Assembly: GCA_017456765.1 (NCBI GenBank)
Contig: JAFTIR010000017.1
Span: 9,248-73,247, forward strand
Length of the DNA stretch: 64,000 nucleotides
Direction: 5' to 3'
Source of the DNA: Clostridia bacterium
GTDB taxonomy: Bacteria; Bacillota; Clostridia; Oscillospirales; CAG-382
Part shown: piece after piece, positions 1-64,000 of the stretch
Layout of the letters: the number at the start of each line of letters is the position of its first letter
Position numbering within the stretch: the first letter of the stretch is position 1
The notes under the pieces: generated by a model
What the model was told of the DNA's origin: nothing
What the model saw: the letters and a program-made list of their open reading frames with translations, nothing else
Databases searched by the model: none
Translations under genes and position numbers: made by a program

Positions 1-1
1 T

Positions 2-2476
2 GACGGTGAAACTGTTATTGACATAAACAAAAAAGCAAGCGAAATCTATTTCATTCTCACACTCTCCGGCAAGAGATGGCTCCGAGTTAAATACGGCTCC
101 GACCCCACAATTCTCGGTACGGCAACCTGCGACATCAGCGAACCTTTGAAGATTGTTGATACAGAATACTTCATGGCCGAGGTTGTTTACAAGGACGGAA
201 GACACGACACACATCTTCCCCTCAACCTTTGCACAGGCAGACACGGCATTGCGGGCGACATCAGCGTTTACGGTGTTCCCTGCGACGGCGAGGTTGAAAA
301 GCTCATTATTCACAACAGATTCCTTGACGGCGATGTAAACCTTGCGGCTGTAACGGTTAACGAAACAGACGAAAGACTTTACCCCGATATGCTTATTCCC
401 GAAAAGCCAAAAGCTATTGTGAGAGAAATCTCAAGTGAAAAGAAAATCTCTTATGACAGCGGTATTCTTACCATCAAGAACGGCGCACTCCTTATGATTC
501 TTAAGGCTTCAAAGGGTCTTGAATTGCTTGAAATGTCAAACGCTTACACACCCGACATGAATGTAAAGCGCGGAGCGCTTCTCAAGACAAGAGATGCTGT
601 GGGCAACATTAACGAAGCGTTTGAGCTTATAAGTGCAGATGTGGCTTCTGACAAGGCAACACTTGTATACGGCTACGAAGAAACAGAATTTGTTATCACC
701 GCAGACATTTCAGGTGCAAATAACGTGAAATGGAACCTTGAAGTAACAAACAAGGGCAGTGAAGAATTCAGAAAGGGTATCATATTCCCCGCGCTCTTTG
801 TTGACTACGGTTCCTTCGAGGACAACTGGTACTATCTTCCTACATATCAGAACATCGACAGCAACGAAACCTTCTATATGTACGAAGAATCGGCTCCCTC
901 ATTCCCGCTTCAGTTTATGGATGTTTACTACCCCGCAATGCAGGGAGGTCTCTGTCTTACAACCGAAGAAAGAGAAGTTGTCACAAGAAAATATTCACTC
1001 AGCAAAAACGATGCCGGTATCGATTTCTATGTAGAATATCCCATAATTTACGGCGATATTGCTCCCGGTGCAAGCTTCACCGCTTCTCCCTGCGTACTCA
1101 CCTGCCACGATGGCGGCTGGAAGAAAGCATACTACATTTACAAGCAGTGGCTCGACTCATGGTACACTCCTTACAAGTGTCAGGACAAGCAGTGGTACAG
1201 AGAAGCTTTCTGGCTCCTTGCCGAAATCACCGACTTCTTTGAAAACGAAGATATGTGTCAGTGGCCCTGCTGGTACAATGAAGAAAAGAATGAGTTCAAT
1301 TTCAGAAAGATTCTTGAAGAACAGAAGGGCATTACCGGTGTATATCCCGACATTCTTCATATGTGGTCATGGTGCTACACCTACCGTGACGGACAGTACG
1401 GCCAGCGTTGGGGCAACTTCGGAGACGTAGACTATGACAATTACGGCGGCGTTGACAACTTCAGAAATGCACTTCACGACATCAAGGACAACATGGGTGT
1501 CAACATTTCTCTCTATATGCATCCCACACTCCTTTCGGTTTGCTACGACAAGTACAAGGAGTTTGAAAACACAAGTCTTGTTAAGCATGAATCGGGCAGC
1601 AGAATCGGTGTTCACGGTGACTCTTTCAGAATGTGCCATGCCGAAGAAAAGTTCCGCGAGGCTTCACTTGCAATGTATCCGAGACTCTACAACGAGCTTA
1701 AGATTCCGCTTCTTTATGTTGACGAATTTTCTCTCAGAATCGGAAACAGATGCTATGCGGATGACCACGGACACCATGTGCCTTCAAATCTTCTTAAGAC
1801 TGACAGAGATTACATCTCACGCCTTAAAGACATAATGCCCGAAGAGGTAGTTCTTTACGGTGAATATGCGGCGGCAGACGTCAATGCAAGATACATTGAC
1901 TGTAACATCTCCTACTACATTCTCGACACCATTGTTGACATGATTGAAACAATGAAGAGAGCAAACGACGGTGACGACAGACTGTCCCGTGTATATATGC
2001 ACACATACAGATTCGCACTTCCCAAGATTGTTCAGCTCATTCTTCCCATGTCCATGAGAAATCTTTCATGGCATCCTCAGAAGTTCTTATTCTTCAATGC
2101 AGAAGCCATTTACGACTCCTTCTGGGACTGCGAAGAATCGAGAGGTCAGGACTTCACAGTTCACGCATACAAGTTAAAGAAAAAGTATGCTGACTGCTAC
2201 ACAAGTGACAATCCTGACACAATGATTGAAACAGAAAGCCCTGCTATCTGCATGAACAAGTTCCCCTCTAAGACATCTGACAGAGTTCTTTACAACGTAT
2301 ACAACAGAGCTTACTCCACATTCCGCGGTGTTGCACTCAAGGTTCCTCACAAGGAGGGTGCAAAATACTACGATGCATGGAATGACAAGGAGCTTTGCTA
2401 CAAGGTAGTTGACGGTATGGCTGAGCTCTATCTTGAAATCGGTGCTCAGGAAATGGGTTGTATTGTCATTGAATAA
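2..2476 (+). CDS. Large cytoplasmic protein of unknown function, tandem paralogue 1. The 5' end is cut by the window edge. The frame is open from base 2, so the TTG at 146 in the ORF track is not the start.
   Basis: Bases 1-145 translate in frame as DGETVIDINKKASEIYFILTLSGKRWL..., matching residues ~239 onward of the 2838..6056 product. Similarity continues to the stop codon. No family was recognised. Confidence 0.85.
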   Translation, partial: DGETVIDINKKASEIYFILTLSGKRWLRVKYGSDPTILGTATCDISEPLKIVDTEYFMAEVVYKDGRHDTHLPLNLCTGRHGIAGDISVYGVPCDGEVEKLIIHNRFLDGDVNLAAVTVNETDERLYPDMLIPEKPKAIVREISSEKKISYDSGILTIKNGALLMILKASKGLELLEMSNAYTPDMNVKRGALLKTRDAVGNINEAFELISADVASDKATLVYGYEETEFVITADISGANNVKWNLEVTNKGSEEFRKGIIFPALFVDYGSFEDNWYYLPTYQNIDSNETFYMYEESAPSFPLQFMDVYYPAMQGGLCLTTEEREVVTRKYSLSKNDAGIDFYVEYPIIYGDIAPGASFTASPCVLTCHDGGWKKAYYIYKQWLDSWYTPYKCQDKQWYREAFWLLAEITDFFENEDMCQWPCWYNEEKNEFNFRKILEEQKGITGVYPDILHMWSWCYTYRDGQYGQRWGNFGDVDYDNYGGVDNFRNALHDIKDNMGVNISLYMHPTLLSVCYDKYKEFENTSLVKHESGSRIGVHGDSFRMCHAEEKFREASLAMYPRLYNELKIPLLYVDEFSLRIGNRCYADDHGHHVPSNLLKTDRDYISRLKDIMPEEVVLYGEYAAADVNARYIDCNISYYILDTIVDMIETMKRANDGDDRLSRVYMHTYRFALPKIVQLILPMSMRNLSWHPQKFLFFNAEAIYDSFWDCEESRGQDFTVHAYKLKKKYADCYTSDNPDTMIETESPAICMNKFPSKTSDRVLYNVYNRAYSTFRGVALKVPHKEGAKYYDAWNDKELCYKVVDGMAELYLEIGAQEMGCIVIE

Positions 2477-2504
2477 CTTCCCCTATTGAAAAACTAAATA
2501 CTAT

Positions 2505-2532
2505 GCCCCGACCAAAAGGTCGGGGCTTTCTT
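2505..2532 (+). terminator. Rho-independent terminator of paralogue 1
   Basis: GCCCCGACC-AAAA-GGTCGGGGC followed by TTTCTT, 29 nt after the stop codon. Confidence 0.75.
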
Positions 2533-2537
2533 ATAGC

Positions 2538-2712
2538 GTAAACTTCTGTTCTTTTGTCCCGAAACATAAAGAACCAAAAATTCTCCACTCATATGTCGAA
2601 AACTCCGCTTTGCTCCGTAACATTCGACACGAGCTGTGGCGGCTCGCAAAAAAATGCGAAGTGAAGCTGAGATTTTTTGCAGAGTGGGCAGTTTTGGTTA
2701 CTTTTACTGAGT
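2538..2712. repeat. Family A nested-palindrome element, copy A1. The centre is deleted and both ends are truncated.
   Basis: It contains the H1 hairpin GTTCTTTTG..CATAAAGAAC, then CCACTCATATGTCGAA..TTCGACACGAGCTGTGGCGGCTCG. This joins directly to the right-arm module GCAAAAAA..TTTTTTGCAGAGTGGGCAGTTTTGGTTACTTTT. It aligns to 60425-60520 plus 60690-60750 of copy A5 with the centre missing. Confidence 0.8.
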
Positions 2713-2758
2713 TAAAGTTATGTACCTTGACTTTTTTTACAAAATTTCAATTTATCCA

Positions 2759-2787
2759 TTGACTTTACAAATACAACTGTGTATAAT
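2759..2787 (+). promoter_or_regulatory. Sigma-A-type promoter for paralogue 2
   Basis: TTGACT, a 17-nt spacer ending in TGTG, then TATAAT. It lies about 50 nt upstream of the AGGAGG RBS at 2826. Confidence 0.55.
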
Positions 2788-2837
2788 CAAATTGTGCAGA
2801 ATACATTGCATATACACTTGCTTTCAGGAGGTAAATT

Positions 2838-5800
2838 ATGAGAAATTTATTAGACCTTACCTTTACAAGTCCCAACGGAATTGTAGAAAAGAAAAACGGC
2901 TCGCAGAGTCTTATTGCCAAAAGACCGCCTATCGGTGAAAAATTCAGTCCCCCTTACTCCATATTCAAATTCTTTATGGAAAACATCGGCGAGCTTGAAG
3001 AATATGTTGTTATCGAATACAACTGCTTTGGTATAAACCGTACTCCAAGTCGCTTCAAAGGACCTTTCATTACACTCAAAAAGGGAGAAGAAGATGTTCC
3101 GCTTTTCCGCTTTGACGACTTGACAATCGACGGAAACACACACTCAATAATTGTAAAAGCACCCGAAGGAAGCTTCACAAGTATGGATCTTTCATTCTAC
3201 TGTGACAAGGTACTTGAAGCACACCTTACAATTACAAAGCTCTATACCTGCAAAAAGTCTGAGCTTCCCGTTTCCTGCGAAAAGGGCATGAATGTTCCTT
3301 CAAAGAACTTTACTCCCGTTGACATTTCAGATAAATTTGACCTTGAATATGTCTTTGACGATTTTGACAGCCACAATGATTCAGGTCTTTTCTTCGACAA
3401 GGAAAATGTGACTCTCTATGGTGTTCCCTTTAATGTAAAGACAAGCGGAAAGAATCTGGTTGCAGCACCTCCCGCACCCGCAGAAAACGACGATATTATC
3501 GACAATTTCGGCAAGATGTGCAAGAGAAGAATCTGTCAGGCAATAAGCCGTGACGGCGAAACTGTTATTGACATAAACAAGAAAGCAAGCGAAATTTATT
3601 TTATTCTCACACTTTCGGGCAAAAGGTGGCTCAGAGTCAAATACGGCTCCGACCCCACAATTCTCGGTAGTGCCACATGCGACATCAGCGAGCCTTTGAA
3701 GATCGTTGACGTTGAATACTTTATGGCTGAAGTTGTTTACAAGGATGGAAGACATGACACTCATCTTCCTCTGAACCTCTGCACAGGCAGACACGGAATT
3801 GCAGGTGACATCAGCGTTTACGGTGTTCCCTGTGACGGTGAGGTTGAAAAGCTTATCATTCACAACAGATACCTTGACGGCGATGTAAACCTTGCAGCAG
3901 TAACGGTAAACGAGACAGACGAAAGACTCTATCCCGAAATGCTTATTCCCGAAAAGGATGAAAAGATTCAGAGAGTTATTGACAACGCACAGAAAGTATC
4001 TCTTGAAAACAACATTCTTACCTTAAAGAATGGCGCACTTTATATGAGCCTTGACATTTCCAAGGGTCTGAAGCTTCTTGAAATGACAAACGCATATGCT
4101 CCCGACATGAAGGTCAAGAAGGATACTATCCTCAAGACAAGAACAGCTGATGGCATAATTGACGATGTATTTGAGCTTGCAAATGCTTCTGTTATCGGAA
4201 ATTCGGCATACATTACATACAAATACGAGGGAACAGCCTTTGCTATTTCCGCTTTCCTTGAGGGCAAAGACAATGTAAAGTGGAATCTCTCAATTACAAA
4301 CAACGGCAGCGAAGAATTCAGAAAGGGTATCATCTTCCCCGAAATCCTTGTGGACTACGGCTCCTTCGCTGAAAACTGGTACTTCCTCCCTGCATATCAG
4401 AACATCGACAGCAACGAAACCTTCTATATGTACGAAGAATCGGCTCCCTCCTTCCCCATGCAGTTTATGGACACATATTCTCCTGCAATGCAGGGCGGTT
4501 TGTGTATAGCAACCGAAGAGAGAGAGCTTATTACAAGAAAGTACTCTCTTAACAAGAACGATGATGGTATCGACTTCTATGTTGAATATCCCATTATCTA
4601 CGGCGACATCGCTCCCGATGCCTCCTTTACAGCATCTCCCTGCGTAATTACTTGCCACGACGGCAACTGGAAGAGTGCATACAACCTTTACAAGACATGG
4701 ATTGATTCCTGGTATGCCCCCTACAAGTGTCAGGACAAGCAGTGGTACAGAGAATGCTTCTGGCTCCTTGCCGACATTACAGACTTCTTTGAAACAACAG
4801 ATATGCTCAACGATGACATGAGAAAACACACTGTATGGTACAACGAGGAAACCAAGACCTTTAATTACAGAAAGATTCTCGAATATCAGAAGGCTATAAC
4901 CGGAGTATATCCCGACATTCTTCACATGTGGAAGTGGAACTTCATGCTCCGCAAAAGAGCTGACGGTTCACTCGGCTCGGGCAACTGCTGGGGTAACTAC
5001 AACACGGAAGACTACGACAAGCTCGGCGGTAAAGAGGCTCTGAGAAATGCGCTTCACGACATCCGTGACAACATGGGCATTCAGGTTTCCCTCTACATGC
5101 ACCCGACGCTTCTTTCCAACTGCTATCCTCACCACGAAAAGTTCTACGAATCAAGCATGGTTAAGCACGAATCAGGTGGAAGAATCGGTCTTGCAGGCGA
5201 CTCCTTCAGAATGTGCCATGCTGAAGAGTCCTGGCGTGACTTCTCTGCTAACATGTATCCGAGAGTTTACAAGGACCTTGGTATTCCCCTTCTCTATGTT
5301 GACGAGTTCTCCCTTAGAATCGGAAACCGTTGTTACGCAGACAATCACGGTCACCACTGTCCGTCAAATCTTCTCAAAACAGACCGCGACTACATTGCAA
5401 AGCTCAAGGAAACCGTACCCGAAGAGGTTGTTCTTTACGGTGAATATGTGGCAGCCGACGTCAACGCAAGATACATTGACTGTAACATTTCCTACTATAT
5501 TCTTGACTCTATCATTGACATGATTGAAACAATGAAGAGAGCAAATGACGGTGACGACAGACTAAGTCGTGTATTCCTTCACACCTACCGTTTCGCATTC
5601 CCCAAGATTGTTCAGCTCATTCTCCCCATGGCAATGAGAAACATCTCATGGCATCCTCAGAAGTTCTTGTTCTTCAATGCAGAAGCTATCTACGACTCCT
5701 TCTGGGACTGCGAAGAATCACGTGGTCAGGACTTTACGGTTCATGCATTCAAGCTCAAGAAGAAGTATGCTGACTGCTACACAAGTGACTGTCCCGAAAC

Positions 5801-6056
5801 AATGATTGAAACAGAAAGCCCTGCTATCTGTATGAACAAGTTCCCCTCTAAGACATCTGACAGAGTTGTTTACAACATCTACAACAGAGCTTACTCCACA
5901 TTCCGTGGTGTTGCACTCAAGGTTCCTCACAAGGAAGGTGCAAAATACTACGACGCTTGGAACGAAAAGGAACTTTCCTACAAGGTAGTTGACGGCATGG
6001 CTGAGCTCTATCTTGAAATCGGCGCTCAGGAAATGGGCTGTATTGTTATTGAATAA
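2838..6056 (+). CDS. Large cytoplasmic protein of unknown function, tandem paralogue 2 (1072 aa, full length)
   Basis: AGGAGG RBS 8 nt upstream of the ATG. No signal peptide. The C-terminal ~830 aa are collinear with the first gene. Conserved acidic and His-rich motifs (YVDEFSLRIGNRCYAD.HGHH, FRMCHAEE) suggest an enzyme. A glycosidase-like fold is only a guess. Confidence 0.85.
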   Translation: MRNLLDLTFTSPNGIVEKKNGSQSLIAKRPPIGEKFSPPYSIFKFFMENIGELEEYVVIEYNCFGINRTPSRFKGPFITLKKGEEDVPLFRFDDLTIDGNTHSIIVKAPEGSFTSMDLSFYCDKVLEAHLTITKLYTCKKSELPVSCEKGMNVPSKNFTPVDISDKFDLEYVFDDFDSHNDSGLFFDKENVTLYGVPFNVKTSGKNLVAAPPAPAENDDIIDNFGKMCKRRICQAISRDGETVIDINKKASEIYFILTLSGKRWLRVKYGSDPTILGSATCDISEPLKIVDVEYFMAEVVYKDGRHDTHLPLNLCTGRHGIAGDISVYGVPCDGEVEKLIIHNRYLDGDVNLAAVTVNETDERLYPEMLIPEKDEKIQRVIDNAQKVSLENNILTLKNGALYMSLDISKGLKLLEMTNAYAPDMKVKKDTILKTRTADGIIDDVFELANASVIGNSAYITYKYEGTAFAISAFLEGKDNVKWNLSITNNGSEEFRKGIIFPEILVDYGSFAENWYFLPAYQNIDSNETFYMYEESAPSFPMQFMDTYSPAMQGGLCIATEERELITRKYSLNKNDDGIDFYVEYPIIYGDIAPDASFTASPCVITCHDGNWKSAYNLYKTWIDSWYAPYKCQDKQWYRECFWLLADITDFFETTDMLNDDMRKHTVWYNEETKTFNYRKILEYQKAITGVYPDILHMWKWNFMLRKRADGSLGSGNCWGNYNTEDYDKLGGKEALRNALHDIRDNMGIQVSLYMHPTLLSNCYPHHEKFYESSMVKHESGGRIGLAGDSFRMCHAEESWRDFSANMYPRVYKDLGIPLLYVDEFSLRIGNRCYADNHGHHCPSNLLKTDRDYIAKLKETVPEEVVLYGEYVAADVNARYIDCNISYYILDSIIDMIETMKRANDGDDRLSRVFLHTYRFAFPKIVQLILPMAMRNISWHPQKFLFFNAEAIYDSFWDCEESRGQDFTVHAFKLKKKYADCYTSDCPETMIETESPAICMNKFPSKTSDRVVYNIYNRAYSTFRGVALKVPHKEGAKYYDAWNEKELSYKVVDGMAELYLEIGAQEMGCIVIE

Positions 6057-6084
6057 CTACCCCTATTGGAAAACTAAATACTAT

Positions 6085-6114
6085 GCCCCGACCTTCCGGT
6101 CGGGGCTTGTTTTT
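6085..6114 (+). terminator. Rho-independent terminator of paralogue 2
   Basis: GCCCCGACC-TTCC-GGTCGGGGC followed by TTGTTTTT. The stem is the same as at 2505 and 6593. Confidence 0.75.
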
Positions 6115-6119
6115 AGGGG

Positions 6120-6588
6120 ATTCCGCCATCTGCGGATGGCGTTTTCCGTCACTTTTGACTCAGCAAAAGTAACCAAAACTGCCCGCTCCAAAGAGCCGCG
6201 GGGGCTCCTATTATCTACACAAGGAAAGAGAAAACTTATATTAAACCCTCTCTACCCATGTAAATTTTGCCGCTTCGCGGATGGTGTATATATACTGCGT
6301 AACCGTAAGGTTTTCTATCACTGAGTGAACTAAACCTAAGTGTCGCACAAACGCAAAATGTAAGTGGTAAGCCGCCACGGCGAAGGAGAGAAGTCAGCGC
6401 AGGTTTGGTGGCAGTCAGTTTGCTTATGTATATGTATATGCAGATTTTGACAACAGCGTAGGAGTTTTTTGTTGCAATTCAGCATGTCAAAATCTGACAG
6501 TTTAGAGAAATATTCAACCAAACCGAGCCATCTCTCCTTTTGAGTGGAGAACTTTTGGTACTTTTGTTTCGGGACAAAAGTACAAAGC
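6120..6588. repeat. Family A element, copy A2. The arms are recognisable but the core is divergent and larger.
   Basis: Left arm: ATTCCGCCATCTGCGGATGGCGTTTTCCGTCACTTTTGACTCAGCAAAAGTAACCAAAACTGCCCGCTC. Right arm: GAGTGGAGAACTTTTGGTACTTTTGTTTCGGGACAAAAGTAC. The interior carries other palindromes, for example CAGATTTTGACA..TGTCAAAATCTG at 6441-6496. Confidence 0.7.
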
Positions 6589-6614
6589 CAAAGCCCCGAC
6601 CTTTCGGTCGGGGC
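6580..6614 (-). terminator. Terminator hairpin downstream of the oxidoreductase gene
   Basis: GCCCCGACC-TTTC-GGTCGGGGC, 12 nt after the stop at 6626. On the minus strand it is followed by CTTTGGCTTTGT. Confidence 0.55.
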
Positions 6615-6625
6615 TTATCTTATAT

Positions 6626-7681
6626 TCAGTTATTATTATCGTCAAAATCCACGGTCTGTCCAAGCCTTGCCGACTCGAATGCCGCCATCATAACCTTCAT
6701 GACACGGCGCATCTGCGAATGTGTAACGAGCTGAGCCTGAGTTCCGTCAACAGCCTTTACAAAATTCCTGTAATAATCGTGAACATCACTTTCAGGGCGT
6801 TCGATTTCATATGTTTTTGTTGTGGCATCGGTTCTCGGTGCCATTGTCTTTGTAAGTCCTGCCGCAGTAACAACAGGCACAACATTACTCTCATGCATAT
6901 TGGTGCATTTTACAACCTTTGCTTTTTCGGTCCAGTCGTATATTATTGCCGAGCCCTCGGTAGCTCTCATATAGAAACGGGGCATATTTATAAAGTTATA
7001 TGTACCTACCTCAACAAACGCCTTTTGTCCGCCATCAAACATCATTGTGAGCTTTATTCCGTCGTCAACCTCGGTGTTTGTAATATTATCAAATTCGCAG
7101 TAAATCTTTGTTAGCTTTCCGTCCATAATCTGAAGAAGCTGGTCAATAAGATGCACGCCCCAGTCAAGAAGCATACCTCCGCCGTGTTCCTTTTTGCCTC
7201 TCCAGTCGCCGGGAATACCGCGTGAACCGTGAATTCTGCTTTCTATGTTTATAAGCTGTCCTATTTCTCCGCTTTCCTTAATCTGCTTCATGGCAAGAAA
7301 ATCAACATCAAAGCGTCTGTTCTGGTGAACAGAGAAAATCTTACCGCATCTTTTTGCAGTATCTATCATCTCGTCAAGTTCACAAAGATTCATCGCAACA
7401 GGCTTTTCGCATATTACATTCTTGCCAGCCTCAAGGGCTCTGATTACAACTTCTTTATGAGAATCATTCGGAATTGCAACTGTTATTATATCAACCCTTT
7501 TATCCGAGAGCACAGACTCAAATCTGTCATATGCAAATATTCCCTTTTCTCTCGCGGCTTCATTTCTCTCTTCCTTAATATCGTAAACACCCAAAAGGTT
7601 TACAACATCACTCTTCTGTGCGTGATTTACATGCCACGAGCCCATTCCGCCGTAGCCTACCACAACAAGATTCTTTTTCAT
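6626..7681 (-). CDS. Gfo/Idh/MocA family NAD(P)-dependent oxidoreductase
   Basis: N-terminal Rossmann motif VVVGYGGMGSWH, EKP motif (VICEKPVA), 351 aa, and an AAGGAGG RBS. Confidence 0.85.
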   Translation of the reverse strand: MKKNLVVVGYGGMGSWHVNHAQKSDVVNLLGVYDIKEERNEAAREKGIFAYDRFESVLSDKRVDIITVAIPNDSHKEVVIRALEAGKNVICEKPVAMNLCELDEMIDTAKRCGKIFSVHQNRRFDVDFLAMKQIKESGEIGQLINIESRIHGSRGIPGDWRGKKEHGGGMLLDWGVHLIDQLLQIMDGKLTKIYCEFDNITNTEVDDGIKLTMMFDGGQKAFVEVGTYNFINMPRFYMRATEGSAIIYDWTEKAKVVKCTNMHESNVVPVVTAAGLTKTMAPRTDATTKTYEIERPESDVHDYYRNFVKAVDGTQAQLVTHSQMRRVMKVMMAAFESARLGQTVDFDDNNN

Positions 7682-7719
7682 AAGAATTCCTCCTTACAGA
7701 GCTTTTTTACTGTTTCTTT

Positions 7720-7748
7720 AATATAGCACCTGAATTCATTAAAGTCAA
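7720..7748 (-). promoter_or_regulatory. Sigma-A-type promoter for the oxidoreductase gene
   Basis: On the minus strand: TTGACT, 17 nt, TATATT. It lies about 35 nt upstream of the RBS. Confidence 0.5.
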
Positions 7749-7881
7749 GCAACTTTTTTGCTATATTATACAAATATTTTGCTCCGCCCTATAAGATTAT
7801 ATCCTTAGTTACGCTTTTGTCAACCTTTTTTCAAAAAGCACAAAAAATAATTAAAGAACACAAAAATATAATACATCACGC

Positions 7882-7922
7882 TTATAACAAAGCAAAGGCT
7901 GCCGCATTCAGCAACAGCCTTT
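7882..7922 (-). terminator. Putative terminator after the 496-aa gene
   Basis: 8-bp stem AAAGGCTG/CAGCCTTT with a 13-nt loop, 8 nt beyond the stop codon. The downstream tail is moderately T-rich. Confidence 0.4.
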
Positions 7923-7929
7923 TTGGAGT

Positions 7930-9420
7930 CTATTCTATTTCATTATCCAGCAGTTTAAGAAAAGCACTGCTTATCTGCTCTTCGGAATATGACATTTCCG
8001 GAGAAAAATGAGAAATAAAAATCTGAGAATGAGACCCTTGACGGGAAGAAAAAGTCAAATACAGTTCATCATTATACACCACGGGACAGGGTGTACAGAT
8101 ATGGAAGTTTTCAATACTCGCCACGGGCTTTGAGTTAAGAAAGCGTCTTTCTGCACTTAATTCAACTATTGAGGTATTCATTCTTGCATAAGGGGAGTGC
8201 AAAAGAAACAATCTGCCTTTATATTCATAAAAATACGGGCGCATTGCAGTGTCTCTCAGAACTATGCTTTCAAGAGGAAGCAAGGTTTTCATATCGTATT
8301 TTACAATCTCAAGTCTCTGGAAGTTATAGTCTCGTCTGAAGGCAACAAACATCCAGTCCTTATAGAGATACGGAATTATCTCACACTTTGTTCCCCTGCT
8401 TTCATCGGGAATCATAACAAATTCAAAGGTGAGAAAATCACGTGTTTTGAAAAGAATTCCGCAGAATCGGCTGCTTCCCGTATATGCCCATGTGTACCAT
8501 TCGTCATTATATCTGAAGTAAGGACCTATACCGATTTCGGAATACACATCCGTAAGACCGTACTTTGCACCGAAAAGTTCAAAAATCGTTTTATTTGTGA
8601 AGTCATACGTTCTGCCCTCATGCAGTATTTTGCAGACCTCAAGCTCACCGAACGTTTCCGTTTCAATATCAAATATTCTTCTGAACTCGGTTATTACACC
8701 GTCCACAAAGCCATAGCAATGGCAGACGATATTTTCACCATTGTCGACAAGGCTGGCAAGCGAGGCAACGCCGTCAATTGTAATATTTCCGTTTTCTCCC
8801 ATTGCGGCAACGGTATAAAACCTTGCCTTTTCCGGCTCATCTATATCATACACGGCAAATCTTGTAAAGGTATGGCAGTCATATTCCTTCATGGTTACAT
8901 TATTTGCAGTAAATATGGTGTAACCCTTACCGTTTTTAAGAACAGTCATAGACTGGTGTCCGTATTCTCCGAAGGGAGAAATGGGCTTCATATTTTCTTT
9001 AATTTTCTCTTTTATTTTAAGTCCGTTAAAATACGGAACAAGAGAAAACGAGCCGACAGGCACATCCCAGATGTCAACGCACTGATTCGGCGAGCACATC
9101 TTAATTGTGAAGCCGAGTTTTTCAAGCTCTTCTGTTTCGGGAGCCTTATCGGAATCAGCAAATCTTATCTGAAGTCCGAACACAAAGCCACAGTTTATAA
9201 CATATCCCTTATTACGCAAAAATCCCGGTGCAGGAACAACCGATTTATCCGAAGGATAATCAATCTTATATTCCACTCGGCTGTCTCCCGGTATTATAAG
9301 CAAATCACATGGAGCCTTTATAAAGTCTGAAATAAGCAAAGTACTGTTCCCGGTCAGAGCCTTTCCGTCTTTATCTCTACCAGAGCCTTTCACCCACTTC
9401 AGTTCATTTAAAAATTCCAT
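7930..9420 (-). CDS. Hypothetical cytoplasmic protein (496 aa from the preferred start)
   Basis: A long ORF with coding-like composition. A GGGGG RBS lies 6 nt upstream of the ATG at 9420. The two upstream in-frame ATGs have no spacing for an RBS. No family was recognised. Confidence 0.7.
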   Translation of the reverse strand: MEFLNELKWVKGSGRDKDGKALTGNSTLLISDFIKAPCDLLIIPGDSRVEYKIDYPSDKSVVPAPGFLRNKGYVINCGFVFGLQIRFADSDKAPETEELEKLGFTIKMCSPNQCVDIWDVPVGSFSLVPYFNGLKIKEKIKENMKPISPFGEYGHQSMTVLKNGKGYTIFTANNVTMKEYDCHTFTRFAVYDIDEPEKARFYTVAAMGENGNITIDGVASLASLVDNGENIVCHCYGFVDGVITEFRRIFDIETETFGELEVCKILHEGRTYDFTNKTIFELFGAKYGLTDVYSEIGIGPYFRYNDEWYTWAYTGSSRFCGILFKTRDFLTFEFVMIPDESRGTKCEIIPYLYKDWMFVAFRRDYNFQRLEIVKYDMKTLLPLESIVLRDTAMRPYFYEYKGRLFLLHSPYARMNTSIVELSAERRFLNSKPVASIENFHICTPCPVVYNDELYLTFSSRQGSHSQIFISHFSPEMSYSEEQISSAFLKLLDNEIE

Positions 9421-9568
9421 TTGCATCCCCCTTTTTATATTACATACAATATAACACAAAAATTATATTTTTTCAATGCTAAATCTAAATATATTTTTAT
9501 CAAAAGTTGCGTTATTTTAATTTTGCGTGAACTGTCAGACCATACCCTGCACCCAACACAAGATAGAC

Positions 9569-9597
9569 TTGACAAATGCACATTTTCATGGTACAAT
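9569..9597 (+). promoter_or_regulatory. Sigma-A-type promoter for rpe
   Basis: TTGACA, 17 nt, TACAAT. Confidence 0.55.
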
Positions 9598-9637
9598 ACT
9601 ACTATATATTGATTATAACTAATATGAGGTATTTATC

Positions 9638-10282
9638 ATGATTAAGGTTTCACCATCCATGCTTGCATGTGATTTTACAAAGTATGGTGCAGAAATTGAA
9701 AAGATTACCAAAGCAGGTGCCGAATATGTACATCTTGATGTTATGGACGGAGTTTTTGTTCCCAACATCTCCTTCGGCATTCCCCTTGTTGAAGCGGCAA
9801 GAAAAGTGACGGAGGCAGTGCTTGATGTTCATCTTATGATTACAGAGCCAGAAAAGTACATCGAGCAGTTTGCAAAGGCAGGCGCTGACATTATTGTATT
9901 CCATTACGAGGCTACAAACAATCATCAGGAGGTAATTGACAAGATTCATTCTCTTGGCAAGAAGGCAGGTATGTCAATAAAGCCGGGAACTCCCACTTTT
10001 GTTCTCGAGCCTTTTATGAACAGTCTTGACCTTGTGCTTGTAATGTCGGTTGAACCCGGCTTTGGCGGTCAGAAGCTTATTCCCGAAACAATTGAAAAGG
10101 TTGCACAGGTTAAGGAAATGAGACAGGTTCTGGGTGCAGAGTTTGAAATTGAAATCGACGGCGGTCTGACAGCAGAAAACGCTCACCTTGCAAAGGATGC
10201 AGGGGTCGATGTTATCGTTGCAGGCTCGGCAGTATTCAAGGCTGAAAATCCCGCAGAAGTAATAGCAAAGCTCAAAGAGTGA
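9638..10282 (+). CDS. rpe: Ribulose-phosphate 3-epimerase
   Basis: The SPSMLACDF...HLDVMDGVFVPNISFG signature, and 214 aa in length. Confidence 0.93.
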   Translation: MIKVSPSMLACDFTKYGAEIEKITKAGAEYVHLDVMDGVFVPNISFGIPLVEAARKVTEAVLDVHLMITEPEKYIEQFAKAGADIIVFHYEATNNHQEVIDKIHSLGKKAGMSIKPGTPTFVLEPFMNSLDLVLVMSVEPGFGGQKLIPETIEKVAQVKEMRQVLGAEFEIEIDGGLTAENAHLAKDAGVDVIVAGSAVFKAENPAEVIAKLKE

Positions 10283-10381
10283 TTTTTTGGACAGTGAACC
10301 GGAATTTTCCATGCCGTATCTATTGAAAATACGCCTTGTTTATTATATAATAGGCATGTCGACAGAAAGGATTTGATTGAA

Positions 10382-11482
10382 ATGAAGAAAGCAGATATTA
10401 AAGATATAAAGGAAGCGCAGACAGACAAGCAGAAAGCGCTTTCCACCACCATTGCACAGATTGAAAAGAGCTACGGCAAGGGCTCAATTATGAAGCTTGG
10501 CGAAAACGCATCAATGAATGTTTCGGCAGTTTCAACAGGCTCTCTTTCCCTTGACCTTGCCCTTGGCATCGGCGGTGTTCCAAGAGGAAGAATTATCGAA
10601 ATCTATGGTCCTGAATCCTCAGGTAAGACGACGGTTGCACTCCACATTGTTGCAGAGGTACAGAAAATGGGTGGAGAGGCGGCATTTATTGACGCTGAGC
10701 ACGCACTTGACCCCGTTTACGCAAAGGCGCTCGGCGTTGACATTGACTCACTTCTCGTTTCCCAGCCCGACTACGGCGAACAGGCTCTTGAAATCACAGA
10801 AGCACTTGTACGCTCGGGTGCGGTTGAGGTAGTAGTTGTTGACTCTGTTGCGGCACTCGTTCCCAAGGCTGAAATCGACGGAGAAATGGGCGATGCACAC
10901 GTTGGTCTTCAGGCAAGACTTATGTCCCAGGCTCTGAGAAAGCTCTCGGGTGCCATTGCAAAGAGCAACTGTATTGTTATCTTCATAAACCAGCTTCGTC
11001 TTAAGGTCGGAGTTATGTACGGAAATCCCGAAACAACCTCAGGCGGTAACGCACTCAAGTATTACGCATCTGTTCGTCTTGACATAAGAAGAGTTGAAAC
11101 CATCAAGGACGGTGCTGAGGCTGCCGGCAACCACACAAGAGTAAAGGTTGTAAAGAACAAGGTTGCTCCCCCCTTCAAGACAGCAGAATTTGACATTCTC
11201 TACGGCAAGGGCATCTCAAAGGAAAGCGAGATTATCGACATTGCGGTAAATCTTGACATTATACAGAAGAGCGGCTCATGGTTCTACTACGGAGAGCAGA
11301 GACTTGCTCAAGGCAAAGACAATGTAAGAATTCTTCTTGACGAGAACAAGGAGCTTGCAGAGGAAATCGAAAAGCTTATCCGCGACAGACTTCAGAACGG
11401 AGTTGCTGCCGACGAAGCGCTGGGTTCTGAAGAAAATGTAACCGAATCGGGAATTCTTATTACAGAGGATTTTGACGAATAG
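10382..11482 (+). CDS. recA: Recombinase RecA
   Basis: Walker [10 protein letters not shown] and the [10 protein letters not shown] and IIFINQLR motifs. The ATG at 10382 is preferred over the TTG at 10373 on GAAAGGA RBS spacing. Confidence 0.95.
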
Positions 11483-12135
11483 TGATTATAATTAAATCAT
11501 ACATATCAAAGGGTGGCTCAGAGGTCACCCTTGAATGTGAATATAAGGAAAAATACACAATCACCCTTGCAGATGCAAAAAGGCTTGGACTTTCTGAGCT
11601 TTCCGACGAAGATTTTCCCATAGACTTTGCAGACGACGAGCTTATTGAATTCTTATCGCAAAAGCTTAAGGCAATTAAGTACGCCACATATCTTCTGCAG
11701 TTTTCCGACAAAAGCGAAAGGGTACTTCGCCGTAAAATGCATGAAAAAGAGTATTCCGACGAAATCATAGACGAGGCTTTATCGGTACTTCGCGAGGGTG
11801 GCATTATAAGCGACGGAAATCTTTGTCTTAACAAGTATTTATCTATCGCAAACACAAAGCTCTACGGTCCTCACAGAATAAAGAGTGAGCTTTTCTCGAA
11901 GGGCTTTTCGTCAGAGGACATAAAGGCGGCAGAGGAAAGTGCAGGGCTCGATTTTTATGAGCTATGCCGCGAGCTTTGCGACAAGCTTCTTTGTTCGGGA
12001 AAGGTGAATCTTTCCGACAGGAAGGAAAGGGACAAATTCAAGGCAAAGCTGTCAAGATACGGCTACGGTTTTGAGACTGTTAATACCGTTCTGCAGGGCT
12101 TTGAATTTACAGATGATGACGAAACATATTTTTGA
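11482..12135 (+). CDS. recX: Regulatory protein RecX
   Basis: It lies immediately downstream of recA, with its GTG overlapping the recA TAG. It is 217 aa and helical-repeat-like, with segments typical of RecX. Confidence 0.75.
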   Translation: MIIIKSYISKGGSEVTLECEYKEKYTITLADAKRLGLSELSDEDFPIDFADDELIEFLSQKLKAIKYATYLLQFSDKSERVLRRKMHEKEYSDEIIDEALSVLREGGIISDGNLCLNKYLSIANTKLYGPHRIKSELFSKGFSSEDIKAAEESAGLDFYELCRELCDKLLCSGKVNLSDRKERDKFKAKLSRYGYGFETVNTVLQGFEFTDDDETYF

Positions 12136-12150
12136 AGGGAGGATGCCTGA

Positions 12151-12621
12151 ATGGAAATTTATATCTGGCTTGGTATTGCCATAATTTCCGTGCTTGTAGA
12201 AATATCCACAGCAGGTCTTGCAGCAATATGGTTTGCACCTGCGGCACTGTTATCGATGCTTCTTGCCATCTTTAATGTGCCCGTCTCTGTGCAAATACCC
12301 GTATTCATTATCGTTTCGGGACTGCTTATGCTCATTTTTTACAAGAAAATTAAAGAAAACATAGAAAAAGTATCAGAAAAAACCAATATCGATGCACTTA
12401 TTGGCAAGGAAGGGGTTGCGGAAGAAGATATTCTTCCCAGAAGCATCGGCAGAGTAAAGGTAGGGGGTATAAGCTGGGCAGCATATATCAGAAATGACTC
12501 TTTACCGGTTAAAAAAGGTGAATTTGTAAAAATAATTGCAATCGACGGCGTAAAGCTTGAAGTAGAAAAAATCGAAACTAAAGCAGAAGTTCTATCAAAC
12601 GAATATATCTGTGACAAATAA
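12151..12621 (+). CDS. NfeD family membrane protein
   Basis: Three N-terminal TM helices followed by a C-terminal OB-like soluble domain. It precedes an SPFH gene, the classic NfeD-SPFH pairing. Confidence 0.8.
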   Translation: MEIYIWLGIAIISVLVEISTAGLAAIWFAPAALLSMLLAIFNVPVSVQIPVFIIVSGLLMLIFYKKIKENIEKVSEKTNIDALIGKEGVAEEDILPRSIGRVKVGGISWAAYIRNDSLPVKKGEFVKIIAIDGVKLEVEKIETKAEVLSNEYICDK

Positions 12622-12640
12622 TATTTTTTGGAGGTAAATT

Positions 12641-13564
12641 ATGGAAATATTTCTCGTAATATTTGTAGTTATTATCGGCGTTATACTTGCAAACATCAAA
12701 ATTATCCCTCAGGCTAAGGCAGCGGTAGTTGAAAGACTTGGTGCATACAAGACAACCTGGAAGACGGGTGTTCACATCACCTTCCCCTTTATCGACAAGG
12801 TGGCTAAGGTTATTTCCTTAAAGGAACAGGTTGTAGACTTCCCTCCTCAGCCCGTTATCACAAGCGACAATGTCCACATGATGATTGACACTGTTATCTA
12901 TTACCAGATAGCCGACCCAAAGCTCTATGCCTACGGTGTAGAGAGCCCCATGCTTGCCATTGAAAACCTCACGGCAACAACCCTCAGAAACATCATAGGT
13001 GACCTTGAGCTTGACGGAACACTTACCTCACGCGATATTATCAACACCAAAATGCGCGCAATTCTTGACGAAGCAACAGACCCCTGGGGCATCAAAATCA
13101 ACAGAGTTGAGCTTAAAAATATCATGCCTCCCAAGGACATTCAGGATGCCATGGAAAAGCAGATGAGAGCGGAACGCGAACGAAGAGAAAAAATTCTTCA
13201 GGCAGAGGGTGAAAAAAAGTCCGCTATCCTTATTGCAGAGGGTAAAAAGGAATCAATGATTCTTGAAGCCGAGGCCGAAAAGCAAGCGGCAATCCTCAAA
13301 GCTGAGGCAATACGCGAAGCGAAAATAAGAGAAGCTGAGGGTGAAGCTGAGGCTATTCTCAAGGTTCAGAATGCTATTGCTGAGGGCTTGAAGCTCATAA
13401 GTGATGCAAACCCATCCGACAAGGCTGTTACTCTCAAAAGCTTTGAAGCACTCGAAAAGGTTGCCGACGGCAAAGCAACAAAGCTCATTATTCCTTCCGA
13501 ACTTCAGAATCTTTCGGCAATGGCAGCAACATTCAAGGAAGCTGCAAGCGATACAAAAGAATAA
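12641..13564 (+). CDS. SPFH/Band 7 (stomatin-like) family protein
   Basis: N-terminal TM anchor, PHB-domain motifs (TSDNVHMMIDTVIYYQI, TLRNIIG), and a C-terminal EA-rich coiled coil. Confidence 0.88.
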   Translation: MEIFLVIFVVIIGVILANIKIIPQAKAAVVERLGAYKTTWKTGVHITFPFIDKVAKVISLKEQVVDFPPQPVITSDNVHMMIDTVIYYQIADPKLYAYGVESPMLAIENLTATTLRNIIGDLELDGTLTSRDIINTKMRAILDEATDPWGIKINRVELKNIMPPKDIQDAMEKQMRAERERREKILQAEGEKKSAILIAEGKKESMILEAEAEKQAAILKAEAIREAKIREAEGEAEAILKVQNAIAEGLKLISDANPSDKAVTLKSFEALEKVADGKATKLIIPSELQNLSAMAATFKEAASDTKE

Positions 13565-13601
13565 TTTTCAAGAAATATTTCAAAAAAATTCTCAAAATGT
13601 C

Positions 13602-13630
13602 TTGTAATTTCAAAAACATTATGTTATAAT
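13602..13630 (+). promoter_or_regulatory. Sigma-A-type promoter for secG
   Basis: TTGTAA, 17 nt, then TATAAT with the extended TG in the form TGTTATAAT. Confidence 0.5.
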
Positions 13631-13687
13631 GTCTTGTGTTGTGTATAGATTACACGTTTTAAGAATTTTACATCGGAGGAATTTTAA

Positions 13688-14125
13688 ATGGCAACCACAA
13701 TAACAGTAATTGGTATTTTGTTGATAGTTATGGCGGTATTCCTTGTAATATCCGTTCTTATGCAAAGCAGTAAGGATCACAGACTCGGCGGCTCTATTGC
13801 AGGCGGTGCTGAAACATTCTTCGGTAAGACAAAGGGCAAGAGCCTGGACGCAATGTTCAACAAGCTCACAACAGTTGTTGCAATCATCTTTGTTGTTCTT
13901 GTAATCGTTCTTTACGTTATTCAGCCTGAACCCGAGCGTATTCAGTATAACAACCCCGGCGTTGTTTCCGTAGAAGATGATGCTGCAAGCGATGCAAACC
14001 TTGAAGCTGAAGCACCCGAGGCTGACGTTGAAGCTCCCGAAGCAGAAACCGAAGCAGAAGCTGAGGTTGAAGCTGAAGCAGAAGCTGAGGCTCCTGCAGA
14101 GGACGAGGTTGAAGCAGCTGAATAA
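13688..14125 (+). CDS. secG: Preprotein translocase subunit SecG with a long acidic C-terminal tail
   Basis: Two TM helices flank the LGGSIAGGAETFFG motif typical of SecG. The last ~55 aa are low-complexity (EAEAPEADVEAPEAETEAEAEVEAEAEAEAPAEDEVEAAE). Confidence 0.85.
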   Translation: MATTITVIGILLIVMAVFLVISVLMQSSKDHRLGGSIAGGAETFFGKTKGKSLDAMFNKLTTVVAIIFVVLVIVLYVIQPEPERIQYNNPGVVSVEDDAASDANLEAEAPEADVEAPEAETEAEAEVEAEAEAEAPAEDEVEAAE

Positions 14126-14306
14126 TATTGTAGCCTTACAGCTTTAGGCAAAGCTTGATGGCGAGGGACAATCAATGTTGCAAAGAATATATGTTTATCA
14201 TGTCGTTCTTCGCATCCGTCGGATTTTGTCATTATAGTTAATTCAATGATTACGGACGCGAGTTTTCTTGCGTCCGTAGCTATTTGTATAGGAGGAATTT
14301 TGAAAG

Positions 14307-16799
14307 GTGAAGCAAAAAAATATCGAAACCAATAAGTTTATTGGTTTTTTGTCCAAAATACGTCAATTTGTTTACACTTGTCTCGGAAAATTTGATAATC
14401 TTGTAAGTTCTTCGGTTCCGTCTTTCATTTTCTTATTGATATATTCAATTGTAATGAATATATTTCTTGAAGCGGCACTGAGAAGAAGTTTCCTCGAAGC
14501 CTTTGCATTGATTATCTCTGATCCAATCGTTTTCGGACTTAATACTTTAATAGTATTTGCATCTTTTTCACTTGTTTACATATTCCGGAGACGGACATTT
14601 GTATTTTCACTTATTTCGATTTGCTGGTACATAATTGTTTTTGTCAGCTACTATATGATGTGCCAGAGAACAACTCCGTTCAATGCTTCGGATTTCAGAG
14701 TTGTAAGATCAACATTTGAAATTATCGGCAATTACTTATCGGTACTCGAAATCATTCTCTATTGTTGTGTTTTTATTTTTGCAGTATTTATGTTATCCTT
14801 AATCTTCAGGAAATGCAAAAAGAGATCAACTAACTTAGCCTTATCAGCCTTCTTTCCCGTTGAGGTCTGGTCTTTGGTAATCATCTCCATCGTGCTGTAC
14901 ACAAATCTCGTTGTCAATTCCGCAAGATTTGACAACCTGCCAAACAAATACAGAGAACACGGATTTGCATTCTGCTTCCTTTACTCACTCGTTGACAACG
15001 GAATCGACAAGCCTCAGGGATATACTCCCCAGGTTTATAACGAATCAAAAAGTAAAGTTGACATGGCTGTTAAGGGTACGGAAAAGAAAAAGCCCGAGCT
15101 TGTAAAATCTTGTGCGGAGGAGCTTCTCCTTAATGATATTTACGAAAAAGTTGTCGAAAGCTACAACCAAATGCCCGAATATCTTTGCCTGGATTTTTCA
15201 CAGGAACAGGCTCAGGCAATAACATCCCACCTCGAGGATAAATTCGAAAAGTATGTTGAGGCATCCTCCTCGGATTCCTCATCTGTCAACGTTGACAACC
15301 CGGATGACACCAAAAAATTATATGAAAATGATATGCCTAACATCATTTTTCTCCAGCTTGAATCCTTCTATGATGTAACAAATATTGAAGGTTACGAGTA
15401 TTCATCACATCCTCATCCGATTTATTCAATGCTCAAAGAAAAGCTTCCCGGTGGTTTTCTGACTGTTCCCTCCATCGGTGCCGGAACTGCAAATACTGAG
15501 TTTGAAATTATAACCGGCATGGACGTTTCACTGTTTGGAATTGCAGAATATCCTTACCTGTCAGTGCTTCAGAATCAGACCTGCGAATCTATGGCATACA
15601 ACGCCAAAGACTATGGTTACAATACTCATGTAATTCACAACCACAAGGGCACGTTCTATGACAGAAATAAGGTGTTCCCGAATCTCGGATTTGATACCTT
15701 CTCCTCACTCGAGAACATTCCTGTAATAATCCGCAATCAGCGAAATTGGGGCAAAGATGCTATGCTTATTGATCCAATACTCGATACGCTGAAATCCACA
15801 GAAGGTCAGGACCTTATTTACACAATAAGTGTTCAGCCACACGGCAGATACCCAAGTCAGGAAGTATACGAAAGACATTTGATGGGACAGGAGCCGAGAG
15901 TTAAAGTTTCCGGAAATGATTTGAATCCCGAAAACCCCAGTTTTACATACTACGTAAATCAGCTTTCCGAAGTAGACACATTCATTGGAAATCTCATTCT
16001 CGAGCTTGGTTTTATTGATGAGCCAACAATCCTTGTATTCTACGGCGACCATCTCCCTGCATTCTCTGTACAGAAGTACTGGAAGCTCAAGGAGGGTAAC
16101 TGCTATCAGACAGACTACATGATATGGAACAATTGCGGAATAGATTTTTCAGATGCAAAAGACCTTACAACATATCAGTTATGCTCCTACATCTTCAGCA
16201 AGGTAGATATTGATAGCGGTGACGTAAACAAGCTCAACAGATTGTATCTTGAAAACAACACAGAAGACTATCATTATCTGCGCCACGTTTATCAGTATGC
16301 AATCTTTGAAGACAAATCTCTGAGAAACACCTCGTCCGAAATCGTCGTGCCTGATTATCAGAGGGTCAACACTCAGTACGGTATTCACAAAACACATCTT
16401 AGCGATATTTATACCATTGATGATACGACATACATTACCGGTTCTCGATTCAATGAATTTACAAAGGTAACAGTTAACGGGGATACTGTCTCTACAAAAA
16501 TTATTGACAGCAATACAATCTCAATTAGTCACAAACTTGAAGTCAATGACATTATTGGTACAAACCAAATTGCTGTAAATCAAGCAATACTCGGTGAAAG
16601 TGAAAACACAATCACCTATACTTCTTCAATGATAATCGACAAGAGCAGGCACGAGGAAGTTCTTGAAGCACTTCTTCCCCGCGAAGAAGAGTTGGAAAAT
16701 CCAAACGATGGAGTTATTGATGATGCAACTCTTGAATTTGTCACAGGTCAGGACGAAATGGACATGGTCCAACAGGATATAAACAAAGTATCTGAATAA
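14307..16799 (+). CDS. LTA synthase family protein (sulfatase-fold phosphoglycerol transferase) with a C-terminal extension
   Basis: Five N-terminal TM segments, then a sulfatase-like domain (NIIFLQLESF, GTANTEFE, YGDHLP). About 190 extra C-terminal residues look Ig/IPT-like. GTG start 11 nt after AGGAGG. Confidence 0.8.
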   Translation: MKQKNIETNKFIGFLSKIRQFVYTCLGKFDNLVSSSVPSFIFLLIYSIVMNIFLEAALRRSFLEAFALIISDPIVFGLNTLIVFASFSLVYIFRRRTFVFSLISICWYIIVFVSYYMMCQRTTPFNASDFRVVRSTFEIIGNYLSVLEIILYCCVFIFAVFMLSLIFRKCKKRSTNLALSAFFPVEVWSLVIISIVLYTNLVVNSARFDNLPNKYREHGFAFCFLYSLVDNGIDKPQGYTPQVYNESKSKVDMAVKGTEKKKPELVKSCAEELLLNDIYEKVVESYNQMPEYLCLDFSQEQAQAITSHLEDKFEKYVEASSSDSSSVNVDNPDDTKKLYENDMPNIIFLQLESFYDVTNIEGYEYSSHPHPIYSMLKEKLPGGFLTVPSIGAGTANTEFEIITGMDVSLFGIAEYPYLSVLQNQTCESMAYNAKDYGYNTHVIHNHKGTFYDRNKVFPNLGFDTFSSLENIPVIIRNQRNWGKDAMLIDPILDTLKSTEGQDLIYTISVQPHGRYPSQEVYERHLMGQEPRVKVSGNDLNPENPSFTYYVNQLSEVDTFIGNLILELGFIDEPTILVFYGDHLPAFSVQKYWKLKEGNCYQTDYMIWNNCGIDFSDAKDLTTYQLCSYIFSKVDIDSGDVNKLNRLYLENNTEDYHYLRHVYQYAIFEDKSLRNTSSEIVVPDYQRVNTQYGIHKTHLSDIYTIDDTTYITGSRFNEFTKVTVNGDTVSTKIIDSNTISISHKLEVNDIIGTNQIAVNQAILGESENTITYTSSMIIDKSRHEEVLEALLPREEELENPNDGVIDDATLEFVTGQDEMDMVQQDINKVSE

Positions 16800-16852
16800 C
16801 ATTTTGAGCCTCGGGTTACCCCGAGGCTCCACTATATTTTATCTACAAAAAA

Positions 16853-16880
16853 AGCACCGTGAAACACGGTGCTTTCTTTT
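16853..16880. terminator. Bidirectional terminator between the LTA synthase gene and ftsZ
   Basis: AGCACCGTG-AAA-CACGGTGCT flanked by an A-tract upstream and TTCTTTT downstream. A second hairpin, GAGCCTCGGG..CCCGAGGCTC, sits at 16806-16829. Confidence 0.7.
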
Positions 16881-16889
16881 ATTCATTCT

Positions 16890-18038
16890 TTAGAAGTTAA
16901 AGCGGTTATTTGTGCGTGGACGGGAAAAAATCTTGGAAATGTCCTCATCAATACCACCACTGCTATCAGAGCTTTCAGCTTCTGCTGCTTCTTCTGCCAC
17001 GGGCTTTTCAGCAGGTGCTTCATCAGCAGCCACAACCGGTGCAACGATAGGTCTTACAACTCTTGTTTCCATAGGCTTCTTTTCAGCTTCAAAGCCGGTT
17101 GCTACTACAGTTACCTTCATTTCATCCTCAAGGCTTGTATCAAATGCAGCACCCCAGATGATATTTGCTTCGGGGTTTGCTTCCTTACTGATGAGGTTTG
17201 CAGCATATTCAACTTCTTCAAGTCCGATGTCAGGGCTTGATGTGATGTTGATAATGATACCGCGTGCGCCTGTAATGGATGTTTCGAGAAGAGGGCTTGA
17301 AATTGCAGCCTTTGCAGCAAGCTCAGCCTTGTCCTTACCCTGTCCCATGCCAACGCCCATATGAGCAAGACCTGCTTCTCTCATTACTGTTCCAACGTCA
17401 TTGAAGTCGAGGTTGATGAAAGAAGTTACATTGATAAGCTCTGTAATGCTCTGTACGCCCTGACGAAGAACGTCATCGGCAATCTGGAAAGCATTTGCGA
17501 GTGTAATTCTTGTTTCGGAAACAAACTTTAATCTTTCATTGGGAATCATGATGATGGAGTCAACGCACTTTCTGAGGTTATCGATACCTGCTTCTGCCTG
17601 AGCCATCTTTCTGGGTCCTTCAAATGCAAAGGGCTTTGTTACAACGCCGATTGTAAGAATACCCATTTCCTTTGCAACCTTTGCGATTGCGGGAGCCGCA
17701 CCTGTACCTGTACCGCCTCCCATACCTGCGGTGATAAATACCATATCGGTATCAACAAGTGCTGCCTTAATATCGTCAATGTTTTCTTCAGCGGCTCTGA
17801 GACCTACTTCAGGATTTGCACCTGCGCCTCTGCCCTTTGTAACCTTTTCGCCGATAAGTATTTTTGTGGGAGCTGCGCAACGTAAAAGCGCCTGCTTGTC
17901 TGTGTTAACAGCTATAAATTCAACGCCCTTAACATCATTTTCTACCATTCTGTTTACAGCATTGTTTCCGCCGCCGCCAACACCAATAACCTTAATGACT
18001 GCGCCGAACTCATATCCTGTATCATAATCGTATGTCAT
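16890..18038 (-). CDS. ftsZ: Cell division protein FtsZ
   Basis: GVGGGGNNAVNRM and GGGTGTGAAP tubulin signatures, a disordered linker, and a C-terminal peptide DISKIF. Confidence 0.97.
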   Translation of the reverse strand: MTYDYDTGYEFGAVIKVIGVGGGGNNAVNRMVENDVKGVEFIAVNTDKQALLRCAAPTKILIGEKVTKGRGAGANPEVGLRAAEENIDDIKAALVDTDMVFITAGMGGGTGTGAAPAIAKVAKEMGILTIGVVTKPFAFEGPRKMAQAEAGIDNLRKCVDSIIMIPNERLKFVSETRITLANAFQIADDVLRQGVQSITELINVTSFINLDFNDVGTVMREAGLAHMGVGMGQGKDKAELAAKAAISSPLLETSITGARGIIINITSSPDIGLEEVEYAANLISKEANPEANIIWGAAFDTSLEDEMKVTVVATGFEAEKKPMETRVVRPIVAPVVAADEAPAEKPVAEEAAEAESSDSSGGIDEDISKIFSRPRTNNRFNF

Positions 18039-18166
18039 TTGATTTTCCTCCTATTTTAACAATCTTTATTAAGTACCATTCAATATAATAATCTCTTTTT
18101 GATTATTTTTCAATATTAAAATGTGTCGATTTGTGCAAATTAACACTTTATTTACTTTTAATGCTG

Positions 18167-18967
18167 TCAATTAAACTTTTTATATATTGCTTCTCTGTTA
18201 TCCTCGTCGCTTACGTCTATAGTTCCGCCTACAACATCACCTGTTCTGTCTTCAACTATTCTCTTCATAAACTCAATTTTTGTTCCGAGACTTCCGGAGT
18301 CGCCAAGCTTTACGACATACCTTGTGCCATAGGTTAATGAAATATTGAATTTGTCACTGACATTTATGCTTGTTATCTCGTTTTGCACGTCATTTTCCAA
18401 CAGCTTTTCTTCAAGCTCGTATATGATATTCTCTATATCTTCGGAAATTCCCATTTTTTCGCCGACAATACAGCTATGGATAGCTTTACATTCAAGGTGA
18501 ATCAAAGTATTAAGCTCAATTGTTTCGGAGCTGTCTGTTTTTTCAAGGACCTTCAGTTCATCCGAGAGTATATACAAATCATTATCGACAGAAACATAAT
18601 ATGTAGGTGCTTCAAGAACAGTTTTTGCAACAATCGTCGAGGGCCAGCGTCTTGACAGCTTGATTTCCTTTATATATGGAAGATTGTATTTCGCATTGCT
18701 TTGTGCCTCAGACAGGTCAAAATCATAAAGACCTATGCCCTTCTTTATTCCAAGACCTTCCAGCATTTGTTCTTGTGTATAGGGAAATTCTCCAACGAAA
18801 ACAACCTTGTCTGTATTATCTTTTATATCGACGGATTTTACAAAAAATAGTTTGGCAAAACAAAAATAAAGTCCCAGAATCAGAATTATAAGTACGGCAA
18901 GCAAGGCAATCACCAAATTCTTCTTGTTCTGCTTCTTTTTATTTTTAACTGTTGTGTCAAAATCCAT
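18167..18967 (-). CDS. ftsQ: FtsQ/DivIB-type cell division protein (POTRA domain)
   Basis: A basic N-terminus, a single TM helix and a POTRA-like region, in the dcw position between murG and ftsZ. The ATG at 18967 is preferred over the GTG at 18976 on RBS spacing. Confidence 0.75.
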   Translation of the reverse strand: MDFDTTVKNKKKQNKKNLVIALLAVLIILILGLYFCFAKLFFVKSVDIKDNTDKVVFVGEFPYTQEQMLEGLGIKKGIGLYDFDLSEAQSNAKYNLPYIKEIKLSRRWPSTIVAKTVLEAPTYYVSVDNDLYILSDELKVLEKTDSSETIELNTLIHLECKAIHSCIVGEKMGISEDIENIIYELEEKLLENDVQNEITSINVSDKFNISLTYGTRYVVKLGDSGSLGTKIEFMKRIVEDRTGDVVGGTIDVSDEDNREAIYKKFN

Positions 18968-18981
18968 CTTATGCACCTGCC

Positions 18982-20109
18982 TTATTTTACAAGTTTTGTG
19001 ATTATGCCGTACACCCTTTCAAGAGTATCGGTTACGGCAAATGCCCTCACGTTATTCTCGATTTCGCGGCGTTTTTCATCATTCTCAATCAGCTCTTTTA
19101 CTGTCCTTGTGAGAATTTCTCCGTTAAGATTTTTCTCTTCTATCATAAGCGCCGCATTTTTATCGCAAAGTACCTTTGCATTCTTATACTGATGATTGTT
19201 TGTAACGTACGGAGAGGGTATAATTACCGCCGCCTTGCCAAGCACCGCAAGCTCAGACATGGTCATGGCACCGGCTCTGCAGATTTCCACATCACACGCA
19301 GGCAAAAGCTCATGCATATTATATATGTATCTGCAGACAGTAACTTTTCCTTTAACAAGGGTATCGCTGTCAAGCTCGGCAAAGCCAAGTAAAAGATACT
19401 GCTCTTTCTGCTCCTGCCAACCTGCATTCCCCGTGGCGTGAATATGACGTATATTCTGCGGCAGGGTGTAATTCTTTATCAGCTCATAAACATTATCGTT
19501 AAGCGGCTTTGCGCCAAGGCTTCCGCCTGCAGAAAGCACCATTTTTTCATTTTCCGGAATGTCAAGGCTCTGTCTTGCCGCTTGCTTATTCGCACGCAGC
19601 ATCTTTTCAGAAACGGGAGAGCCTACACGAAATAGCTTTTCTTTATCACAGTCAAGATACTGCTTACTCTCCTCATATCCAAGCATTACGGCATCAACAT
19701 ACTTTGAAAGCATTCTTGTTGTCACGCCGGGAAAAGCATTTGATTCATGCACACAGGTAGGAATACCCATCTTTGACGCCGCTTTAAGCACAGGCCAGCA
19801 AACATATCCGCCTGTACCTATTACAATGTCGGGTTTAAAGGCTTTGATTATTTTTTTTGCTTCAATGACAGAAGTTACAGCCTTTACAGCCGCATCAAAA
19901 TTCGAGATTGAAAGACTTCTCTTAAAGCCCCTTACCTTTATAAAGTGAATCTTGAGCCCCGCCTTGGGAACGAGTGTTGCCTCAAGTCCCCTCTTTGTGC
20001 CGACATATTCTATAACAGAATCGCTGTTTTCTTTTCTTATTTTATCTGCTATGGCAAGTGCAGGATTTATATGACCACCCGTACCTCCACCACTTATAAG
20101 AACACGCAT
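18982..20109 (-). CDS. murG: UDP-N-acetylglucosamine--N-acetylmuramyl-(pentapeptide) pyrophosphoryl-undecaprenol GlcNAc transferase MurG
   Basis: GGGTGGHINPALA motif at the N-terminus. An AGGAGA RBS lies upstream of the ATG at 20109. The 14-codon extension in the ORF track is unlikely to be real. Confidence 0.92.
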   Translation of the reverse strand: MRVLISGGGTGGHINPALAIADKIRKENSDSVIEYVGTKRGLEATLVPKAGLKIHFIKVRGFKRSLSISNFDAAVKAVTSVIEAKKIIKAFKPDIVIGTGGYVCWPVLKAASKMGIPTCVHESNAFPGVTTRMLSKYVDAVMLGYEESKQYLDCDKEKLFRVGSPVSEKMLRANKQAARQSLDIPENEKMVLSAGGSLGAKPLNDNVYELIKNYTLPQNIRHIHATGNAGWQEQKEQYLLLGFAELDSDTLVKGKVTVCRYIYNMHELLPACDVEICRAGAMTMSELAVLGKAAVIIPSPYVTNNHQYKNAKVLCDKNAALMIEEKNLNGEILTRTVKELIENDEKRREIENNVRAFAVTDTLERVYGIITKLVK

Positions 20110-20198
20110 TTTACACCAATCTCCTGTCTGTGCAGATTTTAAGCTCTGCAATAATACAGCTATTTCCGTCTACACAAAAAGCGTGCAGACGGAAAGCT

Positions 20199-21593
20199 TT
20201 ATGTCTTTTCGATTTGCGACATTCGCGACACCGACATCACAACGCCCATTTCTGCAAGCAGAATTATCAGCGATGTGCCTCCATAGCTAAAGAACGGAAG
20301 TGAAATACCGGTACTCGGAAGTGTATTTGTAACAACGGCAATATTAAGTATTACCTGTAGTCCTACGTGCATAATTATGCCTATTACAAGCATTGAGGAA
20401 AACCTATCCGGAGCACGAAGTCCTATTACAATTCCTCTGTAAATGAAGAATATAAACACACAGATAAGAAAGAGTGCGCCGATAAATCCCATTTCCTCGC
20501 ACCAGATTGAGAGGATGTAGTCATTCTGAGGCTCGGGAAGATACAGGTGCTTCTGTCTGCTATTACCAAAGCCAACACCCGTAAGCCCTCCGGAGCCTAT
20601 TGCATAAAGGGACTGTGCCGGCTGCCAGCCGCCCTCAAGCAGATGGTCAAAGGGATTGCGCCATACAGCAAGACGTCCCGAAGAATGGCTCATACTAAGG
20701 GCGAGAATAAGTACCGCAACAACACCTGTTACGACGCCCGTAACAAGGTACTTGATTTTTGTTCCACCTATAACCATCATGCAGAATATAATTGCGGCAA
20801 TAATTACAAGACCCGAAAGGTGAGGCTGGAGATACAAAAGTATACCTATGATTATAAGTATGGCAATATACGGGAAAACACCGTAATATATGCCGGGAAG
20901 CTCTTTTCTTACATCAATGCGGCAAAGAGTAACTATCGCAAGGGAAGCAAAAATTATAAATAGTACAATACCGAGTATTCTGTTTGATACGGCGAAAAGC
21001 ACAATGGCTCCCACTGCAAGAAACAGCACTGCAAATATAAGAGTCTGCAGATTTTCACGCACCTTATCCGGCTTTGACATTTCGCCCGAATACTTATCCG
21101 CATAGTCCGCAAAGAAAAGCACCACGGCAAACTTCATAATTTCCGACGGCTGAATTGTTATAGGTCCTATCTGCAGCCAACGTGTTGCGCCTTTCGCGCC
21201 GCTTCCTACAAGGATAACAAGCACAAGAAGCACAAGGCCTACCCCCATAACGGTAGTTGAAAAACGTCTTATAAAATGATAGTCAATAAATTTCGCCACA
21301 AGGCTCATTACAAATACTCCGGCAATGGCAAATATAATCTGCATCTTTGCAAATCTGTAGCTGTCACCGAAATTTTCTTTTGCATAGGGATAGCTCGCCG
21401 AGAACACCATTACCGTTCCCATACAAAGAAGCAGAATTACGCAAATGAGAAAGGGGCGGTCAATTCCGCCCACCTTCTGAACAATCATTTTTCTTTTGGG
21501 AAGGGCTCTCTTTTGAACTCGTTTTATCTTTTCATCTTTTTCCTTGGCAGCTTTGCTTGCTTCCGGGCTGTTGTTCAATACATTCCCCTCCAT
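20199..21593 (-). CDS. ftsW: FtsW/RodA/SpoVE family peptidoglycan glycosyltransferase
   Basis: A polytopic SEDS-type membrane protein (ten or so TM helices) carrying the LPEPQNDYI and PFFSYGGTS motifs, in a dcw context. Confidence 0.9.
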   Translation of the reverse strand: MEGNVLNNSPEASKAAKEKDEKIKRVQKRALPKRKMIVQKVGGIDRPFLICVILLLCMGTVMVFSASYPYAKENFGDSYRFAKMQIIFAIAGVFVMSLVAKFIDYHFIRRFSTTVMGVGLVLLVLVILVGSGAKGATRWLQIGPITIQPSEIMKFAVVLFFADYADKYSGEMSKPDKVRENLQTLIFAVLFLAVGAIVLFAVSNRILGIVLFIIFASLAIVTLCRIDVRKELPGIYYGVFPYIAILIIIGILLYLQPHLSGLVIIAAIIFCMMVIGGTKIKYLVTGVVTGVVAVLILALSMSHSSGRLAVWRNPFDHLLEGGWQPAQSLYAIGSGGLTGVGFGNSRQKHLYLPEPQNDYILSIWCEEMGFIGALFLICVFIFFIYRGIVIGLRAPDRFSSMLVIGIIMHVGLQVILNIAVVTNTLPSTGISLPFFSYGGTSLIILLAEMGVVMSVSRMSQIEKT

Positions 21594-21599
21594 TTTAAT

Positions 21600-22571
21600 T
21601 TACATTATTCCGATAAATCCAAAGCATCCGATTGCCGCAAAAATTGCTGTAACAATCGAAAACACAAGCACAATTCTGACCTCATTCCATCCGCACATTT
21701 CAAAGTGGTGATGAATTGGTGTCATTTTGAACACCCTCTTTTTTGTCAGCTTATAGCTTGTTACCTGTATCATTACAGATACCGATTCAATATAGTATAT
21801 TATACCCACGAAGAAAAGTATTATAGGCACATCCAGCATCATTGTCACAGCACACACAACTGCGCCCATATAAAGCGAGCCTGTATCACCCATAAACACC
21901 TTTGCAGGGTGGAAATTATAAACGAGAAAACCAAGTGCGCCCCCGAGCATAGTTCCCGAAAGAATACCTGCCGAGATATTTCCGCTCTTTATTGCAAGTA
22001 CAGAAAGGAACACCATGGAAACTGCCGTAACCGACGAACAAAGTCCGTCAATTCCGTCTGTAAGATTTGTACTGTTTACCGTAAACACTATTCCCACAAG
22101 GAGTATTATGTAATAAAACACCCCAAGGTCAAGTGTCACATCCGTAAATGGAAGTGATACTACAGTCGAAAGTCCGTCACCGAAATAAAGTGCCGCAAGA
22201 TATGCTCCCGTTACTGCAAACTGAAGTATAAGTTTCTGTGTCGCAGTAAGTCCCGCATTCTGCTTTTTGAAGAACTTAACATAATCGTCCACAAAGCCTA
22301 TCATTCCGTTGAACAGAACAAACAAATAGTGAATTACAAGTGTAAAATCACGTCTCCACAAAGCTCCTGCAATTACAGGAAGAATCGACGCGGCTATAAA
22401 GAAGAGTCCTCCCATTGTAGGGGTGCCTTCCTTACCCTTATGCCATCTCGGGCCTATATCAAGTATTTTCTGTCCCATTTTTACGCTCTTAAGAACAGGT
22501 ATAAACACTCTTGCAAGTACCACCGTTGCCAAGAAAGTAAAGACAAGGGCGGCAATAAAGCTTACATCCAT
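21600..22571 (-). CDS. mraY: Phospho-N-acetylmuramoyl-pentapeptide transferase MraY
   Basis: NLTDGIDGL and PAKVFMGDTGS motifs, 323 aa. Confidence 0.95.
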   Translation of the reverse strand: MDVSFIAALVFTFLATVVLARVFIPVLKSVKMGQKILDIGPRWHKGKEGTPTMGGLFFIAASILPVIAGALWRRDFTLVIHYLFVLFNGMIGFVDDYVKFFKKQNAGLTATQKLILQFAVTGAYLAALYFGDGLSTVVSLPFTDVTLDLGVFYYIILLVGIVFTVNSTNLTDGIDGLCSSVTAVSMVFLSVLAIKSGNISAGILSGTMLGGALGFLVYNFHPAKVFMGDTGSLYMGAVVCAVTMMLDVPIILFFVGIIYYIESVSVMIQVTSYKLTKKRVFKMTPIHHHFEMCGWNEVRIVLVFSIVTAIFAAIGCFGFIGIM

Positions 22572-22619
22572 GCTTTTTTCCTCACTTTTAACGTTTCCTA
22601 AGGATGAAAAATCCTTTAT

Positions 22620-24875
22620 TTAGTCTGAATTATCAAGATGGTGGAATTCAACCGAAATAAGCGTACCCGGTGCTACCTGGGAGCCTGCCTCGGGTGTCTG
22701 TCTTGTTGCCACCGTTCCGTCTACGCCGTCTCGGTACGCACCATCCATTATTATATTAAGTCCGGAATTAACAAGTGCCTGCGATGCATTGGGCGGTGTC
22801 TGACCGACCACATCCGGAACTGTTACAAGCGCTTCCGGTGATATTTCTTCTGTATACAGCACCACAACGCCGTTTTCACGAAGCTTTGTATGTGCCTTGG
22901 GATACTGGTCAATTACAACATCACCGTTTCCGTATGTCTTAGTGGTAAGACCCGAATTCTTAATCGTCGTCTTTGCACTGGAAACAGAAAGTCCTGTGTA
23001 ATCTTCAAGCGAAATTTCAACCGCCTGCTGCGCCTGGTCATCCGTGCTTGTTTCAACATTAAGGTACGGAAGCACTTCCGAAAGTACAGAAGAAACAACG
23101 GGTGCTGCGATTGTACCGCCGTAATAAGCACCTTCAGGCTCATCTATTGCAATAAGAATTGCAATTTCAGGCTTTTCTGCAGGAGCAAAGGCAACACATG
23201 ATGCAATATAAAGGTTTTCATCAAGAATATCTCTTTTCTGTGATGTACCTGTCTTTGCACCGACGCTGTAATCCTTTACGTAGGCATTCTTTGTCGAACC
23301 TATTGTGATACCGTTCGCAAGGTATCTCATGATAGTCTCGCTTGTATTAGGTGAATTTACCTGTCTTACTATGTAAGGCTCAAATTCCTTGATGATGTTT
23401 CCTTCGTCATCCACCAGTGCCTTTACAACCCTCGGCTGCATAAGATTACCGCCGTTTGCCACGGCAGAAACTGCGCGGATAAGCGAGAGAGGGGTAATTT
23501 TAAATGTCTGTCCGAATGAATAAACCGCAAGCTCGGTCTGATTAAAGCCGTTAAAATCTCTATGATAAATACTGTCGACTTCGCCTGCAAGGTCAATGCC
23601 TGTTTTTTCCGTAAAGCCGTAGGATTCAAAATACTTATAGAAGCTCTCGCGTCCTACCGCCTCTGCAAGCTCCATAAACACAGGGTTACAGGAATTCTGA
23701 AGCCCCTGTTCAAAATTCTCTATTCCGTGTCCACCACGCTTATGGCATCCGATATTATATCCACCGATATTTTTTGAGCCGGTGCAGTTAAACTGATACG
23801 ACGGCTCTGTCATATCAAGATTTTCTTCAAGAGCCATGGCACTCGTTATTATTTTAAATGTGGAGCCGGGTTCATAAAGCTCTGTTATAGCTTTGTTCTT
23901 CCATCTTCCTTCCACAAGATCCTTATAGAAGGAATTTTTTTGTTCTTCCGTAGGAAGTGACTTTGTTCCGTCTTCATTCTCTATTATGTCGTTGCAGAAC
24001 TCATCATAGAGCATCTGCATTTCTTCGTCGAGGTCATACGGGTTATTTGGGTCGTAGTCGGGCTTTGTGGACATGGCGAGAATATCTCCTGTATTTACAT
24101 CCATGATTATTCCCAGAACCCTATTCTGTGCATTTGTATCCTCGAGTGCTGTCTGCAAATGCTTTTCAAGCATAGACTGAATCTGCCAGTCGATAGTCAA
24201 AACAACATCTGTTCCGTTTTCTGCACCCACATAGCTTTCATACTGAAAAGGCATATCCTTACCTTTTGCATTCTGTGCAGTTACGATTTTACCCGAGCTT
24301 CCCTTCAAGTAGTTTTCATAATAGGATTCAACACCATATATTCCGACACTCTCGGAATTTGTAAATCCTATAACGTTACTTGCAAGGTTTCCGTAAGGAT
24401 AGAACCTTTTTGTATCCTCTTCAAGATGAATACCCTTTATATCCTCATCGGCAATGAACTGTCTTATTTCGTCGGTGATTGAGGTGTCAACCTTTTTCTT
24501 GATTACCTGATACTTTGAGTTCTTTCTTGTCATTCTCTCGACAATTTCAGCCCTGTTTACACCGAGCTTCTCACTCAGATAATCCGCAATCTTCGCCTCG
24601 TCCTTTTCCTCGATTTCATAAGGAGAAATAAAAACAGTTTCAACCGTAGCACTCACAGCCAAAGGTGTCATGTTACGGTCATAGATTGTGCCTCGTTTGG
24701 GACTTATGGATATTTCTGTTGTATACTGGTCGAATGCCTTGCTTCTGTATTCATCACTTTTGAATATATGAAGGTAAAACAATCTAACAGCAAGTGCTAT
24801 CAGCAATACAATCATTGCCGATAGCACCAAAATTACCCTACCCAGATAGGGCTTTACAGGAGAGTTATTATTCAT
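22620..24875 (-). CDS. Class B penicillin-binding protein (FtsI/SpoVD type) with C-terminal PASTA domains
   Basis: PBP dimerisation region, transpeptidase motifs STFK, SCN and KTGT, and two PASTA-like repeats at the C-terminus. Confidence 0.92.
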   Translation of the reverse strand: MNNNSPVKPYLGRVILVLSAMIVLLIALAVRLFYLHIFKSDEYRSKAFDQYTTEISISPKRGTIYDRNMTPLAVSATVETVFISPYEIEEKDEAKIADYLSEKLGVNRAEIVERMTRKNSKYQVIKKKVDTSITDEIRQFIADEDIKGIHLEEDTKRFYPYGNLASNVIGFTNSESVGIYGVESYYENYLKGSSGKIVTAQNAKGKDMPFQYESYVGAENGTDVVLTIDWQIQSMLEKHLQTALEDTNAQNRVLGIIMDVNTGDILAMSTKPDYDPNNPYDLDEEMQMLYDEFCNDIIENEDGTKSLPTEEQKNSFYKDLVEGRWKNKAITELYEPGSTFKIITSAMALEENLDMTEPSYQFNCTGSKNIGGYNIGCHKRGGHGIENFEQGLQNSCNPVFMELAEAVGRESFYKYFESYGFTEKTGIDLAGEVDSIYHRDFNGFNQTELAVYSFGQTFKITPLSLIRAVSAVANGGNLMQPRVVKALVDDEGNIIKEFEPYIVRQVNSPNTSETIMRYLANGITIGSTKNAYVKDYSVGAKTGTSQKRDILDENLYIASCVAFAPAEKPEIAILIAIDEPEGAYYGGTIAAPVVSSVLSEVLPYLNVETSTDDQAQQAVEISLEDYTGLSVSSAKTTIKNSGLTTKTYGNGDVVIDQYPKAHTKLRENGVVVLYTEEISPEALVTVPDVVGQTPPNASQALVNSGLNIIMDGAYRDGVDGTVATRQTPEAGSQVAPGTLISVEFHHLDNSD

Positions 24876-24893
24876 CGAAAACCGTCCTCGCCA

Positions 24894-25472
24894 TTACTTA
24901 TAAATCTTTGCTACGGACTGCTTCAGGCTATCGAGTGTTACGCCGAGATTGGTTGATGCCGCTCCCGTTTCATTTGCAATAACAACATCATCGTTACCTG
25001 AAATACTTACATAATGCTTTACAACCTCGGTAGACTTTACAAGACCGAGCTCTTTTGTTGCAACCTCTTCTATGTACTTAAGGTCATATTTTTTGTCCAA
25101 CTCAATGCTGAGCTTTTCGTTTTCGGCACGTGTCTCGGAAATCTTTGTTTTGAGGTCACCTATATCATATGAAATCTCATTTACAACCGAGTTTGTATAC
25201 ACAATAAACATGAGCATTACAGTTGCTATAAGTGCATAGAAAACAAATCTTACGGGAAAGGGTGCCGATTTTACTCTTTTCTTTACTACAACAGGAGCCT
25301 CAGCTCTTTCGCGGGCTACTCTGCGGTTTCTTGCCGCTACTGCATCGCCGAGTTTTTCAACAGCAACATAAGCCATGTCCGAAACCGAAACATTTTGTCT
25401 TCTCACATTATTATATTGTGAATGTGCGCCTTTTATGTTTCTGTTTTCGTACATCCTTGTGTTATCAGCCAT
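24894..25472 (-). CDS. ftsL: FtsL-like cell division protein
   Basis: A single TM helix followed by a coiled coil (DIGDLKTKISETRAENEKLSIELDKK), positioned between rsmH and the PBP gene. The N-terminal cytoplasmic part is unusually long. Confidence 0.7.
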   Translation of the reverse strand: MADNTRMYENRNIKGAHSQYNNVRRQNVSVSDMAYVAVEKLGDAVAARNRRVARERAEAPVVVKKRVKSAPFPVRFVFYALIATVMLMFIVYTNSVVNEISYDIGDLKTKISETRAENEKLSIELDKKYDLKYIEEVATKELGLVKSTEVVKHYVSISGNDDVVIANETGAASTNLGVTLDSLKQSVAKIYK

Positions 25473-25492
25473 TTTTCAAGCACTCCTGTTTT

Positions 25493-26434
25493 CTATATTT
25501 TTTCGATTACTCTTAATTTTGCACTTCTTGAACGGGGATTTTCCAAAAGCTCTTCGTTTGAGGGAAGTATCGGCTTTTTGGTGATTACCCTACCCTCTGC
25601 CTTTTTACCGCACACGCACACAGGAAAATCAGCGGGACACGTACATCCGACCGTCTTTTCGAGAAATGTGTGTTTTACGATTCTATCCTCAAGGGAATGG
25701 AACGTGATAATCGCCATTCTGCCTTTGCTCTTCAGCATGGGGAAGAAATTATTTATGGTGTCAGCGATAATTTTAAGCTCGCCGTTGACTTCTATTCTTA
25801 TTGCCTGAAAGGTTCTCTTTGCAGGATGAGGACCATCCGCCTTGTTTTTTGCCGGTATTCCGCTTTTGATTATGTCGGAAAGCTCGGTTGTTGTTTCAAT
25901 CAGCTTTTCCTCTCTGTATTTTACGATTTTTCTTGCGATTGATGAAGCATATCTTTCTTCACCGTACATATCTATGATTTTTGACAGCTCTCTCTCAGAG
26001 TAAGAATTGACAACATCGTAGGCACTAAAAGCCTCTCTTCTGTCCATTCTCATGTCGAGAGGAGCATCATTCATATAGGAAAAACCGCGGGTGGCGTCAT
26101 CGAGTTGAAAGGAGGAAACTCCAAGGTCCGCCACCACGCCGTCAATCCTATCAAAACCTGCTTCTTTAATTTTATCGGCGCCCTCTACAAAGTTTGTATG
26201 GAGAAGTATTATTCTCTCGCCGTACTTTGAAAGTCTTTCCTTTGCTTTGCCGAGCGCAAATTCATCTCTGTCGATGCCGATAAGTCTACCCTTTTCTGAA
26301 AGGCGGGAGGCAATTAAATTTGAATGTCCCGCACCTCCAAGGGTACAGTCGACGTACACACCGTCGGGGTTTATATTAAGACTGTCTACCGTTTCATTAA
26401 GCAGTACCGAATAATGTCCGAAATTTTCCTGCAA
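25493..26434 (-). CDS. rsmH: 16S rRNA (cytosine1402-N4)-methyltransferase RsmH
   Basis: HYSVLLNE, DCTLGGAGHS and DLGVSSFQLD motifs. An apparent TTG start lies 9 nt after AGGAG. Confidence 0.93.
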   Translation of the reverse strand: MQENFGHYSVLLNETVDSLNINPDGVYVDCTLGGAGHSNLIASRLSEKGRLIGIDRDEFALGKAKERLSKYGERIILLHTNFVEGADKIKEAGFDRIDGVVADLGVSSFQLDDATRGFSYMNDAPLDMRMDRREAFSAYDVVNSYSERELSKIIDMYGEERYASSIARKIVKYREEKLIETTTELSDIIKSGIPAKNKADGPHPAKRTFQAIRIEVNGELKIIADTINNFFPMLKSKGRMAIITFHSLEDRIVKHTFLEKTVGCTCPADFPVCVCGKKAEGRVITKKPILPSNEELLENPRSRSAKLRVIEKI

Positions 26435-26460
26435 GGCTCTTTTCTCCTAATACACTAAAT

Positions 26461-26892
26461 TCAGCAAAGGCCGAGATGTATCTTCTTGCTCTGCTCTTTG
26501 AACTTTTCAATGTCGACACCGCTCACTTCTGCTTCAACAGCTTCAGTTCCCCAGATTTCAACATACTTTCTCATACCTATAAAGGAAATATCCTTTGTGA
26601 GATTTGCAAATTCTCTATGGTCTGCGCTGATGCTTATTCTGCCCTGCGTGTCAACATCTGTGGGCATTGCGTTTTTCATAATGTATCTCTTCATGTCGCC
26701 GATATCCTCTGTTTCACCCAGAGCATCTAACTTTTCCATGAAGTTTATCCATTCTTCTTCGGAGTACATAACAAGGAACTTATTGAAGGTCTTGGCGATG
26801 ATAACGCTTCCGCCAAGGTCACCACGGAATTTTGCGGGCACAAACACTCTGCCCTTGGCATCCAAGGTATGTTTAAATTCACCCGTAAGCAT
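26461..26892 (-). CDS. mraZ: Transcriptional regulator MraZ
   Basis: A tandem SpoVT/AbrB-like fold (LDAKGRVFVPAKFR, DTQGRISI), 143 aa, the first gene of the dcw cluster. Confidence 0.93.
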   Translation of the reverse strand: MLTGEFKHTLDAKGRVFVPAKFRGDLGGSVIIAKTFNKFLVMYSEEEWINFMEKLDALGETEDIGDMKRYIMKNAMPTDVDTQGRISISADHREFANLTKDISFIGMRKYVEIWGTEAVEAEVSGVDIEKFKEQSKKIHLGLC

Positions 26893-26989
26893 CTGTGCAC
26901 CTCCTTCGTTATGAACATTTGATGAAAATACTGCACTTTCGCTCTTTTTTAATCCATTTTCATCGTTTTCGCTCCACTTTGATGGTTAT

Positions 26990-27018
26990 ATTATAATATA
27001 CCAATGCTTTTTTTGCAA
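26990..27018 (-). promoter_or_regulatory. Sigma-A-type promoter of the dcw operon
   Basis: On the minus strand: TTGCAA, 17 nt, TATAAT. It lies about 95 nt upstream of the mraZ ATG. Confidence 0.5.
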
Positions 27019-27142
27019 TAGGTTTACATAAATTTTTTCATGATTTTGAGGGTTGTAAATTTAAACTTTTTATGAACAAGGAATGTATGTTCTATTTAGT
27101 TGTAAGATTTGTCAAAAAGTGAGGAATTATTATGTGCAATTT

Positions 27143-27225
27143 TACTTTTCGATAACTTTGCCCGAAAAATGACAGGAGATTTTGTGCTTTTGGTACTTTT
27201 TTCGAATGAAAAGAACATAAACAAA
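27143..27225. repeat. Family A fragment (two degenerate H1-type hairpins)
   Basis: TTACTTTTCG..CGAAAAATGACAG then CTTTTGGTACTTTTTTCGAATGAAAAGAACA. It aligns to the double H1 module at the right end of copy A3 (44648-44745). Confidence 0.55.
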
Positions 27226-27258
27226 AAAAAGAGAACGGCTAACTTAATAGTCGTTCTC
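27219..27258 (-). terminator. Rho-independent terminator of typA, located beyond the B1 repeat
   Basis: Stem GAGAACG/CGTTCTC. On the minus strand it is followed by a run of eight T then GTTT. Confidence 0.6.
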
Positions 27259-27279
27259 TAAAGTCATATGTTTTTTGAT

Positions 27280-27387
27280 GAGTTTGGGCGGTGGCGTTTA
27301 TGCCGACCAAACGGGGTTTGTTAAGCGACAATAAAGGTTTGTTTGTGACAAACATATGCCGTGAATATGCTGTCGGGCATTCCCGAC
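27280..27387 (-). repeat. Family B element, copy B1 (no heptamer array)
   Basis: Minus-strand reading: GTCGGGAATGCCCGAC-AGCATATTCACG...GTCGCTTAACAAACCCCGTTTGGTCGGCATAAACGCCACCGCCCAAACTCAT. Its first base is the G of the typA TAG stop codon. Confidence 0.8.
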
Positions 27388-29207
27388 TATTTGAGCTTTG
27401 CGTAAGCCTTAGCTCTGTTCACATTATTGAGAATCTGCTTACGAAGTCTTATGGACTTAGGTGTAACCTCGATAAGCTCATCGTCATTGATAAACTCAAT
27501 TGCCTCTTCAAGGGAGTGAATCTTGGGAGGCACAAGTCTGAGAGCTTCGTCCGCACCCGTCGAGCGCACTGCTGTCATGTGCTTCTTCTTGCAAGGGTTA
27601 ATTACAATATCGTCAGTCTTTGCATTTTCTCCGACAATCTGTCCCTCATAAATATCCTGTGCAGGAACAACAAACATCTGTCCTCTGTCCTGTACATTAT
27701 AGATACCGTAGGAGGTCGTCTTACCCGTTTCATACGCAACGAGAGAGCCTGTCGTTCTCTTTGTAATCTCTCCCCTGTAGGGTGTGTATTCAAGGAAAAG
27801 GGAGTTTATAATACCCTCGCCTCTTGTATCGGTGAGAAATTCGTTTCTGTAACCGAAAAGTCCGCGTGTCGGAATATGGAACACAACGTGCATTCTGTCA
27901 CCTCTGGGTGACATATCAATGAGCTCGCCCTTTCTTGCGCCCAGCTTTTCAATTACCGAGCCCATATATTCCTGCGGAACATCACAGGAAACTTCTTCCA
28001 TAGGCTCCATTTTCACTCCGTCGATTTCCTTGTAGAGTACCTTTGGAGCGCTTACCTGAAATTCATATCCCTCTCTTCTCATTGTTTCAATAAGAATTGA
28101 AAGGTGCATTTCTCCACGTCCCATAACTCTAAAGGCTTCGGTAGAGTCCGAGTCCTCAACCCTTAAGGAAACGTCCTTCAAAAGCTCGCGGTAAAGTCTT
28201 GCACGAAGGTGGCGGGACGTACAGAATTTGCCCTCTGTACCCGCAAAGGGTGAGTCGTTAACAGAGAAGGTCATCTCTAAGGTTGGCTCTGAAATCTTAC
28301 AGAAATCAAGCGGCTCGGGTGTGGTTGTATCGCAGAGAGTATCGCCGATTGTAACCTCTTCAATACCCGAAAGGCATACAATTTCTCCCGCCTTTGCTTC
28401 ATCGACATTTACTTTCTTAAGACCGTCGATTGTAAGAAGATTTACAATCTTTGCATTATAATTTGCATGAATACCGTGGTGGTGGCAGACGGTTACGTTC
28501 ATGCCTTTCTTTACAGTACCTCTTTCAATTCTGCCTGTTGCAATACGTCCTATAAAATTATCGTAGTCGATGTTTGAAACGAGCATTTGAGCAGGTCCTT
28601 CTTCGTCAACATCGGGACCCGGAACATGATTTATAATCTGCTCAAAAAGCGGAATAAGGTTTTCTTCCTGAATATCGGGAGAAAGGGAGGCTGTGCCATT
28701 ACGTCCAGAGCAGAACACAACGGGGCTGTCAAGCTGTTCATCTGTTGCATCAAGGGCAATAAGAAGCTCTAAAACTTCATCAACAACCTCAACAGGTCTT
28801 GCGCCGGGTCTGTCAACCTTATTAACAACAATTATAACCTTATGACCAAGCTCCAGTGCTTTCTGAAGAACAAAGCGTGTCTGGGGCATTGTACCCTCAA
28901 ATGCGTCAACAAGCAAAAGCACGCCGTCAACCATTTTGAGTATTCTTTCAACCTCACCGCCGAAATCCGCGTGACCGGGGGTGTCAACGACATTGATTTT
29001 TATGTCATTATATATAATTGAAGTGTTTTTTGCGAGAATGGTAATACCTCTTTCACGCTCTAAGTCATTTGAGTCCATTACTCTGTCGTCGACAACTTCA
29101 TTCTGTCGGAAAGTTCCCGACTGCTTGAGCATCTCATCAACAAGGGTTGTCTTGCCATGGTCAACATGGGCTACGATTGCTACGTTTCTTATATCATTTC
29201 TTATCAT
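27387..29207 (-). CDS. typA: Translational GTPase TypA/BipA
   Basis: AHVDHGKTT, DTPGHADF and NKVD G-motifs, an EF-G-like domain order, and 606 aa. Confidence 0.95.
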   Translation of the reverse strand: MIRNDIRNVAIVAHVDHGKTTLVDEMLKQSGTFRQNEVVDDRVMDSNDLERERGITILAKNTSIIYNDIKINVVDTPGHADFGGEVERILKMVDGVLLLVDAFEGTMPQTRFVLQKALELGHKVIIVVNKVDRPGARPVEVVDEVLELLIALDATDEQLDSPVVFCSGRNGTASLSPDIQEENLIPLFEQIINHVPGPDVDEEGPAQMLVSNIDYDNFIGRIATGRIERGTVKKGMNVTVCHHHGIHANYNAKIVNLLTIDGLKKVNVDEAKAGEIVCLSGIEEVTIGDTLCDTTTPEPLDFCKISEPTLEMTFSVNDSPFAGTEGKFCTSRHLRARLYRELLKDVSLRVEDSDSTEAFRVMGRGEMHLSILIETMRREGYEFQVSAPKVLYKEIDGVKMEPMEEVSCDVPQEYMGSVIEKLGARKGELIDMSPRGDRMHVVFHIPTRGLFGYRNEFLTDTRGEGIINSLFLEYTPYRGEITKRTTGSLVAYETGKTTSYGIYNVQDRGQMFVVPAQDIYEGQIVGENAKTDDIVINPCKKKHMTAVRSTGADEALRLVPPKIHSLEEAIEFINDDELIEVTPKSIRLRKQILNNVNRAKAYAKLK

Positions 29208-29307
29208 TAAAATTCACCCGATTTTTCAAATTCATTTTTTCCAATTTTACATTTTATCACAAAGCAATGAAAAAATCAACACATTACGACAAAATTTTCA
29301 GCGGCGA

Positions 29308-29436
29308 GTCGCCGCCGACTATCCACGACGCACGTTTGCGGTAAACAAACGTTTATTTTCGCTTAACAAACAACGTTTGGGCAGCATAAACACCACCGCC
29401 CAAACGCATTCCTAATTCCTAATTACTAATTCCTCA
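29308..29436 (+). repeat. Family B element, copy B2, with 4 heptamer units
   Basis: GTCGCCGCCGAC...TTCGCTTAACAAACAACGTTTGGGCAGCATAAACACCACCGCCCAAACGCAT followed by TTCCTAA TTCCTAA TTACTAA TTCCTCA. It ends 10 nt before the cysK stop codon. Confidence 0.8.
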
Positions 29437-29446
29437 TTTGAAAAAT

Positions 29447-30379
29447 CTACAATTCTTCAAAAAGTTCAGTTGACAAATATCTGTCACCAATATCAGGCAG
29501 AAGCACAACCACCGTCTTGCCCTCATTCTCTTTTCGTTTTGCCACAAGAGTTGCCGCATGAAGTGCCGCACCCGACGAAATGCCGACAAGGATTCCCTCA
29601 CTCTTGGCAAGAGTTCTTGCCGCCGCATAAGCATCATCGTGATGAACAGGAATTATCTCATCATAAATCTTTGTGTCAAGTATTTCGGGGACAAAGCCTG
29701 CACCTATACCCTGAAGTTTATGTGAGCCTGCCCTGCCCTGTGAAAGATAGGGACTGTCTGACGGCTCAACCGCAACAATCTTTACATTCGGATTCTTTTC
29801 CCTAAGGTAACGTCCGACACCTGTAATTGTACCGCCCGTACCGACGCCGGCAACGAATATGTCCACCTTTCCGTCAGTGTCTTCCCAAATTTCGGGACCC
29901 GTTGTGAGATAGTGGGCATTGGGGTTTTCGGGGTTTGTGAACTGACCTGCAAGGATGCTGTCGGGTATCTCGGAAAGAAGCTCGTTTGCCCTCTCAATTG
30001 CGCCGTTCATTCCCTTTTTGCCATCGGTAAGCACAACAGAGGCGCCAAATGCACAAATGAGCTTTCTTCTTTCTATGCTCATGGTTTCGGGCATGGTTAG
30101 AATTACTCTATAACCCTTTGCGGCGGCAACCGCGGCAAGACCGATGCCTGTGTTTCCGCTTGTAGGCTCAATAATTGTAGCGCCCTTCTTCAATTTTCCC
30201 GACTTTTCAGCCGCTTCAATCATCTGTCTTGCAACCCTGTCCTTTGCACTTCCTGCAGGGTTTTTACCCTCAAGTTTACAGAGAATTTGAGCAAGAGCAT
30301 CTTTTTCCTTTGCATAATTTGAAACGCGAACCAGTGGAGTTTTTCCGACAAGCTCGGCAACATTTGAATACACTTTCAT
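29447..30379 (-). CDS. cysK: Cysteine synthase A (O-acetylserine sulfhydrylase)
   Basis: PLP-lysine motif NPAGSAKDR, the GTGGT loop, and 310 aa. Confidence 0.92.
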
Positions 30380-30391
30380 TTTTTACTCCTT

Positions 30392-31339
30392 TTAGTCAAA
30401 AAGGGAACTGAAATCTGCAGGTTTTCCGCTTTCGTCAACAATAAAATATTCATCATTTTCCTTTGTGTTATTTTCAGGGACTTCGGGAGCTGGAGCTTCT
30501 ACAGGGTCCTGCTGCTGTTCGAGGAAAGTCTCAAGGTCAATGCTCATGCCGCTTGATATGTCATAAAACACTAAGATTTTATCCTTTATGGCATCAACAC
30601 TCGTCCAATCTGAAATTTCATTTTCCGTAAAGTCAAGCTGACGGAGCGACTCGGGGCAATACCCCTCAAGCGATGAAACATCCGTAATTCCATTATTGCG
30701 GAAATAACCGTAAATAAGTTGATTGTAATTCTTTACAAACGAAACATCAGAAATTGCAACATTGTAAATCTCGAACATTTCTACATTTTTGAAAGCACCA
30801 AGGTCAAAAAGTGTGTCTGTTTCGATATTATAGTTAAATTCCGATACCATTACCCTTGAACTCAGCATCTCTGCAAAATTGTCTTGTTGTCTTGCATCCG
30901 AAAGGCAAAGGTCAACATAATCAACATACCCCACAGCAACAGTGTGCGCATATTTTGTGCCGGGACTTACCGCGATATAGTGAACCTTATCAACATCTTC
31001 TTTTGTAATCTCTTCGGGATTCTTTCCTATTGCATTGGCAAAGGCATGAAACAGCTTTTCATTTTCAAAGCCAAGGGTCTTTGCGGCACTGTCAAGAACA
31101 TCTTCGTTTACATCTGCAAGAGGTTTTATGTCAACAACAATCCCATCAATCAAATCTTCATTCTTGCTGTTTTTATTTTCTTTATTCTCATTGTTTTCTA
31201 TATTTTCTTTTTGCTCATTCTTTATATTATTCTGTTGCAAAGCGTTTTGCTCTTTGTCTTTTTTCTTATCCTGTGCACAGCCGGCAAAAATCAGAACAGC
31301 CATAATACAAAGCATCACTGCCAAAAGTTTTTTCACCAT
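30392..31339 (-). CDS. Lipoprotein with a leucine-rich-repeat-like C-terminal domain
   Basis: Lipobox LIFAGC after MVKKLLAVMLCIMAV. A low-complexity N/K/E-rich linker. LRR-like segments (ISDVSFVKNYNQL, ITDVSSLEG, ISDWTSV). An AAAGGA RBS lies upstream of the ATG at 31339. Confidence 0.7.
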   Translation of the reverse strand: MVKKLLAVMLCIMAVLIFAGCAQDKKKDKEQNALQQNNIKNEQKENIENNENKENKNSKNEDLIDGIVVDIKPLADVNEDVLDSAAKTLGFENEKLFHAFANAIGKNPEEITKEDVDKVHYIAVSPGTKYAHTVAVGYVDYVDLCLSDARQQDNFAEMLSSRVMVSEFNYNIETDTLFDLGAFKNVEMFEIYNVAISDVSFVKNYNQLIYGYFRNNGITDVSSLEGYCPESLRQLDFTENEISDWTSVDAIKDKILVFYDISSGMSIDLETFLEQQQDPVEAPAPEVPENNTKENDEYFIVDESGKPADFSSLFD

Positions 31340-31435
31340 AGTTATCATCCTTTCATTTAAAAAAATTATACTACTGTTTTGCCGCTTTGTCAATTATTTA
31401 TGAAAAAGGAGTCCTTCAGAGGACTCCCTTACTCT

Positions 31436-31966
31436 TTATTCGCCGTAAATAGCGCTTCTTATCATAATTTTTATTTCGTCGACTTCTTTTCCGAGCGCAA
31501 TTGCAAGCTCCTCGGAAACTGCCTTTTCTACAATTGCAAGATAGTGATTTTCGGCTTGTCTCAGCTTCTTGCCTGCCTCGGAATATCTCTTCTCACGAAG
31601 AAGTATTTCCTTTATCACCATAAGCGAGCCGTCAACACTGCACCCCGAGAGCATCTCTTGAAAATGCTGGGCAATCAGCGCAGGCTGTCTCGGCTCAAAG
31701 TTTGGAGCTTCGACATTCCGGAGTGTATCAAGGCATTTTTCGGCTTCCTTTTCCGACATAACCGCACGTATACTTACATCTGAATCCACCGGCACATACA
31801 CAACCTCGTTACCGTTTGAAAACAAATAGCGCAGCTTATAATACTTCTTGCCTGACTCCTTGACAAATACGGGAGTTTCAACCGCTTCAACATTGCAAAC
31901 TGCATTTGTTTTATATACTACCTTCTCACCAACAGAAAACAAATAATCCTCTCCCTTTTGTCGCAT
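31436..31966 (-). CDS. CarD/CdnL family transcriptional regulator
   Basis: N-terminal Tudor-like FSVGEKVVYKTNAVCNVEAV...YYKL motif and a helical C-terminus, 176 aa. No clear RBS is visible. Confidence 0.7.
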   Translation of the reverse strand: MRQKGEDYLFSVGEKVVYKTNAVCNVEAVETPVFVKESGKKYYKLRYLFSNGNEVVYVPVDSDVSIRAVMSEKEAEKCLDTLRNVEAPNFEPRQPALIAQHFQEMLSGCSVDGSLMVIKEILLREKRYSEAGKKLRQAENHYLAIVEKAVSEELAIALGKEVDEIKIMIRSAIYGE

Positions 31967-32083
31967 TATTTCTACATCTATATTTTACCACATTAAGAAA
32001 AAGTTTTCAAAGGCATTTTTGCACAAACTTTCTTTCCCTAAGTGCTGTCAAATTGACGATTACACGACAAGATTCGGCTTTTT

Positions 32084-32122
32084 TGTGCAAAACAAAATAC
32101 CCACCTTTTCAAAGATGGGTAT
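32084..32122 (-). terminator. Rho-independent terminator closing the scf operon
   Basis: Stem ATACCCA/TGGGTAT. On the minus strand it is followed by TTTTGTTTTG, 29 nt after the 40-aa ORF stop codon. Confidence 0.6.
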
Positions 32123-32150
32123 TTTATCAAAATTAAAAATTACTCAAAAA

Positions 32151-32273
32151 TCAACCAAAAATGCCGCTATTTCCCATATCAACGCTGGTTTCGTCATCAA
32201 GACTGTTATTGAGAATATCCTCGGTTAAAAGAACTGTAATCTCAAGTTCGGGTTTTGTGTAAAACTTCTTCAT
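32151..32273 (-). CDS. 40-aa acidic, Cys-free peptide (MKKFYTKPELEITVLLTEDILNNSLDDETSVDMGNSGIFG)
   Basis: A strong GGAGGG RBS lies 8 nt upstream of the ATG at 32273. It is the last ORF before the operon terminator. The upstream part of the 69-aa ORF in the track lacks an RBS. Confidence 0.55.
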   Translation of the reverse strand: MKKFYTKPELEITVLLTEDILNNSLDDETSVDMGNSGIFG

Positions 32274-32367
32274 ATTATCGCCCTCCACATAATCTTCCAC
32301 ATTACTTGTCAAGGTTATTATATCACCGTTTTTTTGTTTTGTCAATACCATAATTATCAAAATGTTT

Positions 32368-33684
32368 TTATTGTTCGACTACATTTACAACGTCAATATC
32401 ATAGTATTCAAAGCACTCTATTGCACATTTGTCAATAATTTCGCCGCAAACGGCAATGGGGATTGCGGGTGGACAGGAAACACACGCCGAGGCAAGGATT
32501 TTCCCTTCGGCAAGATTTACGGGTACACTTCTCTGCGGGGAAAACACCGCTTCTCTTACCGACATTGCTCTTTCGAGCCTTTTGACGACAGGTGCTGTTT
32601 GCTGGACAGGCTCTCTTTTTTTAAGTCCTCTGAAAAAACTTGTCAGCCTTTCAAAGTCCTCTGCCCCATTTCCGGGAGAAAACATCATAACAAGGTTATC
32701 CTTATCATAAAATTCGGGATATATTCCATTCTTTTCAAGCAAAGATGCAAGCTCCGTCCCCAAAAATCCGGCAGTCTTTGGTTTAATATTTATTTTCAGC
32801 TTTTCACGGCCTGTAAACTCAATTCCAAGGTGAGAAAGCTCTGCCTTAAGCTCATCGCACAGGCGGCACGTTTCAGCCACCTTATTTTTAAAATCCCCCA
32901 ACATCTCTTCATTTGCCTTATCCATACTCGCCAGAATAAGATACGACGGACTTGTGGAGGCAAACAGAGACATTGCTCGCTTTGCGTCCTTCTCATATGG
33001 CTTTATTGCAGATTTGGATATGTGAAGATAGGCAGAGCCTGTAAGACAAGGCAGGGTTTTATGTGCAGAATCACAGCACATATCGGCGCCGTTATCCATG
33101 GGGTGGTTGCCTGTAAACTTCATATACGCACCATGTGCATTATCCACAATCAAAGGAAGATTGTGCTTATGGCACACTATTGACAATCCCTTTATGTCAA
33201 GGACATTTCCAAGATAATCGGGACTTGTGACATACACGGCAAAATATTCTCCGTTTGTCAGTGCCGCATCAAGCTCGTCAGGCGATATTTTACAGGAATA
33301 CAAATCATCGCCGTAAAGCCAGTCGACATCGGCATCGCAAAGAGCAAGGGCAGACATAAAGCTTTTATGGGCATTTCTACCCGCAAGCACCTTTTTTTTC
33401 CCGTCTGCATACTGCATCGCCATAAAAAGCATTGCACGAATACACAAGGACGAACCCTCTGTGGAATAGAACGAAGCACGTGTTTCAAAAACCGAGGAAA
33501 GATTTCTTTCACTTTGGGCTATTATACCCTCAGCTTCAAAAAGGGAATCCGCACCGCATATTTCGGTAATGTCATACATCTCACAGCCAAGGTTTCTTTT
33601 TCCCTTATGCCCCGGCATATGCAGGCGGACATTTTCACCTTGTGCGTACTTTTGTACAAAGTCATATATAGGTGTCTTACTCAT
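32368..33684 (-). CDS. PLP-dependent Orn/Lys/Arg decarboxylase family protein (fold type I)
   Basis: HMPGHKG motif near the N-terminus and a SAHKTL PLP-lysine motif. The ATG at 33684 is embedded in the last codons of scfB (GATGAGTAA), giving an 8-nt overlap. Confidence 0.85.
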   Translation of the reverse strand: MSKTPIYDFVQKYAQGENVRLHMPGHKGKRNLGCEMYDITEICGADSLFEAEGIIAQSERNLSSVFETRASFYSTEGSSLCIRAMLFMAMQYADGKKKVLAGRNAHKSFMSALALCDADVDWLYGDDLYSCKISPDELDAALTNGEYFAVYVTSPDYLGNVLDIKGLSIVCHKHNLPLIVDNAHGAYMKFTGNHPMDNGADMCCDSAHKTLPCLTGSAYLHISKSAIKPYEKDAKRAMSLFASTSPSYLILASMDKANEEMLGDFKNKVAETCRLCDELKAELSHLGIEFTGREKLKINIKPKTAGFLGTELASLLEKNGIYPEFYDKDNLVMMFSPGNGAEDFERLTSFFRGLKKREPVQQTAPVVKRLERAMSVREAVFSPQRSVPVNLAEGKILASACVSCPPAIPIAVCGEIIDKCAIECFEYYDIDVVNVVEQ

Positions 33685-35053
33685 CGTCGCCGGTTTCCTC
33701 TGCAACCTTCATCATAATCGCACATTCAACTCTCTTTTTGAAAAGGTCACATCCATCCTTATAAACACCGCGAACAGAGCCTGTGGAATGATAAGCGTTT
33801 GCCGCACAACCGCCGCTGCAATAGAGTCTTGCCCAGCAGGTCTTACATTCCTCACGGGAATAGACATTACAGCTTGCAAAATCGTTCTGCACATCCTTAT
33901 TTGTAACACCGTTCCAGATGTCTCCGAGCTTAAACTTTTCCTCGCCCACAAACTGGTGGCAGGGGTACAAATCTCCCCAAGGAGTGACAGCCATATATTC
34001 TGTTCCCGAGCCGCAGCCGGAAATTCTCTTATATATGCAGGGACCGCCCGTAAGGTCTATCATGTAGTGGTAGAAGGTAAAGGGTCTTCCCTCTTTCTTT
34101 CTCTCAAGCATGAGCTTTGCAAGCTCCTCATACTGCCTCATGACGATTTTCTTGTCGTCCTCCGTCAGCGCCGCCTCATCGCCCGGGGCGCATACAACAG
34201 GCTCCATGGAAAGCTCATCAAAGCCAAGGTCAAGCATAACCTTTATGTCCTCGAGGAAATCGGGGTTTCTGTGGGTGAATGTACCTCTCATGTAGTAATC
34301 CTTGCCACCGCGCATCTTTACAAGCCTTTGGAATTTGGGGACAATCTTATCCCAGCTTCCGGCTCCGTTATAATCTACACGAAGTGCGTCATGGATTTCT
34401 TTTCGTCCGTCAAGGCTGAGCACAACATTACTCATCTCTCTATTTGCAAAATCAATTACATCGTCATCAATAAGCATACCGTTTGTGGTAAGGGTGAAAC
34501 GGAAGTTCTTATTATGCTGTTTTTCTATGCTTCTTGCATACTCCACAAGCCTCTTTACAACATCCCAGTTCATGAGCGGCTCACCGCCGAAGAAGTCAAC
34601 CTCAAGGTTTCTTCTGCTTCCCGAGTTTGCAATAAGGAAGTCAAACGCCTGCTTACCTACCTCAAAGCTCATAACGGCTCTGTCACCATGGTATTTGCCC
34701 TGGCTTGCAAAGCAGTATGAACAGTTGAGGTTACAGGTGTGGGCAATATGTATACAGAGTGCCTTTACGACATCGCCACTCTTTTCCTTGAATGTTCCTG
34801 CCATGCTCTCGAAGGTATCCTCGGTAAAGAGTCTCTTATTCTCTATAAGCTCATTTATATCGTCAATACAGTCAAGAACATCCTGCTCTGTGACATTATC
34901 GTATTTTTCGAGTATTATTTTTATGATATTTTCTTGTGTTTCGTCCTTGAACATGGCGATTATATCGTATGCCACCTCGTCCACTGCATGAATAGAGCCC
35001 GAGCAGGTATCAAGAACGATATTATATCCGTTTAATTTGTACTGGTGAATCAT
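33677..35053 (-). CDS. scfB: Radical SAM/SPASM-domain SCIFF peptide maturase
   Basis: CNLNCSYC radical SAM cluster motif and a Cys-rich SPASM C-terminus (CGSGTEY...CHQF...CKTCWARLYCSGGC). The N-terminus MIHQYKLNGYNIVLD is typical of ScfB. The gene lies next to a SCIFF peptide gene. Confidence 0.9.
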   Translation of the reverse strand: MIHQYKLNGYNIVLDTCSGSIHAVDEVAYDIIAMFKDETQENIIKIILEKYDNVTEQDVLDCIDDINELIENKRLFTEDTFESMAGTFKEKSGDVVKALCIHIAHTCNLNCSYCFASQGKYHGDRAVMSFEVGKQAFDFLIANSGSRRNLEVDFFGGEPLMNWDVVKRLVEYARSIEKQHNKNFRFTLTTNGMLIDDDVIDFANREMSNVVLSLDGRKEIHDALRVDYNGAGSWDKIVPKFQRLVKMRGGKDYYMRGTFTHRNPDFLEDIKVMLDLGFDELSMEPVVCAPGDEAALTEDDKKIVMRQYEELAKLMLERKKEGRPFTFYHYMIDLTGGPCIYKRISGCGSGTEYMAVTPWGDLYPCHQFVGEEKFKLGDIWNGVTNKDVQNDFASCNVYSREECKTCWARLYCSGGCAANAYHSTGSVRGVYKDGCDLFKKRVECAIMMKVAEETGDDE

Positions 35054-35076
35054 TTGTTTTCCTTTCGTAAAAAATG

Positions 35077-35190
35077 AGGAATCAGGAATTAGGAATTAGG
35101 AATGAGTTTGGTCGACCTCGTTATGCCGACCAAACGGTGTTGGTTAAGCGACACTAAAAGCTTGTTTATGTCAAAGATTCCCCGTGAAAT
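35077..35190 (-). repeat. Family B element, copy B3, with 4 heptamer units, inserted between scfA and scfB
   Basis: Plus strand: AGGAATC AGGAATT AGGAATT AGGAATG then AGTTTGGTCGACCTCGTTATGCCGACCAAACGGTGTTGGTTAAGCGAC...CCCCGTGAAATC. This is the reverse complement of the family B consensus. Confidence 0.8.
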
Positions 35191-35203
35191 CTTTTCTCTT
35201 TGA

Positions 35204-35263
35204 TTACTTTCTCTTTTCAGCAAAGAGAAAGTAATAAGAAATGCCGCAAGGACTGCGGCATTT
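35204..35263 (-). terminator. Two adjacent hairpins downstream of scfA (attenuator or partial terminator)
   Basis: AATGCCGCA-GTCCT-TGCGGCATT followed by TCTTATT, read on the minus strand, lies 19 nt after the scfA stop. It is followed by a perfect 13-bp stem, TTACTTTCTCTTT/AAAGAGAAAGTAA. Confidence 0.55.
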
Positions 35264-35281
35264 GTTGGAAGACTGATTTAA

Positions 35282-35431
35282 TTACTTGCTTTCCTTGTTT
35301 TCGCACTTCTGATTTGCGATGCCGCAGCTTGTCTTGCAAGCGGACTGGCAGGATGTCTGGCATTCGCCGCAACCGCCGTTCTTAGCGGATTCACAAAGAT
35401 TTCTTGTTTCAAGTGTCTTAATTCTCTTCAT
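35282..35431 (-). CDS. scfA: SCIFF (six-cysteine-in-forty-five) ranthipeptide precursor, 49 aa
   Basis: Hand translation: MKRIKTLETRNLCESAKNGGCGECQTSCQSACKTSCGIANQKCENKESK. It contains the hallmark GGCGECQTSCQSACKTSC core. A GGGGG RBS lies 10 nt upstream. It is too short for the ORF track. Confidence 0.9.
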   Translation of the reverse strand: MKRIKTLETRNLCESAKNGGCGECQTSCQSACKTSCGIANQKCENKESK

Positions 35432-35473
35432 TTTAGTTTGCCCCCAATCGTAGAGTTTTTTATTTACTATGTT

Positions 35474-35502
35474 ATTTTAGCATAACTGCACGTGATTGTC
35501 AA
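35474..35502 (-). promoter_or_regulatory. Sigma-A-type promoter for scfA
   Basis: On the minus strand: TTGACA, 17 nt, TAAAAT. It lies about 40 nt upstream of the scfA ATG. Confidence 0.55.
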
Positions 35503-35539
35503 GATGTTTTAGCACTTCTTTTTTGTTTTAATGCAAACA

Positions 35540-36394
35540 TTACAAATTGAGAAAAACGATTGCTGCCACGCCGAACAATATTCCCACAAGCTGTCTTTTT
35601 GTGAGTTTTTCCTTGTAGAACAGTACGGAAATTGCAGATGTTACCACAATATCTCCTGCAGATATAAGCGGAAACATTACAGATGCGGGGACCAAAGCCA
35701 GCATAAGCATGACAAAAAGATTAACAGCACCATTTGCCGCACCCGAAATCACCGGGAAAACAAAGCCACTTCTCAAAGCCTTGAAAAAGATTTTTCTCTC
35801 AAACACCATCAAAAGAACAACCATCATAATCACAATCATCAATAATGCCGCAATCATGAATTCGCTCTTATACTCTCCGCCGAATTTTCTTTGCTGCATT
35901 TGCTGAACGCTTGAGCACATACCGTTACCAAAGAAAGCAAGCAGCACATAGACAATCCACTTGATGTTTATTATTGTTTTTTCTTCCCCTTTATTATTTA
36001 TGAGAGCAAGCGAAATGCAAAGCAAGGCAAGTCCTATAAACAAAGACACACTTGCCTTTTCATCGTACACCACAAGTCCGACAAGTGCGGGAATTATCAA
36101 CGAATAGGACATCACAAGAGTCGTAAGAGCAAGTGAACCATGCTTTATTGCCAGGAACAAAAACAAAATCGCCGCACCGTAAGACAGAGCAAAGCCAAAG
36201 GAATACACATACAATTCTTTTACGAAAGTAAGGTTTCCTCCTGATGTTACAGCAAAAAACAAAGCTGCAGCCGCGCAGGATATACACGTATATGTATACT
36301 CTCCTCCGTCAGGATTTCTGAGATTGAAGGACTTATTTGAAATGCTCTGTGCAGTACTGAAGGTAATAATCAGTATAAATAACAAAATACTCAT
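35540..36394 (-). CDS. DMT/EamA-like family transporter
   Basis: A ten-TM hydrophobic profile with an internal duplication, 284 aa, and a GGAGAG RBS. Confidence 0.7.
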   Translation of the reverse strand: MSILLFILIITFSTAQSISNKSFNLRNPDGGEYTYTCISCAAAALFFAVTSGGNLTFVKELYVYSFGFALSYGAAILFLFLAIKHGSLALTTLVMSYSLIIPALVGLVVYDEKASVSLFIGLALLCISLALINNKGEEKTIINIKWIVYVLLAFFGNGMCSSVQQMQQRKFGGEYKSEFMIAALLMIVIMMVVLLMVFERKIFFKALRSGFVFPVISGAANGAVNLFVMLMLALVPASVMFPLISAGDIVVTSAISVLFYKEKLTKRQLVGILFGVAAIVFLNL

Positions 36395-36512
36395 TGTCTG
36401 CTCTCCATTCTTAAAGTTTGTTTTTCATATGTTATTATACCGACACTGGCGAAAAAATCTAGTAACTATTTTCCCGTTTTATTGACTTATCGTCCCTCAA
36501 CGCAAAAACTAC

Positions 36513-36541
36513 TTGACAGTCTTTTTTCTTTATGTCATAAT
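36513..36541 (+). promoter_or_regulatory. Sigma-A-type promoter for the AraC/PocR regulator
   Basis: TTGACA, 17 nt, CATAAT. Confidence 0.5.
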
Positions 36542-36568
36542 GTACAAAAAGCTTATTGAGGACGTTTT

Positions 36569-37390
36569 ATGAATATTACATATGACATTCAAAAAATAAA
36601 AAACATCATTTCGGATTTTTCAAAAGTCACCGGAATTGACATGGCTCTGTACGACACGAGCTTCAATGCAGTTGCGGGTTACGAATACACCGAGCCTGTC
36701 TTTTGTAAAAAAATCCAAAGCTGTGAAAAAGGCTTTTATCTTTGCAAAGAATCAGACAAAAAAATGATAAACAAATGCAAAATAACCCGCAGTTTTGTCT
36801 CACACACATGCCATGCAGGGCTTGTAGATTCCGTTATGCCTGTAATCAAGGGCTCGGTCATAACAGGTTATATTGTTATAGGCAGAGTCAGGCAGACACA
36901 AAACATTTCCGACATATACAAAAACATTGAATGGTTAGGAGAGCGCTCCGAAAAACTAAACGACAGCTTTTTGAAAATCGCTTACTACAACGACGAACAG
37001 CTTAAATGTATTTCAAGGCTTGTTTCAAGCATTTTATTTGAAAACGCAATCGACATTGAACTTTCAAAAACAGTGACTGAAGCTATCGGATACATTGACA
37101 ACCATCTCAAGGGCAAAATTACAGTCACAGATTTATGCAAAGTTACTCACACCTCAAAAAATACGTTATACCGGCTTTTCAATGACACCTTCGGTTGTAC
37201 AATAAATGAGTACATAACCGAAAAAAGAATAGAAAAATCCAAATTCCTGCTAGAAACAAGCGACATGCCGATAGCCATTATCGGAGAAGAAATCGGCATT
37301 GAAAACTGTGCTCATTTTTGCAGAACATTCAAAAAGCGAGTGGGAACGTCTCCCTCGGCATACAGACAGCAAAAGCGTAACATAGCATAA
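36569..37390 (+). CDS. AraC family transcriptional regulator with an N-terminal PocR-like sensor domain
   Basis: C-terminal double HTH (TVTDLCKVTHTSKNTLYRLF..., IGEEIGIENCAHFCRTFKKRVGTSPSAYR). The N-terminal region carries the conserved C..C and H.CHAGL motifs of PocR domains. Confidence 0.85.
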   Translation: MNITYDIQKIKNIISDFSKVTGIDMALYDTSFNAVAGYEYTEPVFCKKIQSCEKGFYLCKESDKKMINKCKITRSFVSHTCHAGLVDSVMPVIKGSVITGYIVIGRVRQTQNISDIYKNIEWLGERSEKLNDSFLKIAYYNDEQLKCISRLVSSILFENAIDIELSKTVTEAIGYIDNHLKGKITVTDLCKVTHTSKNTLYRLFNDTFGCTINEYITEKRIEKSKFLLETSDMPIAIIGEEIGIENCAHFCRTFKKRVGTSPSAYRQQKRNIA

Positions 37391-37395
37391 AAAAG

Positions 37396-37424
37396 TCCCC
37401 ACTCACGTGGGGATTTTGGTTTTA
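37396..37424. terminator. Bidirectional terminator between the AraC gene and the LRR protein gene
   Basis: TCCCCAC-TCAC-GTGGGGA flanked by AAAAAG upstream and TTTTGGTTTT downstream. Confidence 0.7.
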
Positions 37425-39182
37425 TGAAAAGAGGTCTGTTCCGGGAATACCGAGTTCACCGGGAAGTTCTTTGCCTTCAACAACATCAATTATCTTCTGA
37501 AGCTCCGCTTTTTGTGCGTCTGTCACAAGACCCGAATCAATAAGAGCCTTTGCAGAGGCATACATGCTTGTGCTTACAGGTTCTCCATACACTGTGAAAA
37601 CTTCACCGTTTATGGTAACCTTTGTGTAGTTCTTGGATGTTACGACAGTTTCATAATTCTTTTCGGGAACGTTCTTGAGAACACCGGTGAATATACACCA
37701 ATCATCATCGTCACCGTTAAAAATCAAATCAATGTCTTCATTTTTGTTATATGCAACACCCGTTACATAATTACGGAAATCAAAATTAAGCTGTGAGCCT
37801 GTTTTATCAATAAGTGACTGTACACCTACAATATAGCCGTATTCTTCAATCACAAACGCTTCAGTTTCGTCCTTTGCAAGTGTGGACACCTTTGATGTGA
37901 AACGAATTGCAAGGGGATTTCTGATTCTGATTGTTGCCTCCGCTCCGTTATCCATATACGAGCCAAGTTCTGCAACCTCTGAGTATTCGAGGTTCAGATA
38001 GTCAACATAATAATACTTTGTGCTTACAGCATAAATTGAAGCAGCGCTCGCCTTTTCAACAACCTGTACAAGTGTATTCTTGCCGGGACAAACTGTGTAT
38101 GTATTATTGTTTTCTGTTATTTCATACTGGAAGCCATCTATTTCAGCATAGCGTACATTTGATGCACTTGCCTTTTCACCAATATTTATAACAACTTCAT
38201 AAGGAATGAAAACAAAATTCTTACTTTCAGCATACTGTTCAGCATATGAACCCTTATATCCTGTCACTATACCGAACAAGCCGTCAAAGGAATTAGCTCC
38301 GATATCGATTACCGATGCAGGAAGTGTCACTTCTGCAATTCTTCCGTTATCACCTACATAGTAAAGGCAGGAAAGGCTATCTTTAAGGTTATCAATAAGC
38401 GCCAAATACGAATCATAACTGCCAAACTTCAGGCTTTCAAGGGAGGAACAGTTCTGGAATGCATTTGCAGGAACACTGTTTACACCGCCCAAGAATACTT
38501 CCTTAAGGGATGTACACTCTGCAAGTGCATAGCTGCCAAGACTTGTTACGGTGTCAGGCATTGAAATCTTTGTAAGATTTGTTATGCCATAAAATGCGTA
38601 ACTGCCGATACCTGTTATTCCGCTATCAATTGAAACGTTTGATATGCTGCTTACATAAGCGCTCCACGGAACAGCGCTGTAAGAAGCATAATCTGCCAAA
38701 GCGCCCGTTCCCGACAAATAGAGAACTCCGTTATCGCCGATTTGCCAGCTGATGCTTCCTATTGTACCGCTGTACAAAACCTTATAGAACAGGTCATCAT
38801 AGTCAACTTCTATATCGCCGGCATCCAAAATGCCAAAAGCATTATTACCGATGCTCGTTACTCCGTTTTCAACTACAATGCTCTTAATATCAGACATATA
38901 ATCATACCAAGGAGTAGATTCAACAGAGCTCCAGTCTGTCATATCTCCCGTGCCGCTTATTGTAAGCACGCCGTCTGTATCAAGTGACCATGAAAGCTTA
39001 TTTCCGCAAGTACCAGAAGCGCTTACAGCCAAAAGCTCACTCTGCGCACTTTGCTGAACAAAAACCGCATCTTCCGTAACAGAATCAAACGCTGTCGCAA
39101 CGCTCGGCGCAGCAAACGTACTCATCACAAGAGCAGAAACCAAAAGCATTCCTGCCACAATTATTCTGAATGTTTTCTTCAT
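37422..39182 (-). CDS. Secreted BspA-type leucine-rich repeat protein
   Basis: Signal peptide MKKTFRIIVAGMLLVSALVMSTFA. Repeats of the form V.SIG..AF...(T/S)L. (GVTSIGNNAF, ITGIGSYAFYGITNLTKI, VTSLGSYALAECTSLKEV). An AGGAGG RBS lies upstream of the ATG at 39182. Confidence 0.8.
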   Translation of the reverse strand: MKKTFRIIVAGMLLVSALVMSTFAAPSVATAFDSVTEDAVFVQQSAQSELLAVSASGTCGNKLSWSLDTDGVLTISGTGDMTDWSSVESTPWYDYMSDIKSIVVENGVTSIGNNAFGILDAGDIEVDYDDLFYKVLYSGTIGSISWQIGDNGVLYLSGTGALADYASYSAVPWSAYVSSISNVSIDSGITGIGSYAFYGITNLTKISMPDTVTSLGSYALAECTSLKEVFLGGVNSVPANAFQNCSSLESLKFGSYDSYLALIDNLKDSLSCLYYVGDNGRIAEVTLPASVIDIGANSFDGLFGIVTGYKGSYAEQYAESKNFVFIPYEVVINIGEKASASNVRYAEIDGFQYEITENNNTYTVCPGKNTLVQVVEKASAASIYAVSTKYYYVDYLNLEYSEVAELGSYMDNGAEATIRIRNPLAIRFTSKVSTLAKDETEAFVIEEYGYIVGVQSLIDKTGSQLNFDFRNYVTGVAYNKNEDIDLIFNGDDDDWCIFTGVLKNVPEKNYETVVTSKNYTKVTINGEVFTVYGEPVSTSMYASAKALIDSGLVTDAQKAELQKIIDVVEGKELPGELGIPGTDLFS

Positions 39183-39347
39183 TCTTTTGTTCCTCCTTTG
39201 GCAAACAAACAAGTCGTATACATATTACTCCATTATACAATAAGTATATCATGTAAATTTTACCACACATACAGAGATTTGTCAATAGGAAAACAAAATT
39301 CCCGATGCCGCGTTGACATCGGGAATGATTGCAAAAGCAAAATGTGC

Positions 39348-40559
39348 TTATCTCTTTTTACCAACATTCTTGAGTGCAGCCCAAAGATTACCGGACAGGC
39401 AAATGGAGGAGTACACACCGGCAAGAATACCCACAATAAGGGGAAGTGCAAAGTTCTTGATGGAAGTAACACCAAGGATATAAATCATTCCTATTGTGAG
39501 GAGTGTTGTGATTGTTGTATTGAGTGAACGCCAGATTGTGGACTTGATACCACTGTTAACTGCGTCCTCAAATGTGTAGTTGGAAGAAAGATTTCTTCTG
39601 TTTTCTCTGATTCTGTCAAAGATAACGATTGTTGCGTTGATAGAATAACCGAGAATTGTAAGAATTGCGGCGATGATTGTTGAGCTTACGGGAATCTGGA
39701 AAATGGAGTAAGCAAAAAGCATGATAACAACGTCGTGCGCAAGACAAATGATTGCCGCAAATGCCGCTCTGCCTTCAAATCTGATTGCGATATACACAAG
39801 CATGAGGAGAATAGCAACTGCTGTTGCAGTAACAGCTGTCTGCTTGAGAGAATCACTGACCTCTGCACTTACTGTGCTGGAGCTTGTCATTCTTGTCTTT
39901 TCCGCAGAAGTTTCAGCAATAGGATAAAGTTCATTTACCGCCTTTTCGATACGGCTTCTGAGAAGACTTACTTCGCTGTTTGCAGTATATGTGATTTCGT
40001 AGTTACCGTCAGCATTTTTTACAATGTCGGAAACTGTGAGAGCAAGTGTGCCGTCACCGAGAACTGCCGCAATATCGGACGAGGGATCAAATTCCTCTTT
40101 TGTCTCAGTTTCTGTCTCGCTTGCGTTTTCTGTCTCTGTTTCTGTTTCGGTTTCTTCAGAAACAGGAGCAGGAATTGTATATACTACCTTTTCGGCACTT
40201 GCAGAAACACGCTTTGCATCAGCAAATTTTTCTACAATCTTTGCATCAATACTCTTATTGAGTTCTTCGTAATCTGTTTCTGTATCAACAAGTGTTGTTC
40301 TTACAACAACCTCATTACCGTTGACAACTCGTGTGGAAGAAAAGCTGTCAGTGCCAATGATTGCCACTGTTGCATCTTCAATCTTCTTTTCGTCTTGACC
40401 TGTAGCCTTATTATCAAGCTTGAATGTGAACTCAGTACCGCCCACAAATTCGATGTCCCAGTTAAAGCCGCGCACTGCAAATGTAATAATTGCAGCAACC
40501 ACGAGAACGAGGGAAATCACAAAGAATACTTTTTTATTTTTTACAAAACTAAATTTCAT
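39348..40559 (-). CDS. secF: Protein translocase subunit SecF with an enlarged periplasmic domain
   Basis: C-terminal SecD/SecF TM bundle (YSINATIVIFDRIREN). It lies downstream of secD. It has about 100 extra residues, including an ETETETETENASETETETKEE tract. Confidence 0.9.
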   Translation of the reverse strand: MKFSFVKNKKVFFVISLVLVVAAIITFAVRGFNWDIEFVGGTEFTFKLDNKATGQDEKKIEDATVAIIGTDSFSSTRVVNGNEVVVRTTLVDTETDYEELNKSIDAKIVEKFADAKRVSASAEKVVYTIPAPVSEETETETETENASETETETKEEFDPSSDIAAVLGDGTLALTVSDIVKNADGNYEITYTANSEVSLLRSRIEKAVNELYPIAETSAEKTRMTSSSTVSAEVSDSLKQTAVTATAVAILLMLVYIAIRFEGRAAFAAIICLAHDVVIMLFAYSIFQIPVSSTIIAAILTILGYSINATIVIFDRIRENRRNLSSNYTFEDAVNSGIKSTIWRSLNTTITTLLTIGMIYILGVTSIKNFALPLIVGILAGVYSSICLSGNLWAALKNVGKKR

Positions 40560-40576
40560 TTCTCTGTACCTCCCTA

Positions 40577-41863
40577 TTAGTCAACCTTGCGGTTTCTCTT
40601 TGCGCCCATTATCCAGGCACCCACACCCATATTTGCAAGGGTTGTAAGGAATACTCTTGTTATAACGAGTGCCGTGAACATGGAAATGAGAGTACCGACA
40701 AGAAGTGTAATACCGAAGCCGTAAACTGCGCCCGTACCCATGGCTACGAGAACAACTGCCGCAATAATTGTTGTGATATTGGAGTCAACAATTGCGCTTG
40801 TTGCGCCCTTGAAGCCGTTCTTTACTGCGTTTCTTACGGTTTTTCCGACATTAAGTTCTTCCTTGATTCTTTCGTAAATAATTACGTTTGCATCAACCGC
40901 CATACCGATTGTAAGGATGATACCTGCAATACCGGGAAGAGAAAGATTAACCTTAAAGAATACTACAAAAATTGCAAAAATTGCAATGTAACCCACGAGT
41001 GTAATTGCTGATACAAAGCCGGGGAGTCTGTAGATAAGAATCATAAAGATCATTACAAGAAGAATACCGATTAAGCCTGCTTTAAGGCTTGAAGAAAGTG
41101 CATCGGAACCGAGTGTTGCACCTACAACACGGTTTTCTTCTTCGGTAAGCTCAACAGGAAGGTTACCCGAGCCGATAAGACCTGCAAGCTCTACTGCTTC
41201 TTCCTGTGTAAAGGAACCGGAGATTGTACATGAATTGCTGTTGATTTTTGTTTCAACACTTGCGTGGGAAATATTTATACCGTCAAGCTCAATATCAATG
41301 TAGTTTGTTTCGTCGGCTTTACGCTTGGCAGCCGCTTCTGTAGCTGCAGCAAAGAGAACTCTGCCTTCATCCGTAAATTCGAGACTTACATAATGCTCAC
41401 TGTTAAGGCTGTTTGATACAGGACCGTAGTTTGCAGCTGCCTTCTTAACCTTATCACCCTCAAAGAGAACATTGCCGTCAGCATCCTTGAATTCGAGCTT
41501 TGCTGTAGATCCGAGCATTTCGGATGCGGAATTAGAATCGCTGATACCGGGAATTTCAACTCTTATCTGGTCGTCTCCCACTCTTGCAATTGTTGCTTCT
41601 GAGTAGCTGATAGAGTCAAGTCTTTTACGAAAGATTGTTTCAACCTTTGTAAGAGCCTCATTCATATCAAAGTTTTCATTTGTTTCATCAGGCTGTGCCT
41701 TAAATGTTATGGATGAACCGCCGACAAGGTCAAGACCTTTATTGATTGCATCTTCGTCCATAACGCTTTTCAGACCTATCGAGCTTACGCCGCAAAGTGC
41801 AACAGTTACGCAAAGAACTATGCACAAAAGCACAAGCACGAAAGAACATACGCTGTTTTTCAT
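40577..41863 (-). CDS. secD: Protein translocase subunit SecD
   Basis: LGLDLxGG-like motif (KGLDLVGGSS) and the TM bundle motif MAVDANVIIYERIKEE. The ATG at 41863 with an AAAGGAAG RBS is preferred. Confidence 0.92.
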   Translation of the reverse strand: MKNSVCSFVLVLLCIVLCVTVALCGVSSIGLKSVMDEDAINKGLDLVGGSSITFKAQPDETNENFDMNEALTKVETIFRKRLDSISYSEATIARVGDDQIRVEIPGISDSNSASEMLGSTAKLEFKDADGNVLFEGDKVKKAAANYGPVSNSLNSEHYVSLEFTDEGRVLFAAATEAAAKRKADETNYIDIELDGINISHASVETKINSNSCTISGSFTQEEAVELAGLIGSGNLPVELTEEENRVVGATLGSDALSSSLKAGLIGILLVMIFMILIYRLPGFVSAITLVGYIAIFAIFVVFFKVNLSLPGIAGIILTIGMAVDANVIIYERIKEELNVGKTVRNAVKNGFKGATSAIVDSNITTIIAAVVLVAMGTGAVYGFGITLLVGTLISMFTALVITRVFLTTLANMGVGAWIMGAKRNRKVD

Positions 41864-41909
41864 GGAGTTACTTCCTTTCTTTTTTCGCAAAAATGCGCTT
41901 ATAGCATAC

Positions 41910-41938
41910 ATTATACATTTATTAAATTTATAAGTCAA
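41910..41938 (-). promoter_or_regulatory. Sigma-A-type promoter for secDF
   Basis: On the minus strand: TTGACT, 17 nt, TATAAT. Confidence 0.55.
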
Positions 41939-41978
41939 CACTTTTTTGGAAATTATTGCTTTTTTTACAATTCATTGA

Positions 41979-44150
41979 TTATTTAAAATCAAAGGAGGAG
42001 GTTATAAAGTCGGCAGGCTGTCTTGTGCCCGTCCTATCCCTCGTGCTTCCCGTAAAATCGAACACAGCCTTTCCCTCGACGAGCTTCAGCACGCCGTCAA
42101 AGGCTTTGCCGTGCTTTGAAACGAATCCCACGATTTTCGAGGTCTGTCCCCTCTCAAGAAGCAGTTTTACATTTGAAACCGAAATATTTCTACCGCAGAT
42201 ATTAAGGCTTACGCCGAATTCGCACCCTTCTTTATAGCCTCTGCAGCCGTATTTATATCTTCCTCTGACAACATCCTTGCCGCAGAGAGGACACAAGCCA
42301 ACAACATCTCCGAAGGAGCCTGTATAGTCATCCGTTTCGGGAGGCATTTGTTTCTTTTCAAACACGGCTCTTATTTCATCCTCTGCAAGCGTTACGCTGT
42401 CACGCACCTCAATTTCTCCGCGATACACCTTTTTGAGTGCCTTACCGAGCTCGCTTGTCTTATACTTATCCATACTTATATTCATTCTCGACAGGGATTC
42501 GATAAGAAAAATGCCGTCAGGGAGGATTGTGTATACATCTTTTTTGAGAAGTATATATTTACTTTTGCAAGCGTTTTCAATAATTCCCGTTCTTGTTGCC
42601 TCTGTGCCAAGCTCGAGTCCCTCAAAAATTGCCTTGTAGTCCTCTGCATCGTCCCTGTTTTCTTCGTCATTTGCCGCCGCTTTTTCTTCTTTAAAGGGAT
42701 TTTTGAGGTAGTTGTTGAGTGTTTCGATTGTATAGTGCTTTGGCGGAGTTGTTTCCTTTTCGACGGGTTCAAAGTTTATGTTTACTTTATCTCCCTTTTC
42801 GAGCTTTGGCAGAATCTTATCCTTTGCGGAATAGGTGTCGTACTGCGTCCAGCCCTTCTGCACAATAACCGCACCCTTGAGATTGAACTCTTCAAGCTCA
42901 CCCAAATTTATCTTGATTTCGGTCTTTTCGGCAAGGCAGGGTTCTGCACAGAAGACCGCACAGAACCTATGCACAACCGTCGAATACACCTGCATCTGTT
43001 TTTCGGTGAGGGAATCTTTGGGCGGCACTTTATAGGTAGGTGTCAGAGCCGAATGGGATTCGATTTTGCTGTCATCAAACACAGTCTTATCATCACGGAA
43101 CTTAAGATTATATCCCATTTTCGCAAAGTTTGCCACAATTTTTGAAATCTTATCCTTTTCGGCACTGGCAAGATACTCGGAGTTTGTTCTGGGATATGTA
43201 AGATAGCCCATTTCGTACAGCTTCTGTACAATTTCAAGGCTCTCGGTCATATTCATTTTATATTTTTTACTGAGTACATTCTGGAGCTTTGAAAGAGAAT
43301 ACAGCTTGCCGGGGGCAATGGTATCCTTTTTGCGTTTAACACCTGTAACAACAGCTGTTTCGGCATTATACTTTTCACACACAGCCTTGGCTTTATCAAG
43401 CTCATCCTTGGAGAATTTCAGCTTTGAGTTAAGCTCAATTTCCTCTCCGTTTGTAACCGCGGTGCTTTTAAGTCCGTAATATATCTCAGGCACAAAGTTT
43501 TCAATCTGCTTGTCCCTGTCGTATATTGCCTTGACAATGGGAACGATTACACGACCCACCCTCAGAAGAAGTCCCGTTCTTATTGTTGCGTATCTTGTGA
43601 GATTCACGCCATACAGCCAATCGATGTATGTTCTGGCGAGGCCCTCGTTGGCAAGGTTATCATACTCTGTCTCATCCTGCATATCCGAGAGGGCTTGTCT
43701 TATGGTTTCAGCCGTCTGGTCGGGAAGCCACAGGCGTTTGAGGCTCTTTTCGGACTTAAGTGCATTCTCAATACAAAGTCTAACTATTATTTCTCCCTCT
43801 CTGTCGGCGTCCCCCGCGTTTACGATTGTATCGACATCGGGGCGGTTACAAAGGGCTTCGATAAGCTCAAACTGGCGTTTTACTCCCTCATCCGGTTCTT
43901 TGTTATCGGATTTGCGAAGTGCAAAATCAAATCTTTTCGGAAAACACGGAAGATTTGAAAGAGTCCACTTATTACTGCCGTCGGGACTCGGGTTATAATG
44001 CTCTATATCCTCGAGGGAAAAGAGGTGTCCGAATGCCCATGTGACAATGTACTCATCGTTCTCAAGATACCCCGAACGTTTATTCATTTGTCCGATAGCG
44101 TCGGCTATGTTTCTGCCGAGGCTTGGCTTTTCTGCTATGATTAACTTCAT
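41979..44150 (-). CDS. topB: DNA topoisomerase III with C-terminal zinc-ribbon repeats
   Basis: Toprim N-terminus MKLIIAEKPS, the active-site region YLTYPRT(N)S, and C-terminal CPLCG...C..Y..GC motifs. 723 aa. Confidence 0.9.
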   Translation of the reverse strand: MKLIIAEKPSLGRNIADAIGQMNKRSGYLENDEYIVTWAFGHLFSLEDIEHYNPSPDGSNKWTLSNLPCFPKRFDFALRKSDNKEPDEGVKRQFELIEALCNRPDVDTIVNAGDADREGEIIVRLCIENALKSEKSLKRLWLPDQTAETIRQALSDMQDETEYDNLANEGLARTYIDWLYGVNLTRYATIRTGLLLRVGRVIVPIVKAIYDRDKQIENFVPEIYYGLKSTAVTNGEEIELNSKLKFSKDELDKAKAVCEKYNAETAVVTGVKRKKDTIAPGKLYSLSKLQNVLSKKYKMNMTESLEIVQKLYEMGYLTYPRTNSEYLASAEKDKISKIVANFAKMGYNLKFRDDKTVFDDSKIESHSALTPTYKVPPKDSLTEKQMQVYSTVVHRFCAVFCAEPCLAEKTEIKINLGELEEFNLKGAVIVQKGWTQYDTYSAKDKILPKLEKGDKVNINFEPVEKETTPPKHYTIETLNNYLKNPFKEEKAAANDEENRDDAEDYKAIFEGLELGTEATRTGIIENACKSKYILLKKDVYTILPDGIFLIESLSRMNISMDKYKTSELGKALKKVYRGEIEVRDSVTLAEDEIRAVFEKKQMPPETDDYTGSFGDVVGLCPLCGKDVVRGRYKYGCRGYKEGCEFGVSLNICGRNISVSNVKLLLERGQTSKIVGFVSKHGKAFDGVLKLVEGKAVFDFTGSTRDRTGTRQPADFITSSFDFK

Positions 44151-44181
44151 TTAGTACCTCTGTAAAAATTCATTACCATAT

Positions 44182-44210
44182 ATTGTAGCACATTTATTGT
44201 GATTTGTAAA
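44182..44210 (-). promoter_or_regulatory. Sigma-A-type promoter for topB
   Basis: On the minus strand: TTTACA, 17 nt, TACAAT. The -35 element is 8 nt from the heptamer array. Confidence 0.45.
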
Positions 44211-44218
44211 GAGGGAAA

Positions 44219-44267
44219 GGGAATTAGGAATTAGGAATTAGGAATTAGGAATTGGGAATTGGGAATT
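44219..44267 (+). repeat. Heptamer tandem array (RGGAATT)x7 with no family B core
   Basis: GGGAATT, AGGAATT x4, GGGAATT x2, preceded by a degenerate AGGGAAA unit. Confidence 0.9.
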
Positions 44268-44314
44268 AGAAGTACAAGTCGAGGCGGATAAAGTGTGAGA
44301 TGCATTGTTTAGAG

Positions 44315-44752
44315 ATCCCGCACTCTGCGAAGTGCGTTTTCCGTCACTTTTGTCGCAGCAAAAGTGACCAAAACTGCCCACTCATGTGTCGGGACTTTTA
44401 GATGTCCCGACACGAGCCGTGGAGGCTCTTTTTTATACTCAACACAGAATTTGAGAAAAGTTTTAGATGTGTTCTCACTACTCCACGTGTATTTGCCTGC
44501 CTTTGGCAGGCTATAGCCTCGCAAAGCGAGGCAAACCACATCTATTAGTGGAAAGAGAAAAAAATCTTTAAAAAAATTTCTCCGAAGATAAAAGAGCCTT
44601 CGCGGCTCGGGCAAAATCTTGAAAAATTTTGCCCATGAGCGACACCTTTTGGTTACTTTTCGGTGACGAAAAGTGACAGAAAACGCGGCTCTCGGAGCGG
44701 AGAACTTTTGGTTCTTTTGTTTCGGGACAAAAGAACAGAAAACCCGCCTCTT
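44315..44752 (+). repeat. Family A element, copy A3 (full length, with an extra H1 module at the right end)
   Basis: Left arm 44315-44430: ATCCCGCACTCTGCGAAGTGCG-TTTTCC-GTCACTTTTG..CAAAAGTGAC...CCCACTCATG-TGTCGGGAC..GTCCCGACA-CGAGCCGTGGAGGCTC. Centre 44492-44536: TTTGCCTGCCTTTGGCAGGCTATAGCCTCGCAAAGCGAGGCAAAC. Right arm 44594-44752 is the mirror image. Confidence 0.85.
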
Positions 44753-44830
44753 CCATATATTGATTGATGACAAATGCAAGTATTTGATGTAAAATATACA
44801 CAGATATTCTGAAATTAACGGAGAAGAATC

Positions 44831-45364
44831 ATGCACATAATAAAAATAAGTCCCGTGAGCTTCAAAATCGTCCTTTCAAAGGAGGACCTTGTACGTCACG
44901 GGGTTGATAACATATTGAATCACGCCGACATTTCGGGGGATTTTTTTGAAGAAATAATATACGAAACAAACAGGCTTTACGGCAATCCCTTCAACGAGGG
45001 AGCAATAGATGCCGAGTTCTTTGAATCAAAGGACGGAGGAGGAGAGCTTTTTCTCTACAGCAGTAAAAAAGCAGGTAAAAAAACTACATATCTTTTCAGA
45101 ACAAACAGTTCTGATTCCCTCGTTTCTCTTTGCCTCAGGCTGTCGGGGCATCACATTCCAAGCGACAGCAGACTCTTTTATGACGACGGAAAATACAATC
45201 TTCTTCTTTTCTATCCTAAAAGAGATGACTTACTCCTTTCCTGCATGAAGGAGTACGGAACGACTTTCGAAGTCAGCCGTCTTCAGCGCTGGCTTCTCGA
45301 AGAGCACGCAAAGGTAATTCTGGACAAAGGTGCCGTTGAACAAATCTCAAAAATTTTCAATTAA
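44831..45364 (+). CDS. mecA: MecA-like adaptor protein (short clostridial form)
   Basis: N-terminus MHIIKISPVSFKIVLSKEDLVRHGVD resembles the MecA N-terminal domain pattern (I..I....I.....DL...G). 177 aa. GGAG RBS. The assignment is tentative. Confidence 0.5.
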   Translation: MHIIKISPVSFKIVLSKEDLVRHGVDNILNHADISGDFFEEIIYETNRLYGNPFNEGAIDAEFFESKDGGGELFLYSSKKAGKKTTYLFRTNSSDSLVSLCLRLSGHHIPSDSRLFYDDGKYNLLLFYPKRDDLLLSCMKEYGTTFEVSRLQRWLLEEHAKVILDKGAVEQISKIFN

Positions 45365-45367
45365 CCG

Positions 45368-46225
45368 TTACGCTCCGAGAAAATCAAAGGAAATTCCGCT
45401 ATAGTAATATTTGAGGATTTCGGCAAAATCATAGCCTTGCTTTGCAAGTATATTTGCACCGTGCTGGCTCATGCCCACCCTGTGTCCGTAGACAACACTT
45501 GTAAGCTCTGCCTCACCCTCAGGCGAAGGTACGGAACGTAAATATTCCACCCTTCCGCCCCACACATCCTCGCTGTCAAGAGTATATGCTCCGCTTGAAG
45601 CATGGTAAACCGCTTCAATAGGCTCATCTTCATATACCATTATTATTCCCTTTGTGGCATTAACGGCACTTTTCAGCTTCTGAAGATTATCTTCGCTTAT
45701 CTCTTTATTTTCGGGCAGCATAAAGCTCTGACAGCAACCTGCATCGGTACAGACATCGGCATTTCTGTGCTTGCTTTTTCCTGAGCTCTGTCTTACTGCG
45801 AAGGTACGCACCGCAACACACTGAGCCATTATTGCCTGGGATTCAAAGCCAAGAGGCATTTCACCGAGAACACACGCAGTAACATATTCCTCAAGCTCCA
45901 TCTCTTCAACTCTGCCGTTTGTTTGCAAAACACGGATGTTCCTGCATTTTAATGCATTTTTTGCACTATTTCCCCCGACTTTTGCATTTTCGTAATTCAA
46001 ATTATTCATTTCGGCATACATTCCGACATCCCCGACAGCTTGTTCGGAAGATAAGCGCGGCAGAGTCATGAAAAGAGATGCCGGCTTTTTTTCACCGCCT
46101 GCCGCTGTGCTGTATTTATTAAACAGCGCCAGTATTGCAACCGTCAACGCACAAAGAAGCGCCAACAGCACAAAGAGCTTTTTGAGATTAACCGACAATT
46201 TTGTTTTTTGTAAATAATTTTGCAT
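45368..46225 (-). CDS. spoIID: SpoIID/LytB domain protein (stage II sporulation protein D-like)
   Basis: N-terminal TM anchor. Motifs CVAVRTFA, VYHASSGAYT and GMSQHGAN are typical of SpoIID lytic transglycosylases. Confidence 0.8.
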   Translation of the reverse strand: MQNYLQKTKLSVNLKKLFVLLALLCALTVAILALFNKYSTAAGGEKKPASLFMTLPRLSSEQAVGDVGMYAEMNNLNYENAKVGGNSAKNALKCRNIRVLQTNGRVEEMELEEYVTACVLGEMPLGFESQAIMAQCVAVRTFAVRQSSGKSKHRNADVCTDAGCCQSFMLPENKEISEDNLQKLKSAVNATKGIIMVYEDEPIEAVYHASSGAYTLDSEDVWGGRVEYLRSVPSPEGEAELTSVVYGHRVGMSQHGANILAKQGYDFAEILKYYYSGISFDFLGA

Positions 46226-46316
46226 AATTTCACTTTTCCTCTTGCATTTTTATTATATATGTGTTATAGTGTTATAAATTATTTTATTTTCCCCATGTTT
46301 GAAAGGACTAATTCTC

Positions 46317-47681
46317 ATGTTTACAGATCACTATCCCGAATCATTAAGAATGCTCACCGAAATGTGCAAGGAAAGCTACTCAATTCCCAAGAATGCTTTC
46401 CAAAATGCAAATGTAAAGCGCGGTCTTCGTAACTTTGACGGTTCGGGTATTGTTGCAGGTGTAACAAACATTTCAATGGTACACGGCTATGTTCTTTATG
46501 AAGGCGAAAAGATGCCCGACGAGGGACGTCTTCTCTACAGAGGCTACGATGTGCCAAAGCTCATTGACGGATACACAAATGACAACAGATACGGCTATGA
46601 GGAATGTGCATTCCTTTTGCTTTTCGGTTTTCTCCCGTCACAGGAACAGCTTGATGCTTTCAAGAGCTTAGTCAGCGAATGTTCATTCCTGCCCCAGAAT
46701 TTTACCGAAGACATCATTATGCGTGCGCCCAGCATGAATATAATGAACAAGATGCAGTCAAGTGTGCTTTCTTTATATACATATGACAAGAATCCGGAGG
46801 ATATGTCAATCGAGAATCAGCTTCGTCAGAGTATTCAGCTTATTGCGCGTCTTCCCATTATCGCGGCAAATGCTTATTCTGTAAAGAAGCACATTTTCGA
46901 GGACGACAGTCTTCTTATCCACAGACCCAAGGAAGGACTTGCAACGGCACAGAACTTCATGAGAATACTCGGTCAGGACGTCACCTTTGACGAGGACGAG
47001 GCAAGACTTCTCGACGTTTGTCTTGTACTTCACGCAGAACACGGCGGCGGTAACAACTCCACCTTCACCTGCCGTGCCGAAACAAGCTCGGGTACAGACA
47101 TCTACAGTGCAACAAGCGCCGCAATCGGAGCTCTCAAAGGCCCCAAGCACGGCGGTGCTAACATCAAGGTTGAGGAAATGTTCTCCGAAATCAAGGCAAA
47201 TGTAAAGGACTGGAAGGACGACGAGGAGGTTAACGCATATCTTGAAAAGATACTGCGCAAAGAAGCCGGCGACGGAAGCGGTCTTATCTACGGTATGGGA
47301 CACGCAATTTACACCAAGAGCGACCCAAGAGCCGTTGTCCTCAAGAAGCACGCCCAGGCACTCGCCGAAAAGAAGGGCTTCGGTGCGGAATTCGACCTTC
47401 TCAAGAAGATTGAAGAGTTGTCACCTGCGGCGTTCCTTAGCATCACGGGTCACGACAAGGCAATCTGTGCAAATGTCGATATGTATTCGGGTCTCATTTA
47501 CAGAATGCTCGGAATCCCTGCCGAGCTTTACACACCCCTCTTTGCATCGGCTCGAATTGCAGGCTGGTGTGCTCACAGAATCGAGGAAATGCTCACTGGC
47601 GGCAAAATTATGCGTCCCGCATACAAGACAATTTATAAGGTTAAGGAATATACACCTATTGATGACAGAAGCGACATATAA
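46317..47681 (+). CDS. Citrate synthase family protein
   Basis: Catalytic-region motifs LVLHAEHGGGNNSTF and GMGHAIY, about 454 aa. The ATG at 46317 lies 9 nt after GAAAGGA. Confidence 0.88.
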   Translation: MFTDHYPESLRMLTEMCKESYSIPKNAFQNANVKRGLRNFDGSGIVAGVTNISMVHGYVLYEGEKMPDEGRLLYRGYDVPKLIDGYTNDNRYGYEECAFLLLFGFLPSQEQLDAFKSLVSECSFLPQNFTEDIIMRAPSMNIMNKMQSSVLSLYTYDKNPEDMSIENQLRQSIQLIARLPIIAANAYSVKKHIFEDDSLLIHRPKEGLATAQNFMRILGQDVTFDEDEARLLDVCLVLHAEHGGGNNSTFTCRAETSSGTDIYSATSAAIGALKGPKHGGANIKVEEMFSEIKANVKDWKDDEEVNAYLEKILRKEAGDGSGLIYGMGHAIYTKSDPRAVVLKKHAQALAEKKGFGAEFDLLKKIEELSPAAFLSITGHDKAICANVDMYSGLIYRMLGIPAELYTPLFASARIAGWCAHRIEEMLTGGKIMRPAYKTIYKVKEYTPIDDRSDI

Positions 47682-47805
47682 GAAATGAAGGGCAGCGAAA
47701 TCTGTCATTCATTTTATTCTAACAAAGAACTCAACTTTTTTCGGTAATCTATTGATTTTATGATAAAATTATGCTATCCTGTAAAAATGAAAGGAGTTAA
47801 TATTT

Positions 47806-50079
47806 ATGGAGAAAACAAAAGAACTTCCGTCGGGTTATTACGCCGTAGTAGCGTGTGACGAAGATGCCTCCAAAGATTTCTTTATTTACAAAGGCGAAAA
47901 ATATTCAGTTACCCCCGGCAAAAATTTATTTTCTTGTCTCAACGATGCCTATGTTGCATCCGATACCGTTCCGTGTAAAGTTCTTGAGGGGCTTGATTAC
48001 GAAAGCTTTGACACACCCGTTATTATTATGAGCGGCGGCGAGCATTTATACAACAAAGGGACTCCCGCAGGCCGTTCAATCAAGGTTGACCATTCAGTAA
48101 CAATTCTCGGAAACAATGCATCTCGGAATCCAAATCTCACATCATCTTCACCGTCGGAAAGACCAATGCTGAATCCGGAAAGGCAATCAGATGAAACAAT
48201 TCTCGTCAGCGACAGCTTCTGGTGGGGTCGCTTTATTATAGACGAAGGATGCAGAGCTGACAAAATAATTTTTGACGGTATTACTCTCTCACAAATGTGT
48301 CTTGAGGACATGAGAAGAAATACAGAGCTTGACGCTTATATTTCCTTCAGAAATATAATTCACAGAAGTCCCATATTCAGAACCATGTACAAAATTCTTC
48401 ATCCGACAAAGAGCTCTGCTCTCAAAAGAAAGGTCGAGATTATAAATATACGTATTGAGGACATGGACGATGCGGATTACGGCAACTATTTCATGACGCC
48501 TGCGGTAGACGAGCTAATACTTGACGGACTTGTGGTTGCCAATACTACTCAGATTTTCGGATTTACATCGGCATGCGGCGACATATCAAACATACCCGAA
48601 AATGCCCAAAACGCACGTATTACAATCAAGAATTCCTATTTTGAAGCTCTTTTGAGTGAAAATTCAATCCGGACAGCTCTGCCGGATCTCGGCGAAAGGA
48701 GCTTCGAGGTTACAGTTGACAGCTGCATATTCAATAATGCTTCACTGCCCGGCGAGCCTCCTCTTACACTCGATGTTCCCACGGATAAGGCTTCGGTAAC
48801 CGTCAGAAATTCAACATTTATAAATTCTCATGATATTTCTGTCTCTGCCATCAGATTAAACGGCAGTGGATGCAGTATTCATCTTGAGAACAACACACTT
48901 TCAGGCTTTACGGCCGAAACACAGCGCATACTACCCGACCACGGAAAAGGTCCCGATTACGTAGAAAATCACGCTTCCGACTGGGAAAGCGGCTGTCCGG
49001 ACAGCCATACTGTCATCGGTACAGACAAGGCGGATTTTTCCAATCTCGACAAGCTATACGAGGGCAAGCGTGCATATTACGGTGACCTTCACGTTCACAC
49101 CAGCTGCGGCGGTACATCGGACGGTGCATATCCGATGAAGGACTGGCCCGGAACAATGGATGAACTTCACCTTGATTTTGCGGCCGTCGTCGACCACGGA
49201 CAGATGAGAGGCTTCTTCCTTCCCGAATGGGATGACGAGCGTTTTATTATAGGAACGGAGCCGGGTACAGCTATTACCGATCTCACCTCCTGCCGTCACA
49301 ACTTACGCTCTATGCACTATAATATGCTCTTTCCCCACAAGTACGGTCTTGCCATGGTTATGGCAAATTTCCCCGAATATAAATTCAAAGGGGATGAGCT
49401 GACAGGCACATATGTGTATGCTCGTTTCACCAAGGAGAGATTCAGAGAACTTGTGGACTATATTCAGTCCATCGGCGGTGCTGTTGTGCATCCTCACCCG
49501 AAAATGATGATATGCTCTGACGATCCCCTCGATTATTACATCGGCGAGCACACATTTCTCGAAACGCTTTACGATAAATACGGTTCAAATTATTCAATAA
49601 GAAATTACGATTTATGGAAAAAGCTACTCGCATTGGGGAAGCATGTTTACGCATCAGGGGGGTCAGACACCCACGGCGGTGTTCGAAATGATACTGTTTC
49701 CACCTTCTACACTACCGAGCGCTTGGGAATTACCTTCTTTGAAACTATGAAAAGAGGCGATTTCAGTGTGGGAGCAGTTGGCATACAAATGGCGATAGAT
49801 GACTCACCTATGGGTTCTGAAATTTCCTTTGTTGACGGAATGGTACTCAACGTGCGCGTCGGCGATTTTTATAAATGCGAGATTTGCGACGACGGTAAAT
49901 ACGAAATAAGGATTTTCACCGACAAGGGACTTGCTTATGCATCGGCATACAACGGACAACTGACGCAGAATATTGCACTTAAGGTTCAGGACAGAGCTTT
50001 TTACAGAGTCGAAATTTTCGACCTCAAACAAGGCTTTGTGATTTCTCATTCCAATCCAATTTGGCTTGATAAAAAATAA
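47806..50079 (+). CDS. Fusion protein: N-terminal right-handed beta-helix repeats plus a C-terminal PHP-type metallohydrolase domain
   Basis: Repeated V(T/S)(I/V).N..F motifs (VTILGNNAS, ITIKNSYF, VTVDSCIFNNAS, VTVRNSTFINS, IHLENNTLSGF). The C-terminal part has YYGDLHVHTSCGG, AAVVDHG and GGSDTHG, typical of PHP/CehA-like domains. It is monocistronic. Confidence 0.7.
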   Translation: MEKTKELPSGYYAVVACDEDASKDFFIYKGEKYSVTPGKNLFSCLNDAYVASDTVPCKVLEGLDYESFDTPVIIMSGGEHLYNKGTPAGRSIKVDHSVTILGNNASRNPNLTSSSPSERPMLNPERQSDETILVSDSFWWGRFIIDEGCRADKIIFDGITLSQMCLEDMRRNTELDAYISFRNIIHRSPIFRTMYKILHPTKSSALKRKVEIINIRIEDMDDADYGNYFMTPAVDELILDGLVVANTTQIFGFTSACGDISNIPENAQNARITIKNSYFEALLSENSIRTALPDLGERSFEVTVDSCIFNNASLPGEPPLTLDVPTDKASVTVRNSTFINSHDISVSAIRLNGSGCSIHLENNTLSGFTAETQRILPDHGKGPDYVENHASDWESGCPDSHTVIGTDKADFSNLDKLYEGKRAYYGDLHVHTSCGGTSDGAYPMKDWPGTMDELHLDFAAVVDHGQMRGFFLPEWDDERFIIGTEPGTAITDLTSCRHNLRSMHYNMLFPHKYGLAMVMANFPEYKFKGDELTGTYVYARFTKERFRELVDYIQSIGGAVVHPHPKMMICSDDPLDYYIGEHTFLETLYDKYGSNYSIRNYDLWKKLLALGKHVYASGGSDTHGGVRNDTVSTFYTTERLGITFFETMKRGDFSVGAVGIQMAIDDSPMGSEISFVDGMVLNVRVGDFYKCEICDDGKYEIRIFTDKGLAYASAYNGQLTQNIALKVQDRAFYRVEIFDLKQGFVISHSNPIWLDKK

Positions 50080-50102
50080 TATTATTTACGTGATTACACA
50101 AA

Positions 50103-50144
50103 AGGCAAAAGAGCCGCACCAAACCGGTGCGGCTCTTCTATATT
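50103..50144. terminator. Bidirectional terminator between the beta-helix/PHP gene and dnaE
   Basis: 10-bp stem GAGCCGCACC/GGTGCGGCTC flanked by an A-rich stretch (AAAAGGCAAAA) upstream and a T-rich stretch (TTCTATATTTTATTT) downstream. Confidence 0.75.
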
Positions 50145-53100
50145 TTATTTCTTTTCTTTCAGTTTCACATTCTCTTTTTTGAGTATACGTGAGAGGATTT
50201 CAAGCATTGTATCTGTCACAAGTGCATGGATTTCAAGGGCGCGGACAAGTTTCTTTGTGTCTTCAAAGTATATATACACATCCTGCCTGCCGTAGTTGTA
50301 TATTTCAAGAACGCTCTTAACTCTTTCAAACTGCTTTGAATTTTCGCTCGGTACTTTCAAATATAAATCGCTTAGCGGCTTTGGTGTGTACTTTTCGATT
50401 CCAATCTGTGCTTGTCGTGCGGCTCCACCCATAAATGCAGAAAGATTTACCTTTACTTTCTTTGTGTCATCGGTTTGGGAAGCATTTGTGCTCGCCCTTA
50501 CCGCTTCGGGAATCTCTCCTTCTTTTACGTCAATGATGTTTCTGACAAGAATCTTTGGTTCTTCCTTTTGTTCATTTCCCTCGTCATTTTGCGATTCCTT
50601 TACGGAAATTTCGCCCACAACACCTATAACGCTTCCGGGATATAGCCTTGAAGCACTTGCTTCATACACATTCGGGAATACAATGAGTTCAATCTCTCCC
50701 GTTTCGTCCTCAAGATTTACAAACGCCATTCTTGTGTCGCTCTTTGTAAGTTTTTCTTTCTTTGACGAAACAAGTCCTAAAAGTGTTACGGTTTTTCCGT
50801 CACGGTATTTACTTCTGTCCCCGTCGGCTACGGCATTATTGATGTCGGAGAGCTTATCACATCTTAAGCTCTTTGCCGTAGGAGCATACTTTTCAAGGGG
50901 GTGTCCCGAAATATAAAGACCTGTCATTTCCTTTTCCATAGACAGCTTTTCATAATGGGAAAGCTCGGGAATATCGGGATAGGAAATATTGAGTGAGCCT
51001 GTGTCCTCACTTGAAGTATCCACAGCCGAGAACATATCAAACTGCCCCTCAACATTTTTATGGTTTCTTCGCTGAAGCGCATCAATTGCATCGCTGTAAA
51101 CGGCAAGAAGCTGGCTTCTTTTTCTTCCGAGGCTGTCAAGTGCGCCTGCCTTTATAAGGCTTTCGACCATGCGTTTATTGATTTCGGTGTCGGAGATTTT
51201 AGAAAGGAAATCCTCCAGGGTCGCATATCCCGACCCCTGTCTTTTCTTTACAATTTCCTTGACAAAGCCCTCTCCCACATTCTTTATTGCCATAAGTCCG
51301 AAAACAATTCCCTTTTCAGAGGCAGAAAACATGAGTGAGCTTGTATTTATGTCGGGTCTTTCAACCTCAACCCCCATTTTCTTGCAGGTACCGATATATT
51401 CCATGACCTTATCGGTGCTGTTTATCACGCTCGAAAGGAGCGATGCCATATAGTGCTTTGGATAATGGCATTTGAGAAAAGCCGAATAGTACGCAAGGTA
51501 AGCATAACACGCCGCATGGGATTTGTTGAAGGCATACTGGGCAAAGGTTGCCATATCTTCATAGATTTCCTTTGCCGCCTCTTCCGAAATGCCGTTGTTT
51601 ACAGCACCCATTACCTCGGCATTTCCATTTTCATCCTTTTTGCCATAGATGAAATACTCTCTTTCCCTCTCCATGACATCCTTTTTCTTTTTAGACATGG
51701 CACGTCTTACAATATCGGCTCTGCCGAAGGAGTAGCCTGCCAACTTTCTGAAAATCTGCATAACCTGCTCCTGGTATACTATACAGCCGTTTGTGACGGA
51801 CAGTATTTCCTCCAAAGAGGGGTCGGCATACTTTACATTTGAGGCATCCTTTCTGTTTGCAAGGAATTTCGGAATTGAGTCCATAGGTCCCGGACGGTAC
51901 AGTGATATGGCAATTGTTATATCCTCAATGTTTTTCGGCACCATTCGCACAAGTAAACTTCTCATGCCGCCCGATTCCAGCTGGAACACTCCGTCTGTAT
52001 CTCCTGCGGCAAGAAGTCTGTAGGTTTTTTCGTCGTCAAGCGGTATATCCGAAACCGAAATATCCGCACTTTCTGCCGCCTCATAAATGACGGTAAGATA
52101 ACGAAGTCCGAGAAAGTCAATCTTTAAAAGTCCAAGGTCTGCAATTTCGTTCATGGTGTACTGTGTTACAACACAGTCGCCGTTCATCGAAAGGGGAACA
52201 TATTCTGACACAGGCTTATCTGTGATTACAACACCTGCCGCATGGGTAGATGTATTTCTCGGCATACCCTCGATTTTCTTTGCGATATTTATGAGAGAAT
52301 TTACCTTGAAGTCCTCACGGCAAAGCTCTCGAAGCTCTGCGCTTTCCTCAAGTGCCTTTTCGATTGTGATATTAAGAGCTCTCGGTATGAGCTTTGCAAC
52401 TCTGTCAACATCAGAATAAGGCATTCCGAGAACCCTGCCTACATCCCTTATTGCCGCCTTTGCCGCAAGTGTACCAAAGGTTACAATCTGCGCTACATGA
52501 TTTTTGCCATACTTTTCGGCAACATAGTCAATAACCTCCTGCCGCCTGAAATAGCAAAAGTCTACGTCAAAGTCGGGCATGCTTACTCTTTCGGGATTGA
52601 GGAATCGTTCAAAGAGAAGCCCATGGAGCAAAGGGTCAACGTCCGTGATACCAAGGCAATATGCCGCAAGGCTTCCTGCGCCCGAGCCTCTGCCGGGGCC
52701 TACGGGAATTCCGCTTTCTTTAGCATAAGCAATAAAGTCACGCACGATGAGATAGTATTCATCGTAGCCCATTGCGTTTACAACCGACAGTTCATATTTA
52801 AGTCTATCATTGTATACCTGTACATCTGCATTCTCATATTTTGAGAGTCGCTTTTCGAGTCCCTCGTAGCACAGCTTTTCAAGGTATGCCTTTGATGTAA
52901 GACCGTCCGGCGGATAAAATGCAGGCAAGAAAAGTTTATCAAACTCAAAGTTAAAATTACACTTGTCGGCAATTTTAACCGTATTCCCGATTGCCTCGGG
53001 AACATCCGCAAAGAGAGTTTTCATTTCCTCTGCCGTCTTAAGATAGAACTCGTCCTTTTCAAAGCCCTTGTGTCTTCCGTCGGCGAGAGTCGTCTGGGTC

Positions 53101-53768
53101 TGTATGCACATAAGCACGCTCTGCGTCTGTGCATCGTCTTTATCGACATAGTGAGCGTCGTTTGTGGCAACGAGGGGAATGTTCAGCTTCTTTGAAAGCT
53201 TTATAAGTTCGTCGTTTACAATCTGCTGCTCGGGTATTCCGTGACGTTGGAGTTCAAAATAATAGTCCTCGCCGAACAGTGATTTCATTTTCAGGGCGTG
53301 ATTTACCGCATCATCAATATTAGCATCAATTATTCTCTGGGGAACGTAGCCTGCAAGGCAAGCGGAAAGAGCAACAAGTCCCTCGTGATACTCCTCAAGA
53401 AGCGACATATCAATTCTCGGTTTTGAGTAGAAGCCCTCGGTAAAGGCGAGTGACACCATCTTTATAAGGTTTTTATAGCCTGTTTCGTTTTTGCACAGAA
53501 GCACAAGGTGATTATATCTTGAGTCAAGAGATTTATCCCTGCCATGGCGAGAATTGGGTGCAACATAAACCTCGCATCCGATTATCGGCTTTACTCCATT
53601 ATCACGGCACGCCTTATAAAATTCAACTGCTCCGTACATAACGCCATGGTCAGTAACAGCAAGTGCGGGCATACCGCATTCCTTAGCCTTTTTTACGACA
53701 TCCTTTATTCTGCAGGCGCCGTCAAGAAGGCTATATTCTGTATGAACATGCAAATGGACAAAAGACAT
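50145..53768 (-). CDS. dnaE: DNA polymerase III alpha subunit (DnaE type)
   Basis: N-terminal PHP domain FVHLHVHTEYSLLDG, the polymerase core GSGAGSLAAY, PDFDVDF, and a C-terminal OB fold. 1207 aa. Confidence 0.95.
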   Translation of the reverse strand: MSFVHLHVHTEYSLLDGACRIKDVVKKAKECGMPALAVTDHGVMYGAVEFYKACRDNGVKPIIGCEVYVAPNSRHGRDKSLDSRYNHLVLLCKNETGYKNLIKMVSLAFTEGFYSKPRIDMSLLEEYHEGLVALSACLAGYVPQRIIDANIDDAVNHALKMKSLFGEDYYFELQRHGIPEQQIVNDELIKLSKKLNIPLVATNDAHYVDKDDAQTQSVLMCIQTQTTLADGRHKGFEKDEFYLKTAEEMKTLFADVPEAIGNTVKIADKCNFNFEFDKLFLPAFYPPDGLTSKAYLEKLCYEGLEKRLSKYENADVQVYNDRLKYELSVVNAMGYDEYYLIVRDFIAYAKESGIPVGPGRGSGAGSLAAYCLGITDVDPLLHGLLFERFLNPERVSMPDFDVDFCYFRRQEVIDYVAEKYGKNHVAQIVTFGTLAAKAAIRDVGRVLGMPYSDVDRVAKLIPRALNITIEKALEESAELRELCREDFKVNSLINIAKKIEGMPRNTSTHAAGVVITDKPVSEYVPLSMNGDCVVTQYTMNEIADLGLLKIDFLGLRYLTVIYEAAESADISVSDIPLDDEKTYRLLAAGDTDGVFQLESGGMRSLLVRMVPKNIEDITIAISLYRPGPMDSIPKFLANRKDASNVKYADPSLEEILSVTNGCIVYQEQVMQIFRKLAGYSFGRADIVRRAMSKKKKDVMEREREYFIYGKKDENGNAEVMGAVNNGISEEAAKEIYEDMATFAQYAFNKSHAACYAYLAYYSAFLKCHYPKHYMASLLSSVINSTDKVMEYIGTCKKMGVEVERPDINTSSLMFSASEKGIVFGLMAIKNVGEGFVKEIVKKRQGSGYATLEDFLSKISDTEINKRMVESLIKAGALDSLGRKRSQLLAVYSDAIDALQRRNHKNVEGQFDMFSAVDTSSEDTGSLNISYPDIPELSHYEKLSMEKEMTGLYISGHPLEKYAPTAKSLRCDKLSDINNAVADGDRSKYRDGKTVTLLGLVSSKKEKLTKSDTRMAFVNLEDETGEIELIVFPNVYEASASRLYPGSVIGVVGEISVKESQNDEGNEQKEEPKILVRNIIDVKEGEIPEAVRASTNASQTDDTKKVKVNLSAFMGGAARQAQIGIEKYTPKPLSDLYLKVPSENSKQFERVKSVLEIYNYGRQDVYIYFEDTKKLVRALEIHALVTDTMLEILSRILKKENVKLKEKK

Positions 53769-53781
53769 ACTATCACCTCCT

Positions 53782-54005
53782 GCGGGGGAGTCCCCGCTGA
53801 CAATTCACGTTATATTCTCGTGCAAAGCAAGCCCTCGTAGTCGCTTAACGAACCCCGTTTGTCGGGAAAGCCCGACAGCAATTCACGTTATATTCTCGTG
53901 CAAAGCAAGCCCTCGTAGTCGCTTAACGAATACCATTTGGTCGGCATATACGCCACCAACTAAACTCATTCCTAATTCCTAATTCCTAATTCCTAATTCC
54001 TAATT
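53782..54005 (+). repeat. Family B element, copy B4: a tandem one-and-a-half-mer with 5 heptamer units
   Basis: A 50-nt block (ATTCACGTTATATTCTCGTGCAAAGCAAGCCCTCGTAGTCGCTTAACGAA) occurs identically at 53804 and 53881. It is followed by TTTGGTCGGCATATACGCCACC..AAACTCAT and (TTCCTAA)x5. The element fills the whiA-dnaE gap. Confidence 0.85.
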
Positions 54006-54010
54006 TTATC

Positions 54011-54724
54011 TTATTCTTCCCTGAATGCAATTTTTATTATCTTTTCAAGTCTATGATTTACGCAGGACTTTGTAATTGGCGGCTCATGGATAGAAGCAAG
54101 GTCCGTGAGGGACAAATCGGGGTTATCACGCCGAAGCGACGCCGTATAAAGCAGTTTTTCGGGAAGATTTTCAAAGCGGTCATCCCTCTCAAGCTCCTTT
54201 ATTGCTTCAAGCTGTCTGCCCGTGGCATTTGCACTCTTCTGCAGGTTTGCCATTTCGCAGTTATTTACTCTGTTTACATTATTGCGTATATTCTTTTCAA
54301 TCTGGGTGTTGACAAGGTCAAAGGCACACTTTTGTGCGCCGAGAAGAGAAAGTACATGGAAAATGGTATCTCCGTCCTTAAAATAGACTACATACTTTCC
54401 TCTGCGGCGTGACACCTTTGCTTCAAGTCCCATTTCACGAAGAAAAATGCACATTTCGTCCGCATTCATCTCGTTTAGCATTTTCATTTCAAGGTGACCT
54501 CTCTTATCGGGTGCATTTACCGAGCCGCATTTGAGGAAAATTTCGCGCAGAAACGCACCTCTGCATTCGTCGCAAGCAAAGCAGCTCTTATCTATAAGTG
54601 CATTTTCAAAGAGGAATTTATCCGCATTTTCCCTCGCCCTTTTGCAGCACTTTTTTTCTTTTATCTGCCCCAGTGCTTCCTTCACTTCACCGGTAAAGGT
54701 CAGTTTTTCTTTATTATTCATCAT
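54011..54724 (-). CDS. whiA: DNA-binding protein WhiA, short form (237 aa)
   Basis: LAGLIDADG-like core FLREIFLKCGSVNAPDKRGHLEM. C-terminal HTH LRRDNPDLSLTDLASIHEPPITKSCVNHRLEKI. The N-terminal ~80 aa of canonical WhiA are missing. Confidence 0.8.
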   Translation of the reverse strand: MMNNKEKLTFTGEVKEALGQIKEKKCCKRARENADKFLFENALIDKSCFACDECRGAFLREIFLKCGSVNAPDKRGHLEMKMLNEMNADEMCIFLREMGLEAKVSRRRGKYVVYFKDGDTIFHVLSLLGAQKCAFDLVNTQIEKNIRNNVNRVNNCEMANLQKSANATGRQLEAIKELERDDRFENLPEKLLYTASLRRDNPDLSLTDLASIHEPPITKSCVNHRLEKIIKIAFREE

Positions 54725-55608
54725 AGCAAGAAGAATTCTCCGTCTGTTCCCAAAAGTTTTATTTCCGCTTCGAGTGTAACATTGTTCTTTTCAAAAATTG
54801 TCTTTCTTATATGTCTCATAAGAGAAAGAACATCCGCTGTCGTGGCATTTTCTCTGTTGATTACAAAGCCTGCGTGCTTCTGTGACACCTGTGCGCCGCC
54901 GACAGAATACCCCTTAAGTCCTGCCTCTACAATAAGTGCACCTGCAAAATATCCTTCGGGGCGTTTGAAAGTACTGCCGCAGGAAGGATATTCAAGAGGT
55001 TGCTTATCAACTCTTTTTTGCATAAGTTCTCTTGCAGCATTTACACATTCATCGGCATCCTTTTTTACAAGCTCAAATTCTGCACCGAGAATAACATATT
55101 CATCATTATGGAATATGCTTTTTCTATAGGAAAACTCACATTCTTCACTTGAAAGTGTGACAACACTACCGTCTTTTTTGAGTACACGCACGTTTTTTAT
55201 CACATCTTTTGCTTCTCCCCCGTAGGCTCCTGCGTTCATATAAACGGCACCGCCGACAGTACCGGGAATACCATAAGCAAATTCAAGTCCCGAAAGTCCT
55301 CTTTTACACATATCAAGGGCAAGTTTCGTAAAGGACACACCTGCCTCGGCATAAACCGCCGTTTCATCGGACACCTTAACACTTTTCATCTCGGTTGTAA
55401 CGACAATCGGCACTTCAATCTTCTCGTCGGGAAGAAGCACATTTGACATATTACCGAGGACTATGTATTTTTTATTCTCTGACTTTAAGCTCTTTATTAT
55501 CTCACAAAGTTCCGTCTCATTTTCGGGAAAATAGGCACATTTTGCCATTCCGCCCGTTTTCATGGAGGAGTAATTTTTCATTTCTTTATCAAGGATTGGT
55601 GCAAGCAT
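54721..55608 (-). CDS. murB: UDP-N-acetylenolpyruvoylglucosamine reductase MurB
   Basis: FAD-binding motifs and the GSTFKRP motif. The ATG at 55608 has an AAGGAG RBS 7 nt upstream, whereas the ATG at 55626 has none. The stop codon overlaps the whiA start (ATGA). Confidence 0.9.
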   Translation of the reverse strand: MLAPILDKEMKNYSSMKTGGMAKCAYFPENETELCEIIKSLKSENKKYIVLGNMSNVLLPDEKIEVPIVVTTEMKSVKVSDETAVYAEAGVSFTKLALDMCKRGLSGLEFAYGIPGTVGGAVYMNAGAYGGEAKDVIKNVRVLKKDGSVVTLSSEECEFSYRKSIFHNDEYVILGAEFELVKKDADECVNAARELMQKRVDKQPLEYPSCGSTFKRPEGYFAGALIVEAGLKGYSVGGAQVSQKHAGFVINRENATTADVLSLMRHIRKTIFEKNNVTLEAEIKLLGTDGEFFLL

Positions 55609-55707
55609 ACAGTTCTCCTTATACATTTATTCATTATAAGTATAGCATGGATTTGTGAATTTGTGAAGTGGTTTTATGTTTTTTATTGCAAAATTTAGTC
55701 TACAAGA

Positions 55708-56020
55708 ATTCCGCACTCTGCGGAGGGCGTTTTCCGTCACTTTTGACACAGCAAAAGTAACCAAAACTGCCCACTCTGCAAAAAAATTACCGCTACGCTC
55801 AGATTTTTTGCGAGCCGTGGCGGCTCTTTTGACCTCAACGAAATATTAGAAAAAGCTCCGATTTTATTCTCACTATTAAGGTGTGGTTCGCCTCGCCTTG
55901 CGAGGCAATAGCCTGCCAAAGGCAGGCAAACCATGTGGAGTAGTGAGAGAAAAATATAAGTTTTCTCCAATTCTGCGTAGAAAACAAAAAAGAGTCGCCC
56001 TCCGCAGAGGGCGAAACATT
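55708..56020 (-). repeat. Family A element, copy A4 (centre inverted relative to A3/A5/A6; one arm shortened)
   Basis: ATTCCGCACTCTGCGGAGGGCG-TTTTCC-GTCACTTTTG..CAAAAGTAAC...CCCACTCT-GCAAAAAA..TTTTTTGC-GAGCCGTGGCGGCTC. Centre 55886-55931: GGTTCGCCTCGCCTTGCGAGGCAATAGCCTGCCAAAGGCAGGCAAAC. It ends in the CGCCCTC..GAGGGCG hairpin. Confidence 0.8.
55981..56013 (-). terminator. Rho-independent terminator of mgtE, formed by the terminal hairpin of repeat A4
   Basis: On the minus strand: CGCCCTC-TGCG-GAGGGCG followed by ACTCTTTTTTGTTTT, 26 nt after the mgtE stop codon. Confidence 0.7.
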
Positions 56021-56038
56021 CCTAAAAAGTTAAAAAAA

Positions 56039-57409
56039 CTACATTCTATGTGAAAGAAGCTGCATCGCCAGATTAAAATAAAACATAAGCGACACAACAT
56101 CGACAATGGTAGTAATCATAGGCGATGCGACAACGGCGGGGTCAAGCTTTACTGTCTTTGCAAGAAGCGGAAGGAATGCACCGAGTGTTTTTGCCATAAG
56201 TATTGTGAAAATCATGGCAAGACCCAGCACAAGTCCGATTTTTACTCTATCGGGGTCGGAGGTGAAAAAGTATATTCTCGCAAAGTTAAGTATGCCAAAA
56301 ACAACACCTATGCAAAGTGCCACCCTTACTTCCTTCCACATTACGCGAAAAGAGTCTTTGAGAGAGATTTCATCAAGAGTCATTGCACGTATAACAGTTG
56401 CCGTAGTCTGCGAGCCGGAGTTTCCTCCCGTACCTGTGAGCATGGGCATGAATGTGACAAGTATGGGAAGTGCCGAGATTGCAACTTCATATTCTCCAAG
56501 GATTACTCCGTTTAACATTCCGGCAAGCATGAGTACGAACAGCCACGGAATTCTCGCTTTTACATGGGAAAAGACGCTCGTTTTAAGATATGTGTCCTCT
56601 GTCGGAACGATAGCCGCCATCTGTTCAATATCACGCGTTGCCTCTTCTTCAATTACGTCCACAATGTCATCGACGGTGACAATGCCCACAAGTCTGTCCT
56701 CGCTGTCAACAACCGGAAGTGCAAAAAGGTCGTACTTCTGAGTCAGTCTTACCGCTTCCTGTCTTTCATCGGCTGTTCCGACCTTTACAACATTTGTTTC
56801 CATGAGGTTTTCGATAAGCTCATCGTCATCACGGCATCCAAGAATTTCCGAAAGTTCGATTACTCCCAAAAGACTTCGTCTTGAACCCAGCACATAACAG
56901 GTATAGACGGTTTCCTTATGAAAGGATATTTTCCTGATATGTTCTATTGCCTGCCGAACCGTCATCTCGGCTTTAAGAGAGGCGTATTCGCTTGTCATGA
57001 TGCTTCCGACGCTGTCCTCGGGATAATTGAGAAACCTGTTAATTTCTGCTCTTGTTGAGGCATTTGCACATTTCAACACCTTTTCAACAAGGTTTGCAGG
57101 CATTTCTTCCAGCATATCAACAGCATCGTCGGTACTGAGCTCTTCAATCAGCTTCTTAATCTCCTCGTCCGAAGCAATGCCAACTATTTCCTCCTGAAAA
57201 CCGGGCTCAAGATAGCTGAAAACATCTGCCGCAAGGTCTTTCGGCATTATCTTCATTATTACAAGGGCGTTTTTGGGCTCGAGCGTTTCAAGATACTCGG
57301 CAATATCAGCCTCTGGTGTATCCTCAACGAGCTCTCTCATTGCCCTTACATTTTTATTTTCAAAAAGCTCATCCATGCGCTCCTTGAAAGTTTCCAAGAT
57401 TTCTTTCAT
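56039..57409 (-). CDS. mgtE: Magnesium transporter MgtE
   Basis: N-domain, tandem CBS domains, and a TM domain with the GNSGSQ(T) and ITTIVDV motifs. 456 aa. Confidence 0.93.
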   Translation of the reverse strand: MKEILETFKERMDELFENKNVRAMRELVEDTPEADIAEYLETLEPKNALVIMKIMPKDLAADVFSYLEPGFQEEIVGIASDEEIKKLIEELSTDDAVDMLEEMPANLVEKVLKCANASTRAEINRFLNYPEDSVGSIMTSEYASLKAEMTVRQAIEHIRKISFHKETVYTCYVLGSRRSLLGVIELSEILGCRDDDELIENLMETNVVKVGTADERQEAVRLTQKYDLFALPVVDSEDRLVGIVTVDDIVDVIEEEATRDIEQMAAIVPTEDTYLKTSVFSHVKARIPWLFVLMLAGMLNGVILGEYEVAISALPILVTFMPMLTGTGGNSGSQTTATVIRAMTLDEISLKDSFRVMWKEVRVALCIGVVFGILNFARIYFFTSDPDRVKIGLVLGLAMIFTILMAKTLGAFLPLLAKTVKLDPAVVASPMITTIVDVVSLMFYFNLAMQLLSHRM

Positions 57410-57439
57410 TGTAAATTTTGTCCTTTCATTTGTTTTTTA

Positions 57440-57640
57440 GAGAAAAACAATACCGCCACTGTGTTTTTTTACAAAGTGGCGGCGGACAAGAAACGTATTT
57501 ACTTTTTCGCGTAAAAAATCATAGTGTGAGCCGCAAGCAAATACGCCTTATCCGCAAAATATGTAGTTTTTATGCTACTTCGCCCATCCGTACTCATTTC
57601 GACTCACCTATCCTTTCGTAATTGTTACCCTAGCCTCCCT
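57440..57640 (-). promoter_or_regulatory. Structured mgtE leader with an intrinsic terminator; possibly an M-box-like Mg2+ riboswitch
   Basis: The minus strand contains GGATAGGTGAG (compare the M-box GUUAGGUGAGG), ATAAGG and GCTCACACTATGA. This is followed by the terminator CCGCCACT-(14 nt)-AGTGGCGG TATTGTTTTT at 57440-57482, upstream of the RBS. The aptamer-like part looks shorter than canonical M-boxes. Confidence 0.4.
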
Positions 57641-57760
57641 CCGAGAGGGAGGTGGATTTGTCGCAGACAAAGACGGAAGGAGCCTGCGTTCATTTCATGT
57701 CAATCTAACAAACACATGCAACGCTCTCTCCCTCAGTCAGCTGTTGCTGACAGCCTTTGA

Positions 57761-60367
57761 CTATTCCAGAATCTTTTTAAGCTCATACAGCTTTGTAAGA
57801 GCCTCGATTGGTGTAAGCGTATTTACATCAATCTTTTTGATTTCATCTATTACCCTATCCTCTTCGAGGCTGTCAAGAGCAAGGGTTGACGAGTAATCTT
57901 CCGTCACCTTGATTTTCGGCATCTGGCTCTTAACGGGGGAAACATTATGCTTTTCTTCGATTTCCTTTAGGATTTCGTTTGCCCTGTCAACAATTGATTT
58001 TGGAACGCCTGCGAGCTTTGCGACTTCAATACCATAGCTTCGGTCTGCCGCGCCCTCAACAATTTTACGAAGAAAGATAAGGTCATCTCCGCGTTTTTTT
58101 GCAACGATGTTGAAATTCGCAACGCCCTTGCAGACATCTGCAAGCTCTGTCAGTTCATGATAGTGCGTTGCAAACATGGTCTTTGCATAGAGTTTTTTGC
58201 TGACAGTATACTCAACTATCGCCCTTGCTATACTCATGCCGTCATAGGTAGATGTACCTCTTCCTATTTCATCATATACAACAAGGCTCTTGTTTGTGGC
58301 ATTCTTTAAGATATATGCACATTCCGACATTTCAAGCATGAAGGTAGACTGTCCCTGTGCTAAGTCATCCGACGCACCTATTCTTGTAAACACCTTATCG
58401 ACAATACCGATTCTTGCGCTTCTTGCAGGAACAAAAGAGCCTATCTGCGCCATAATGACAATGAGGGCAGTCTGGCGCATATATGTACTCTTACCCGCCA
58501 TATTGGGTCCTGTGATGAGAAGAAGGCGTCTGTTTTCGTCAAAGTGAACATCATTGGGAACAAACATTTCATTCTTCATGAATTTCTCGACAACAGGGTG
58601 TCTTGAGTCCTTAAGGTCTATACAATCAGAGGTATCAACCTCAGGGCAGGTATAGTTATTCTTCTTTGCAACGTCACTGAGCGAAACATACACGTCAAGA
58701 TGTGAAAGAGCAACGGCAGTTTTCTGCACCCTTGTGAGATTCTGTGCAACATACTCGCGAAGTCTCTGGAACAGTTCATACTCAAGGGAGACAAGTCTTT
58801 CCTTTGCTCCGAGCACCTTTGTTTCCATTTCCTTGAGTTCTTCCGTTATATATCTCTCGGCACCCGTAAGTGTCTGCTTTCTTACGTATCTTTCAGGCAC
58901 AAGATCCTTGAAGGAATTTGTGACTTCAATATAATAGCCGAAAACTCTGTTATAGCCGACTTTAAGGTTCTTGATTCCCGTCAGTTCCTTTTCGTTCTGC
59001 TCTATCTTTGCCATCCAGGAGTGACCGTCATTCATCATGTCCCTCAGTTCATCTGCCTCGGGTGAAAATCCTTCTTTTATAAAGCCTCCCTCACGGATGG
59101 AAAAGGGCGGGTCATCCTTTATTGCGTTGTTTATATAGCCTGCAATATCACTGAGGGTATCAAGGTCACCGCAAAGTTTTGTCAGCTCTTCACTCTTGAA
59201 ATTTGAAAGATACTTCTTTATAGGACCGATAACACTTATCGACTGTTCGATTGCCTTCATGTCCTTACCGTTCGTGGTATTGTACACGACTCTCGTCATA
59301 AGTCTTTCAAGGTCACCGATTTCCGAGAGCAGGTGCTGGATTTCTTCCTTTGTTATAAAGTCTGAGTACAGCTCCTTTACGGCATTCTGGCGTTTTATGA
59401 TTTCATTGCAGTTGACAAGGGGCATTTCAATCCACTTACGTAAAAGTCTTGCACCCATTGCCGTCTTTGTCTTATCGAGAACCCAGAGAAGAGTGCCTTT
59501 CTTTTCCCTTGTTCTCATGGTTTCGCAAAGCTCAAGGTTTCGTCTTGTATTTACATCAATTCCGAGATACGCGTTATTATCGTAGCAGTTGATTTCATTA
59601 AGATATGAAAGGTCAACCTTCTGAGTATCTGCGATATATAGGAGAAGTGCCGCTATCGCAAAAACGGCAGGTGAGCTTTCATTTAAGAATGCCTTATCAA
59701 GCTCATCCCGTCCGAAATGCTCAAGGACTTCGTTATATGCATCTTTTTTATAAAGCGATGAGGTTCTGTCATTGAAAACGCACCCTAAGCGCTCGCTGAC
59801 AAATGAATATATTTCGGGAACTCCGCCTCTGTCGGCGTTTGTTATTATTTCACTGGGGCTATAGGTTGCAAGCTCATTTATTATGCGCTTATTCATATCT
59901 CCGTCGGTAATCTGAGTTACAAAAATCTTTGCAGTCGAAACATCGGCAAAGCAAAGCCCGCAGGTAGTTCCCTCAACATACATGGAACAAAGGTAATTGT
60001 TTTTGCCCTCCTGGAGCATTGTGCTTTCGGTAACGGTGCCGGGAGTAATTACCCTTGACACTTCCCTCTTTACAAGCCCCTTTGCGGTAGCCGGGTCCTC
60101 CGCCTGCTCGCAGACAACCACAGTATAGCCTTTTTTGACAAGTCTTGCAATATAGGTTTCGGCGCTATGGTAAGGAACACCGCACATGGGCGCTTTTTCC
60201 TCCATGCCGCAGCTCTTTCCCGTAAGTGTAAGCTCAAGCTCTCGGGAAACAACCTTTGCATCGTCAAAAAACATCTCGTAAAAGTCACCGAGACGGTAGA
60301 AGAGTATTTCGTTTTTATACTTTTCCTTTACTTCAAGGTATTGAAGCATCATGGGGGTATAGGGCAT
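57761..60367 (-). CDS. mutS: DNA mismatch repair protein MutS
   Basis: N-terminal MPYTPMMLQYLEVKEKY...LFYRLGDFYEMF, Walker A GPNMAGKST and DEIGRGTST. The 32-codon upstream extension in the ORF track runs into repeat A5 and is rejected. Confidence 0.93.
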   Translation of the reverse strand: MPYTPMMLQYLEVKEKYKNEILFYRLGDFYEMFFDDAKVVSRELELTLTGKSCGMEEKAPMCGVPYHSAETYIARLVKKGYTVVVCEQAEDPATAKGLVKREVSRVITPGTVTESTMLQEGKNNYLCSMYVEGTTCGLCFADVSTAKIFVTQITDGDMNKRIINELATYSPSEIITNADRGGVPEIYSFVSERLGCVFNDRTSSLYKKDAYNEVLEHFGRDELDKAFLNESSPAVFAIAALLLYIADTQKVDLSYLNEINCYDNNAYLGIDVNTRRNLELCETMRTREKKGTLLWVLDKTKTAMGARLLRKWIEMPLVNCNEIIKRQNAVKELYSDFITKEEIQHLLSEIGDLERLMTRVVYNTTNGKDMKAIEQSISVIGPIKKYLSNFKSEELTKLCGDLDTLSDIAGYINNAIKDDPPFSIREGGFIKEGFSPEADELRDMMNDGHSWMAKIEQNEKELTGIKNLKVGYNRVFGYYIEVTNSFKDLVPERYVRKQTLTGAERYITEELKEMETKVLGAKERLVSLEYELFQRLREYVAQNLTRVQKTAVALSHLDVYVSLSDVAKKNNYTCPEVDTSDCIDLKDSRHPVVEKFMKNEMFVPNDVHFDENRRLLLITGPNMAGKSTYMRQTALIVIMAQIGSFVPARSARIGIVDKVFTRIGASDDLAQGQSTFMLEMSECAYILKNATNKSLVVYDEIGRGTSTYDGMSIARAIVEYTVSKKLYAKTMFATHYHELTELADVCKGVANFNIVAKKRGDDLIFLRKIVEGAADRSYGIEVAKLAGVPKSIVDRANEILKEIEEKHNVSPVKSQMPKIKVTEDYSSTLALDSLEEDRVIDEIKKIDVNTLTPIEALTKLYELKKILE

Positions 60368-60400
60368 ATTGTTACCTGTCTTTCTTATTATTTCGTAAGA

Positions 60401-60799
60401 ATTTCGCTTCTGCGGAAGCGACTTTCTTTTGTCCCGCGACAAAAGAAAGCAAAAACGCTCCACTCATGTGTCGAAAACTCCGCTTCGCTCCGTAACATTC
60501 GACACGAGCCGTGGCGGCTCTTTTTTATACTCTACTCAAAGTTAAGATAAGTTTTGGTTTTTTTCTCACTACTTCATATAGTTTGCCTGCCTGCGGCAGG
60601 CTATAGCCTCGCAGTGCGAGGCGAATCACGCTTATTAGCGTGAAGAGAACTTAAACTTTTGGAAATATTATGTTGAGCTTGAGCCTCCACGGCTCGCAAA
60701 AAATCTGAGCGAAGCGGTAATTTTTTGCAGAGTGGGCGCTTTGGGTTACTTTTGGCGAGTCAAAAGTAACGTAAAACGCAGTCAGCAGACTGCGGAACT
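60401..60799 (+). repeat. Family A element, copy A5 (full length)
   Basis: The arms carry TCGCTTCTGCGGAAGCGA, CTTTCTTTTG..CAAAAGAAAG, CCACTCATG-TGTCGAA..TTCGACA-CGAGCCGTGGCGGCTC. Centre 60581-60626. The mirror arm ends ...GTTACTTTTG..CAAAAGTAAC-GTAAAAC-GCAGTC..GACTGCGGAAC. It ends 1-2 nt from the ylbF-like stop codon. Confidence 0.85.
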
Positions 60800-60800
60800 C

Positions 60801-61241
60801 TTAATGACATCCCTTGCAGGTGGCGCAGTTATGCGTACACTCCGCGCCGCCCTCAACACCGTCCTCATAGTCGTCATACTCCTTTTCACAGGTGAGAGTT
60901 TCGGGAGAAATATACGAAGTAATTGTCATATTTATGGCATTGAGAAGAATGTTGAGATTTTCCTCTGCCATGTTGTATGCTTTCATTTCGGGGTGGGATG
61001 TGATTTCCGAATAGAGCGTCTCCATTCTCGCGGAAATTGCATCGAGAAGCTGGGTATCATTTTCGTCACCCTTTGCGCTTTCTATGTCATACACCTTTTT
61101 CTGCACCTTGAATTCGTCAAGTTTCGCTTTAAGTGTTGGATTTTCCTTGCATTTATCGCGCGTTTCGCAAAAGTTTTTATACTGCTCGCTCTCCTTTAGC
61201 TTTTCACCAAGGGCACGTGCAAGTGTCATAAGTTCATTCAT
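60801..61241 (-). CDS. YlbF/YmcA-like protein with a Cys-rich C-terminal tail
   Basis: A helical ~110-aa body with the YlbF-like pattern (LKESEQYKNF...KLDEFK), then ECTHNCATCKGCH. It lies between miaB and mutS. Confidence 0.6.
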   Translation of the reverse strand: MNELMTLARALGEKLKESEQYKNFCETRDKCKENPTLKAKLDEFKVQKKVYDIESAKGDENDTQLLDAISARMETLYSEITSHPEMKAYNMAEENLNILLNAINMTITSYISPETLTCEKEYDDYEDGVEGGAECTHNCATCKGCH

Positions 61242-61258
61242 TTACAATCTTCCTTTCA

Positions 61259-62671
61259 TTATTCTGTCTTTCCCCTGAGGAGAGATTCTCCAAAGGAGTC
61301 TATTTTAACATCCACATACTTTCCGATTATGTCACCTTTTTGGCTTTGGAATTTTACCAGTTTAAAGCCTGATGTGCGGCCGGTGAAAAAACCCTTTTCG
61401 TCGGCGCCCTTCTCACACAGTACTCTTACAGTTTTCCCTACATAGGACTTATTGATTGCAGTAATATTTTCCCTATGAAGCGAGAGAAGTTTTGACATTC
61501 TCTCTGTCTTTTCCCCATCGCCCGTGTCATCCTCCATTTTACTTGCAGGCGTTCCGGGTCGGGGCGAGTAGATAAACGAGAACACCGAATCGTACCCGAC
61601 TTCTTTGACAAGCGAGAGTGTCTCTTCAAAATCCTCATTTGTTTCACCCGGGAAACCAACGATAATATCGGTTGTGAGAACAATGTCGGGGATGGCACTC
61701 TTCAGCTTTTTCACCGTTTCAAGATACCCTTCACGACTGTATTTTCTGTTCATTTCTTTGAGGATTCTTGTGCTTCCCGACTGAACAGGCAGGTGGAAAT
61801 GTCTTTCGACCTTGGGATTGTTTTTTATAACCTCAATCAGTCTGTCCGAGACATCCTTGGGGTGGCTCGTCATAAATCGGAGTGTAAAATCTCCGTCAAT
61901 TTTACAGATTTCCTCAACAAGAGTGGCAAAATCGCAGTTTTCTTCACCCTTTTTGCCGTAAGAATTTACATTCTGTCCGAGAAGCGTAATTTCCTTATAA
62001 CCGTCACTTACAAGGGAACGCACCTCGTTTAATATGTCCTCTTTCTTTCTGCTTCGCTCTCTGCCCCTTACATACGGTACAACGCAGTATGTACAGAAAT
62101 TGTCACAGCCGTACATTATCGAAACATAAGCTTTTATCTTATCTTCTCTTTCAACAGGAACTCCCTCGACTATAGAGTAGTCAAGTTCGTCAACATAGTA
62201 TCTGCGTCTGTCGTTTTCCAAACAATCGCAGAGAATTTCGGGAAGTCTGTGAAGCATATTTGTTCCTGCAACAAAGTCGACATAGGGGTACTTATGCTTT
62301 ATATCCTCTACTCTCTTTTCCTGGCTCACCATACAACCCCAAAGACCTATAAGAAGATTCTTATTCTTCTCCTTCAGGTGCTTGAGCTGTCCCGTTTTCG
62401 AGAGGGCTCTGAGCTCTGCGTGTTCCCTTACGGCGCAGGTGTTGAAGATAATAAGGTCGGCATCCTCCAAGTTTTCTGCCTTGACATAGCCAAGACTCTG
62501 TGCCGTACCGGAAAGGCGTTCACTGTCCGCCTCGTTCTGCTGACAGCCGAAGGTTGCGATATAATACTTTGGTGCAAAGGGCATCTTTTCGAGTATAGTC
62601 CTCACACGACTCGTATATTTTTCCTGATTCTTTATATCAGCGGTATTTTCACTTAAATTGGAATTTGCCAT
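61259..62671 (-). CDS. miaB: tRNA (N6-isopentenyl adenosine(37)-C2)-methylthiotransferase MiaB
   Basis: UPF0004 domain Cys (FGCQQNE, NTCAVRE), radical SAM CDNFCTYC, and a C-terminal TRAM domain. Confidence 0.93.
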   Translation of the reverse strand: MANSNLSENTADIKNQEKYTSRVRTILEKMPFAPKYYIATFGCQQNEADSERLSGTAQSLGYVKAENLEDADLIIFNTCAVREHAELRALSKTGQLKHLKEKNKNLLIGLWGCMVSQEKRVEDIKHKYPYVDFVAGTNMLHRLPEILCDCLENDRRRYYVDELDYSIVEGVPVEREDKIKAYVSIMYGCDNFCTYCVVPYVRGRERSRKKEDILNEVRSLVSDGYKEITLLGQNVNSYGKKGEENCDFATLVEEICKIDGDFTLRFMTSHPKDVSDRLIEVIKNNPKVERHFHLPVQSGSTRILKEMNRKYSREGYLETVKKLKSAIPDIVLTTDIIVGFPGETNEDFEETLSLVKEVGYDSVFSFIYSPRPGTPASKMEDDTGDGEKTERMSKLLSLHRENITAINKSYVGKTVRVLCEKGADEKGFFTGRTSGFKLVKFQSQKGDIIGKYVDVKIDSFGESLLRGKTE

Positions 62672-63552
62672 TACTTTTTGCCTTTCATGAGCTTTCTCAA
62701 ATCATCGGGTGAGAATTTATAAATTTTATCGCAGAACTGGCAGGAAACCTCAATGTCCTTTCCCTCATCTATCATGGACTGCATTTCGCCTTTTCCCACC
62801 GAAAGAATAGCTTTTTCTACCTTTTCCTTATTACATTCACAGAAGTATGAAACGTCTGCTTCGTCAAAAATATCAAATTCAATATCTCCGAGGATTTCCT
62901 TTAAGTATTCTTCGTTAGTCTTACCCGAGGAAAACATATGAGATACGGGAGGAATGAGGGGAAGACGTGCTTCAAGGCGGTCTATGAATTTATCGTCAGT
63001 TCCCGGCAGAAGCTGTATCATAAAGCCGCCTGCCGCACGGCATTTATAATCATTTCCCATAAGAACGCCGAGCGCACAGACGGTAGGTGTCTGCTCACTT
63101 GTGGCATAATAATTTGTAAAGTCCTCGGCAATTTCTCCCGAAACAATGGGCACAAGTCCAACAAAGGGTTCACCCTGTCCCATATCCTTTACAATACTCA
63201 TTGTTCCCTTACCAACAGCGCCTGCAACATCAAGTTTTCCCTTTGAATTGAGAGGCAGGTCTGCCTGGGGATTCTGCACAAAGCCCTTTACGTTTCCGTA
63301 ATAGTCGGCAACCGCGAGAATCTTGCCGCAAACGCCGTCTCCGTTAAAGGAAACCGTCACGGTATCATCTTTATCTTTAAGCATAATTCCTGCCATGCTT
63401 GTTGCCGTAAGTGTTCTTCCGAGAGCTGCGGCGGCAGTCGGAGAAAGGTTATGGATTTTTATTGCATCATTTACCATAGCCTTTGAGTTTACGATTATTA
63501 TTCTTGCTGAGCCGCAAGTTGTCATGGCTCTTGTTATTGTGTTATCGAGCAT
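62671..63552 (-). CDS. hslO: Hsp33 family redox-regulated chaperone HslO
   Basis: C-terminal zinc centre CECN...CQFC. 293 aa. The stop codon overlaps the miaB start (TAATG). Confidence 0.9.
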   Translation of the reverse strand: MLDNTITRAMTTCGSARIIIVNSKAMVNDAIKIHNLSPTAAAALGRTLTATSMAGIMLKDKDDTVTVSFNGDGVCGKILAVADYYGNVKGFVQNPQADLPLNSKGKLDVAGAVGKGTMSIVKDMGQGEPFVGLVPIVSGEIAEDFTNYYATSEQTPTVCALGVLMGNDYKCRAAGGFMIQLLPGTDDKFIDRLEARLPLIPPVSHMFSSGKTNEEYLKEILGDIEFDIFDEADVSYFCECNKEKVEKAILSVGKGEMQSMIDEGKDIEVSCQFCDKIYKFSPDDLRKLMKGKK

Positions 63553-63605
63553 ATTTTTTCTCTTTTCTATAATTGTTTATACGATTTAACTTACACATAA
63601 GAAGT

Positions 63606-64000
63606 ATTCCGCGGCTTGCGAGCCGCGTTTTCCGTTCTTTTGTCCCGAAACAAAAGAACCAAAAATTCTCCACTCATGTTTCGTGACTTTTTGAGGTCAC
63701 GAAACGGGGCGTGGTGCCCCTTTTCAACCCTCTACGCAGGAAAGCATAAACTTATATTTTTTCACTCTCTACTCCACCTGTGTTTGCCTGCCCTTGGCAG
63801 GCTATAGCCTCGCAAAGCGAGGCAAACCACGCTTGTTAGTGGAAAGACACTCGGAGGTTTTGGAATCATTTCGTTGAGGGCTAAGAAGAGCCTCCGCGGC
63901 TCGTTCGGGACCTCAAAAAGTCCCGAACATGAGCGGTCGCTTTGGGTTACTTTTCGCGAGTGAAAAGTAACGGAAAACGCACTCCCAAGTCGTGCGGAAC
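63606..64000 (+). repeat. Family A element, copy A6 (apparently complete, ending at the window edge)
   Basis: ATTCCGCGGCTTGCGAGCCGCG-TTTTCC-GTTCTTTTG..CAAAAGAAC...CCACTCATG-TTTCGTGAC..GTCACGAAA-CGGGGCGTGGTGCCCC. Centre 63782-63827. Mirror arm: GAGCCTCCGCGGCTC-GTTCGGGAC..GTCCCGAAC-ATGAGCGG...GTTACTTTTC..GAAAAGTAAC-GGAAAAC-GCACTC..GTGCGGAAC. Confidence 0.85.

Follow-up and report, generated by a model that had tools for sequence, protein, structure and literature searches.

Between a topoisomerase gene (41979–44150, minus strand) and a divergent mecA-like gene (44831–45364, plus strand) lies E3, a near-palindromic element that belongs to a repeat family here termed family A. The 64-kb stretch of DNA that we analysed (the window) comes from the core chromosome of a Firmicute that forms spores, an uncultured gut or rumen Clostridia bacterium of Oscillospirales type; it includes SpoIID, MecA, YlbF, WhiA, the dcw cluster from mraZ to ftsZ, recA, dnaE and mutS and corresponds to metagenome scaffolds from one study. 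The closest of 185,579 species genomes were uncultured gut MAGs assigned to 'Eubacteriales', 'Clostridiales' and Oscillospiraceae, with a best MiaB identity of only 72%. Pfam domains among the window genes included no transposase or integrase, in line with the first-pass annotation, which had reported no transposase near the repeats, and the window held no RAYT (Y1 transposase) gene.

A full copy of family A is a head-to-head doublet of a four-hairpin chain (H0, H1, H2, H3) around a small dyad centre. From each end inward the order of modules is H0, H1, a CC(A/G)CTC linker, H2, H3, an A/T-rich spacer of ~60 bp and the dyad centre, followed by the mirror arm. The parts of E3 are as follows.

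E3, 44312–44760, plus strand: two full arms around the dyad centre, with one additional H1 unit outermost on the right
H0 left, 44319–44336, plus strand: CGCACT-CTGCGA-AGTGCG, then TTTTCC; terminal REP-like hairpin that scores as terminator-like, facing inward
H1 left, 44343–44368, plus strand: GTCACTTTTG-TCGCAG-CAAAAGTGAC, its stem lengthened by flanking TTTT/AAAA
Linker, 44377–44386, plus strand: conserved CCCACTCATG, the CC(A/G)CTC motif; the linker end reads CC(A/G)CTC(ATG)
H2 left, 44387–44412, plus strand: variable hairpin of type a, TGTCGGGAC-TTTTAGAT-GTCCCGACA
H3 left, 44414–44428, plus strand: GAGCC-GTGGA-GGCTC, then TTTTTT; terminator-like, facing inward
Dyad centre, 44492–44535, plus strand: 7-bp hairpins GCCTGCC-TTT-GGCAGGC and GCCTCGC-AAA-GCGAGGC flanking TATA
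H3 right, 44594–44608, minus strand: GAGCCGCGAAGGCTC, then TTTTATC; terminator-like on the minus strand
H2 right, 44609–44634, minus strand: variable hairpin of type b
H1 right, 44652–44677, minus strand
H0 right, 44687–44700, minus strand: degenerate in the window; another strain has a perfect CCGCTC-TCG-GAGCGG
Extra outer H1 unit, 44711–44736, minus strand: GTTCTTTTGT-TTCGGG-ACAAAAGAAC

The two centre hairpins of E3, together with TATA, make a perfect 12-bp palindrome, AGGCTATAGCCT, on the symmetry axis, which resembles a double-stranded binding site. In the centre the stems are constant and the loops free, the opposite of the pattern in H0. These loops measure 3 nt (4 nt in E7), not the four nucleotides at first assigned to them.

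Family A is non-coding. The 154-aa 'protein' on record for E3, the sole long ORF across a copy, is a spurious gene call, and an exhaustive phmmer search of 1.84 billion representative proteins returned no relatives, only its own cluster. An ORF-based search for further copies led to the E3 locus in another strain and to one new copy, E8; the reverse search with the ORF of E8 gave nothing new.

Copies of family A, their subtypes and their decay

Family A is a true repeat family, with six copies in the window (E1–E6); a seventh (E7) follows 1.2 kb beyond the right-hand limit, and another contig carries an eighth (E8). Self-BLAST of the window with positions 44305–44760 detected related sequence at ~2528–2726, 6108–6594, 44305–44760, 55670–56025, 60391–60809 and 63593–64000, in agreement, to within 3–40 bp, with the copy coordinates that the first-pass annotation had given. 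The further fragment that it had placed at 27143–27225 reached only 8.8 bits with the arm model, which is not significant; at best, this is a degenerate solo H1. In addition to E3, the copies in the window are the following.

E1, 2548–2705, plus strand: decayed; type c and type d arms joined at one H3, without H0 and without centre
E2, 6117–6594, plus strand: left arm with H0, H1 and H3 and no H2; right end an H1 unit only; the ~320-bp interior is unrelated
E4, 55705–56022, minus strand: short form in inverted orientation, with one full type d arm, the centre and then H0 only
E5, 60398–60802, plus strand: full copy with type c and type d arms, between ylbF and mutS
E6, 63603–64000, plus strand: full copy that the end of the window interrupts; its neighbours are a methyltransferase gene and hsp33

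E6 runs 12 bp past the window end to ~64012, where it is followed by (TCCTAAT)6, an abutting (AGGAATT)n array. E7 is a short form that sits between HPr and trpR, and the centre of E8 is a single hairpin. The copies measure 260–460 bp, and all of them are intergenic, as had been noted before in the statement that the elements never interrupt a gene. The module order from H0 through H1, linker, H2 and H3 to the centre and mirror arm, proposed as an architecture common to all copies, was borne out; completeness in every copy was not, E1 and E2 being incomplete and E4 short.

When the window was joined to flanking contig DNA, seven copies (E1–E7) were counted in 80.7 kb of one contig. A density of about one copy per 10 kb had been suggested, and the six window copies are there; with E7 counted in, however, the spread is uneven, with two copies in 2.5–6.6 kb, five in 44.3–65.5 kb and none over the 10-kb dcw operon. 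E8 lies on a separate 1.8-kb contig, from a source sample that also holds the host organism. This single 1.8-kb contig makes up the whole of the support for family A copies beyond the ~80-kb stretch.

The centre pattern GCCTGCC-N3-GGCAGGC-N4-GCCTCGC-N3-GCGAGGC occurs four times in the window (44495, plus; 55890, minus; 60585, plus; 63786, plus), with none expected from 100 shuffles, and 16 hairpins of H1 type were observed, nearly all within family A elements, against 0.6 in shuffled sequence. Single-strand folding gave z-scores of −10.7 for E3 and −11.7 for E5 relative to shuffles.

Hairpin modules vary between copies, for example in the type of H2, which is the main determinant of the arm subtypes. 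Type a comprises the left arm of E3, the right arm of E6 and E7; type c the left arms of E5 and E1 and the right arm of E8; and type d E4, the right arms of E5 and E1 and the left arm of E8. In place of the clean terminal inverted repeats of ~60 bp first described, the arms are imperfect inverted repeats of ~120 bp that are ~65–70% alike within one element, no closer than arms of different elements, while arms of the same subtype are 79–87% alike. Since same-subtype arms are closer than the two arms of one element, family A elements have a left-right polarity, which matches the order of the two centre hairpins (one orientation in E3, E5, E6 and E7, the opposite in E4). The left arm of E2 has no H2 and reads CCGCTC-CAAA-GAGCC, indicating that H2 is an optional module.

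The short and partial copies E1, E4 and E7 are explained by internal deletions at palindromes or microhomologies. The deletion in E1 joins two H3 palindromes, making E1 an E5-like copy deleted between them; that in E4 joins H0 to the T-run of H3, and that in E7 the H0 loop (CTGCGGAA) to a similar motif in the spacer (CGCAGGAA).

Catalogue searches agreed with the earlier impression of an unrecognised family, which has no match in Rfam, plasmids, phages or large contig collections. Rfam gave no match at gathering score over the whole window, and permissive searches with E3 and E2 gave chance-level scores only (E ≥0.03); BLAST of E3 and E5 against plasmids and phages returned no match. The centre pattern had no matches in genome contigs (185,579 species genomes), in metagenome contigs (JGI) or in viral contigs, collections in which the source species is evidently absent or masked, and the combined H1 and linker pattern had none in metagenome and viral contigs.

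Gene context and the corresponding sites in relatives

Nine species of the genome collection share the gene order pfk-HPr-trpR-methyltransferase-hsp33-miaB-ylbF-mutS-mgtE, as do three closer relatives, which were found through Hsp33 (90, 86 and 82% identity). At three places in this order we compared the spacer that holds a family A copy with its counterparts.

Methyltransferase-hsp33 spacer: 485 bp here (E6); at most 93 bp in 12 of 12 relatives, with overlapping genes in one of them (L099)
ylbF-mutS spacer: 433 bp here (E5); 33–155 bp in 11 relatives
HPr-trpR spacer: 488 bp here (E7); 166–251 bp in four relatives

Where the genes do not overlap, the first two spacers together range over 15–155 bp in the relatives. 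The promoter region of trpR can be aligned with that of the relatives base for base as far as the edge of E7. E5 begins one base past the ylbF stop, and the conserved ribosome-binding region of mutS resumes ~15 bp beyond its other end. The short spacers at conserved gene order in the relatives indicate that the family A copies are lineage-specific insertions, and show that the copies entered short gaps between housekeeping genes once the lineage had separated from its sister species. When E1–E8 were compared by BLAST with the syntenic DNA of 80 related species (1.4 Mb), family A sequence was not detected, so the family arose, or was amplified, within the host lineage; modules shared with relatives were found by a structure-aware arm model only, not by BLAST.

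No consistent target-site duplication or target motif was seen in the flanks of E4–E8, at intact ends and against the empty sites of four relatives. Isolated candidates for a duplication, TTAAG/TTACG at E5 and A6 at E7, could be chance in A/T-rich DNA. The lack of a consistent duplication neither proves nor excludes either class of transposase. Within the species, no insertion polymorphism was detected, every conspecific contig at a locus either carrying the element or ending inside it. The E3 locus in another strain is 97.6% identical, compared with 97.9% for its flanks; E3 thus differs no more than the DNA around it, and together with the lack of polymorphism this means that nothing shows recent movement.

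The copies occupy varied positions relative to transcription signals. E1 and E7 are placed after the terminator of the upstream gene, E2 is flanked by the terminators of a convergent gene pair, E3 by two divergent promoters that are both outside the element, and E4 follows the end of mgtE and precedes the promoter of murB. For topA, mecA, murB and trpR, promoter-like sites were located just outside the elements. We found no promoter-like site inside or in front of E5, and none between E5 or E6 and the downstream genes mutS and hsp33.

The H0 ends and hairpin modules in other species

H0 is present at both ends of E4, E5, E6 and E8, and also in E3 and E7, where one end is degenerate or truncated. 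In a comparison of 14 H0 sequences, other species included, the loop was TGCG in 13, whereas stem pairs 4 and 5 each took four standard pair types, with 97% of cells paired. The stems occur in at least six fully compensated forms (CGCCATC, CGCACTC, TCGCTTC, CGCGGCT, CGCAGTC and CGCCCTC), and within one element the two H0 hairpins often have different stem sequences, yet both pair. Outside H0, (A/T)AGG(A/G)ATTYCGC is found at nearly all ends, with a conserved 5′ flank of (A/G)GGAATTYCGC. Covarying stems next to an unchanging loop and flank are as expected for a site that is read folded and single-stranded. Selection at the RNA level, or the correction of mismatches in palindromes, could also maintain such covariation.

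Modules of this kind extend beyond the host. The sister species L098 (86% Hsp33 identity) carries two copies of a different, 165-bp hairpin chain that shares H0 only; this H0 is identical to the right H0 of E4 at 22 of 22 nt, and one of the two copies lies in the same mgtE-murB gap as E4. In a rumen Ruminococcus MAG (L088), H0-type hairpins occur in chains whose other hairpins resemble those of L098, and in L103 the arm covariance model retrieved a full arm of H0, H1, linker and a long H2 at 42 bits, with compensated changes in H1. A link to phages through L103, a contig labelled 'viral', was rejected; this contig is a piece of ordinary bacterial chromosome that encodes rml genes and EAL proteins. 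In a human-gut MAG (L018), an inverted pair of H1-like hairpins bounds ~950 bp of non-coding DNA after mgtE. We considered this ~950-bp segment as an autonomous element and rejected it, as it holds no credible ORF.

Three other loci of Oscillospirales type thus contain H0 within hairpin-chain repeats that differ from family A, and a fourth has H1-like hairpins. These shared modules mark family A as one lineage's version of a wider modular class of hairpin chains in this order of Clostridia, and, judged from where they occur, H0 and H1 are older than the family A composite.

Comparison with known repeats and routes of spread

REP, REPIN, MITE and BOX repeats are well studied in Proteobacteria and streptococci and hardly described in uncultured gut and rumen Clostridia, whose genomes, as seen here, can carry dense, large (~400 bp) and highly structured repeats arising within one species-level lineage. 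REPINs consist of a REP, a short spacer and a second REP, and measure roughly 100 bp or less. Family A differs from them in its size of 260–460 bp, in three further hairpins per arm and in its dyad centre; the spacer between its two H0 units is 230–360 bp long and highly structured, its flank is (A/G)GGAATTYCGC and not the GTAG of REPINs, and its host is a Clostridia bacterium. The likeness to REPINs, the REP doublets mobilised by RAYT tyrosine transposases in Pseudomonas and Enterobacteria (PMC3116915, PMC3337134), consists in two inverted hairpin units as the element ends (H0 in family A), in an intergenic, dense and non-autonomous occurrence with no evident target-site duplication, and in covarying stems beside a conserved flanking motif. 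The REPIN/RAYT papers surveyed do not mention Firmicutes.

Among Firmicutes, the BOX repeats of Streptococcus pneumoniae have been described as modular (boxA-boxB(n)-boxC), 67–637 bp long and 'MITE-like', with ISStso1 as the proposed partner IS (PMC3184786), while family A has no known partner. BOX and family A have in common a Firmicute host, a modular build with optional or variable internal modules, strong predicted structure, a similar size range and a mobilising enzyme that is not encoded nearby; they share no sequence similarity, and BOX is a linear A-B-C array whereas family A is a two-fold symmetric doublet. The pneumococcal SPRITE, a repeat resembling an intrinsic terminator and found near gene 3′ ends, recalls the T-runs of H0 and H3 and the positions of E1, E2, E4 and E7, but is a single terminator-like unit, whereas family A has up to four, directed inward from both ends, plus other modules.

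The BIMEs of E. coli are mosaics of palindromic units and other short motifs, extragenic and often located after genes. Family A resembles them in its mosaic, extragenic units, which are older and more widespread than the composites, and differs in sequences and host and in forming one large dyad with a specific centre instead of arrays of alternating REPs; an IHF site has been noted in BIMEs (PMC3184786). MITEs are defined as usually under 200 bp and up to about 400 bp long, without a transposase gene (PMC3184786). Family A copies (260–460 bp) reach the upper end of this range, with a sole long ORF that lacks relatives and no Pfam transposase in the window, and have terminal inverted repeats in the form of ~120-bp imperfect arms with (A/G)GGAATTYCGC on both termini. 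Like Correia/NEMIS, RUP and ERIC elements, they are small, non-coding and intergenic, with terminal inverted repeats, a long stem-loop and a capacity, predicted in the case of family A, to affect neighbouring transcription (PMC3184786). Those three have defined target-site duplications, for example TA (PMC3184786), whereas in family A no such duplication was found, and self-folding hairpins form its ends.

The comparison to MITE, REPIN and Correia-type elements made at the outset was confirmed as a likeness, and the empty orthologous sites in sister species show insertions. Family A is not a demonstrable member of the MITE, REPIN, BOX or SPRITE families and matches no Rfam family. By analogy, it looks like a larger, symmetric cousin of pneumococcal BOX and SPRITE that would be REPIN/MITE-like in its working.

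We lean towards reading family A as a trans-mobilised, non-autonomous, REPIN/MITE-like repeat that is moved via its hairpin ends and has a secondary effect as insulator or terminator. The H0 hairpins would be the ends that matter for movement: folded and single-stranded, they would be recognised by an enzyme encoded elsewhere in the genome, which would copy the elements. As the most likely candidate for this enzyme we tentatively put forward an HUH/Y1 transposase of the IS200/RAYT kind, which fits hairpin ends rather than sequence-identical terminal inverted repeats, a conserved flank beside the hairpin and the lack of target-site duplications; a DDE transposase reading a double-stranded terminal inverted repeat would be less likely. 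If a hairpin-recognising enzyme does drive family A, REPIN-type biology would be extended to a new phylum.

Double-stranded recognition is what a classical MITE would imply, that is, an internally deleted derivative of a DDE-type IS whose transposase binds the terminal inverted repeats (GGAATTYCGC...) and moves the element by cut-and-paste with short target-site duplications. The size of 260–460 bp, the imperfect terminal inverted repeats, the long stem-loop and the intergenic sites fit the published description (PMC3184786), and short duplications rich in A/T might be seen in a few flanks (TTAAG/TTACG at E5, A6 at E7). We consider this unlikely, because no duplication is consistent across E4–E8, because the H0 stems of one element differ and yet pair perfectly, which a protein binding double-stranded repeats does not need, and because no IS with family A ends was found in 80.7 kb of the host genome or in 1.5 Mb of relatives. 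It is somewhat less probable still that the elements are not mobile, and that DNA or RNA modules selected by the host, such as terminators, mRNA-stabilising 3′ structures or sites for nucleoid or regulatory proteins, were multiplied by duplication, recombination and gene conversion in the manner of SPRITE and BIME. Inward terminator-like hairpins on both arms, copies sited directly behind genes or terminators and not in promoters, the perfect palindrome AGGCTATAGCCT with its constant stems and free loops, like the site of a dimeric protein, and the persistence of H0 and H1 across species while composites differ would all agree with such an origin. At least seven unrelated loci, however, have gained a block of 300–450 bp with one and the same composite order, and every relative examined has an empty site there, so that a process of copying and insertion is needed anyway, and the clear decay of E1 and E2 argues against selection on each copy.

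Very strong predicted structure (z about −11) and covarying stems could also speak for genes of structured non-coding RNA, or for cis-regulatory leaders, with transcription from a defined strand; as RNA, the H0 loop would read UGCG, of the stable UNCG tetraloop class. The two-fold symmetry, by which both strands fold alike, the occurrence of copies in either orientation and next to genes of every arrangement (divergent, convergent or, for E2, with a terminator on each side), the lack of a promoter-like site inside or in front of E5, the lack of an Rfam match and the absence of copies from sister species at loci with conserved flanking genes together make an RNA function improbable. A chimeric or mis-joined repeat in a metagenome assembly is something that contigs ending inside elements, and a contig (L007) in which an E6 arm continues into another centre and arm, might lead one to suspect. 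Such an artefact has hardly any probability left, since the same copies with the same flanks occur in several independent assemblies, across samples and assemblers (ERZ27256821 k141, ERZ28653963 scaffold_645, ERZ28653980, ERZ28654056 and ERZ28018778). Independent assemblies break inside family A elements, a behaviour typical of repeats; the elements thus break short-read assemblies and generate spurious gene calls, and they could serve as strain markers.

A more far-reaching version of trans-mobilisation through H0, which we regard as speculative and of low probability, would make H0 the REP-equivalent of a REPIN-like system of Clostridia, driven by a single-copy HUH/Y1 enzyme, so far unseen, that several Oscillospirales lineages would have in common. 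The hairpin chain around H0 would be built separately in each lineage and, in the present one, doubled to give the 400-bp dyad; the same system would explain the lineage-specific (AGGAATT)n arrays next to the ends of family A and family B elements, either as preferred targets or as products of slippage of the terminal heptamer; and the host would keep the elements because of their bidirectional insulation of transcription.

With regard to effects on the host, H0 with TTTTCC and H3 with its T-run score as intrinsic-terminator-like, all facing inward. T-runs directed inward on both arms suggest that a copy should stop transcription that enters from either side, and the consensus pattern predicts each copy to be a bidirectional terminator or insulator. 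The H0 of E4 (56014–55995, minus strand; TCGCCCTC-TGCG-GAGGGCGA, then CTCTTTTTTG) is the only terminator-like site after mgtE, and E4 appears, on this prediction, to supply the mgtE terminator. If copies do terminate transcription from both sides, operons would be reshaped, with E5 and E6 splitting an operon of the relatives upstream of mutS and hsp33. As both sit inside what is one operon in the relatives, strong termination would cut off these two genes; this speaks against a strong effect, as does the lack of a promoter-like site between either element and its gene. In E6, moreover, the arm that faces incoming transcription has lost its T-runs.

Heptamer arrays and a second repeat family

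In the window and just past its end, we observed tandem arrays of the heptamer AGGAATT, each containing 4–7 units, at the following positions:

29408–29438, AGGAATT array
35073–35103, AGGAATT array
44220–44269, AGGAATT array
53968–54005, AGGAATT array
L004 9512–9552, AGGAATT array just beyond the window end

One array directly adjoins the right end of E6, a copy of the palindromic intergenic family A, and another lies 45 bp from the family A copy E3; the family A termini (AGGAATTYCGC) are themselves similar to the heptamer. Strains differ in array length, with one additional unit in L012, and no perfect array of this heptamer type was found in 89 loci (1.5 Mb) of related species.

Three arrays directly adjoin units of a second repeat family, termed B, of which the arrays form the terminus. 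Family B units are ~75–130 bp long, include the sequence ...TCGCTTAAC(G/A)A...CGTTTGG(T/G)CGGCATA..., and occur in the window as follows:

27298–27365, family B
29304–29438, family B
35106–35188, family B
53786–53998, family B, with a tandem duplication at 53786–53939

Family B is unrelated to family A in sequence, and its comparison with Rfam gave no match at the gathering score. One unit, together with a heptamer array and a terminator-like hairpin, occupies the 228-bp gap between a SCIFF ranthipeptide precursor gene (49 aa, six cysteines) and the downstream gene for its own radical-SAM maturase:

35282–35431, minus strand, SCIFF ranthipeptide precursor (TIGR03973, 80 bits)
33677–35053, minus strand, radical-SAM maturase of the precursor (TIGR03974, 765 bits)

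DUF6259 paralogues and repeats in related species

Large DUF6259 proteins are encoded by three tandem paralogous genes with 72–89% DNA identity:

146–2476, DUF6259 gene
2838–6056, DUF6259 gene
L094 6448–9639, DUF6259 gene

Each of the two genes within the window is followed by a near-identical terminator hairpin, GCCCCGACC-N4-GGTCGGGGC, and the family A copies E1 and E2 are placed directly after these terminators. The interior of E2 (6215–6540), which is unrelated to family A, contains a 72-nt stretch, including ...GGTAAGCCGCCACGGCGAAGGAGAG..., with 74% identity to a tandem repeat of ~185 bp located 3' of mgtE in the 90% sister species (L095 17010–17580). This shared stretch may represent a third repeat or small RNA family.

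Another sister species (L098, 86% Hsp33 identity) has a hairpin chain of its own, 165 bp long with five hairpins, present as two copies in inverted orientation; one of the two is annotated as a 96-aa 'gene':

L098 6900–7090, hairpin chain
L098 17240–17400, hairpin chain

The terminal hairpin H0 is the sole module common to this chain and family A. In the closest genome-collection relative, the short ylbF-mutS spacer contains, at L014 5775–5835, an AATAATT-like heptamer array along with a small palindrome, GGAATTTCC-AAG-GGAAATTC, whose halves are similar to the outermost bases of the family A termini.

A divergent contig at the E6 locus and gene-calling artefacts

We compared the E6 locus (63553–64000) with its counterpart from another sample (L007 1–390), which is identical across the hsp33-side arm as far as hairpin H3, and beyond this point departs into a different spacer, a different centre loop and a type-c arm that is identical to none of the copies E1–E8. 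Either two copies have recombined here, or the assembler has jumped into a ninth copy.

Family A elements also give rise to gene-calling artefacts at E3 and E5. An ORF over E3 (44309–44836, minus strand; 154/175 aa) is recorded as a protein, and a search for its relatives found none. At E5, the longest mutS ORF (57761–60463, minus strand) reaches 32 codons into the element from a GTG; the true mutS start is 60367, which gives a product of 868 aa, the same as in relatives.

What the first reader, a model, noticed from the sequence alone, without database searches (positions are those of the whole stretch)
53782..54005. Second repeat family (family B): hairpin-bounded ~110-nt element ending in a variable (AGGAATT)n array
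Four copies (27280-27387, 29308-29436, 35077-35190, 53782-54005) fit one consensus. It reads GTCGGG-N4-CCCGAC, AGCA.ATTCACG, a variable ~30 nt, GTCGCTTAAC.AA, and a 31-nt hairpin GTTTGGTCGG-CATAAACGCCA-CCGCCCAAAC. It then ends in CAT followed by TCCTAAT-type heptamers present 0, 4, 4 and 5 times.

The copies occur in both orientations relative to the neighbouring genes. A unique structured core fused to a copy-number-variable heptamer microsatellite is unusual for bacterial intergenic repeats. I cannot assign it to a known family.

Each heptamer carries a GGA motif on one strand, so arrays transcribed in that sense (B2, B4) would present 4-5 evenly spaced A(N)GGA-like sites. Whether they titrate an RNA-binding protein such as CsrA is pure speculation.
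Basis: partly seen in the sequence, partly recalled or inferred. Interest (0 to 1): 0.68.

Follow-up and report, generated by a model that had tools for sequence, protein, structure and literature searches.

The report
Modular hairpin repeat beside heptamer microsatellite
This is a real but fairly ordinary lineage-specific intergenic repeat built from GC-rich hairpin modules (like REP/BIME or BOX elements), and the (AGGAATT)n array next to it is a separate, common kind of heptanucleotide microsatellite, not part of the element.

Summary
Five family-B modules lie at four loci (27280-27387, 29301-29407, 35104-35193, 53785-53967), and (AGGAATT)n arrays abut three of them.

The element is modular:
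- an optional 31-nt hairpin H1, whose stem covaries while its loop is conserved
- one to three cores (GTTAAGCGAC, a small variable hairpin, CGTGAAT)
- one or more tail units, each CGTGAAT plus a 6-7-bp GC hairpin found in at least 8 complementary stem versions

Copies occur in both orientations next to unrelated housekeeping genes, often 0-8 nt from a stop codon. They are present or absent at orthologous sites in close relatives. I found them only in a few gut Oscillospiraceae MAGs. There is no Rfam or literature match.

The heptamer array is not intrinsic to B. A fifth array (44220-44269) sits beside a different repeat, and most B copies in relatives have no array. Array depth in the source metagenomes is about 50-1,000 times the flanking depth. 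Exact (AGGAATT)3 occurs in many phyla, but so does a scrambled control heptamer.

Best reading: a new REP/BIME/BOX-like dispersed palindromic repeat family lying next to an ordinary heptanucleotide microsatellite. The CsrA idea has no support. Interest is modest.

The parts
27280..27387 (+). Family B copy 1, with no heptamer array. H1 hairpin is at 27282-27312, GTTAAGCGAC at 27320-27329, CGTGAAT at 27360-27366, and the terminal hairpin GTCGGGCATTCCCGAC at 27372-27387. The terminal hairpin overlaps the stop codon (27387-27389) of the minus-strand typA/bipA gene, so the element is antisense to that gene and lies upstream of its terminator at about 27225-27260.
29301..29407 (-). Family B copy 2, in the same sense as the flanking genes. 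H1 is at 29375-29405, GTTAAGCGA at 29359-29367 (written on the element strand), and the terminal hairpin at 29300-29319. It lies between the stop of a PALP (cysK-like) gene and a promoter-like site for typA at 29279-29251.
29408..29438 (-). Heptamer array of 4 units (AGGAATT, AGTAATT, AGGAATT, AGGAATG). It starts 8 nt after the stop codon of the PALP gene (29447-29449).
35073..35103 (+). Heptamer array of 4 units (AGGAATC, AGGAATT x2, AGGAATG). It lies 20 nt upstream of, and antisense to, the start codon of the radical-SAM SCIFF maturase gene (start at 35053).
35104..35193 (+). Family B copy 3. H1 is at 35106-35135, GTTAAGCGAC at 35143-35152 and CGTGAAA at 35183-35189. There is no terminal GC hairpin. 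It lies between the SCIFF peptide gene (35282-35431, minus strand) and its maturase gene, antisense to both.
53862..53967 (-). Family B copy 4a. H1 is at 53935-53965, GTTAAGCGAC at 53918-53927, CGTGAAT at 53881-53887, and the hairpin GTCGGGCTTTCCCGAC at 53861-53876.
53782..53861 (-). Family B copy 4b, a second core plus tail without H1. GTTAAGCGAC is at 53840-53849, CGTGAAT at 53803-53809, and the hairpin GCGGGGACTCCCCCGC at 53782-53797. The hairpin abuts the Shine-Dalgarno sequence and start codon of dnaE (start at 53768).
53968..54005 (-). Heptamer array of (AGGAATT)5 plus a terminal AGGAATG. It starts 5 nt after the whiA stop codon (54011-54013).
44220..44269 (+). Fifth heptamer array, 7 units (AGGAATT and GGGAATT). 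It is not joined to family B. On its 3' side is a family-A hairpin repeat. On its 5' side is a promoter-like site (44210-44182, minus strand) for the topoisomerase gene that starts at 44150.

Best explanation
Family B is a lineage-specific, non-coding, dispersed palindromic repeat of the REP/BIME/BOX kind. Its basic unit is a short conserved motif (CCGTGAAT) followed after 4-5 nt by a 6-7-bp GC hairpin. A core segment (GTTAAGCGAC plus a small variable hairpin) can be added in front of that unit, and an optional 31-nt hairpin H1 in front of the core. The modules are duplicated, lost and recombined independently, which explains composites such as 53782-53967.

Copies settle in the short spacers after stop codons or between genes of an operon, in either orientation. 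Inferred, not shown: when transcribed as part of the neighbouring mRNA, their stable hairpins act as REP, SMAG and BOX elements do, as barriers to 3'-5' exonucleases or as weak attenuators. How the element spreads is unknown. Candidates are a structure-recognising enzyme acting in trans, such as a Y1/RAYT-like transposase, or recombination between copies.

The (AGGAATT)n array is a separate feature. It is an ordinary heptanucleotide microsatellite that grows and shrinks by strand slippage and that, like such arrays in many phyla, sits directly downstream of a gene end. B and the array lie side by side because both occupy that same narrow niche. The identical junction (AGGAAT|GAGTTTGG) at three loci suggests one of three things: the H1 end inserts after an AAT that the array offers repeatedly, an array-plus-H1 composite was copied as a unit, or the array grew from a single AGGAAT unit at the element's 5' end.
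For: **Shown**
- Modules occur independently. The related MAG loci hold ten core-only copies without H1 at E below 1e-4, and the window holds one more (copy 4b). There are also tandem cores (L001) and five tandem tail units (L002).
- H1 has 11 predicted pairs, 4 of them with compensatory double changes. Four stem versions share a conserved loop, TnGGATTTATG.
- The tail hairpin occurs in at least 8 complementary stem versions behind a conserved CGTGAAT. Family-A repeats in the window share the same CGTGnnT-plus-GC-hairpin design.
- Orientation relative to genes is 2:2 in the window. Flanking genes are unrelated: typA, a PALP enzyme, SCIFF and its maturase, whiA and dnaE, GH20, an ECF S component, DUF4432, FtsX, and a TPP-dependent enzyme (acetolactate-synthase-like). 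No transposase was found.
- In 6 of 12 full-length copies the tail end lies 0-26 nt from a convergent gene's stop codon.
- Presence or absence differs at orthologous sites. The whiA-dnaE spacer is 242 nt with the array and B in the window, 65 nt and empty in L158, filled with other repeats in L157, and holds an H1-like hairpin alone in L159.
- A contig from a relative that is about 97% identical over the adjoining 71 nt of typA replaces 27259-27396, which includes copy B1, with 38 unrelated nucleotides.
- There is no Rfam match.
- The array is independent of B: a fifth array sits beside family A, most copies in relatives have no array, and array depth is 620-6,070 against 4-18 in the flanks, with heterogeneous flanking sequence.
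- A scrambled heptamer is as widespread as AGGAATT.
- In 119 loci from many phyla, 66 of 92 co-oriented upstream genes end less than 30 nt from the array's 5' side, against 19 of 76 convergent genes on the 3' side. The arrays of copies 2 and 4 follow this pattern, at 8 and 5 nt.

**From the literature**
- REP, BIME, SMAG and RAYT properties: PMC3184786.
- The BOX A-B(n)-C architecture: PMC3049150.
- Heptamers as the commonest long simple-sequence repeats, and TAACTGA arrays: PMC4679880.
Against: - No transposase or RAYT gene was seen, but only 64 kb and a few 8-kb pieces were available.
- There are no terminal inverted repeats or target-site duplications, and the 'empty' sites are replacements rather than precise excisions. 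Mobility is therefore inferred, not shown.
- Copy number per genome is unknown. I found the family in only 3 MAGs plus the window organism.
- The conserved single-stranded linkers (GGGGTTYGTTAAGCGACACCGA and CCGTGAAT) are longer than REP needs and could reflect a specific RNA or protein interaction.
- Full-length copies fold 2-11 kcal/mol better on the array-first strand in 11 of 12 cases. That strand is G+T-rich, so the test is confounded.
- The exact shared junction with the array at three loci is not explained by co-location alone.
- No RNA data bear on the proposed mRNA-level effect.
Confidence: 0.6

Rival explanations
1. B is a structured cis-acting RNA: three hairpins joined by conserved single-stranded linkers. 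It would work in 3' UTRs or between cistrons through a specific protein or RNA partner, for example as a processing, antitermination or stability signal. On this view it is a selected RNA, not a selfish or neutral DNA repeat.
For: - Stems covary while the loop and linkers stay conserved.
- Full-length copies fold better on one strand.
- The few imperfect H1 stems carry G-U pairs on the strand that the flanking genes would transcribe: copies B2 and B4a in sense, B3 in antisense (read).
- In L001, B cores run directly into a tRNA-Lys gene and so must be part of its precursor.
- Orthologous DUF4432 genes in two species both carry a copy 1-2 nt after the stop codon.
Against: - The element lies in both orientations relative to the transcribed strand, 2:2 in the window and mixed in the MAGs.
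- Flanking genes are unrelated.
- Presence or absence differs at orthologous sites in close relatives.
- Modules are duplicated and truncated freely.
- There is no Rfam match.
- The strand asymmetry in folding is confounded by G+T richness.
Confidence: 0.2
2. B is a non-autonomous element mobilised as single-stranded DNA by an IS200/IS605-type or RAYT-type Y1 transposase. The enzyme would recognise the hairpins together with the adjacent conserved motif and insert 3' of a short target ending in AAT. That would make (AGGAATT)n arrays insertion hot spots.
For: - The layout of a conserved motif followed by a covarying hairpin parallels GTAG plus REP (PMC3184786).
- There are no terminal inverted repeats and no target-site duplication, as expected for Y1 elements.
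- The base triplet before GAGTTTGG is AAT or GAT in 7 of 13 copies. That count includes all three array junctions and the H1-like hairpin directly after the whiA stop in L159.
- Presence or absence differs between relatives.
Against: - No Y1 transposase gene was seen in any DNA held here.
- No precise empty site has been found.
- Clusters are tandem direct repeats, not the inverted pairs typical of REP-RAYT systems.
- The target preference rests on 13 copies.
Confidence: 0.15
3. One reading: transcribed (AGGAAUU)n arrays act as multi-site sponges or landing pads for an RNA-binding protein. Candidates are CsrA through the GGA motifs, or a HutP-like protein, because UAG-N4 repeats with a period of 7 (the HutP link is from memory).
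For: - The arrays of copies B2 and B4 lie in the mRNA sense, 5-8 nt after stop codons.
- Across phyla such arrays prefer the sense orientation directly after gene ends.
- Contigs that contain the array are abundant in one metatranscriptome.
Against: - Three of the five arrays in the window are antisense to, or outside, the neighbouring transcript.
- An unrelated scrambled heptamer shows the same distribution and the same position bias, so the effect is not specific to GGA or UAG.
- Promoter-like sites lie outside the elements, and there is no CsrB/Rsm-type Rfam match.
- Whether the organism has CsrA or HutP is unknown.
Confidence: 0.04

Closest known systems
REP sequences, BIME clusters and SMAG (GTAG-REP) elements of Proteobacteria, with RAYT transposases (PMC3184786)
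   Same: - Short GC-rich stem-loops preceded by a conserved short motif.
- Dispersed in intergenic regions, singly or in clusters mixed with other motifs.
- Often directly downstream of genes, in either orientation.
- Stems covary.
- Expected effect on the stability of the upstream mRNA.
   Different: - The conserved motif is CCGTGAAT plus a 4-5-nt spacer, not GTAG.
- Clusters are tandem direct repeats, not alternating in orientation.
- The element carries extra modules: a roughly 45-nt core and the 31-nt H1 with a conserved loop.
- The host is a Firmicute (Oscillospiraceae).
- No RAYT gene has been identified.
BOX elements of Streptococcus pneumoniae, boxA-boxB(n)-boxC (PMC3049150)
   Same: - A modular composite repeat in a Firmicute with a variable number of tandem internal modules.
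- Length differs between loci.
- Predicted stem-loops.
- Found in clusters with other repeat families.
- Transcribed as untranslated parts of neighbouring mRNAs.
   Different: - There is no evident sequence relationship, though I made no alignment against BOX.
- BOX has terminal inverted repeats and target-site duplications; B has neither.
- The heptamer array lies outside B, not between two end modules.
Abundant genome-specific heptanucleotide arrays: TAACTGA in Beggiatoaceae, Cyanobacteria and Bacteroidetes (PMC4679880); heptamers as the commonest long simple-sequence repeats (Mrazek 2007, as cited there); cyanobacterial STRR repeats (from memory)
   Same: - One heptamer recurs as short tandem arrays at many intergenic loci of a genome.
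- Unit number varies between loci.
- Arrays lie close to gene boundaries.
- The unit contains stop codons.
- The same heptamer is seen in distant phyla.
   Different: - The unit here is AGGAATT, and none of the papers searched holds it.
- Here the arrays mostly follow stop codons or lie antisense upstream of start codons. In the Guaymas 'Maribeggiatoa' genome, TAACTGA arrays lie in sense orientation directly upstream of start codons.

Membership tests
REP/BIME (REP-RAYT system) | Short (21-65 bp) GC-rich imperfect palindrome able to form a stem-loop | tested here: met
   The tail unit CCGTGAAT-N4-5-hairpin is about 28-29 nt. Its 6-7-bp GC stems occur in at least 8 complementary versions. H1 has 11 pairs, 4 of them with compensatory changes.
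REP/BIME (REP-RAYT system) | Conserved GTAG tetranucleotide 5' of the palindrome | tested here: not met
   The motif in that position is C(C)GTGAAT followed by a 4-5-nt spacer. It is analogous in position, but the sequence is different.
REP/BIME (REP-RAYT system) | High copy number, dispersed in extragenic regions | tested here: inconclusive
   All copies are intergenic. There are 5 modules in 64 kb and several per 8-kb locus in relatives. No whole genome was available, and a pattern scan found only 3 MAGs and no true copy in JGI metagenomes.
REP/BIME (REP-RAYT system) | Clusters of units in alternating orientation (BIME) | tested here: not met
   Clusters are head-to-tail: 53782-53967, three cores in L001, five tails in L002.
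REP/BIME (REP-RAYT system) | A RAYT (Y1 transposase) gene flanked by inverted units in the same genome | not testable with these tools
   Only 64 kb and 8-kb fragments are held. The 18 flanking proteins scanned show no transposase domain.
MITE | Terminal inverted repeats and target-site duplications | tested here: not met
   The ends are GAGTTTGG... and ...CCCGAC or ...CCCCGC, which are not inverted repeats of each other. The flanks of 12 copies share no duplication.
BOX element (pneumococcal type) | Two fixed end modules (boxA, boxC) that form terminal inverted repeats, enclosing a variable tandem array of boxB | tested here: not met
   Variable tandem modules exist (core x1-3, tail x1-5), but no pair of terminal modules forms inverted repeats, and the heptamer array lies outside the element. 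Sequence similarity to BOX was not tested.
Heptanucleotide simple-sequence repeat (LSSR, STRR or TAACTGA type) | Head-to-tail 7-nt units, intergenic, the same unit at many loci, and unit number varying between loci | tested here: met
   The window has five arrays of 4-7 units, all intergenic. Array depth in the source metagenomes is about 50-1,000 times the flanking depth, with many different flanks. The same array occurs in more than 119 stretches from many phyla.
Heptanucleotide simple-sequence repeat (LSSR, STRR or TAACTGA type) | Unit number polymorphic between strains (slippage) | not testable with these tools
   Logan contigs break at arrays longer than the assembler's word. The only other full assembly shown, L155, has a spacer of the same length, 242 nt. 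No raw-read runs were on offer.
CsrA-titrating sRNA (CsrB/RsmX-Z type) | An independently transcribed RNA with its own promoter and terminator that presents many GGA motifs on one fixed strand | tested here: not met
   No Rfam match. Only 2 of the 5 arrays are in the GGA sense relative to their genes. Promoter-like sites lie outside the elements and only weak terminator-like hits fall inside copy B2. Whether csrA is present is unknown.
Any curated structured RNA family (Rfam 15) | Score at or above the family's gathering threshold | tested here: not met
   There were no matches in the whole window at gathering thresholds. In 53700-54100 at E up to 10, only chance-level hits appeared, all far below gathering scores.

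The most novel reading that the evidence does not exclude
Heptamer arrays, including the two beside copies B2 and B4, are not neutral slippage products. They would be an RNA-level feature of gene ends shared across bacterial phyla. In 119 loci they lie in one orientation directly after, or overlapping, the stop codon of a co-oriented gene, and they carry stops in every frame. This could mean a function or a formation mechanism coupled to translation termination. The B hairpins next to them would then be part of a composite 3'-end or intercistronic signal and not a selfish repeat.
Probability: 0.1. Interest if true: 0.65.

Novelty: new member of a known kind. Interest (0 to 1): 0.3.

Why it matters
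Family B adds an undescribed dispersed-repeat family for an uncultured group of gut Oscillospiraceae. It is useful mainly in practice: for annotation and masking of intergenic regions, as a cause of contig breaks in MAG assemblies, and as a possible strain-typing marker.

Its design, a conserved short motif followed by a covarying GC hairpin and shared with the window's family A, hints at a REP-like system in Firmicutes, where such systems are poorly documented. Finding the enzyme that recognises it would be of moderate interest.

The wider point from the controls is a caution. The same heptamer array in many phyla is not evidence of a special function, because a scrambled heptamer behaves the same way. 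The strong bias of such arrays towards the position just after stop codons may deserve its own study.

Tried and rejected
1. **Known RNA family.** Rfam at gathering thresholds on the whole window and at E up to 10 on 53700-54100 gave nothing relevant.
2. **More copies in JGI metagenomes.** The pattern scan returned 23 hits, all in coding sequence or by chance; none is family B.
3. **'The same heptamer in many phyla means a special function or horizontal transfer.'** Rejected.
4. **An internal promoter or canonical terminator in B.** The only promoter-like sites lie outside the elements. There are weak terminator-like hits in copy B2 only, and counts are not above shuffled expectation.
5. **Strand of action from folding energies.** The array-first strand folds better in full-length copies, but that strand is G+T-rich and core-only copies show the opposite, so the test is inconclusive.
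6. **A transposase next to copies.** A Pfam scan of 18 flanking proteins, including a gene in L001 flanked by inverted B copies (a GH20 glycosidase), found none.
7. **Heptamer copy-number variation between strains.** Logan contigs break at the arrays and no raw-read runs were available.
8. **Literature search** for the heptamer 14-mers and the B motifs found only unrelated primer coincidences.
9. **Integron attC, dif, T-box and tRNA-like readings** were considered from the sequence. I dropped them because the defining motifs or arrangement are absent. This was a judgement from reading the sequence, not a formal test.

Full report
**What is in the sequence**

I describe the element on the strand where the array comes first. 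On that strand it reads:

- (AGGAATT)n, then GAG
- hairpin H1: GTTTGGTCGG, an 11-nt loop ending in TTATG, CCGACCAAAC
- GGGGTTYGTTAAGCGAC(ACCGA)
- about 25 variable nucleotides that usually form a small hairpin
- CCGTGAAT, a 4-5-nt spacer, and a 6-7-bp GC hairpin

The signal is far above chance. The junction pattern matches 5 times against 0.11 expected. An nhmmer profile built from 12 copies finds exactly five modules in the window, with E-values from 1e-18 to 4e-28. The heptamer doublet pattern matches 17 times against 2.4 expected.

- The copy at 53782-54005 is a composite. It has the array, H1 and one core plus tail, followed by a second core plus tail without H1.
- The copy at 35104 has no terminal GC hairpin.
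- There is a fifth array of 7 units at 44220-44269. It is not joined to family B and sits next to a different hairpin repeat, family A.

**Source organism**

The window matches gut-metagenome assemblies. Its WhiA protein is 80-82% identical to those of MAGs labelled Clostridia, Eubacteriales and Oscillospiraceae. The host is therefore an uncultured gut member of the Oscillospiraceae or a close relative.

**The element is modular and its hairpins are under structural constraint**

- A scan of 185,579 species genomes found true B copies in only three related MAGs, and a scan of JGI metagenomes found none.
- Within the 8-kb pieces of those MAGs, the profile finds many more copies. Most consist of core plus tail without H1.
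- L001 has three tandem cores running into a tRNA-Lys gene, and L002 has five tandem tail units.
- H1 has 11 predicted pairs, 4 of them with compensatory double changes. The stems are GTTTGGTCGG, GTTTGACTGC, GTTTGACCGC or GTTCGACCGC with matching partners, and the loop TnGGATTTATG stays constant.
- The tail hairpin occurs in at least eight complementary versions, always behind C(C)GTGAAT. They include GTCGGG/CCCGAC, GCGGGG/CCCCGC, GCGGCG/CGCCGC, GCGGTG/CACCGC, GCGGAG/CTCCGC and GCGCGG/CCGCGC.
- Family-A repeats in the window use the same design, CGTGnnT followed by a GC hairpin. The two families look like variants of one repeat system.

**Genomic context argues for a dispersed repeat, not a gene-specific regulator**

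The four loci in the window are:

| Copy | Position | Orientation relative to the flanking genes |
|---|---|---|
| B1 | after the typA/bipA stop codon | antisense |
| B2 | between a PALP-enzyme gene and the typA promoter | sense |
| B3 | between the SCIFF peptide gene and its radical-SAM maturase gene | antisense |
| B4 | between whiA and dnaE | sense |

In the MAGs the neighbouring genes encode a GH20 glycosidase, an ECF transporter S component, DUF4432, FtsX and a TPP-dependent enzyme (acetolactate-synthase-like). No transposase was seen. In 6 of 12 full-length copies the tail hairpin lies 0-26 nt from the stop codon of a convergent gene, and in four of those it lies within 0-2 nt. Promoter-like sites lie outside the elements, and only weak terminator-like hits fall inside copy B2.

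**Presence or absence differs between relatives**

The orthologous whiA-dnaE spacer differs between the window and three relatives:

| Source | Spacer length | Content |
|---|---|---|
| Window | 242 nt | array plus B |
| L158 (Eubacteriales MAG) | 65 nt | no repeats |
| L157 (RGIG8792) | about 175 nt | other hairpin repeats |
| L159 (SIG639) | about 140 nt | an H1-like hairpin directly after the whiA stop codon; no core, no array |

A metatranscriptome contig from a relative that is about 97% identical over the adjoining 71 nt of typA replaces 27259-27396, which includes copy B1, with 38 unrelated nucleotides. These differences are replacements, not clean excisions. I found no terminal inverted repeats and no target-site duplications.

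**The heptamer array is a separate feature**

- A fifth array lies beside family A.
- Of the nine other full-length copies in relatives, eight have no heptamers and one has a single AGGAAT unit.
- In the source metagenomes, contig depth over the array is 620-6,070 against 4-18 in the flanks. The flanking sequences are heterogeneous and do not resemble H1.
- Exact (AGGAATT)3 occurs in more than 119 stretches from Bacteroidota, Verrucomicrobiota, Acidobacteriota, Chloroflexota, Patescibacteria, Cyanobacteria, Campylobacterota, Spirochaetota and Firmicutes. It is often mixed with sister heptamers such as AGGAGTT, ACGAATT and AACAATT.
- This looked remarkable until I ran the control.
- That agrees with the literature. 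Heptanucleotide repeats are the commonest class of long simple-sequence repeats in prokaryotes, and one genome can carry well over a hundred arrays of a single heptamer, such as TAACTGA (PMC4679880).

**Why B and the arrays lie side by side**

I made a crude ORF-based survey of the 119 loci. Of 92 arrays with a co-oriented gene on their 5' side, 66 lie less than 30 nt from that gene's stop codon, and in 24 of these the stop codon is inside the array. Of 76 arrays with a convergent gene on their 3' side, only 19 lie that close. The control heptamer gives 56 of 88 against 6 of 59.

The arrays of copies B2 and B4 follow this rule, at 8 and 5 nt after stop codons. B copies also favour the first few nucleotides after a stop codon. 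Sharing this niche explains part of the association.

The identical junction, AGGAAT|GAGTTTGG, at three loci needs more than that. I see three options, and none is shown:

- B inserts after an AAT. AAT or GAT precedes GAGTTTGG in 7 of 13 copies.
- An array-plus-H1 composite was copied as a unit.
- The array grew from a single AGGAAT unit at the element's 5' end, as seen in the L009 copy.

**Mechanism**

The best-supported reading, at confidence 0.6, is a REP/BIME/BOX-like dispersed palindromic repeat family lying next to an ordinary slippage-prone heptanucleotide microsatellite. What is shown and what is inferred:

- Shown: modularity, stem covariation, both orientations, unrelated neighbouring genes, and presence/absence differences between relatives.
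- Inferred by analogy with REP, SMAG and BOX elements (PMC3184786, PMC3049150): the transcribed hairpins affect mRNA stability or read-through.
- Unknown: how the element spreads.

The rivals are a selected cis-acting RNA (0.2), mobilisation by a Y1 transposase with the arrays as target hot spots (0.15, a refinement of the main reading and not a true alternative), and a CsrA or HutP-type protein sponge (0.04).

The sponge idea is weakened by three results. Array orientation is mixed. An unrelated heptamer shows the same behaviour. No independent transcription unit or Rfam match exists.

**Limits**

- No complete genome of the organism was available.
- No RNA data exist from the organism itself.
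- No strain-level read data across the arrays were available, because Logan contigs break there.
- The folding comparison between strands is confounded by base composition.
- The stop-codon survey used simple ORF calls, not curated annotation.

**Verdict**

The feature is a new member of a known kind, and interest is about 0.3.

Noticed in passing
window 44270-44760, 55650-56000, 60420-60800, 63600-63985, 2496-2720, 6076-6620: Family-A mosaic repeats: strings of different GC hairpins such as GTCACTTTTG..CAAAAGTGAC, GCCTGCC..GGCAGGC, GCCTCGC..GCGAGGC and GAGCCGTGGAGGCTC. Several units have the same CGTGnnT-plus-GC-hairpin design as the family-B tail. Related MAG loci place A-like and B modules side by side.
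   Followed up: partly
L013-L131 and L160-L239 (loci from genome contigs): Across many phyla, heptamer arrays lie in one orientation directly after, or overlapping, the stop codon of a co-oriented gene. For AGGAATT, 66 of 92 arrays lie within 30 nt, against 19 of 76 on the other side. The scrambled control AGATGTA gives 56 of 88 against 6 of 59. The survey used crude ORF calls only.
   Followed up: partly
L044, L041, L127, L028, L030, L098: In other genomes an AGGAATT-type array is often followed by a short GC hairpin or a 20-75-nt centre and then the inverted array (AATTCCT)n. This forms long potential hairpins. The window has no such pair.
   Followed up: no
window 1-7100: A roughly 3.55-kb segment is present twice in tandem at 72-89% identity (1-300 and 3551-3850, 667-966 and 4217-4516, 1673-1972 and 5253-5552). 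These are probably paralogous genes. Each copy is followed by hairpin repeats.
   Followed up: no
window 44182-44269: The 7-unit array begins 10 nt upstream of the -35 hexamer of a good promoter-like site (TTTACA, 17 nt, TACAAT, with an upstream TG) for the topoisomerase gene. Changes in unit number could shift the sequence upstream of the promoter.
   Followed up: no
L001 1968-2304 (minus strand): H1 and three tandem B cores run directly into a tRNA-Lys(UUU) gene, with the tail hairpin abutting the tRNA's 5' end. There B must be transcribed as part of the tRNA leader.
   Followed up: no
window 27259-27396: A metatranscriptome contig from a relative about 97% identical over the adjoining 71 nt of typA carries 38 unrelated nucleotides in place of this 138-nt stretch. 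The stretch includes copy B1 and the last codons of typA, so the end of the gene differs where the element is present.
   Followed up: partly
window 35205-35235; L159 about 3310-3345; L009 about 3190-3215: Another recurring hairpin module, ACTTTCTCT..AGAGAAAGT, appears next to B copies and in the whiA-dnaE spacer of a relative. It points to a third repeat type in this clade.
   Followed up: no
window 14039-14092: A period-12 (and period-6) GAAGCTGAGGCA-type tandem repeat. I did not check whether it lies inside a coding region; if so it would encode a Glu/Ala-rich low-complexity segment.
   Followed up: no

Follow-up and report, generated by a model that had tools for sequence, protein, structure and literature searches.

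The described systems that most resemble the repeats analysed here (family A) are the REP/BIME repeats of enterobacteria and pseudomonads, the REPINs, several families of MITEs, the ends of IS200/IS605 elements with the PATE elements, and intrinsic terminators. Family A, found in a 64,000-nt stretch of DNA (hereafter the window), is a set of mosaic, roughly palindromic, non-coding intergenic repeats built of hairpins, which are named H0 to H3 from the outside to the inside of each arm. REP/BIME repeats are likewise high-copy intergenic hairpins arranged as mosaics of few module types in alternating orientation, are often located at gene 3' ends, and keep their structure while their sequence classes differ. 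However, REPs carry a GTAG/CGTC tag directly at the palindrome foot, whereas the hairpin feet of family A carry none and are preceded by TTC/ATT (H0), CATG (H2) or C (H3); the sole case of GTAG, in GTGGAGTAG, lies ~15 nt from the centre hairpin without abutting it. Family A further differs in that no RAYT gene was seen in the window and its ~17 kb flanks, in having more modules, one of them a pseudoknot, and in its host from the class Clostridia. REPINs are inverted REP doublets mobilised by RAYT, and compensatory change in them is taken as a sign of a single-stranded intermediate. They share the two inverted arms with family A, but REPIN arms pair together, whereas those of family A have diverged and only the local hairpins are maintained.

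By description, family A can also be likened to the Correia (Neisseria), BOX and RUP (Streptococcus pneumoniae) MITEs, which are non-coding intergenic elements of 100-450 nt with inverted ends, are modular (BOX = A-B-C), are able to carry terminators or promoters, and break assemblies. These are genus-specific families, in contrast to the end motif of family A, which is common to several phyla, and for family A neither a parent IS (among ~126 end-motif loci) nor a target duplication was identified. With TIR-type MITEs in general it shares terminal inverted repeats, a length below 500 nt and the lack of coding capacity. The IS200/IS605 ends and PATE elements resemble it in the strand-specific subterminal hairpin with a conserved imperfection, in a short adjacent sequence that pairs with another, and in being small elements present in many phyla. 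Their ends, unlike the inverted arms of family A, have the same orientation on one active strand; moreover, compared with IS200/IS605, the end motif has no TnpA/TnpB nearby and pairs with the loop of its hairpin instead of with a cleavage site. Intrinsic (Rho-independent) terminators are similar in form only, as H0 and H3 each have a GC stem and then a T-run and directly follow stop codons; unlike terminators, H0 and H3 are parts of a repeated composite element, and their loops and flanking sequences are conserved although the neighbouring genes are unrelated.

Copies, anatomy and insertion status of family A

Six copies were located in the window, all of them intergenic, and a seventh just outside it (L006:8035-8345). 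The elements measure 180-460 nt, the host is an uncultured rumen Clostridia bacterium, and the copies are sited among housekeeping genes (dcw cluster, recA, topA, dnaE, mutS). The copies in the window are:

2544..2725, copy A1: short form (H1b, H2a, single H3, H2b, partial H1a)
6119..6587, copy A2: hybrid, with H0, H1a and H3 in the left arm and, on the right, a longer 'cargo' domain followed by H1b
44314..44766, copy A3: fullest copy, with an extra H1b at the right end
55707..56014, copy A4: inverted orientation, the right H0 being a terminator-like hairpin directly after mgtE
60399..60799, copy A5: between mutS and ylbF
~63604 to beyond 64000, copy A6: runs past the window end, remainder in L006:9486-9552

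Each element consists of two inverted arms, the H0-H1 shell being inverted at both ends. From the outside to the inside an arm comprises (i) H0, a GC-rich hairpin with a TGCG loop and a T-run, (ii) H1, an A/T-rich hairpin of 9-10 bp, (iii) the linker CCAAAA..CYCRCTC, (iv) the variable hairpin H2, (v) H3, a 5-bp GC hairpin with a T-run, and (vi) a spacer and half of a central twin hairpin. The pattern CTTTTS-N6-8-SAAAAG occurred 10 times versus 0.28 expected, and GAGCC N5 GGCTC 9 times versus 1.0 expected, with eight of these at element positions. When whole elements were folded and compared with dinucleotide shuffles, the z values were -11.9 and -7.8.

The first-pass annotation had placed the hairpin modules at 63668-63935, a range that lies within a family A element but covers only the inner part of copy A6. 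This copy is flanked by hsp33 (minus strand, start 63552) on one side and the upstream methyltransferase gene on the other, and comprises the following parts:

63610..63627 (+): left H0, CGCGGCT-TGCG-AGCCGCG then TTTTCCG, terminator-like on the inward-reading strand
63630..63675 (-, outward): left end module, GAGTGG-AGAA-TTTTTGG followed by the H1b hairpin (63634-63659)
63679..63704: left H2, TTTCGTGAC-TTTTTGAG-GTCACGAAA
63706..63720: left H3 variant, GGGGC-GTGGT-GCCCC then TTTT
63786..63823: central twin hairpin, GCCTGCC-CTT-GGCAGGC, TATA, GCCTCGC-AAA-GCGAGGC
63888..63902: right H3, GAGCC-TCCGC-GGCTC
63904..63927: right H2, TTCGGGAC-CTCAAAAA-GTCCCGAA
63931..63975 (+, outward): right end module, GAGCGG-TCGC-TTTGGG followed by the hairpin TTACTTTTC GCGAGT GAAAAGTAAC (47.0 bits)
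63978..63996 (-, inward): right H0, CGCAC-GACTTGGGA-GTGCG then TTTTCCG

The CCACTC named in the first-pass annotation is the plus-strand view of the left end module, at 63670-63675. At the right end, TCGC is complementary to GCGA in the hairpin loop, which creates the pseudoknot. A consensus scan returned terminator-like H0 hairpins at 63610-63627 (+), 60794-60777 (-), 56014-55995 (-) and 60404-60421 (+), and a terminator-like H3 at 60506-60520 (+). Family A adds terminator-like hairpins between essential genes.

In related species the orthologous spacers are empty (13-61 nt versus 430-485 nt here) or hold other family members. The methyltransferase-hsp33 spacer measures 485 nt here and 32 and 13 nt in relatives at 86% and 76% YlbF identity, and holds a different 'cargo-type' member in an 84% relative. 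For ylbF-mutS the lengths are 433 nt versus 53 and 61 nt, the 92% relative having a family B repeat at this site and the 90% relative a further A-like element, and for mgtE-murB 430 nt versus 128 and 119 nt. Since the sites of relatives are either empty or occupied by other family members, the elements are insertions. That one intergenic site holds different members in different species could instead of transposition be due to hot spots of recombination or gene conversion. The empty sites, which come from other species, are too diverged from the filled ones to define a target-site duplication. A strain-level look-up for empty sites returned none, the elements being fixed in the sampled strains. 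One possible module swap among strains (L009) was noticed, which may be an assembly chimera.

The genes listed in the window and its ~17 kb flanks were housekeeping genes, and no transposase was seen where genes had Pfam listings, which covered the window ends and about 7.7-54 kb. One cargo copy has an ORF of 26 codons, which was rejected as coding because the frame is interrupted in another copy. Searches with the central 18-mer gave single chance-level matches only in GTDB genomes, the longer centre pattern gave 0 matches in JGI metagenomes, and the H2a-arm pattern gave 0 matches in GTDB genomes and one metagenome contig (L155); this near absence elsewhere of the H2a-arm pattern indicates that the H2/H3/centre type is confined to this species group. 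Family A elements appear to interrupt assemblies, many homolog contigs of ~1 kb stopping near the gene; repeats at ~1 site per 10 kb break short-read assemblies and hereby shape what rumen metagenomes yield.

Pairing and sequence change in the stems

All stems listed in the first-pass annotation were recovered as self-complementary sequences in a regular-expression check of the window, with two small corrections. The pair GCAAAAAAT/ATTTTTTGC, assigned to A1, A4 and A5, is exact only in A5 (60696-60728), whereas A1 (about 2646-2680) and A4 (about 55777-55811) contain GCAAAAAAAT...ATTTTTTGC with one extra A. The H0 stem CGCACTC..GAGGGCG is present, but includes one A.G mismatch. The positions of the other stems are:

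2594-2629 (A1) and 60469-60504 (A5): TGTCGAA/TTCGACA
44387-44412 (A3): H2 stem TGTCGGGAC/GTCCCGACA
44609-44634 (A3 right): H2 stem GGGCAAAAT/ATTTTGCCC
55712-55729, 63610-63627 and 60404-60421: H0 stems

The reported switch of H3 to GGGGC..GCCCC in the left arm of A6 was found at 63706-63720, and in the centre, as described, all copies have the same stems but differ in their loops.

Pairing was scored over distinct stem variants anchored on the invariant loops, with a null model in which the 3' arms were re-dealt (5000 shuffles); the clade-specific modules comprised ~20-25 arms in all. For H0, 96.2% of 105 cells were paired and at least two Watson-Crick pair types occurred at 7/7 positions (0/5000 shuffles); the corresponding values were 95.4% of 108 cells and 4/9 positions for H1 (0/5000 shuffles), and 100% of 62 cells and 7/9 positions for the short-loop class of H2 (1/5000 shuffles). 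H3, with a single compensated variant, was too sparse to be significant alone (1196/5000 shuffles), and together with the centre hairpins it holds almost no covariation information. The proposal that structure is what is maintained therefore holds for H0, H1 and H2, which keep their pairing rather than their sequence across copies and related species, but is not shown for H3 and the centre hairpins.

The pattern had also been called covariation-like. For H0, H2 and H3 it does not demonstrate stepwise, RNA-style compensatory evolution, as discrete variants are shuffled among mosaic copies; the pairs of these stems are nearly all Watson-Crick (187 cells, with 4 G.T and 5 other mismatches), and no half-changed intermediates were seen. 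This near absence of G.T leaves a single-strand requirement unproven for the three stems. Further perfect variants were contributed by other species, namely L141 (TGTCGGAA/TTCCGACA and GGCAAAAT/ATTTTGCC) and L155 (H0 TCGGCAC/GTGCCGA and H2 TGTCGGAAT/ATTCCGACA). Loops and linkers stay conserved, the stems being the variable part, and because loops and linkers are constant the stem variants are positional homologues and not unrelated palindromes that happen to occupy one slot.

The two arms of one element can differ: A6 has H1b versus H1a, TTTCGTGAC versus TTCGGGAC and GGGGC versus GAGCC, and A3 and A5 have different H2 classes on their two arms. Complementarity between the arms is hereby lost while local pairing is kept, and a long fold-back between arms is not conserved.

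The end motif and its pseudoknot

H1 together with CCACTC forms a strand-specific end motif, 5'-GAGYGG-X4-TTTTGG-hairpin-3' on the outward-reading strand, which was detected at 118 or more loci in at least eight bacterial phyla; a control motif whose outer 5 nt had been reversed gave 5. The family had been regarded as local to this genome, which is contradicted for its H1/CCACTC part, a member of a motif spread over many phyla. The A6 left end was matched by model R1 at 63630-63674 (-) with 23.6 bits (E ~1.7e-4), and H1b arms, which the training set of this model did not include, were matched on the outward strand at 19.6-23.9 bits. In two same-genome copy pairs (L102, L109) the similarity begins no more than 8 nt from the GTTAC end.

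Read on the outward strand, 91 copies have U-A at stem pair 18-39, 43 have U.G, 2 have C-G and 1 has another combination, and the favoured H1 strand switches between the left and the right arm. A non-nested 4-bp helix between X4 and the H1 loop was paired in 67.7% of cells versus 40.2 +/- 1.7% in shuffles (0/500) and 28-50% in slid controls. Its covariation score was 0.634 versus 0.216, and all four pairs were formed in 34 of 98 distinct combinations versus 2.9 expected. This covarying helix identifies the end motif as a pseudoknot. The structure had been suggested to act in RNA, single-stranded DNA or cruciform DNA; for H1, the strand-specific wobble and the covarying non-nested helix argue for a folded single strand, of either RNA or DNA, and against a duplex or cruciform.

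The end piece is an undescribed folded motif, and Rfam 15 gave no relevant match for the window and 13 motif loci, either at the gathering score or at E up to 1-5. A literature search by sequence strings returned nothing relevant. No protein recurred beside the end motif in ~126 loci, where the neighbours were housekeeping genes. An association with TnpB, IscB or RAYT was not supported, as clustering of neighbouring proteins gave no recurrent family and the ten adjacent ORFs that were read looked like ordinary housekeeping genes; the gene flanked by one pair of 92-nt inverted copies has a Fic domain and is no transposase gene. The motif had only two matches in viral contigs, which indicates that it is not phage-borne, and blastn against plasmids gave no match, a search with which the low-complexity filter may have interfered. 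It did not fit the consensus of attC, dif, parS, CIRCE-like operators or CRISPR repeats. A weak CRISPR-DR6 match at 28084 was unrelated, and an sX5 sRNA match in L081 did not overlap the motif.

We tentatively propose, as a possibility we hold to be somewhat less probable than its opposite, that the end module, 5'-GAGYGG-X4-UUUUGG-(UUACUUUUN-X'4..-N'AAAAGURAC)-3', is an undescribed strand-specific H-type pseudoknot that terminates small repeats in at least eight phyla, and that it serves either as the common handle of a widespread enzyme for mobilisation or processing or as a structure protecting RNA ends. With such a geometry the U-rich linker could occupy the major groove of the U4/A4 helix, with U.A-U triples. 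On this view, family A would be an elaboration of the pseudoknot end in a single lineage. With its sequence, covarying pseudoknot and known strand, the motif provides a searchable handle for an enzyme or RNA function common to these phyla. How non-autonomous bacterial repeats propagate without an obvious transposase is a long-standing question, which the motif makes directly testable.

Candidate explanations for the elements

The reading we prefer, with about an even chance of being correct, is that family A represents a lineage-specific burst of non-coding, non-autonomous repeats of the BIME/MITE kind, whose hairpins act single-stranded and also look like inward terminators. The elements were inserted between the end of the upstream gene and the next promoter. 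The conservation of local hairpins, loops and linkers, and not of a long fold-back, suggests that each module functions as a single strand in folded form. The outermost module, GAGYGG-X4-TTTTGG-H1, may serve as a handle for an enzyme acting in trans to copy or move the element, a role for which hairpin recognition by HUH ssDNA transposases offers a precedent by analogy. Read on the inward strand, H0 and H3 are shaped like intrinsic terminators, and the element may therefore also insulate neighbouring transcription units.

We consider it unlikely, while still the strongest of the alternatives, that the elements are cis-acting host RNA structures (terminators, insulators, UTR stabilisers or processing sites) under selection in transcripts and spread by recombination, with no enzyme of their own. 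Such a function would fit the inward strand, where H0 has a GC stem, a UGCG (UNCG-type) loop and a U-run and H3 a GC stem and U4-6, and the terminator-like hairpins directly after the stop codons of mgtE, ylbF and the methyltransferase gene. The tolerance of U.G on one strand of H1 only and the covariation of the pseudoknot helix also fit an RNA. Cargo-type members further carry a domain of 125-300 nt 5' of the pseudoknot on the same strand, in which a long-range helix covaries (AGAGGAGA/TCTCCTCT, AGAGGGGA/TCCCCTCT, AGGAGAGA/TCTCTCCT); RNAalifold on five cargo copies, too few sequences for such an analysis, reported only 3 covarying pairs. However, the outward strand of H1 and the pseudoknot is opposite to the inward, terminator-like strand of H0 and H3, the end motif had no bias in gene orientation or stop-codon distance relative to neighbouring gene ends at ~126 loci, the elements are absent from the same sites in close relatives, and Rfam holds no match.

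It is less probable still that structure is under no selection, and that the palindromes are kept perfect by intrastrand template switching (quasipalindrome correction) or inter-copy conversion and then shuffled by recombination. This would account for the almost exclusively Watson-Crick stems of H0, H2 and H3 and for the mosaic copies, as well as for long-loop H2 and H2b, which have a common loop core, CCGCTTCGCTC, on unrelated stems, with one loop that looks inverted. Under such a process, however, the H1 mismatch would not be expected to persist uncorrected, always as a wobble on one strand, in ~31% of 137 copies across phyla, nor would the pseudoknot helix, which is not a simple palindrome, be expected to covary, or loops and linkers to be more conserved than stems. 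The alternative raised in the first-pass annotation, that unrelated palindromes were inserted independently into the H2 slot, is very improbable: the stems GGGCAAAAT and TGTCGGGAC share almost no sequence, and nested and mosaic architectures are common in family A, but the short-loop variants are all equal in length, lie between identical flanks (CTCATG ... C GAGCC) and contain related loops (TTTTnnAk), and the members of the TGTCG series (TGTCGGGAC, TTTCGTGAC, TTCGGGAC, TGTCGGAA, TGTCGGAAT) are one to three fully compensated pair changes apart.

Copy A6 and the insertion sites of family A

Family A consists of intergenic, hairpin-built repeats with six copies (A1-A6) in the window, each arm of which comprises, from outside to inside, H0, H1 (types H1a and H1b), a linker, H2, H3, a spacer and half of a central twin hairpin. 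Positions 63668-63935 form the inner part of copy A6, which spans ~63604 to beyond 64000. Its neighbours are hsp33, which starts at 63552 on the minus strand, and a methyltransferase gene upstream. Past the window end an (AGGAATT)n array adjoins it (retrieved contig L006:9486-9552).

Modules of copy A6 (plus-strand reading) and positions of the other copies
63610-63627, plus: H0, CGCGGCT-TGCG-AGCCGCG, then TTTTCCG
63634-63659, plus: H1b, GTTCTTTTGT-CCCGAA-ACAAAAGAAC
between H1b and H2, plus: left linker, CAAAAATTCT-CCACTC-ATG
63679-63704, plus: H2
63706-63720, plus: H3, then spacer
63786-63823, plus: twin central hairpin with a spacer on each side
63888-63902, plus: H3'
63904-63927, plus: H2', then CATGAGCGG
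~63946-63971, plus: H1a
63978-63996, plus: H0'
~2544-2725, 6119-6587, 44314-44766, 55707-56014 and 60399-60799: five further copies
L006:8035-8345: seventh copy, just past the window end

The two arms of A6 have different H1 types and different H2 and H3 stems, and in A3 and A5 the H2 class differs between the arms. Each local hairpin is perfect although the arms of one element are no longer mutually complementary, and both a REPIN-like long hairpin and a cruciform of the whole element were therefore ruled out as the conserved structure.

The host belongs to the class Clostridia and is an uncultured rumen bacterium, with contigs from ruminant gut metagenomes. Genes of the window include the dcw cluster, recA, topA, secDF, dnaE, mutS and hsp33, and no transposase was seen among those with Pfam listings, which cover part of the window. 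Syntenic contigs of relatives were fetched via YlbF homologues and the relatives ranked by YlbF identity. The methyltransferase-hsp33 spacer, 485 nt in this species, measured 32 nt in the 86% relative and 13 nt in the 76% relative, and held a different cargo-type member (cargo-type denoting longer members such as A2) in the 84% relative. The ylbF-mutS spacer, 433 nt in this species, measured 53 and 61 nt in the 86% and 76% relatives. At this site the 84% relative had nothing but a heptamer array, the 92% relative carried a family B repeat and the 90% relative a further A-like element. The mgtE-murB spacer (430 nt) measured 128 and 119 nt in relatives, with plain terminators. Judged by these spacers, family A elements are insertions, positioned after the end of the upstream gene and before the conserved downstream promoter. 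They were fixed in all sampled strains of the species with the sole exception of contig L009, whose positions 1-386 (compared with window 63553-64000) were identical to A6 up to H3, continued with another spacer and centre variant and, unlike A6, carried an H2 of the TGTCGAA type in the right arm; this reflects either recombination between copies (a module swap) or an assembly chimera.

Contigs with close YlbF homologues were mostly only ~0.7-3.5 kb long, and the ends of those checked (L141-L144) fell inside or beside the flanking repeats, which seem to break up short-read assemblies in this clade.

Pairing in the local hairpins

The modules of family A are far commoner than chance: the H1 core pattern occurred 10 times (0.28 expected) and the H3 pattern 9 times (1.0 expected), and folding of two whole elements gave z = -11.9 and -7.8. 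All self-complementary stems listed in the first-pass annotation were found in the window, except that the GCAAAAAAT stem has one extra A in A1 and A4 and that the H0 stem of A4, although present, contains one A.G mismatch. Pairing was tested using stems anchored on invariant loops in arms from the window, strain contigs and related species, each distinct arm pair being counted once.

Pairing test by stem (cells; paired; positions with at least two Watson-Crick types; shuffles reaching the observed value; slid registers)
H0: 105; 96.2%; 7/7; 0/5000; 24-45%
H1: 108; 95.4%; 4/9; 0/5000; 51-58%
H2, short-loop class: 62; 100%; 7/9; 1/5000; 27-55%
H3: 20; 95.0%; 2/5 (one compensated variant); 1196/5000; 33-56%

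The earlier proposal that structure is what is maintained is supported for H0, H1 and H2, most strongly for H1. H3 alone is uninformative on this point, and the centre stems say nothing for or against kept pairing because they never vary.

The end module and its pseudoknot

GTDB species genomes were searched for the H1a hairpin together with the linker 3' of it using the pattern GTYACTTTT-N8-AAAAGTRACCMAAA, which gave at least 118 loci, against 5 for a control in which the outer five bases of the stem were reversed. By record title, the matches listed included Gamma- and Alphaproteobacteria, Bacteroidota including Balneolales, Clostridia, Patescibacteria, Nitrospirales, Fusobacteriota, Omnitrophota and one Coriobacteriaceae genome, and several genomes held multiple loci. 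On the strength of these matches the end module (H1 hairpin and linker) reaches beyond this genome. Similarity between paired copies within single genomes ended at or up to 8 nt from the GTTAC end, which marks the motif as terminal. Relative to neighbouring genes the motif had no orientation bias, and no recurrent protein was found beside it, the neighbours being housekeeping genes such as those for aminoacyl-tRNA synthetases; neither a matching Rfam family nor, using sequence strings as queries, relevant literature was found.

With 137 distinct copies aligned without gaps and read on the strand complementary to the search pattern, the motif is 5'-GAGYGG-X4-TTTTGG-TTACTTTTN-loop-N'AAAAGTRAC-3'. 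The corresponding covariance model matched the H1b arms, absent from its training set, on the outward strand (toward the element ends) with 19.6-23.9 bits (E ~1e-4 to 2e-3), and scored H1a arms ~20 bits higher on the outward than on the inward strand. From the alignment and the H1b matches, the CCACTC of the first-pass annotation is the reverse complement of the GAGYGG part, and GAGCGG was seen again in alpha- and gammaproteobacterial copies.

The case for maintained structure is strongest for H1 and for a pseudoknot missed by that annotation. Two features of the motif, a one-strand wobble and a non-nested helix, were not imposed by the search pattern. Stem pair 18-39 was U-A in 91 copies, U.G in 43, C-G in 2 and other in 1, so that its imperfection is always a wobble on the motif-reading strand; read on the opposite strand, it would be C.A. 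In the non-nested helix the first four bases of the loop pair with the four bases 5' of TTTTGG: paired cells made up 67.7%, versus 40.2 +/- 1.7% when shuffled (0/500; slid registers 28-50%), the covariation score was 0.634 versus 0.216, all four Watson-Crick pair types were common, 34 of the 98 distinct combinations formed all four pairs (2.9 expected), and wobbles favoured the motif-reading strand by 35 to 17. Within the window arms, as read from their sequences, this helix covaries as CAG/CTG, TCGC/GCGA, CACC/GGTG and CGG/CCG, and in H1b arms as GAA/TTC versus GCG/CGC.

The outward strand would form an H-type pseudoknot in which a 6-nt U-rich linker crosses the major groove of a 10-bp helix, parallel to the A4 strand and beside the U4/A4 pairs. 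Such linker geometry is that of U.A-U triplex pseudoknots, as in telomerase and SAM-II pseudoknots, and a triplex-like fold of the end module might explain the invariant T4, A4 and linker.

In many phyla (L017-L134, GTDB motif loci) the motif heads small (~90-400 nt) hairpin-rich repeats. L081:798-2829 holds six copies, four in tandem at ~385-nt spacing, L120:5208-5877 holds a 670-nt palindrome, and in L061:2600-3943 two 92-nt inverted copies lie either side of a Fic-domain gene. A ~60-nt subgroup in many Clostridia MAGs (L017, L036, L043, L049, L051, L052, L058, L060, L073, L089, L093, L126-L129) has a GC hairpin whose TCGCC loop is conserved and whose stems covary (GCGC, GCAC/GTGC, GACC/GGTC, GCCC/GGGC), then GTTACTTTTCTTGAAAGAAAAGTAAC-CAAAAGAACTTT; it often lies 8-24 nt beyond the stop codon of a housekeeping gene, and its repeated ACTTTT permits an alternative hairpin in place of the pseudoknot.

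Readings of the hairpins, longer members and neighbouring repeats

Family A belongs with repeats of the BIME/MITE kind, among which it is a new family of mosaic hairpin elements specific to one lineage. Its assignment to known systems failed for REP/RAYT, which is defined by a tag at the hairpin foot that family A lacks, for REPINs, whose arms pair with each other as those of family A do not, and for IS200/IS605 derivatives, from which it differs by its inverted ends. We give roughly an even chance to its being a non-autonomous mobile element with single-strand structural modules.

That the hairpins are RNA structures used by the host is possible but rather doubtful. On the inward strand, H0 (GC stem, UGCG loop, T-run) and H3 (GC stem, T4-6) are shaped like intrinsic terminators and lie directly past stop codons; this strand is opposite to the one favoured by the pseudoknot. 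If both strand readings are true, the element stops incoming transcription and bears its own structured ends reading outward. The H1 pseudoknot data cannot separate RNA from single-stranded DNA because G.T is the mildest mismatch in DNA too. Unselected DNA palindromes are an improbable reading of the hairpins as a whole. The H1 pseudoknot data require a specific folded single strand. Among 187 cells of H0, H2 and H3, 4 G.T and 5 other mismatches were counted; these stems fit selection on structure and a palindrome-perfecting process at the DNA level equally well.

Conservation in H0 and H2 lies in the loops and linkers; the stems can vary provided that they pair. The short-loop H2 variants are of equal length with common flanks (CTCATG ... 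C-GAGCC) and a related loop (TTTTnnAk). Members of the TGTCG series (TGTCGGGAC, TTTCGTGAC, TTCGGGAC, TGTCGGAA in L141 and TGTCGGAAT in L155) are 1-3 pair changes apart, each compensated, and GGGCAAAAT and GGCAAAAT place a different stem in the same frame. The long-loop H2 (TGTCGAA...TTCGACA) and H2b (GCAAAAAAT...ATTTTTTGC) have the loop core CCGCTTCGCTC in common on unrelated stems. The alternative raised earlier, that unrelated palindromes inserted independently into the H2 slot, is argued against by the shared lengths, flanks and loops and the compensated series, and is highly improbable, although the origin of the stem changes is not thereby shown.

In A2, the MAGs SIG639 and RGIG8792 and the 84% relative, a cargo domain of 125-300 nt (...GAGAGGTAAGCCGCCACGGCGAAGGAGAG...CCATCTCTCCTTTT) shares its strand with the end module, lies 5' of it and contains a long-range helix covarying between the five alignable copies. 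The H3 hairpin (GAGCCGCCACGGCTC) is similar to its AAGCCGCCACGGCG hairpin, which suggests, from five alignable copies, that the H2/H3/centre type may be a derived, shortened form of the cargo-type.

Heptamer arrays, (AGGAATT)n or (AGGAGTT)n and sometimes then inverted (CCTCATT)n, occur just outside the H0 of family A and at family B ends, and alone at the ylbF-mutS site of one relative; the unit is similar to the outermost GGAATT(C) of family A. Family B, a second intergenic repeat family, comprises a GGGGAGTCCCC hairpin, CAATTCACG..., GTCGCTTAAC... and a CCAAAC...hairpin, is also found in related species and fills the ylbF-mutS site of the 92% relative.

Neighbouring repeats in the window and retrieved contigs
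29397-29439, 35072-35114, 44208-44269, 53959-54007; L006:9510-9552; L139:10460-10560; L013:5330-5350: heptamer arrays
27278-27367, 29320-29409, 35121-35188, 53786-53998; L143:690-830; L144:600-712: family B

Positions 1-2476 and 2838-6056 (with L152:6448-9639) are tandem paralogous genes of ~1070 codons with a weak DUF6259 match and 72-89% DNA identity over long stretches; A1 lies between them and A2 after the second. Three near-identical GCCCCGACC-N4-GGTCGGGGC terminator hairpins (2507-2528, 6087-6108, 6592-6613) flank A1 and A2 and are another small repeat, distinct from H0.
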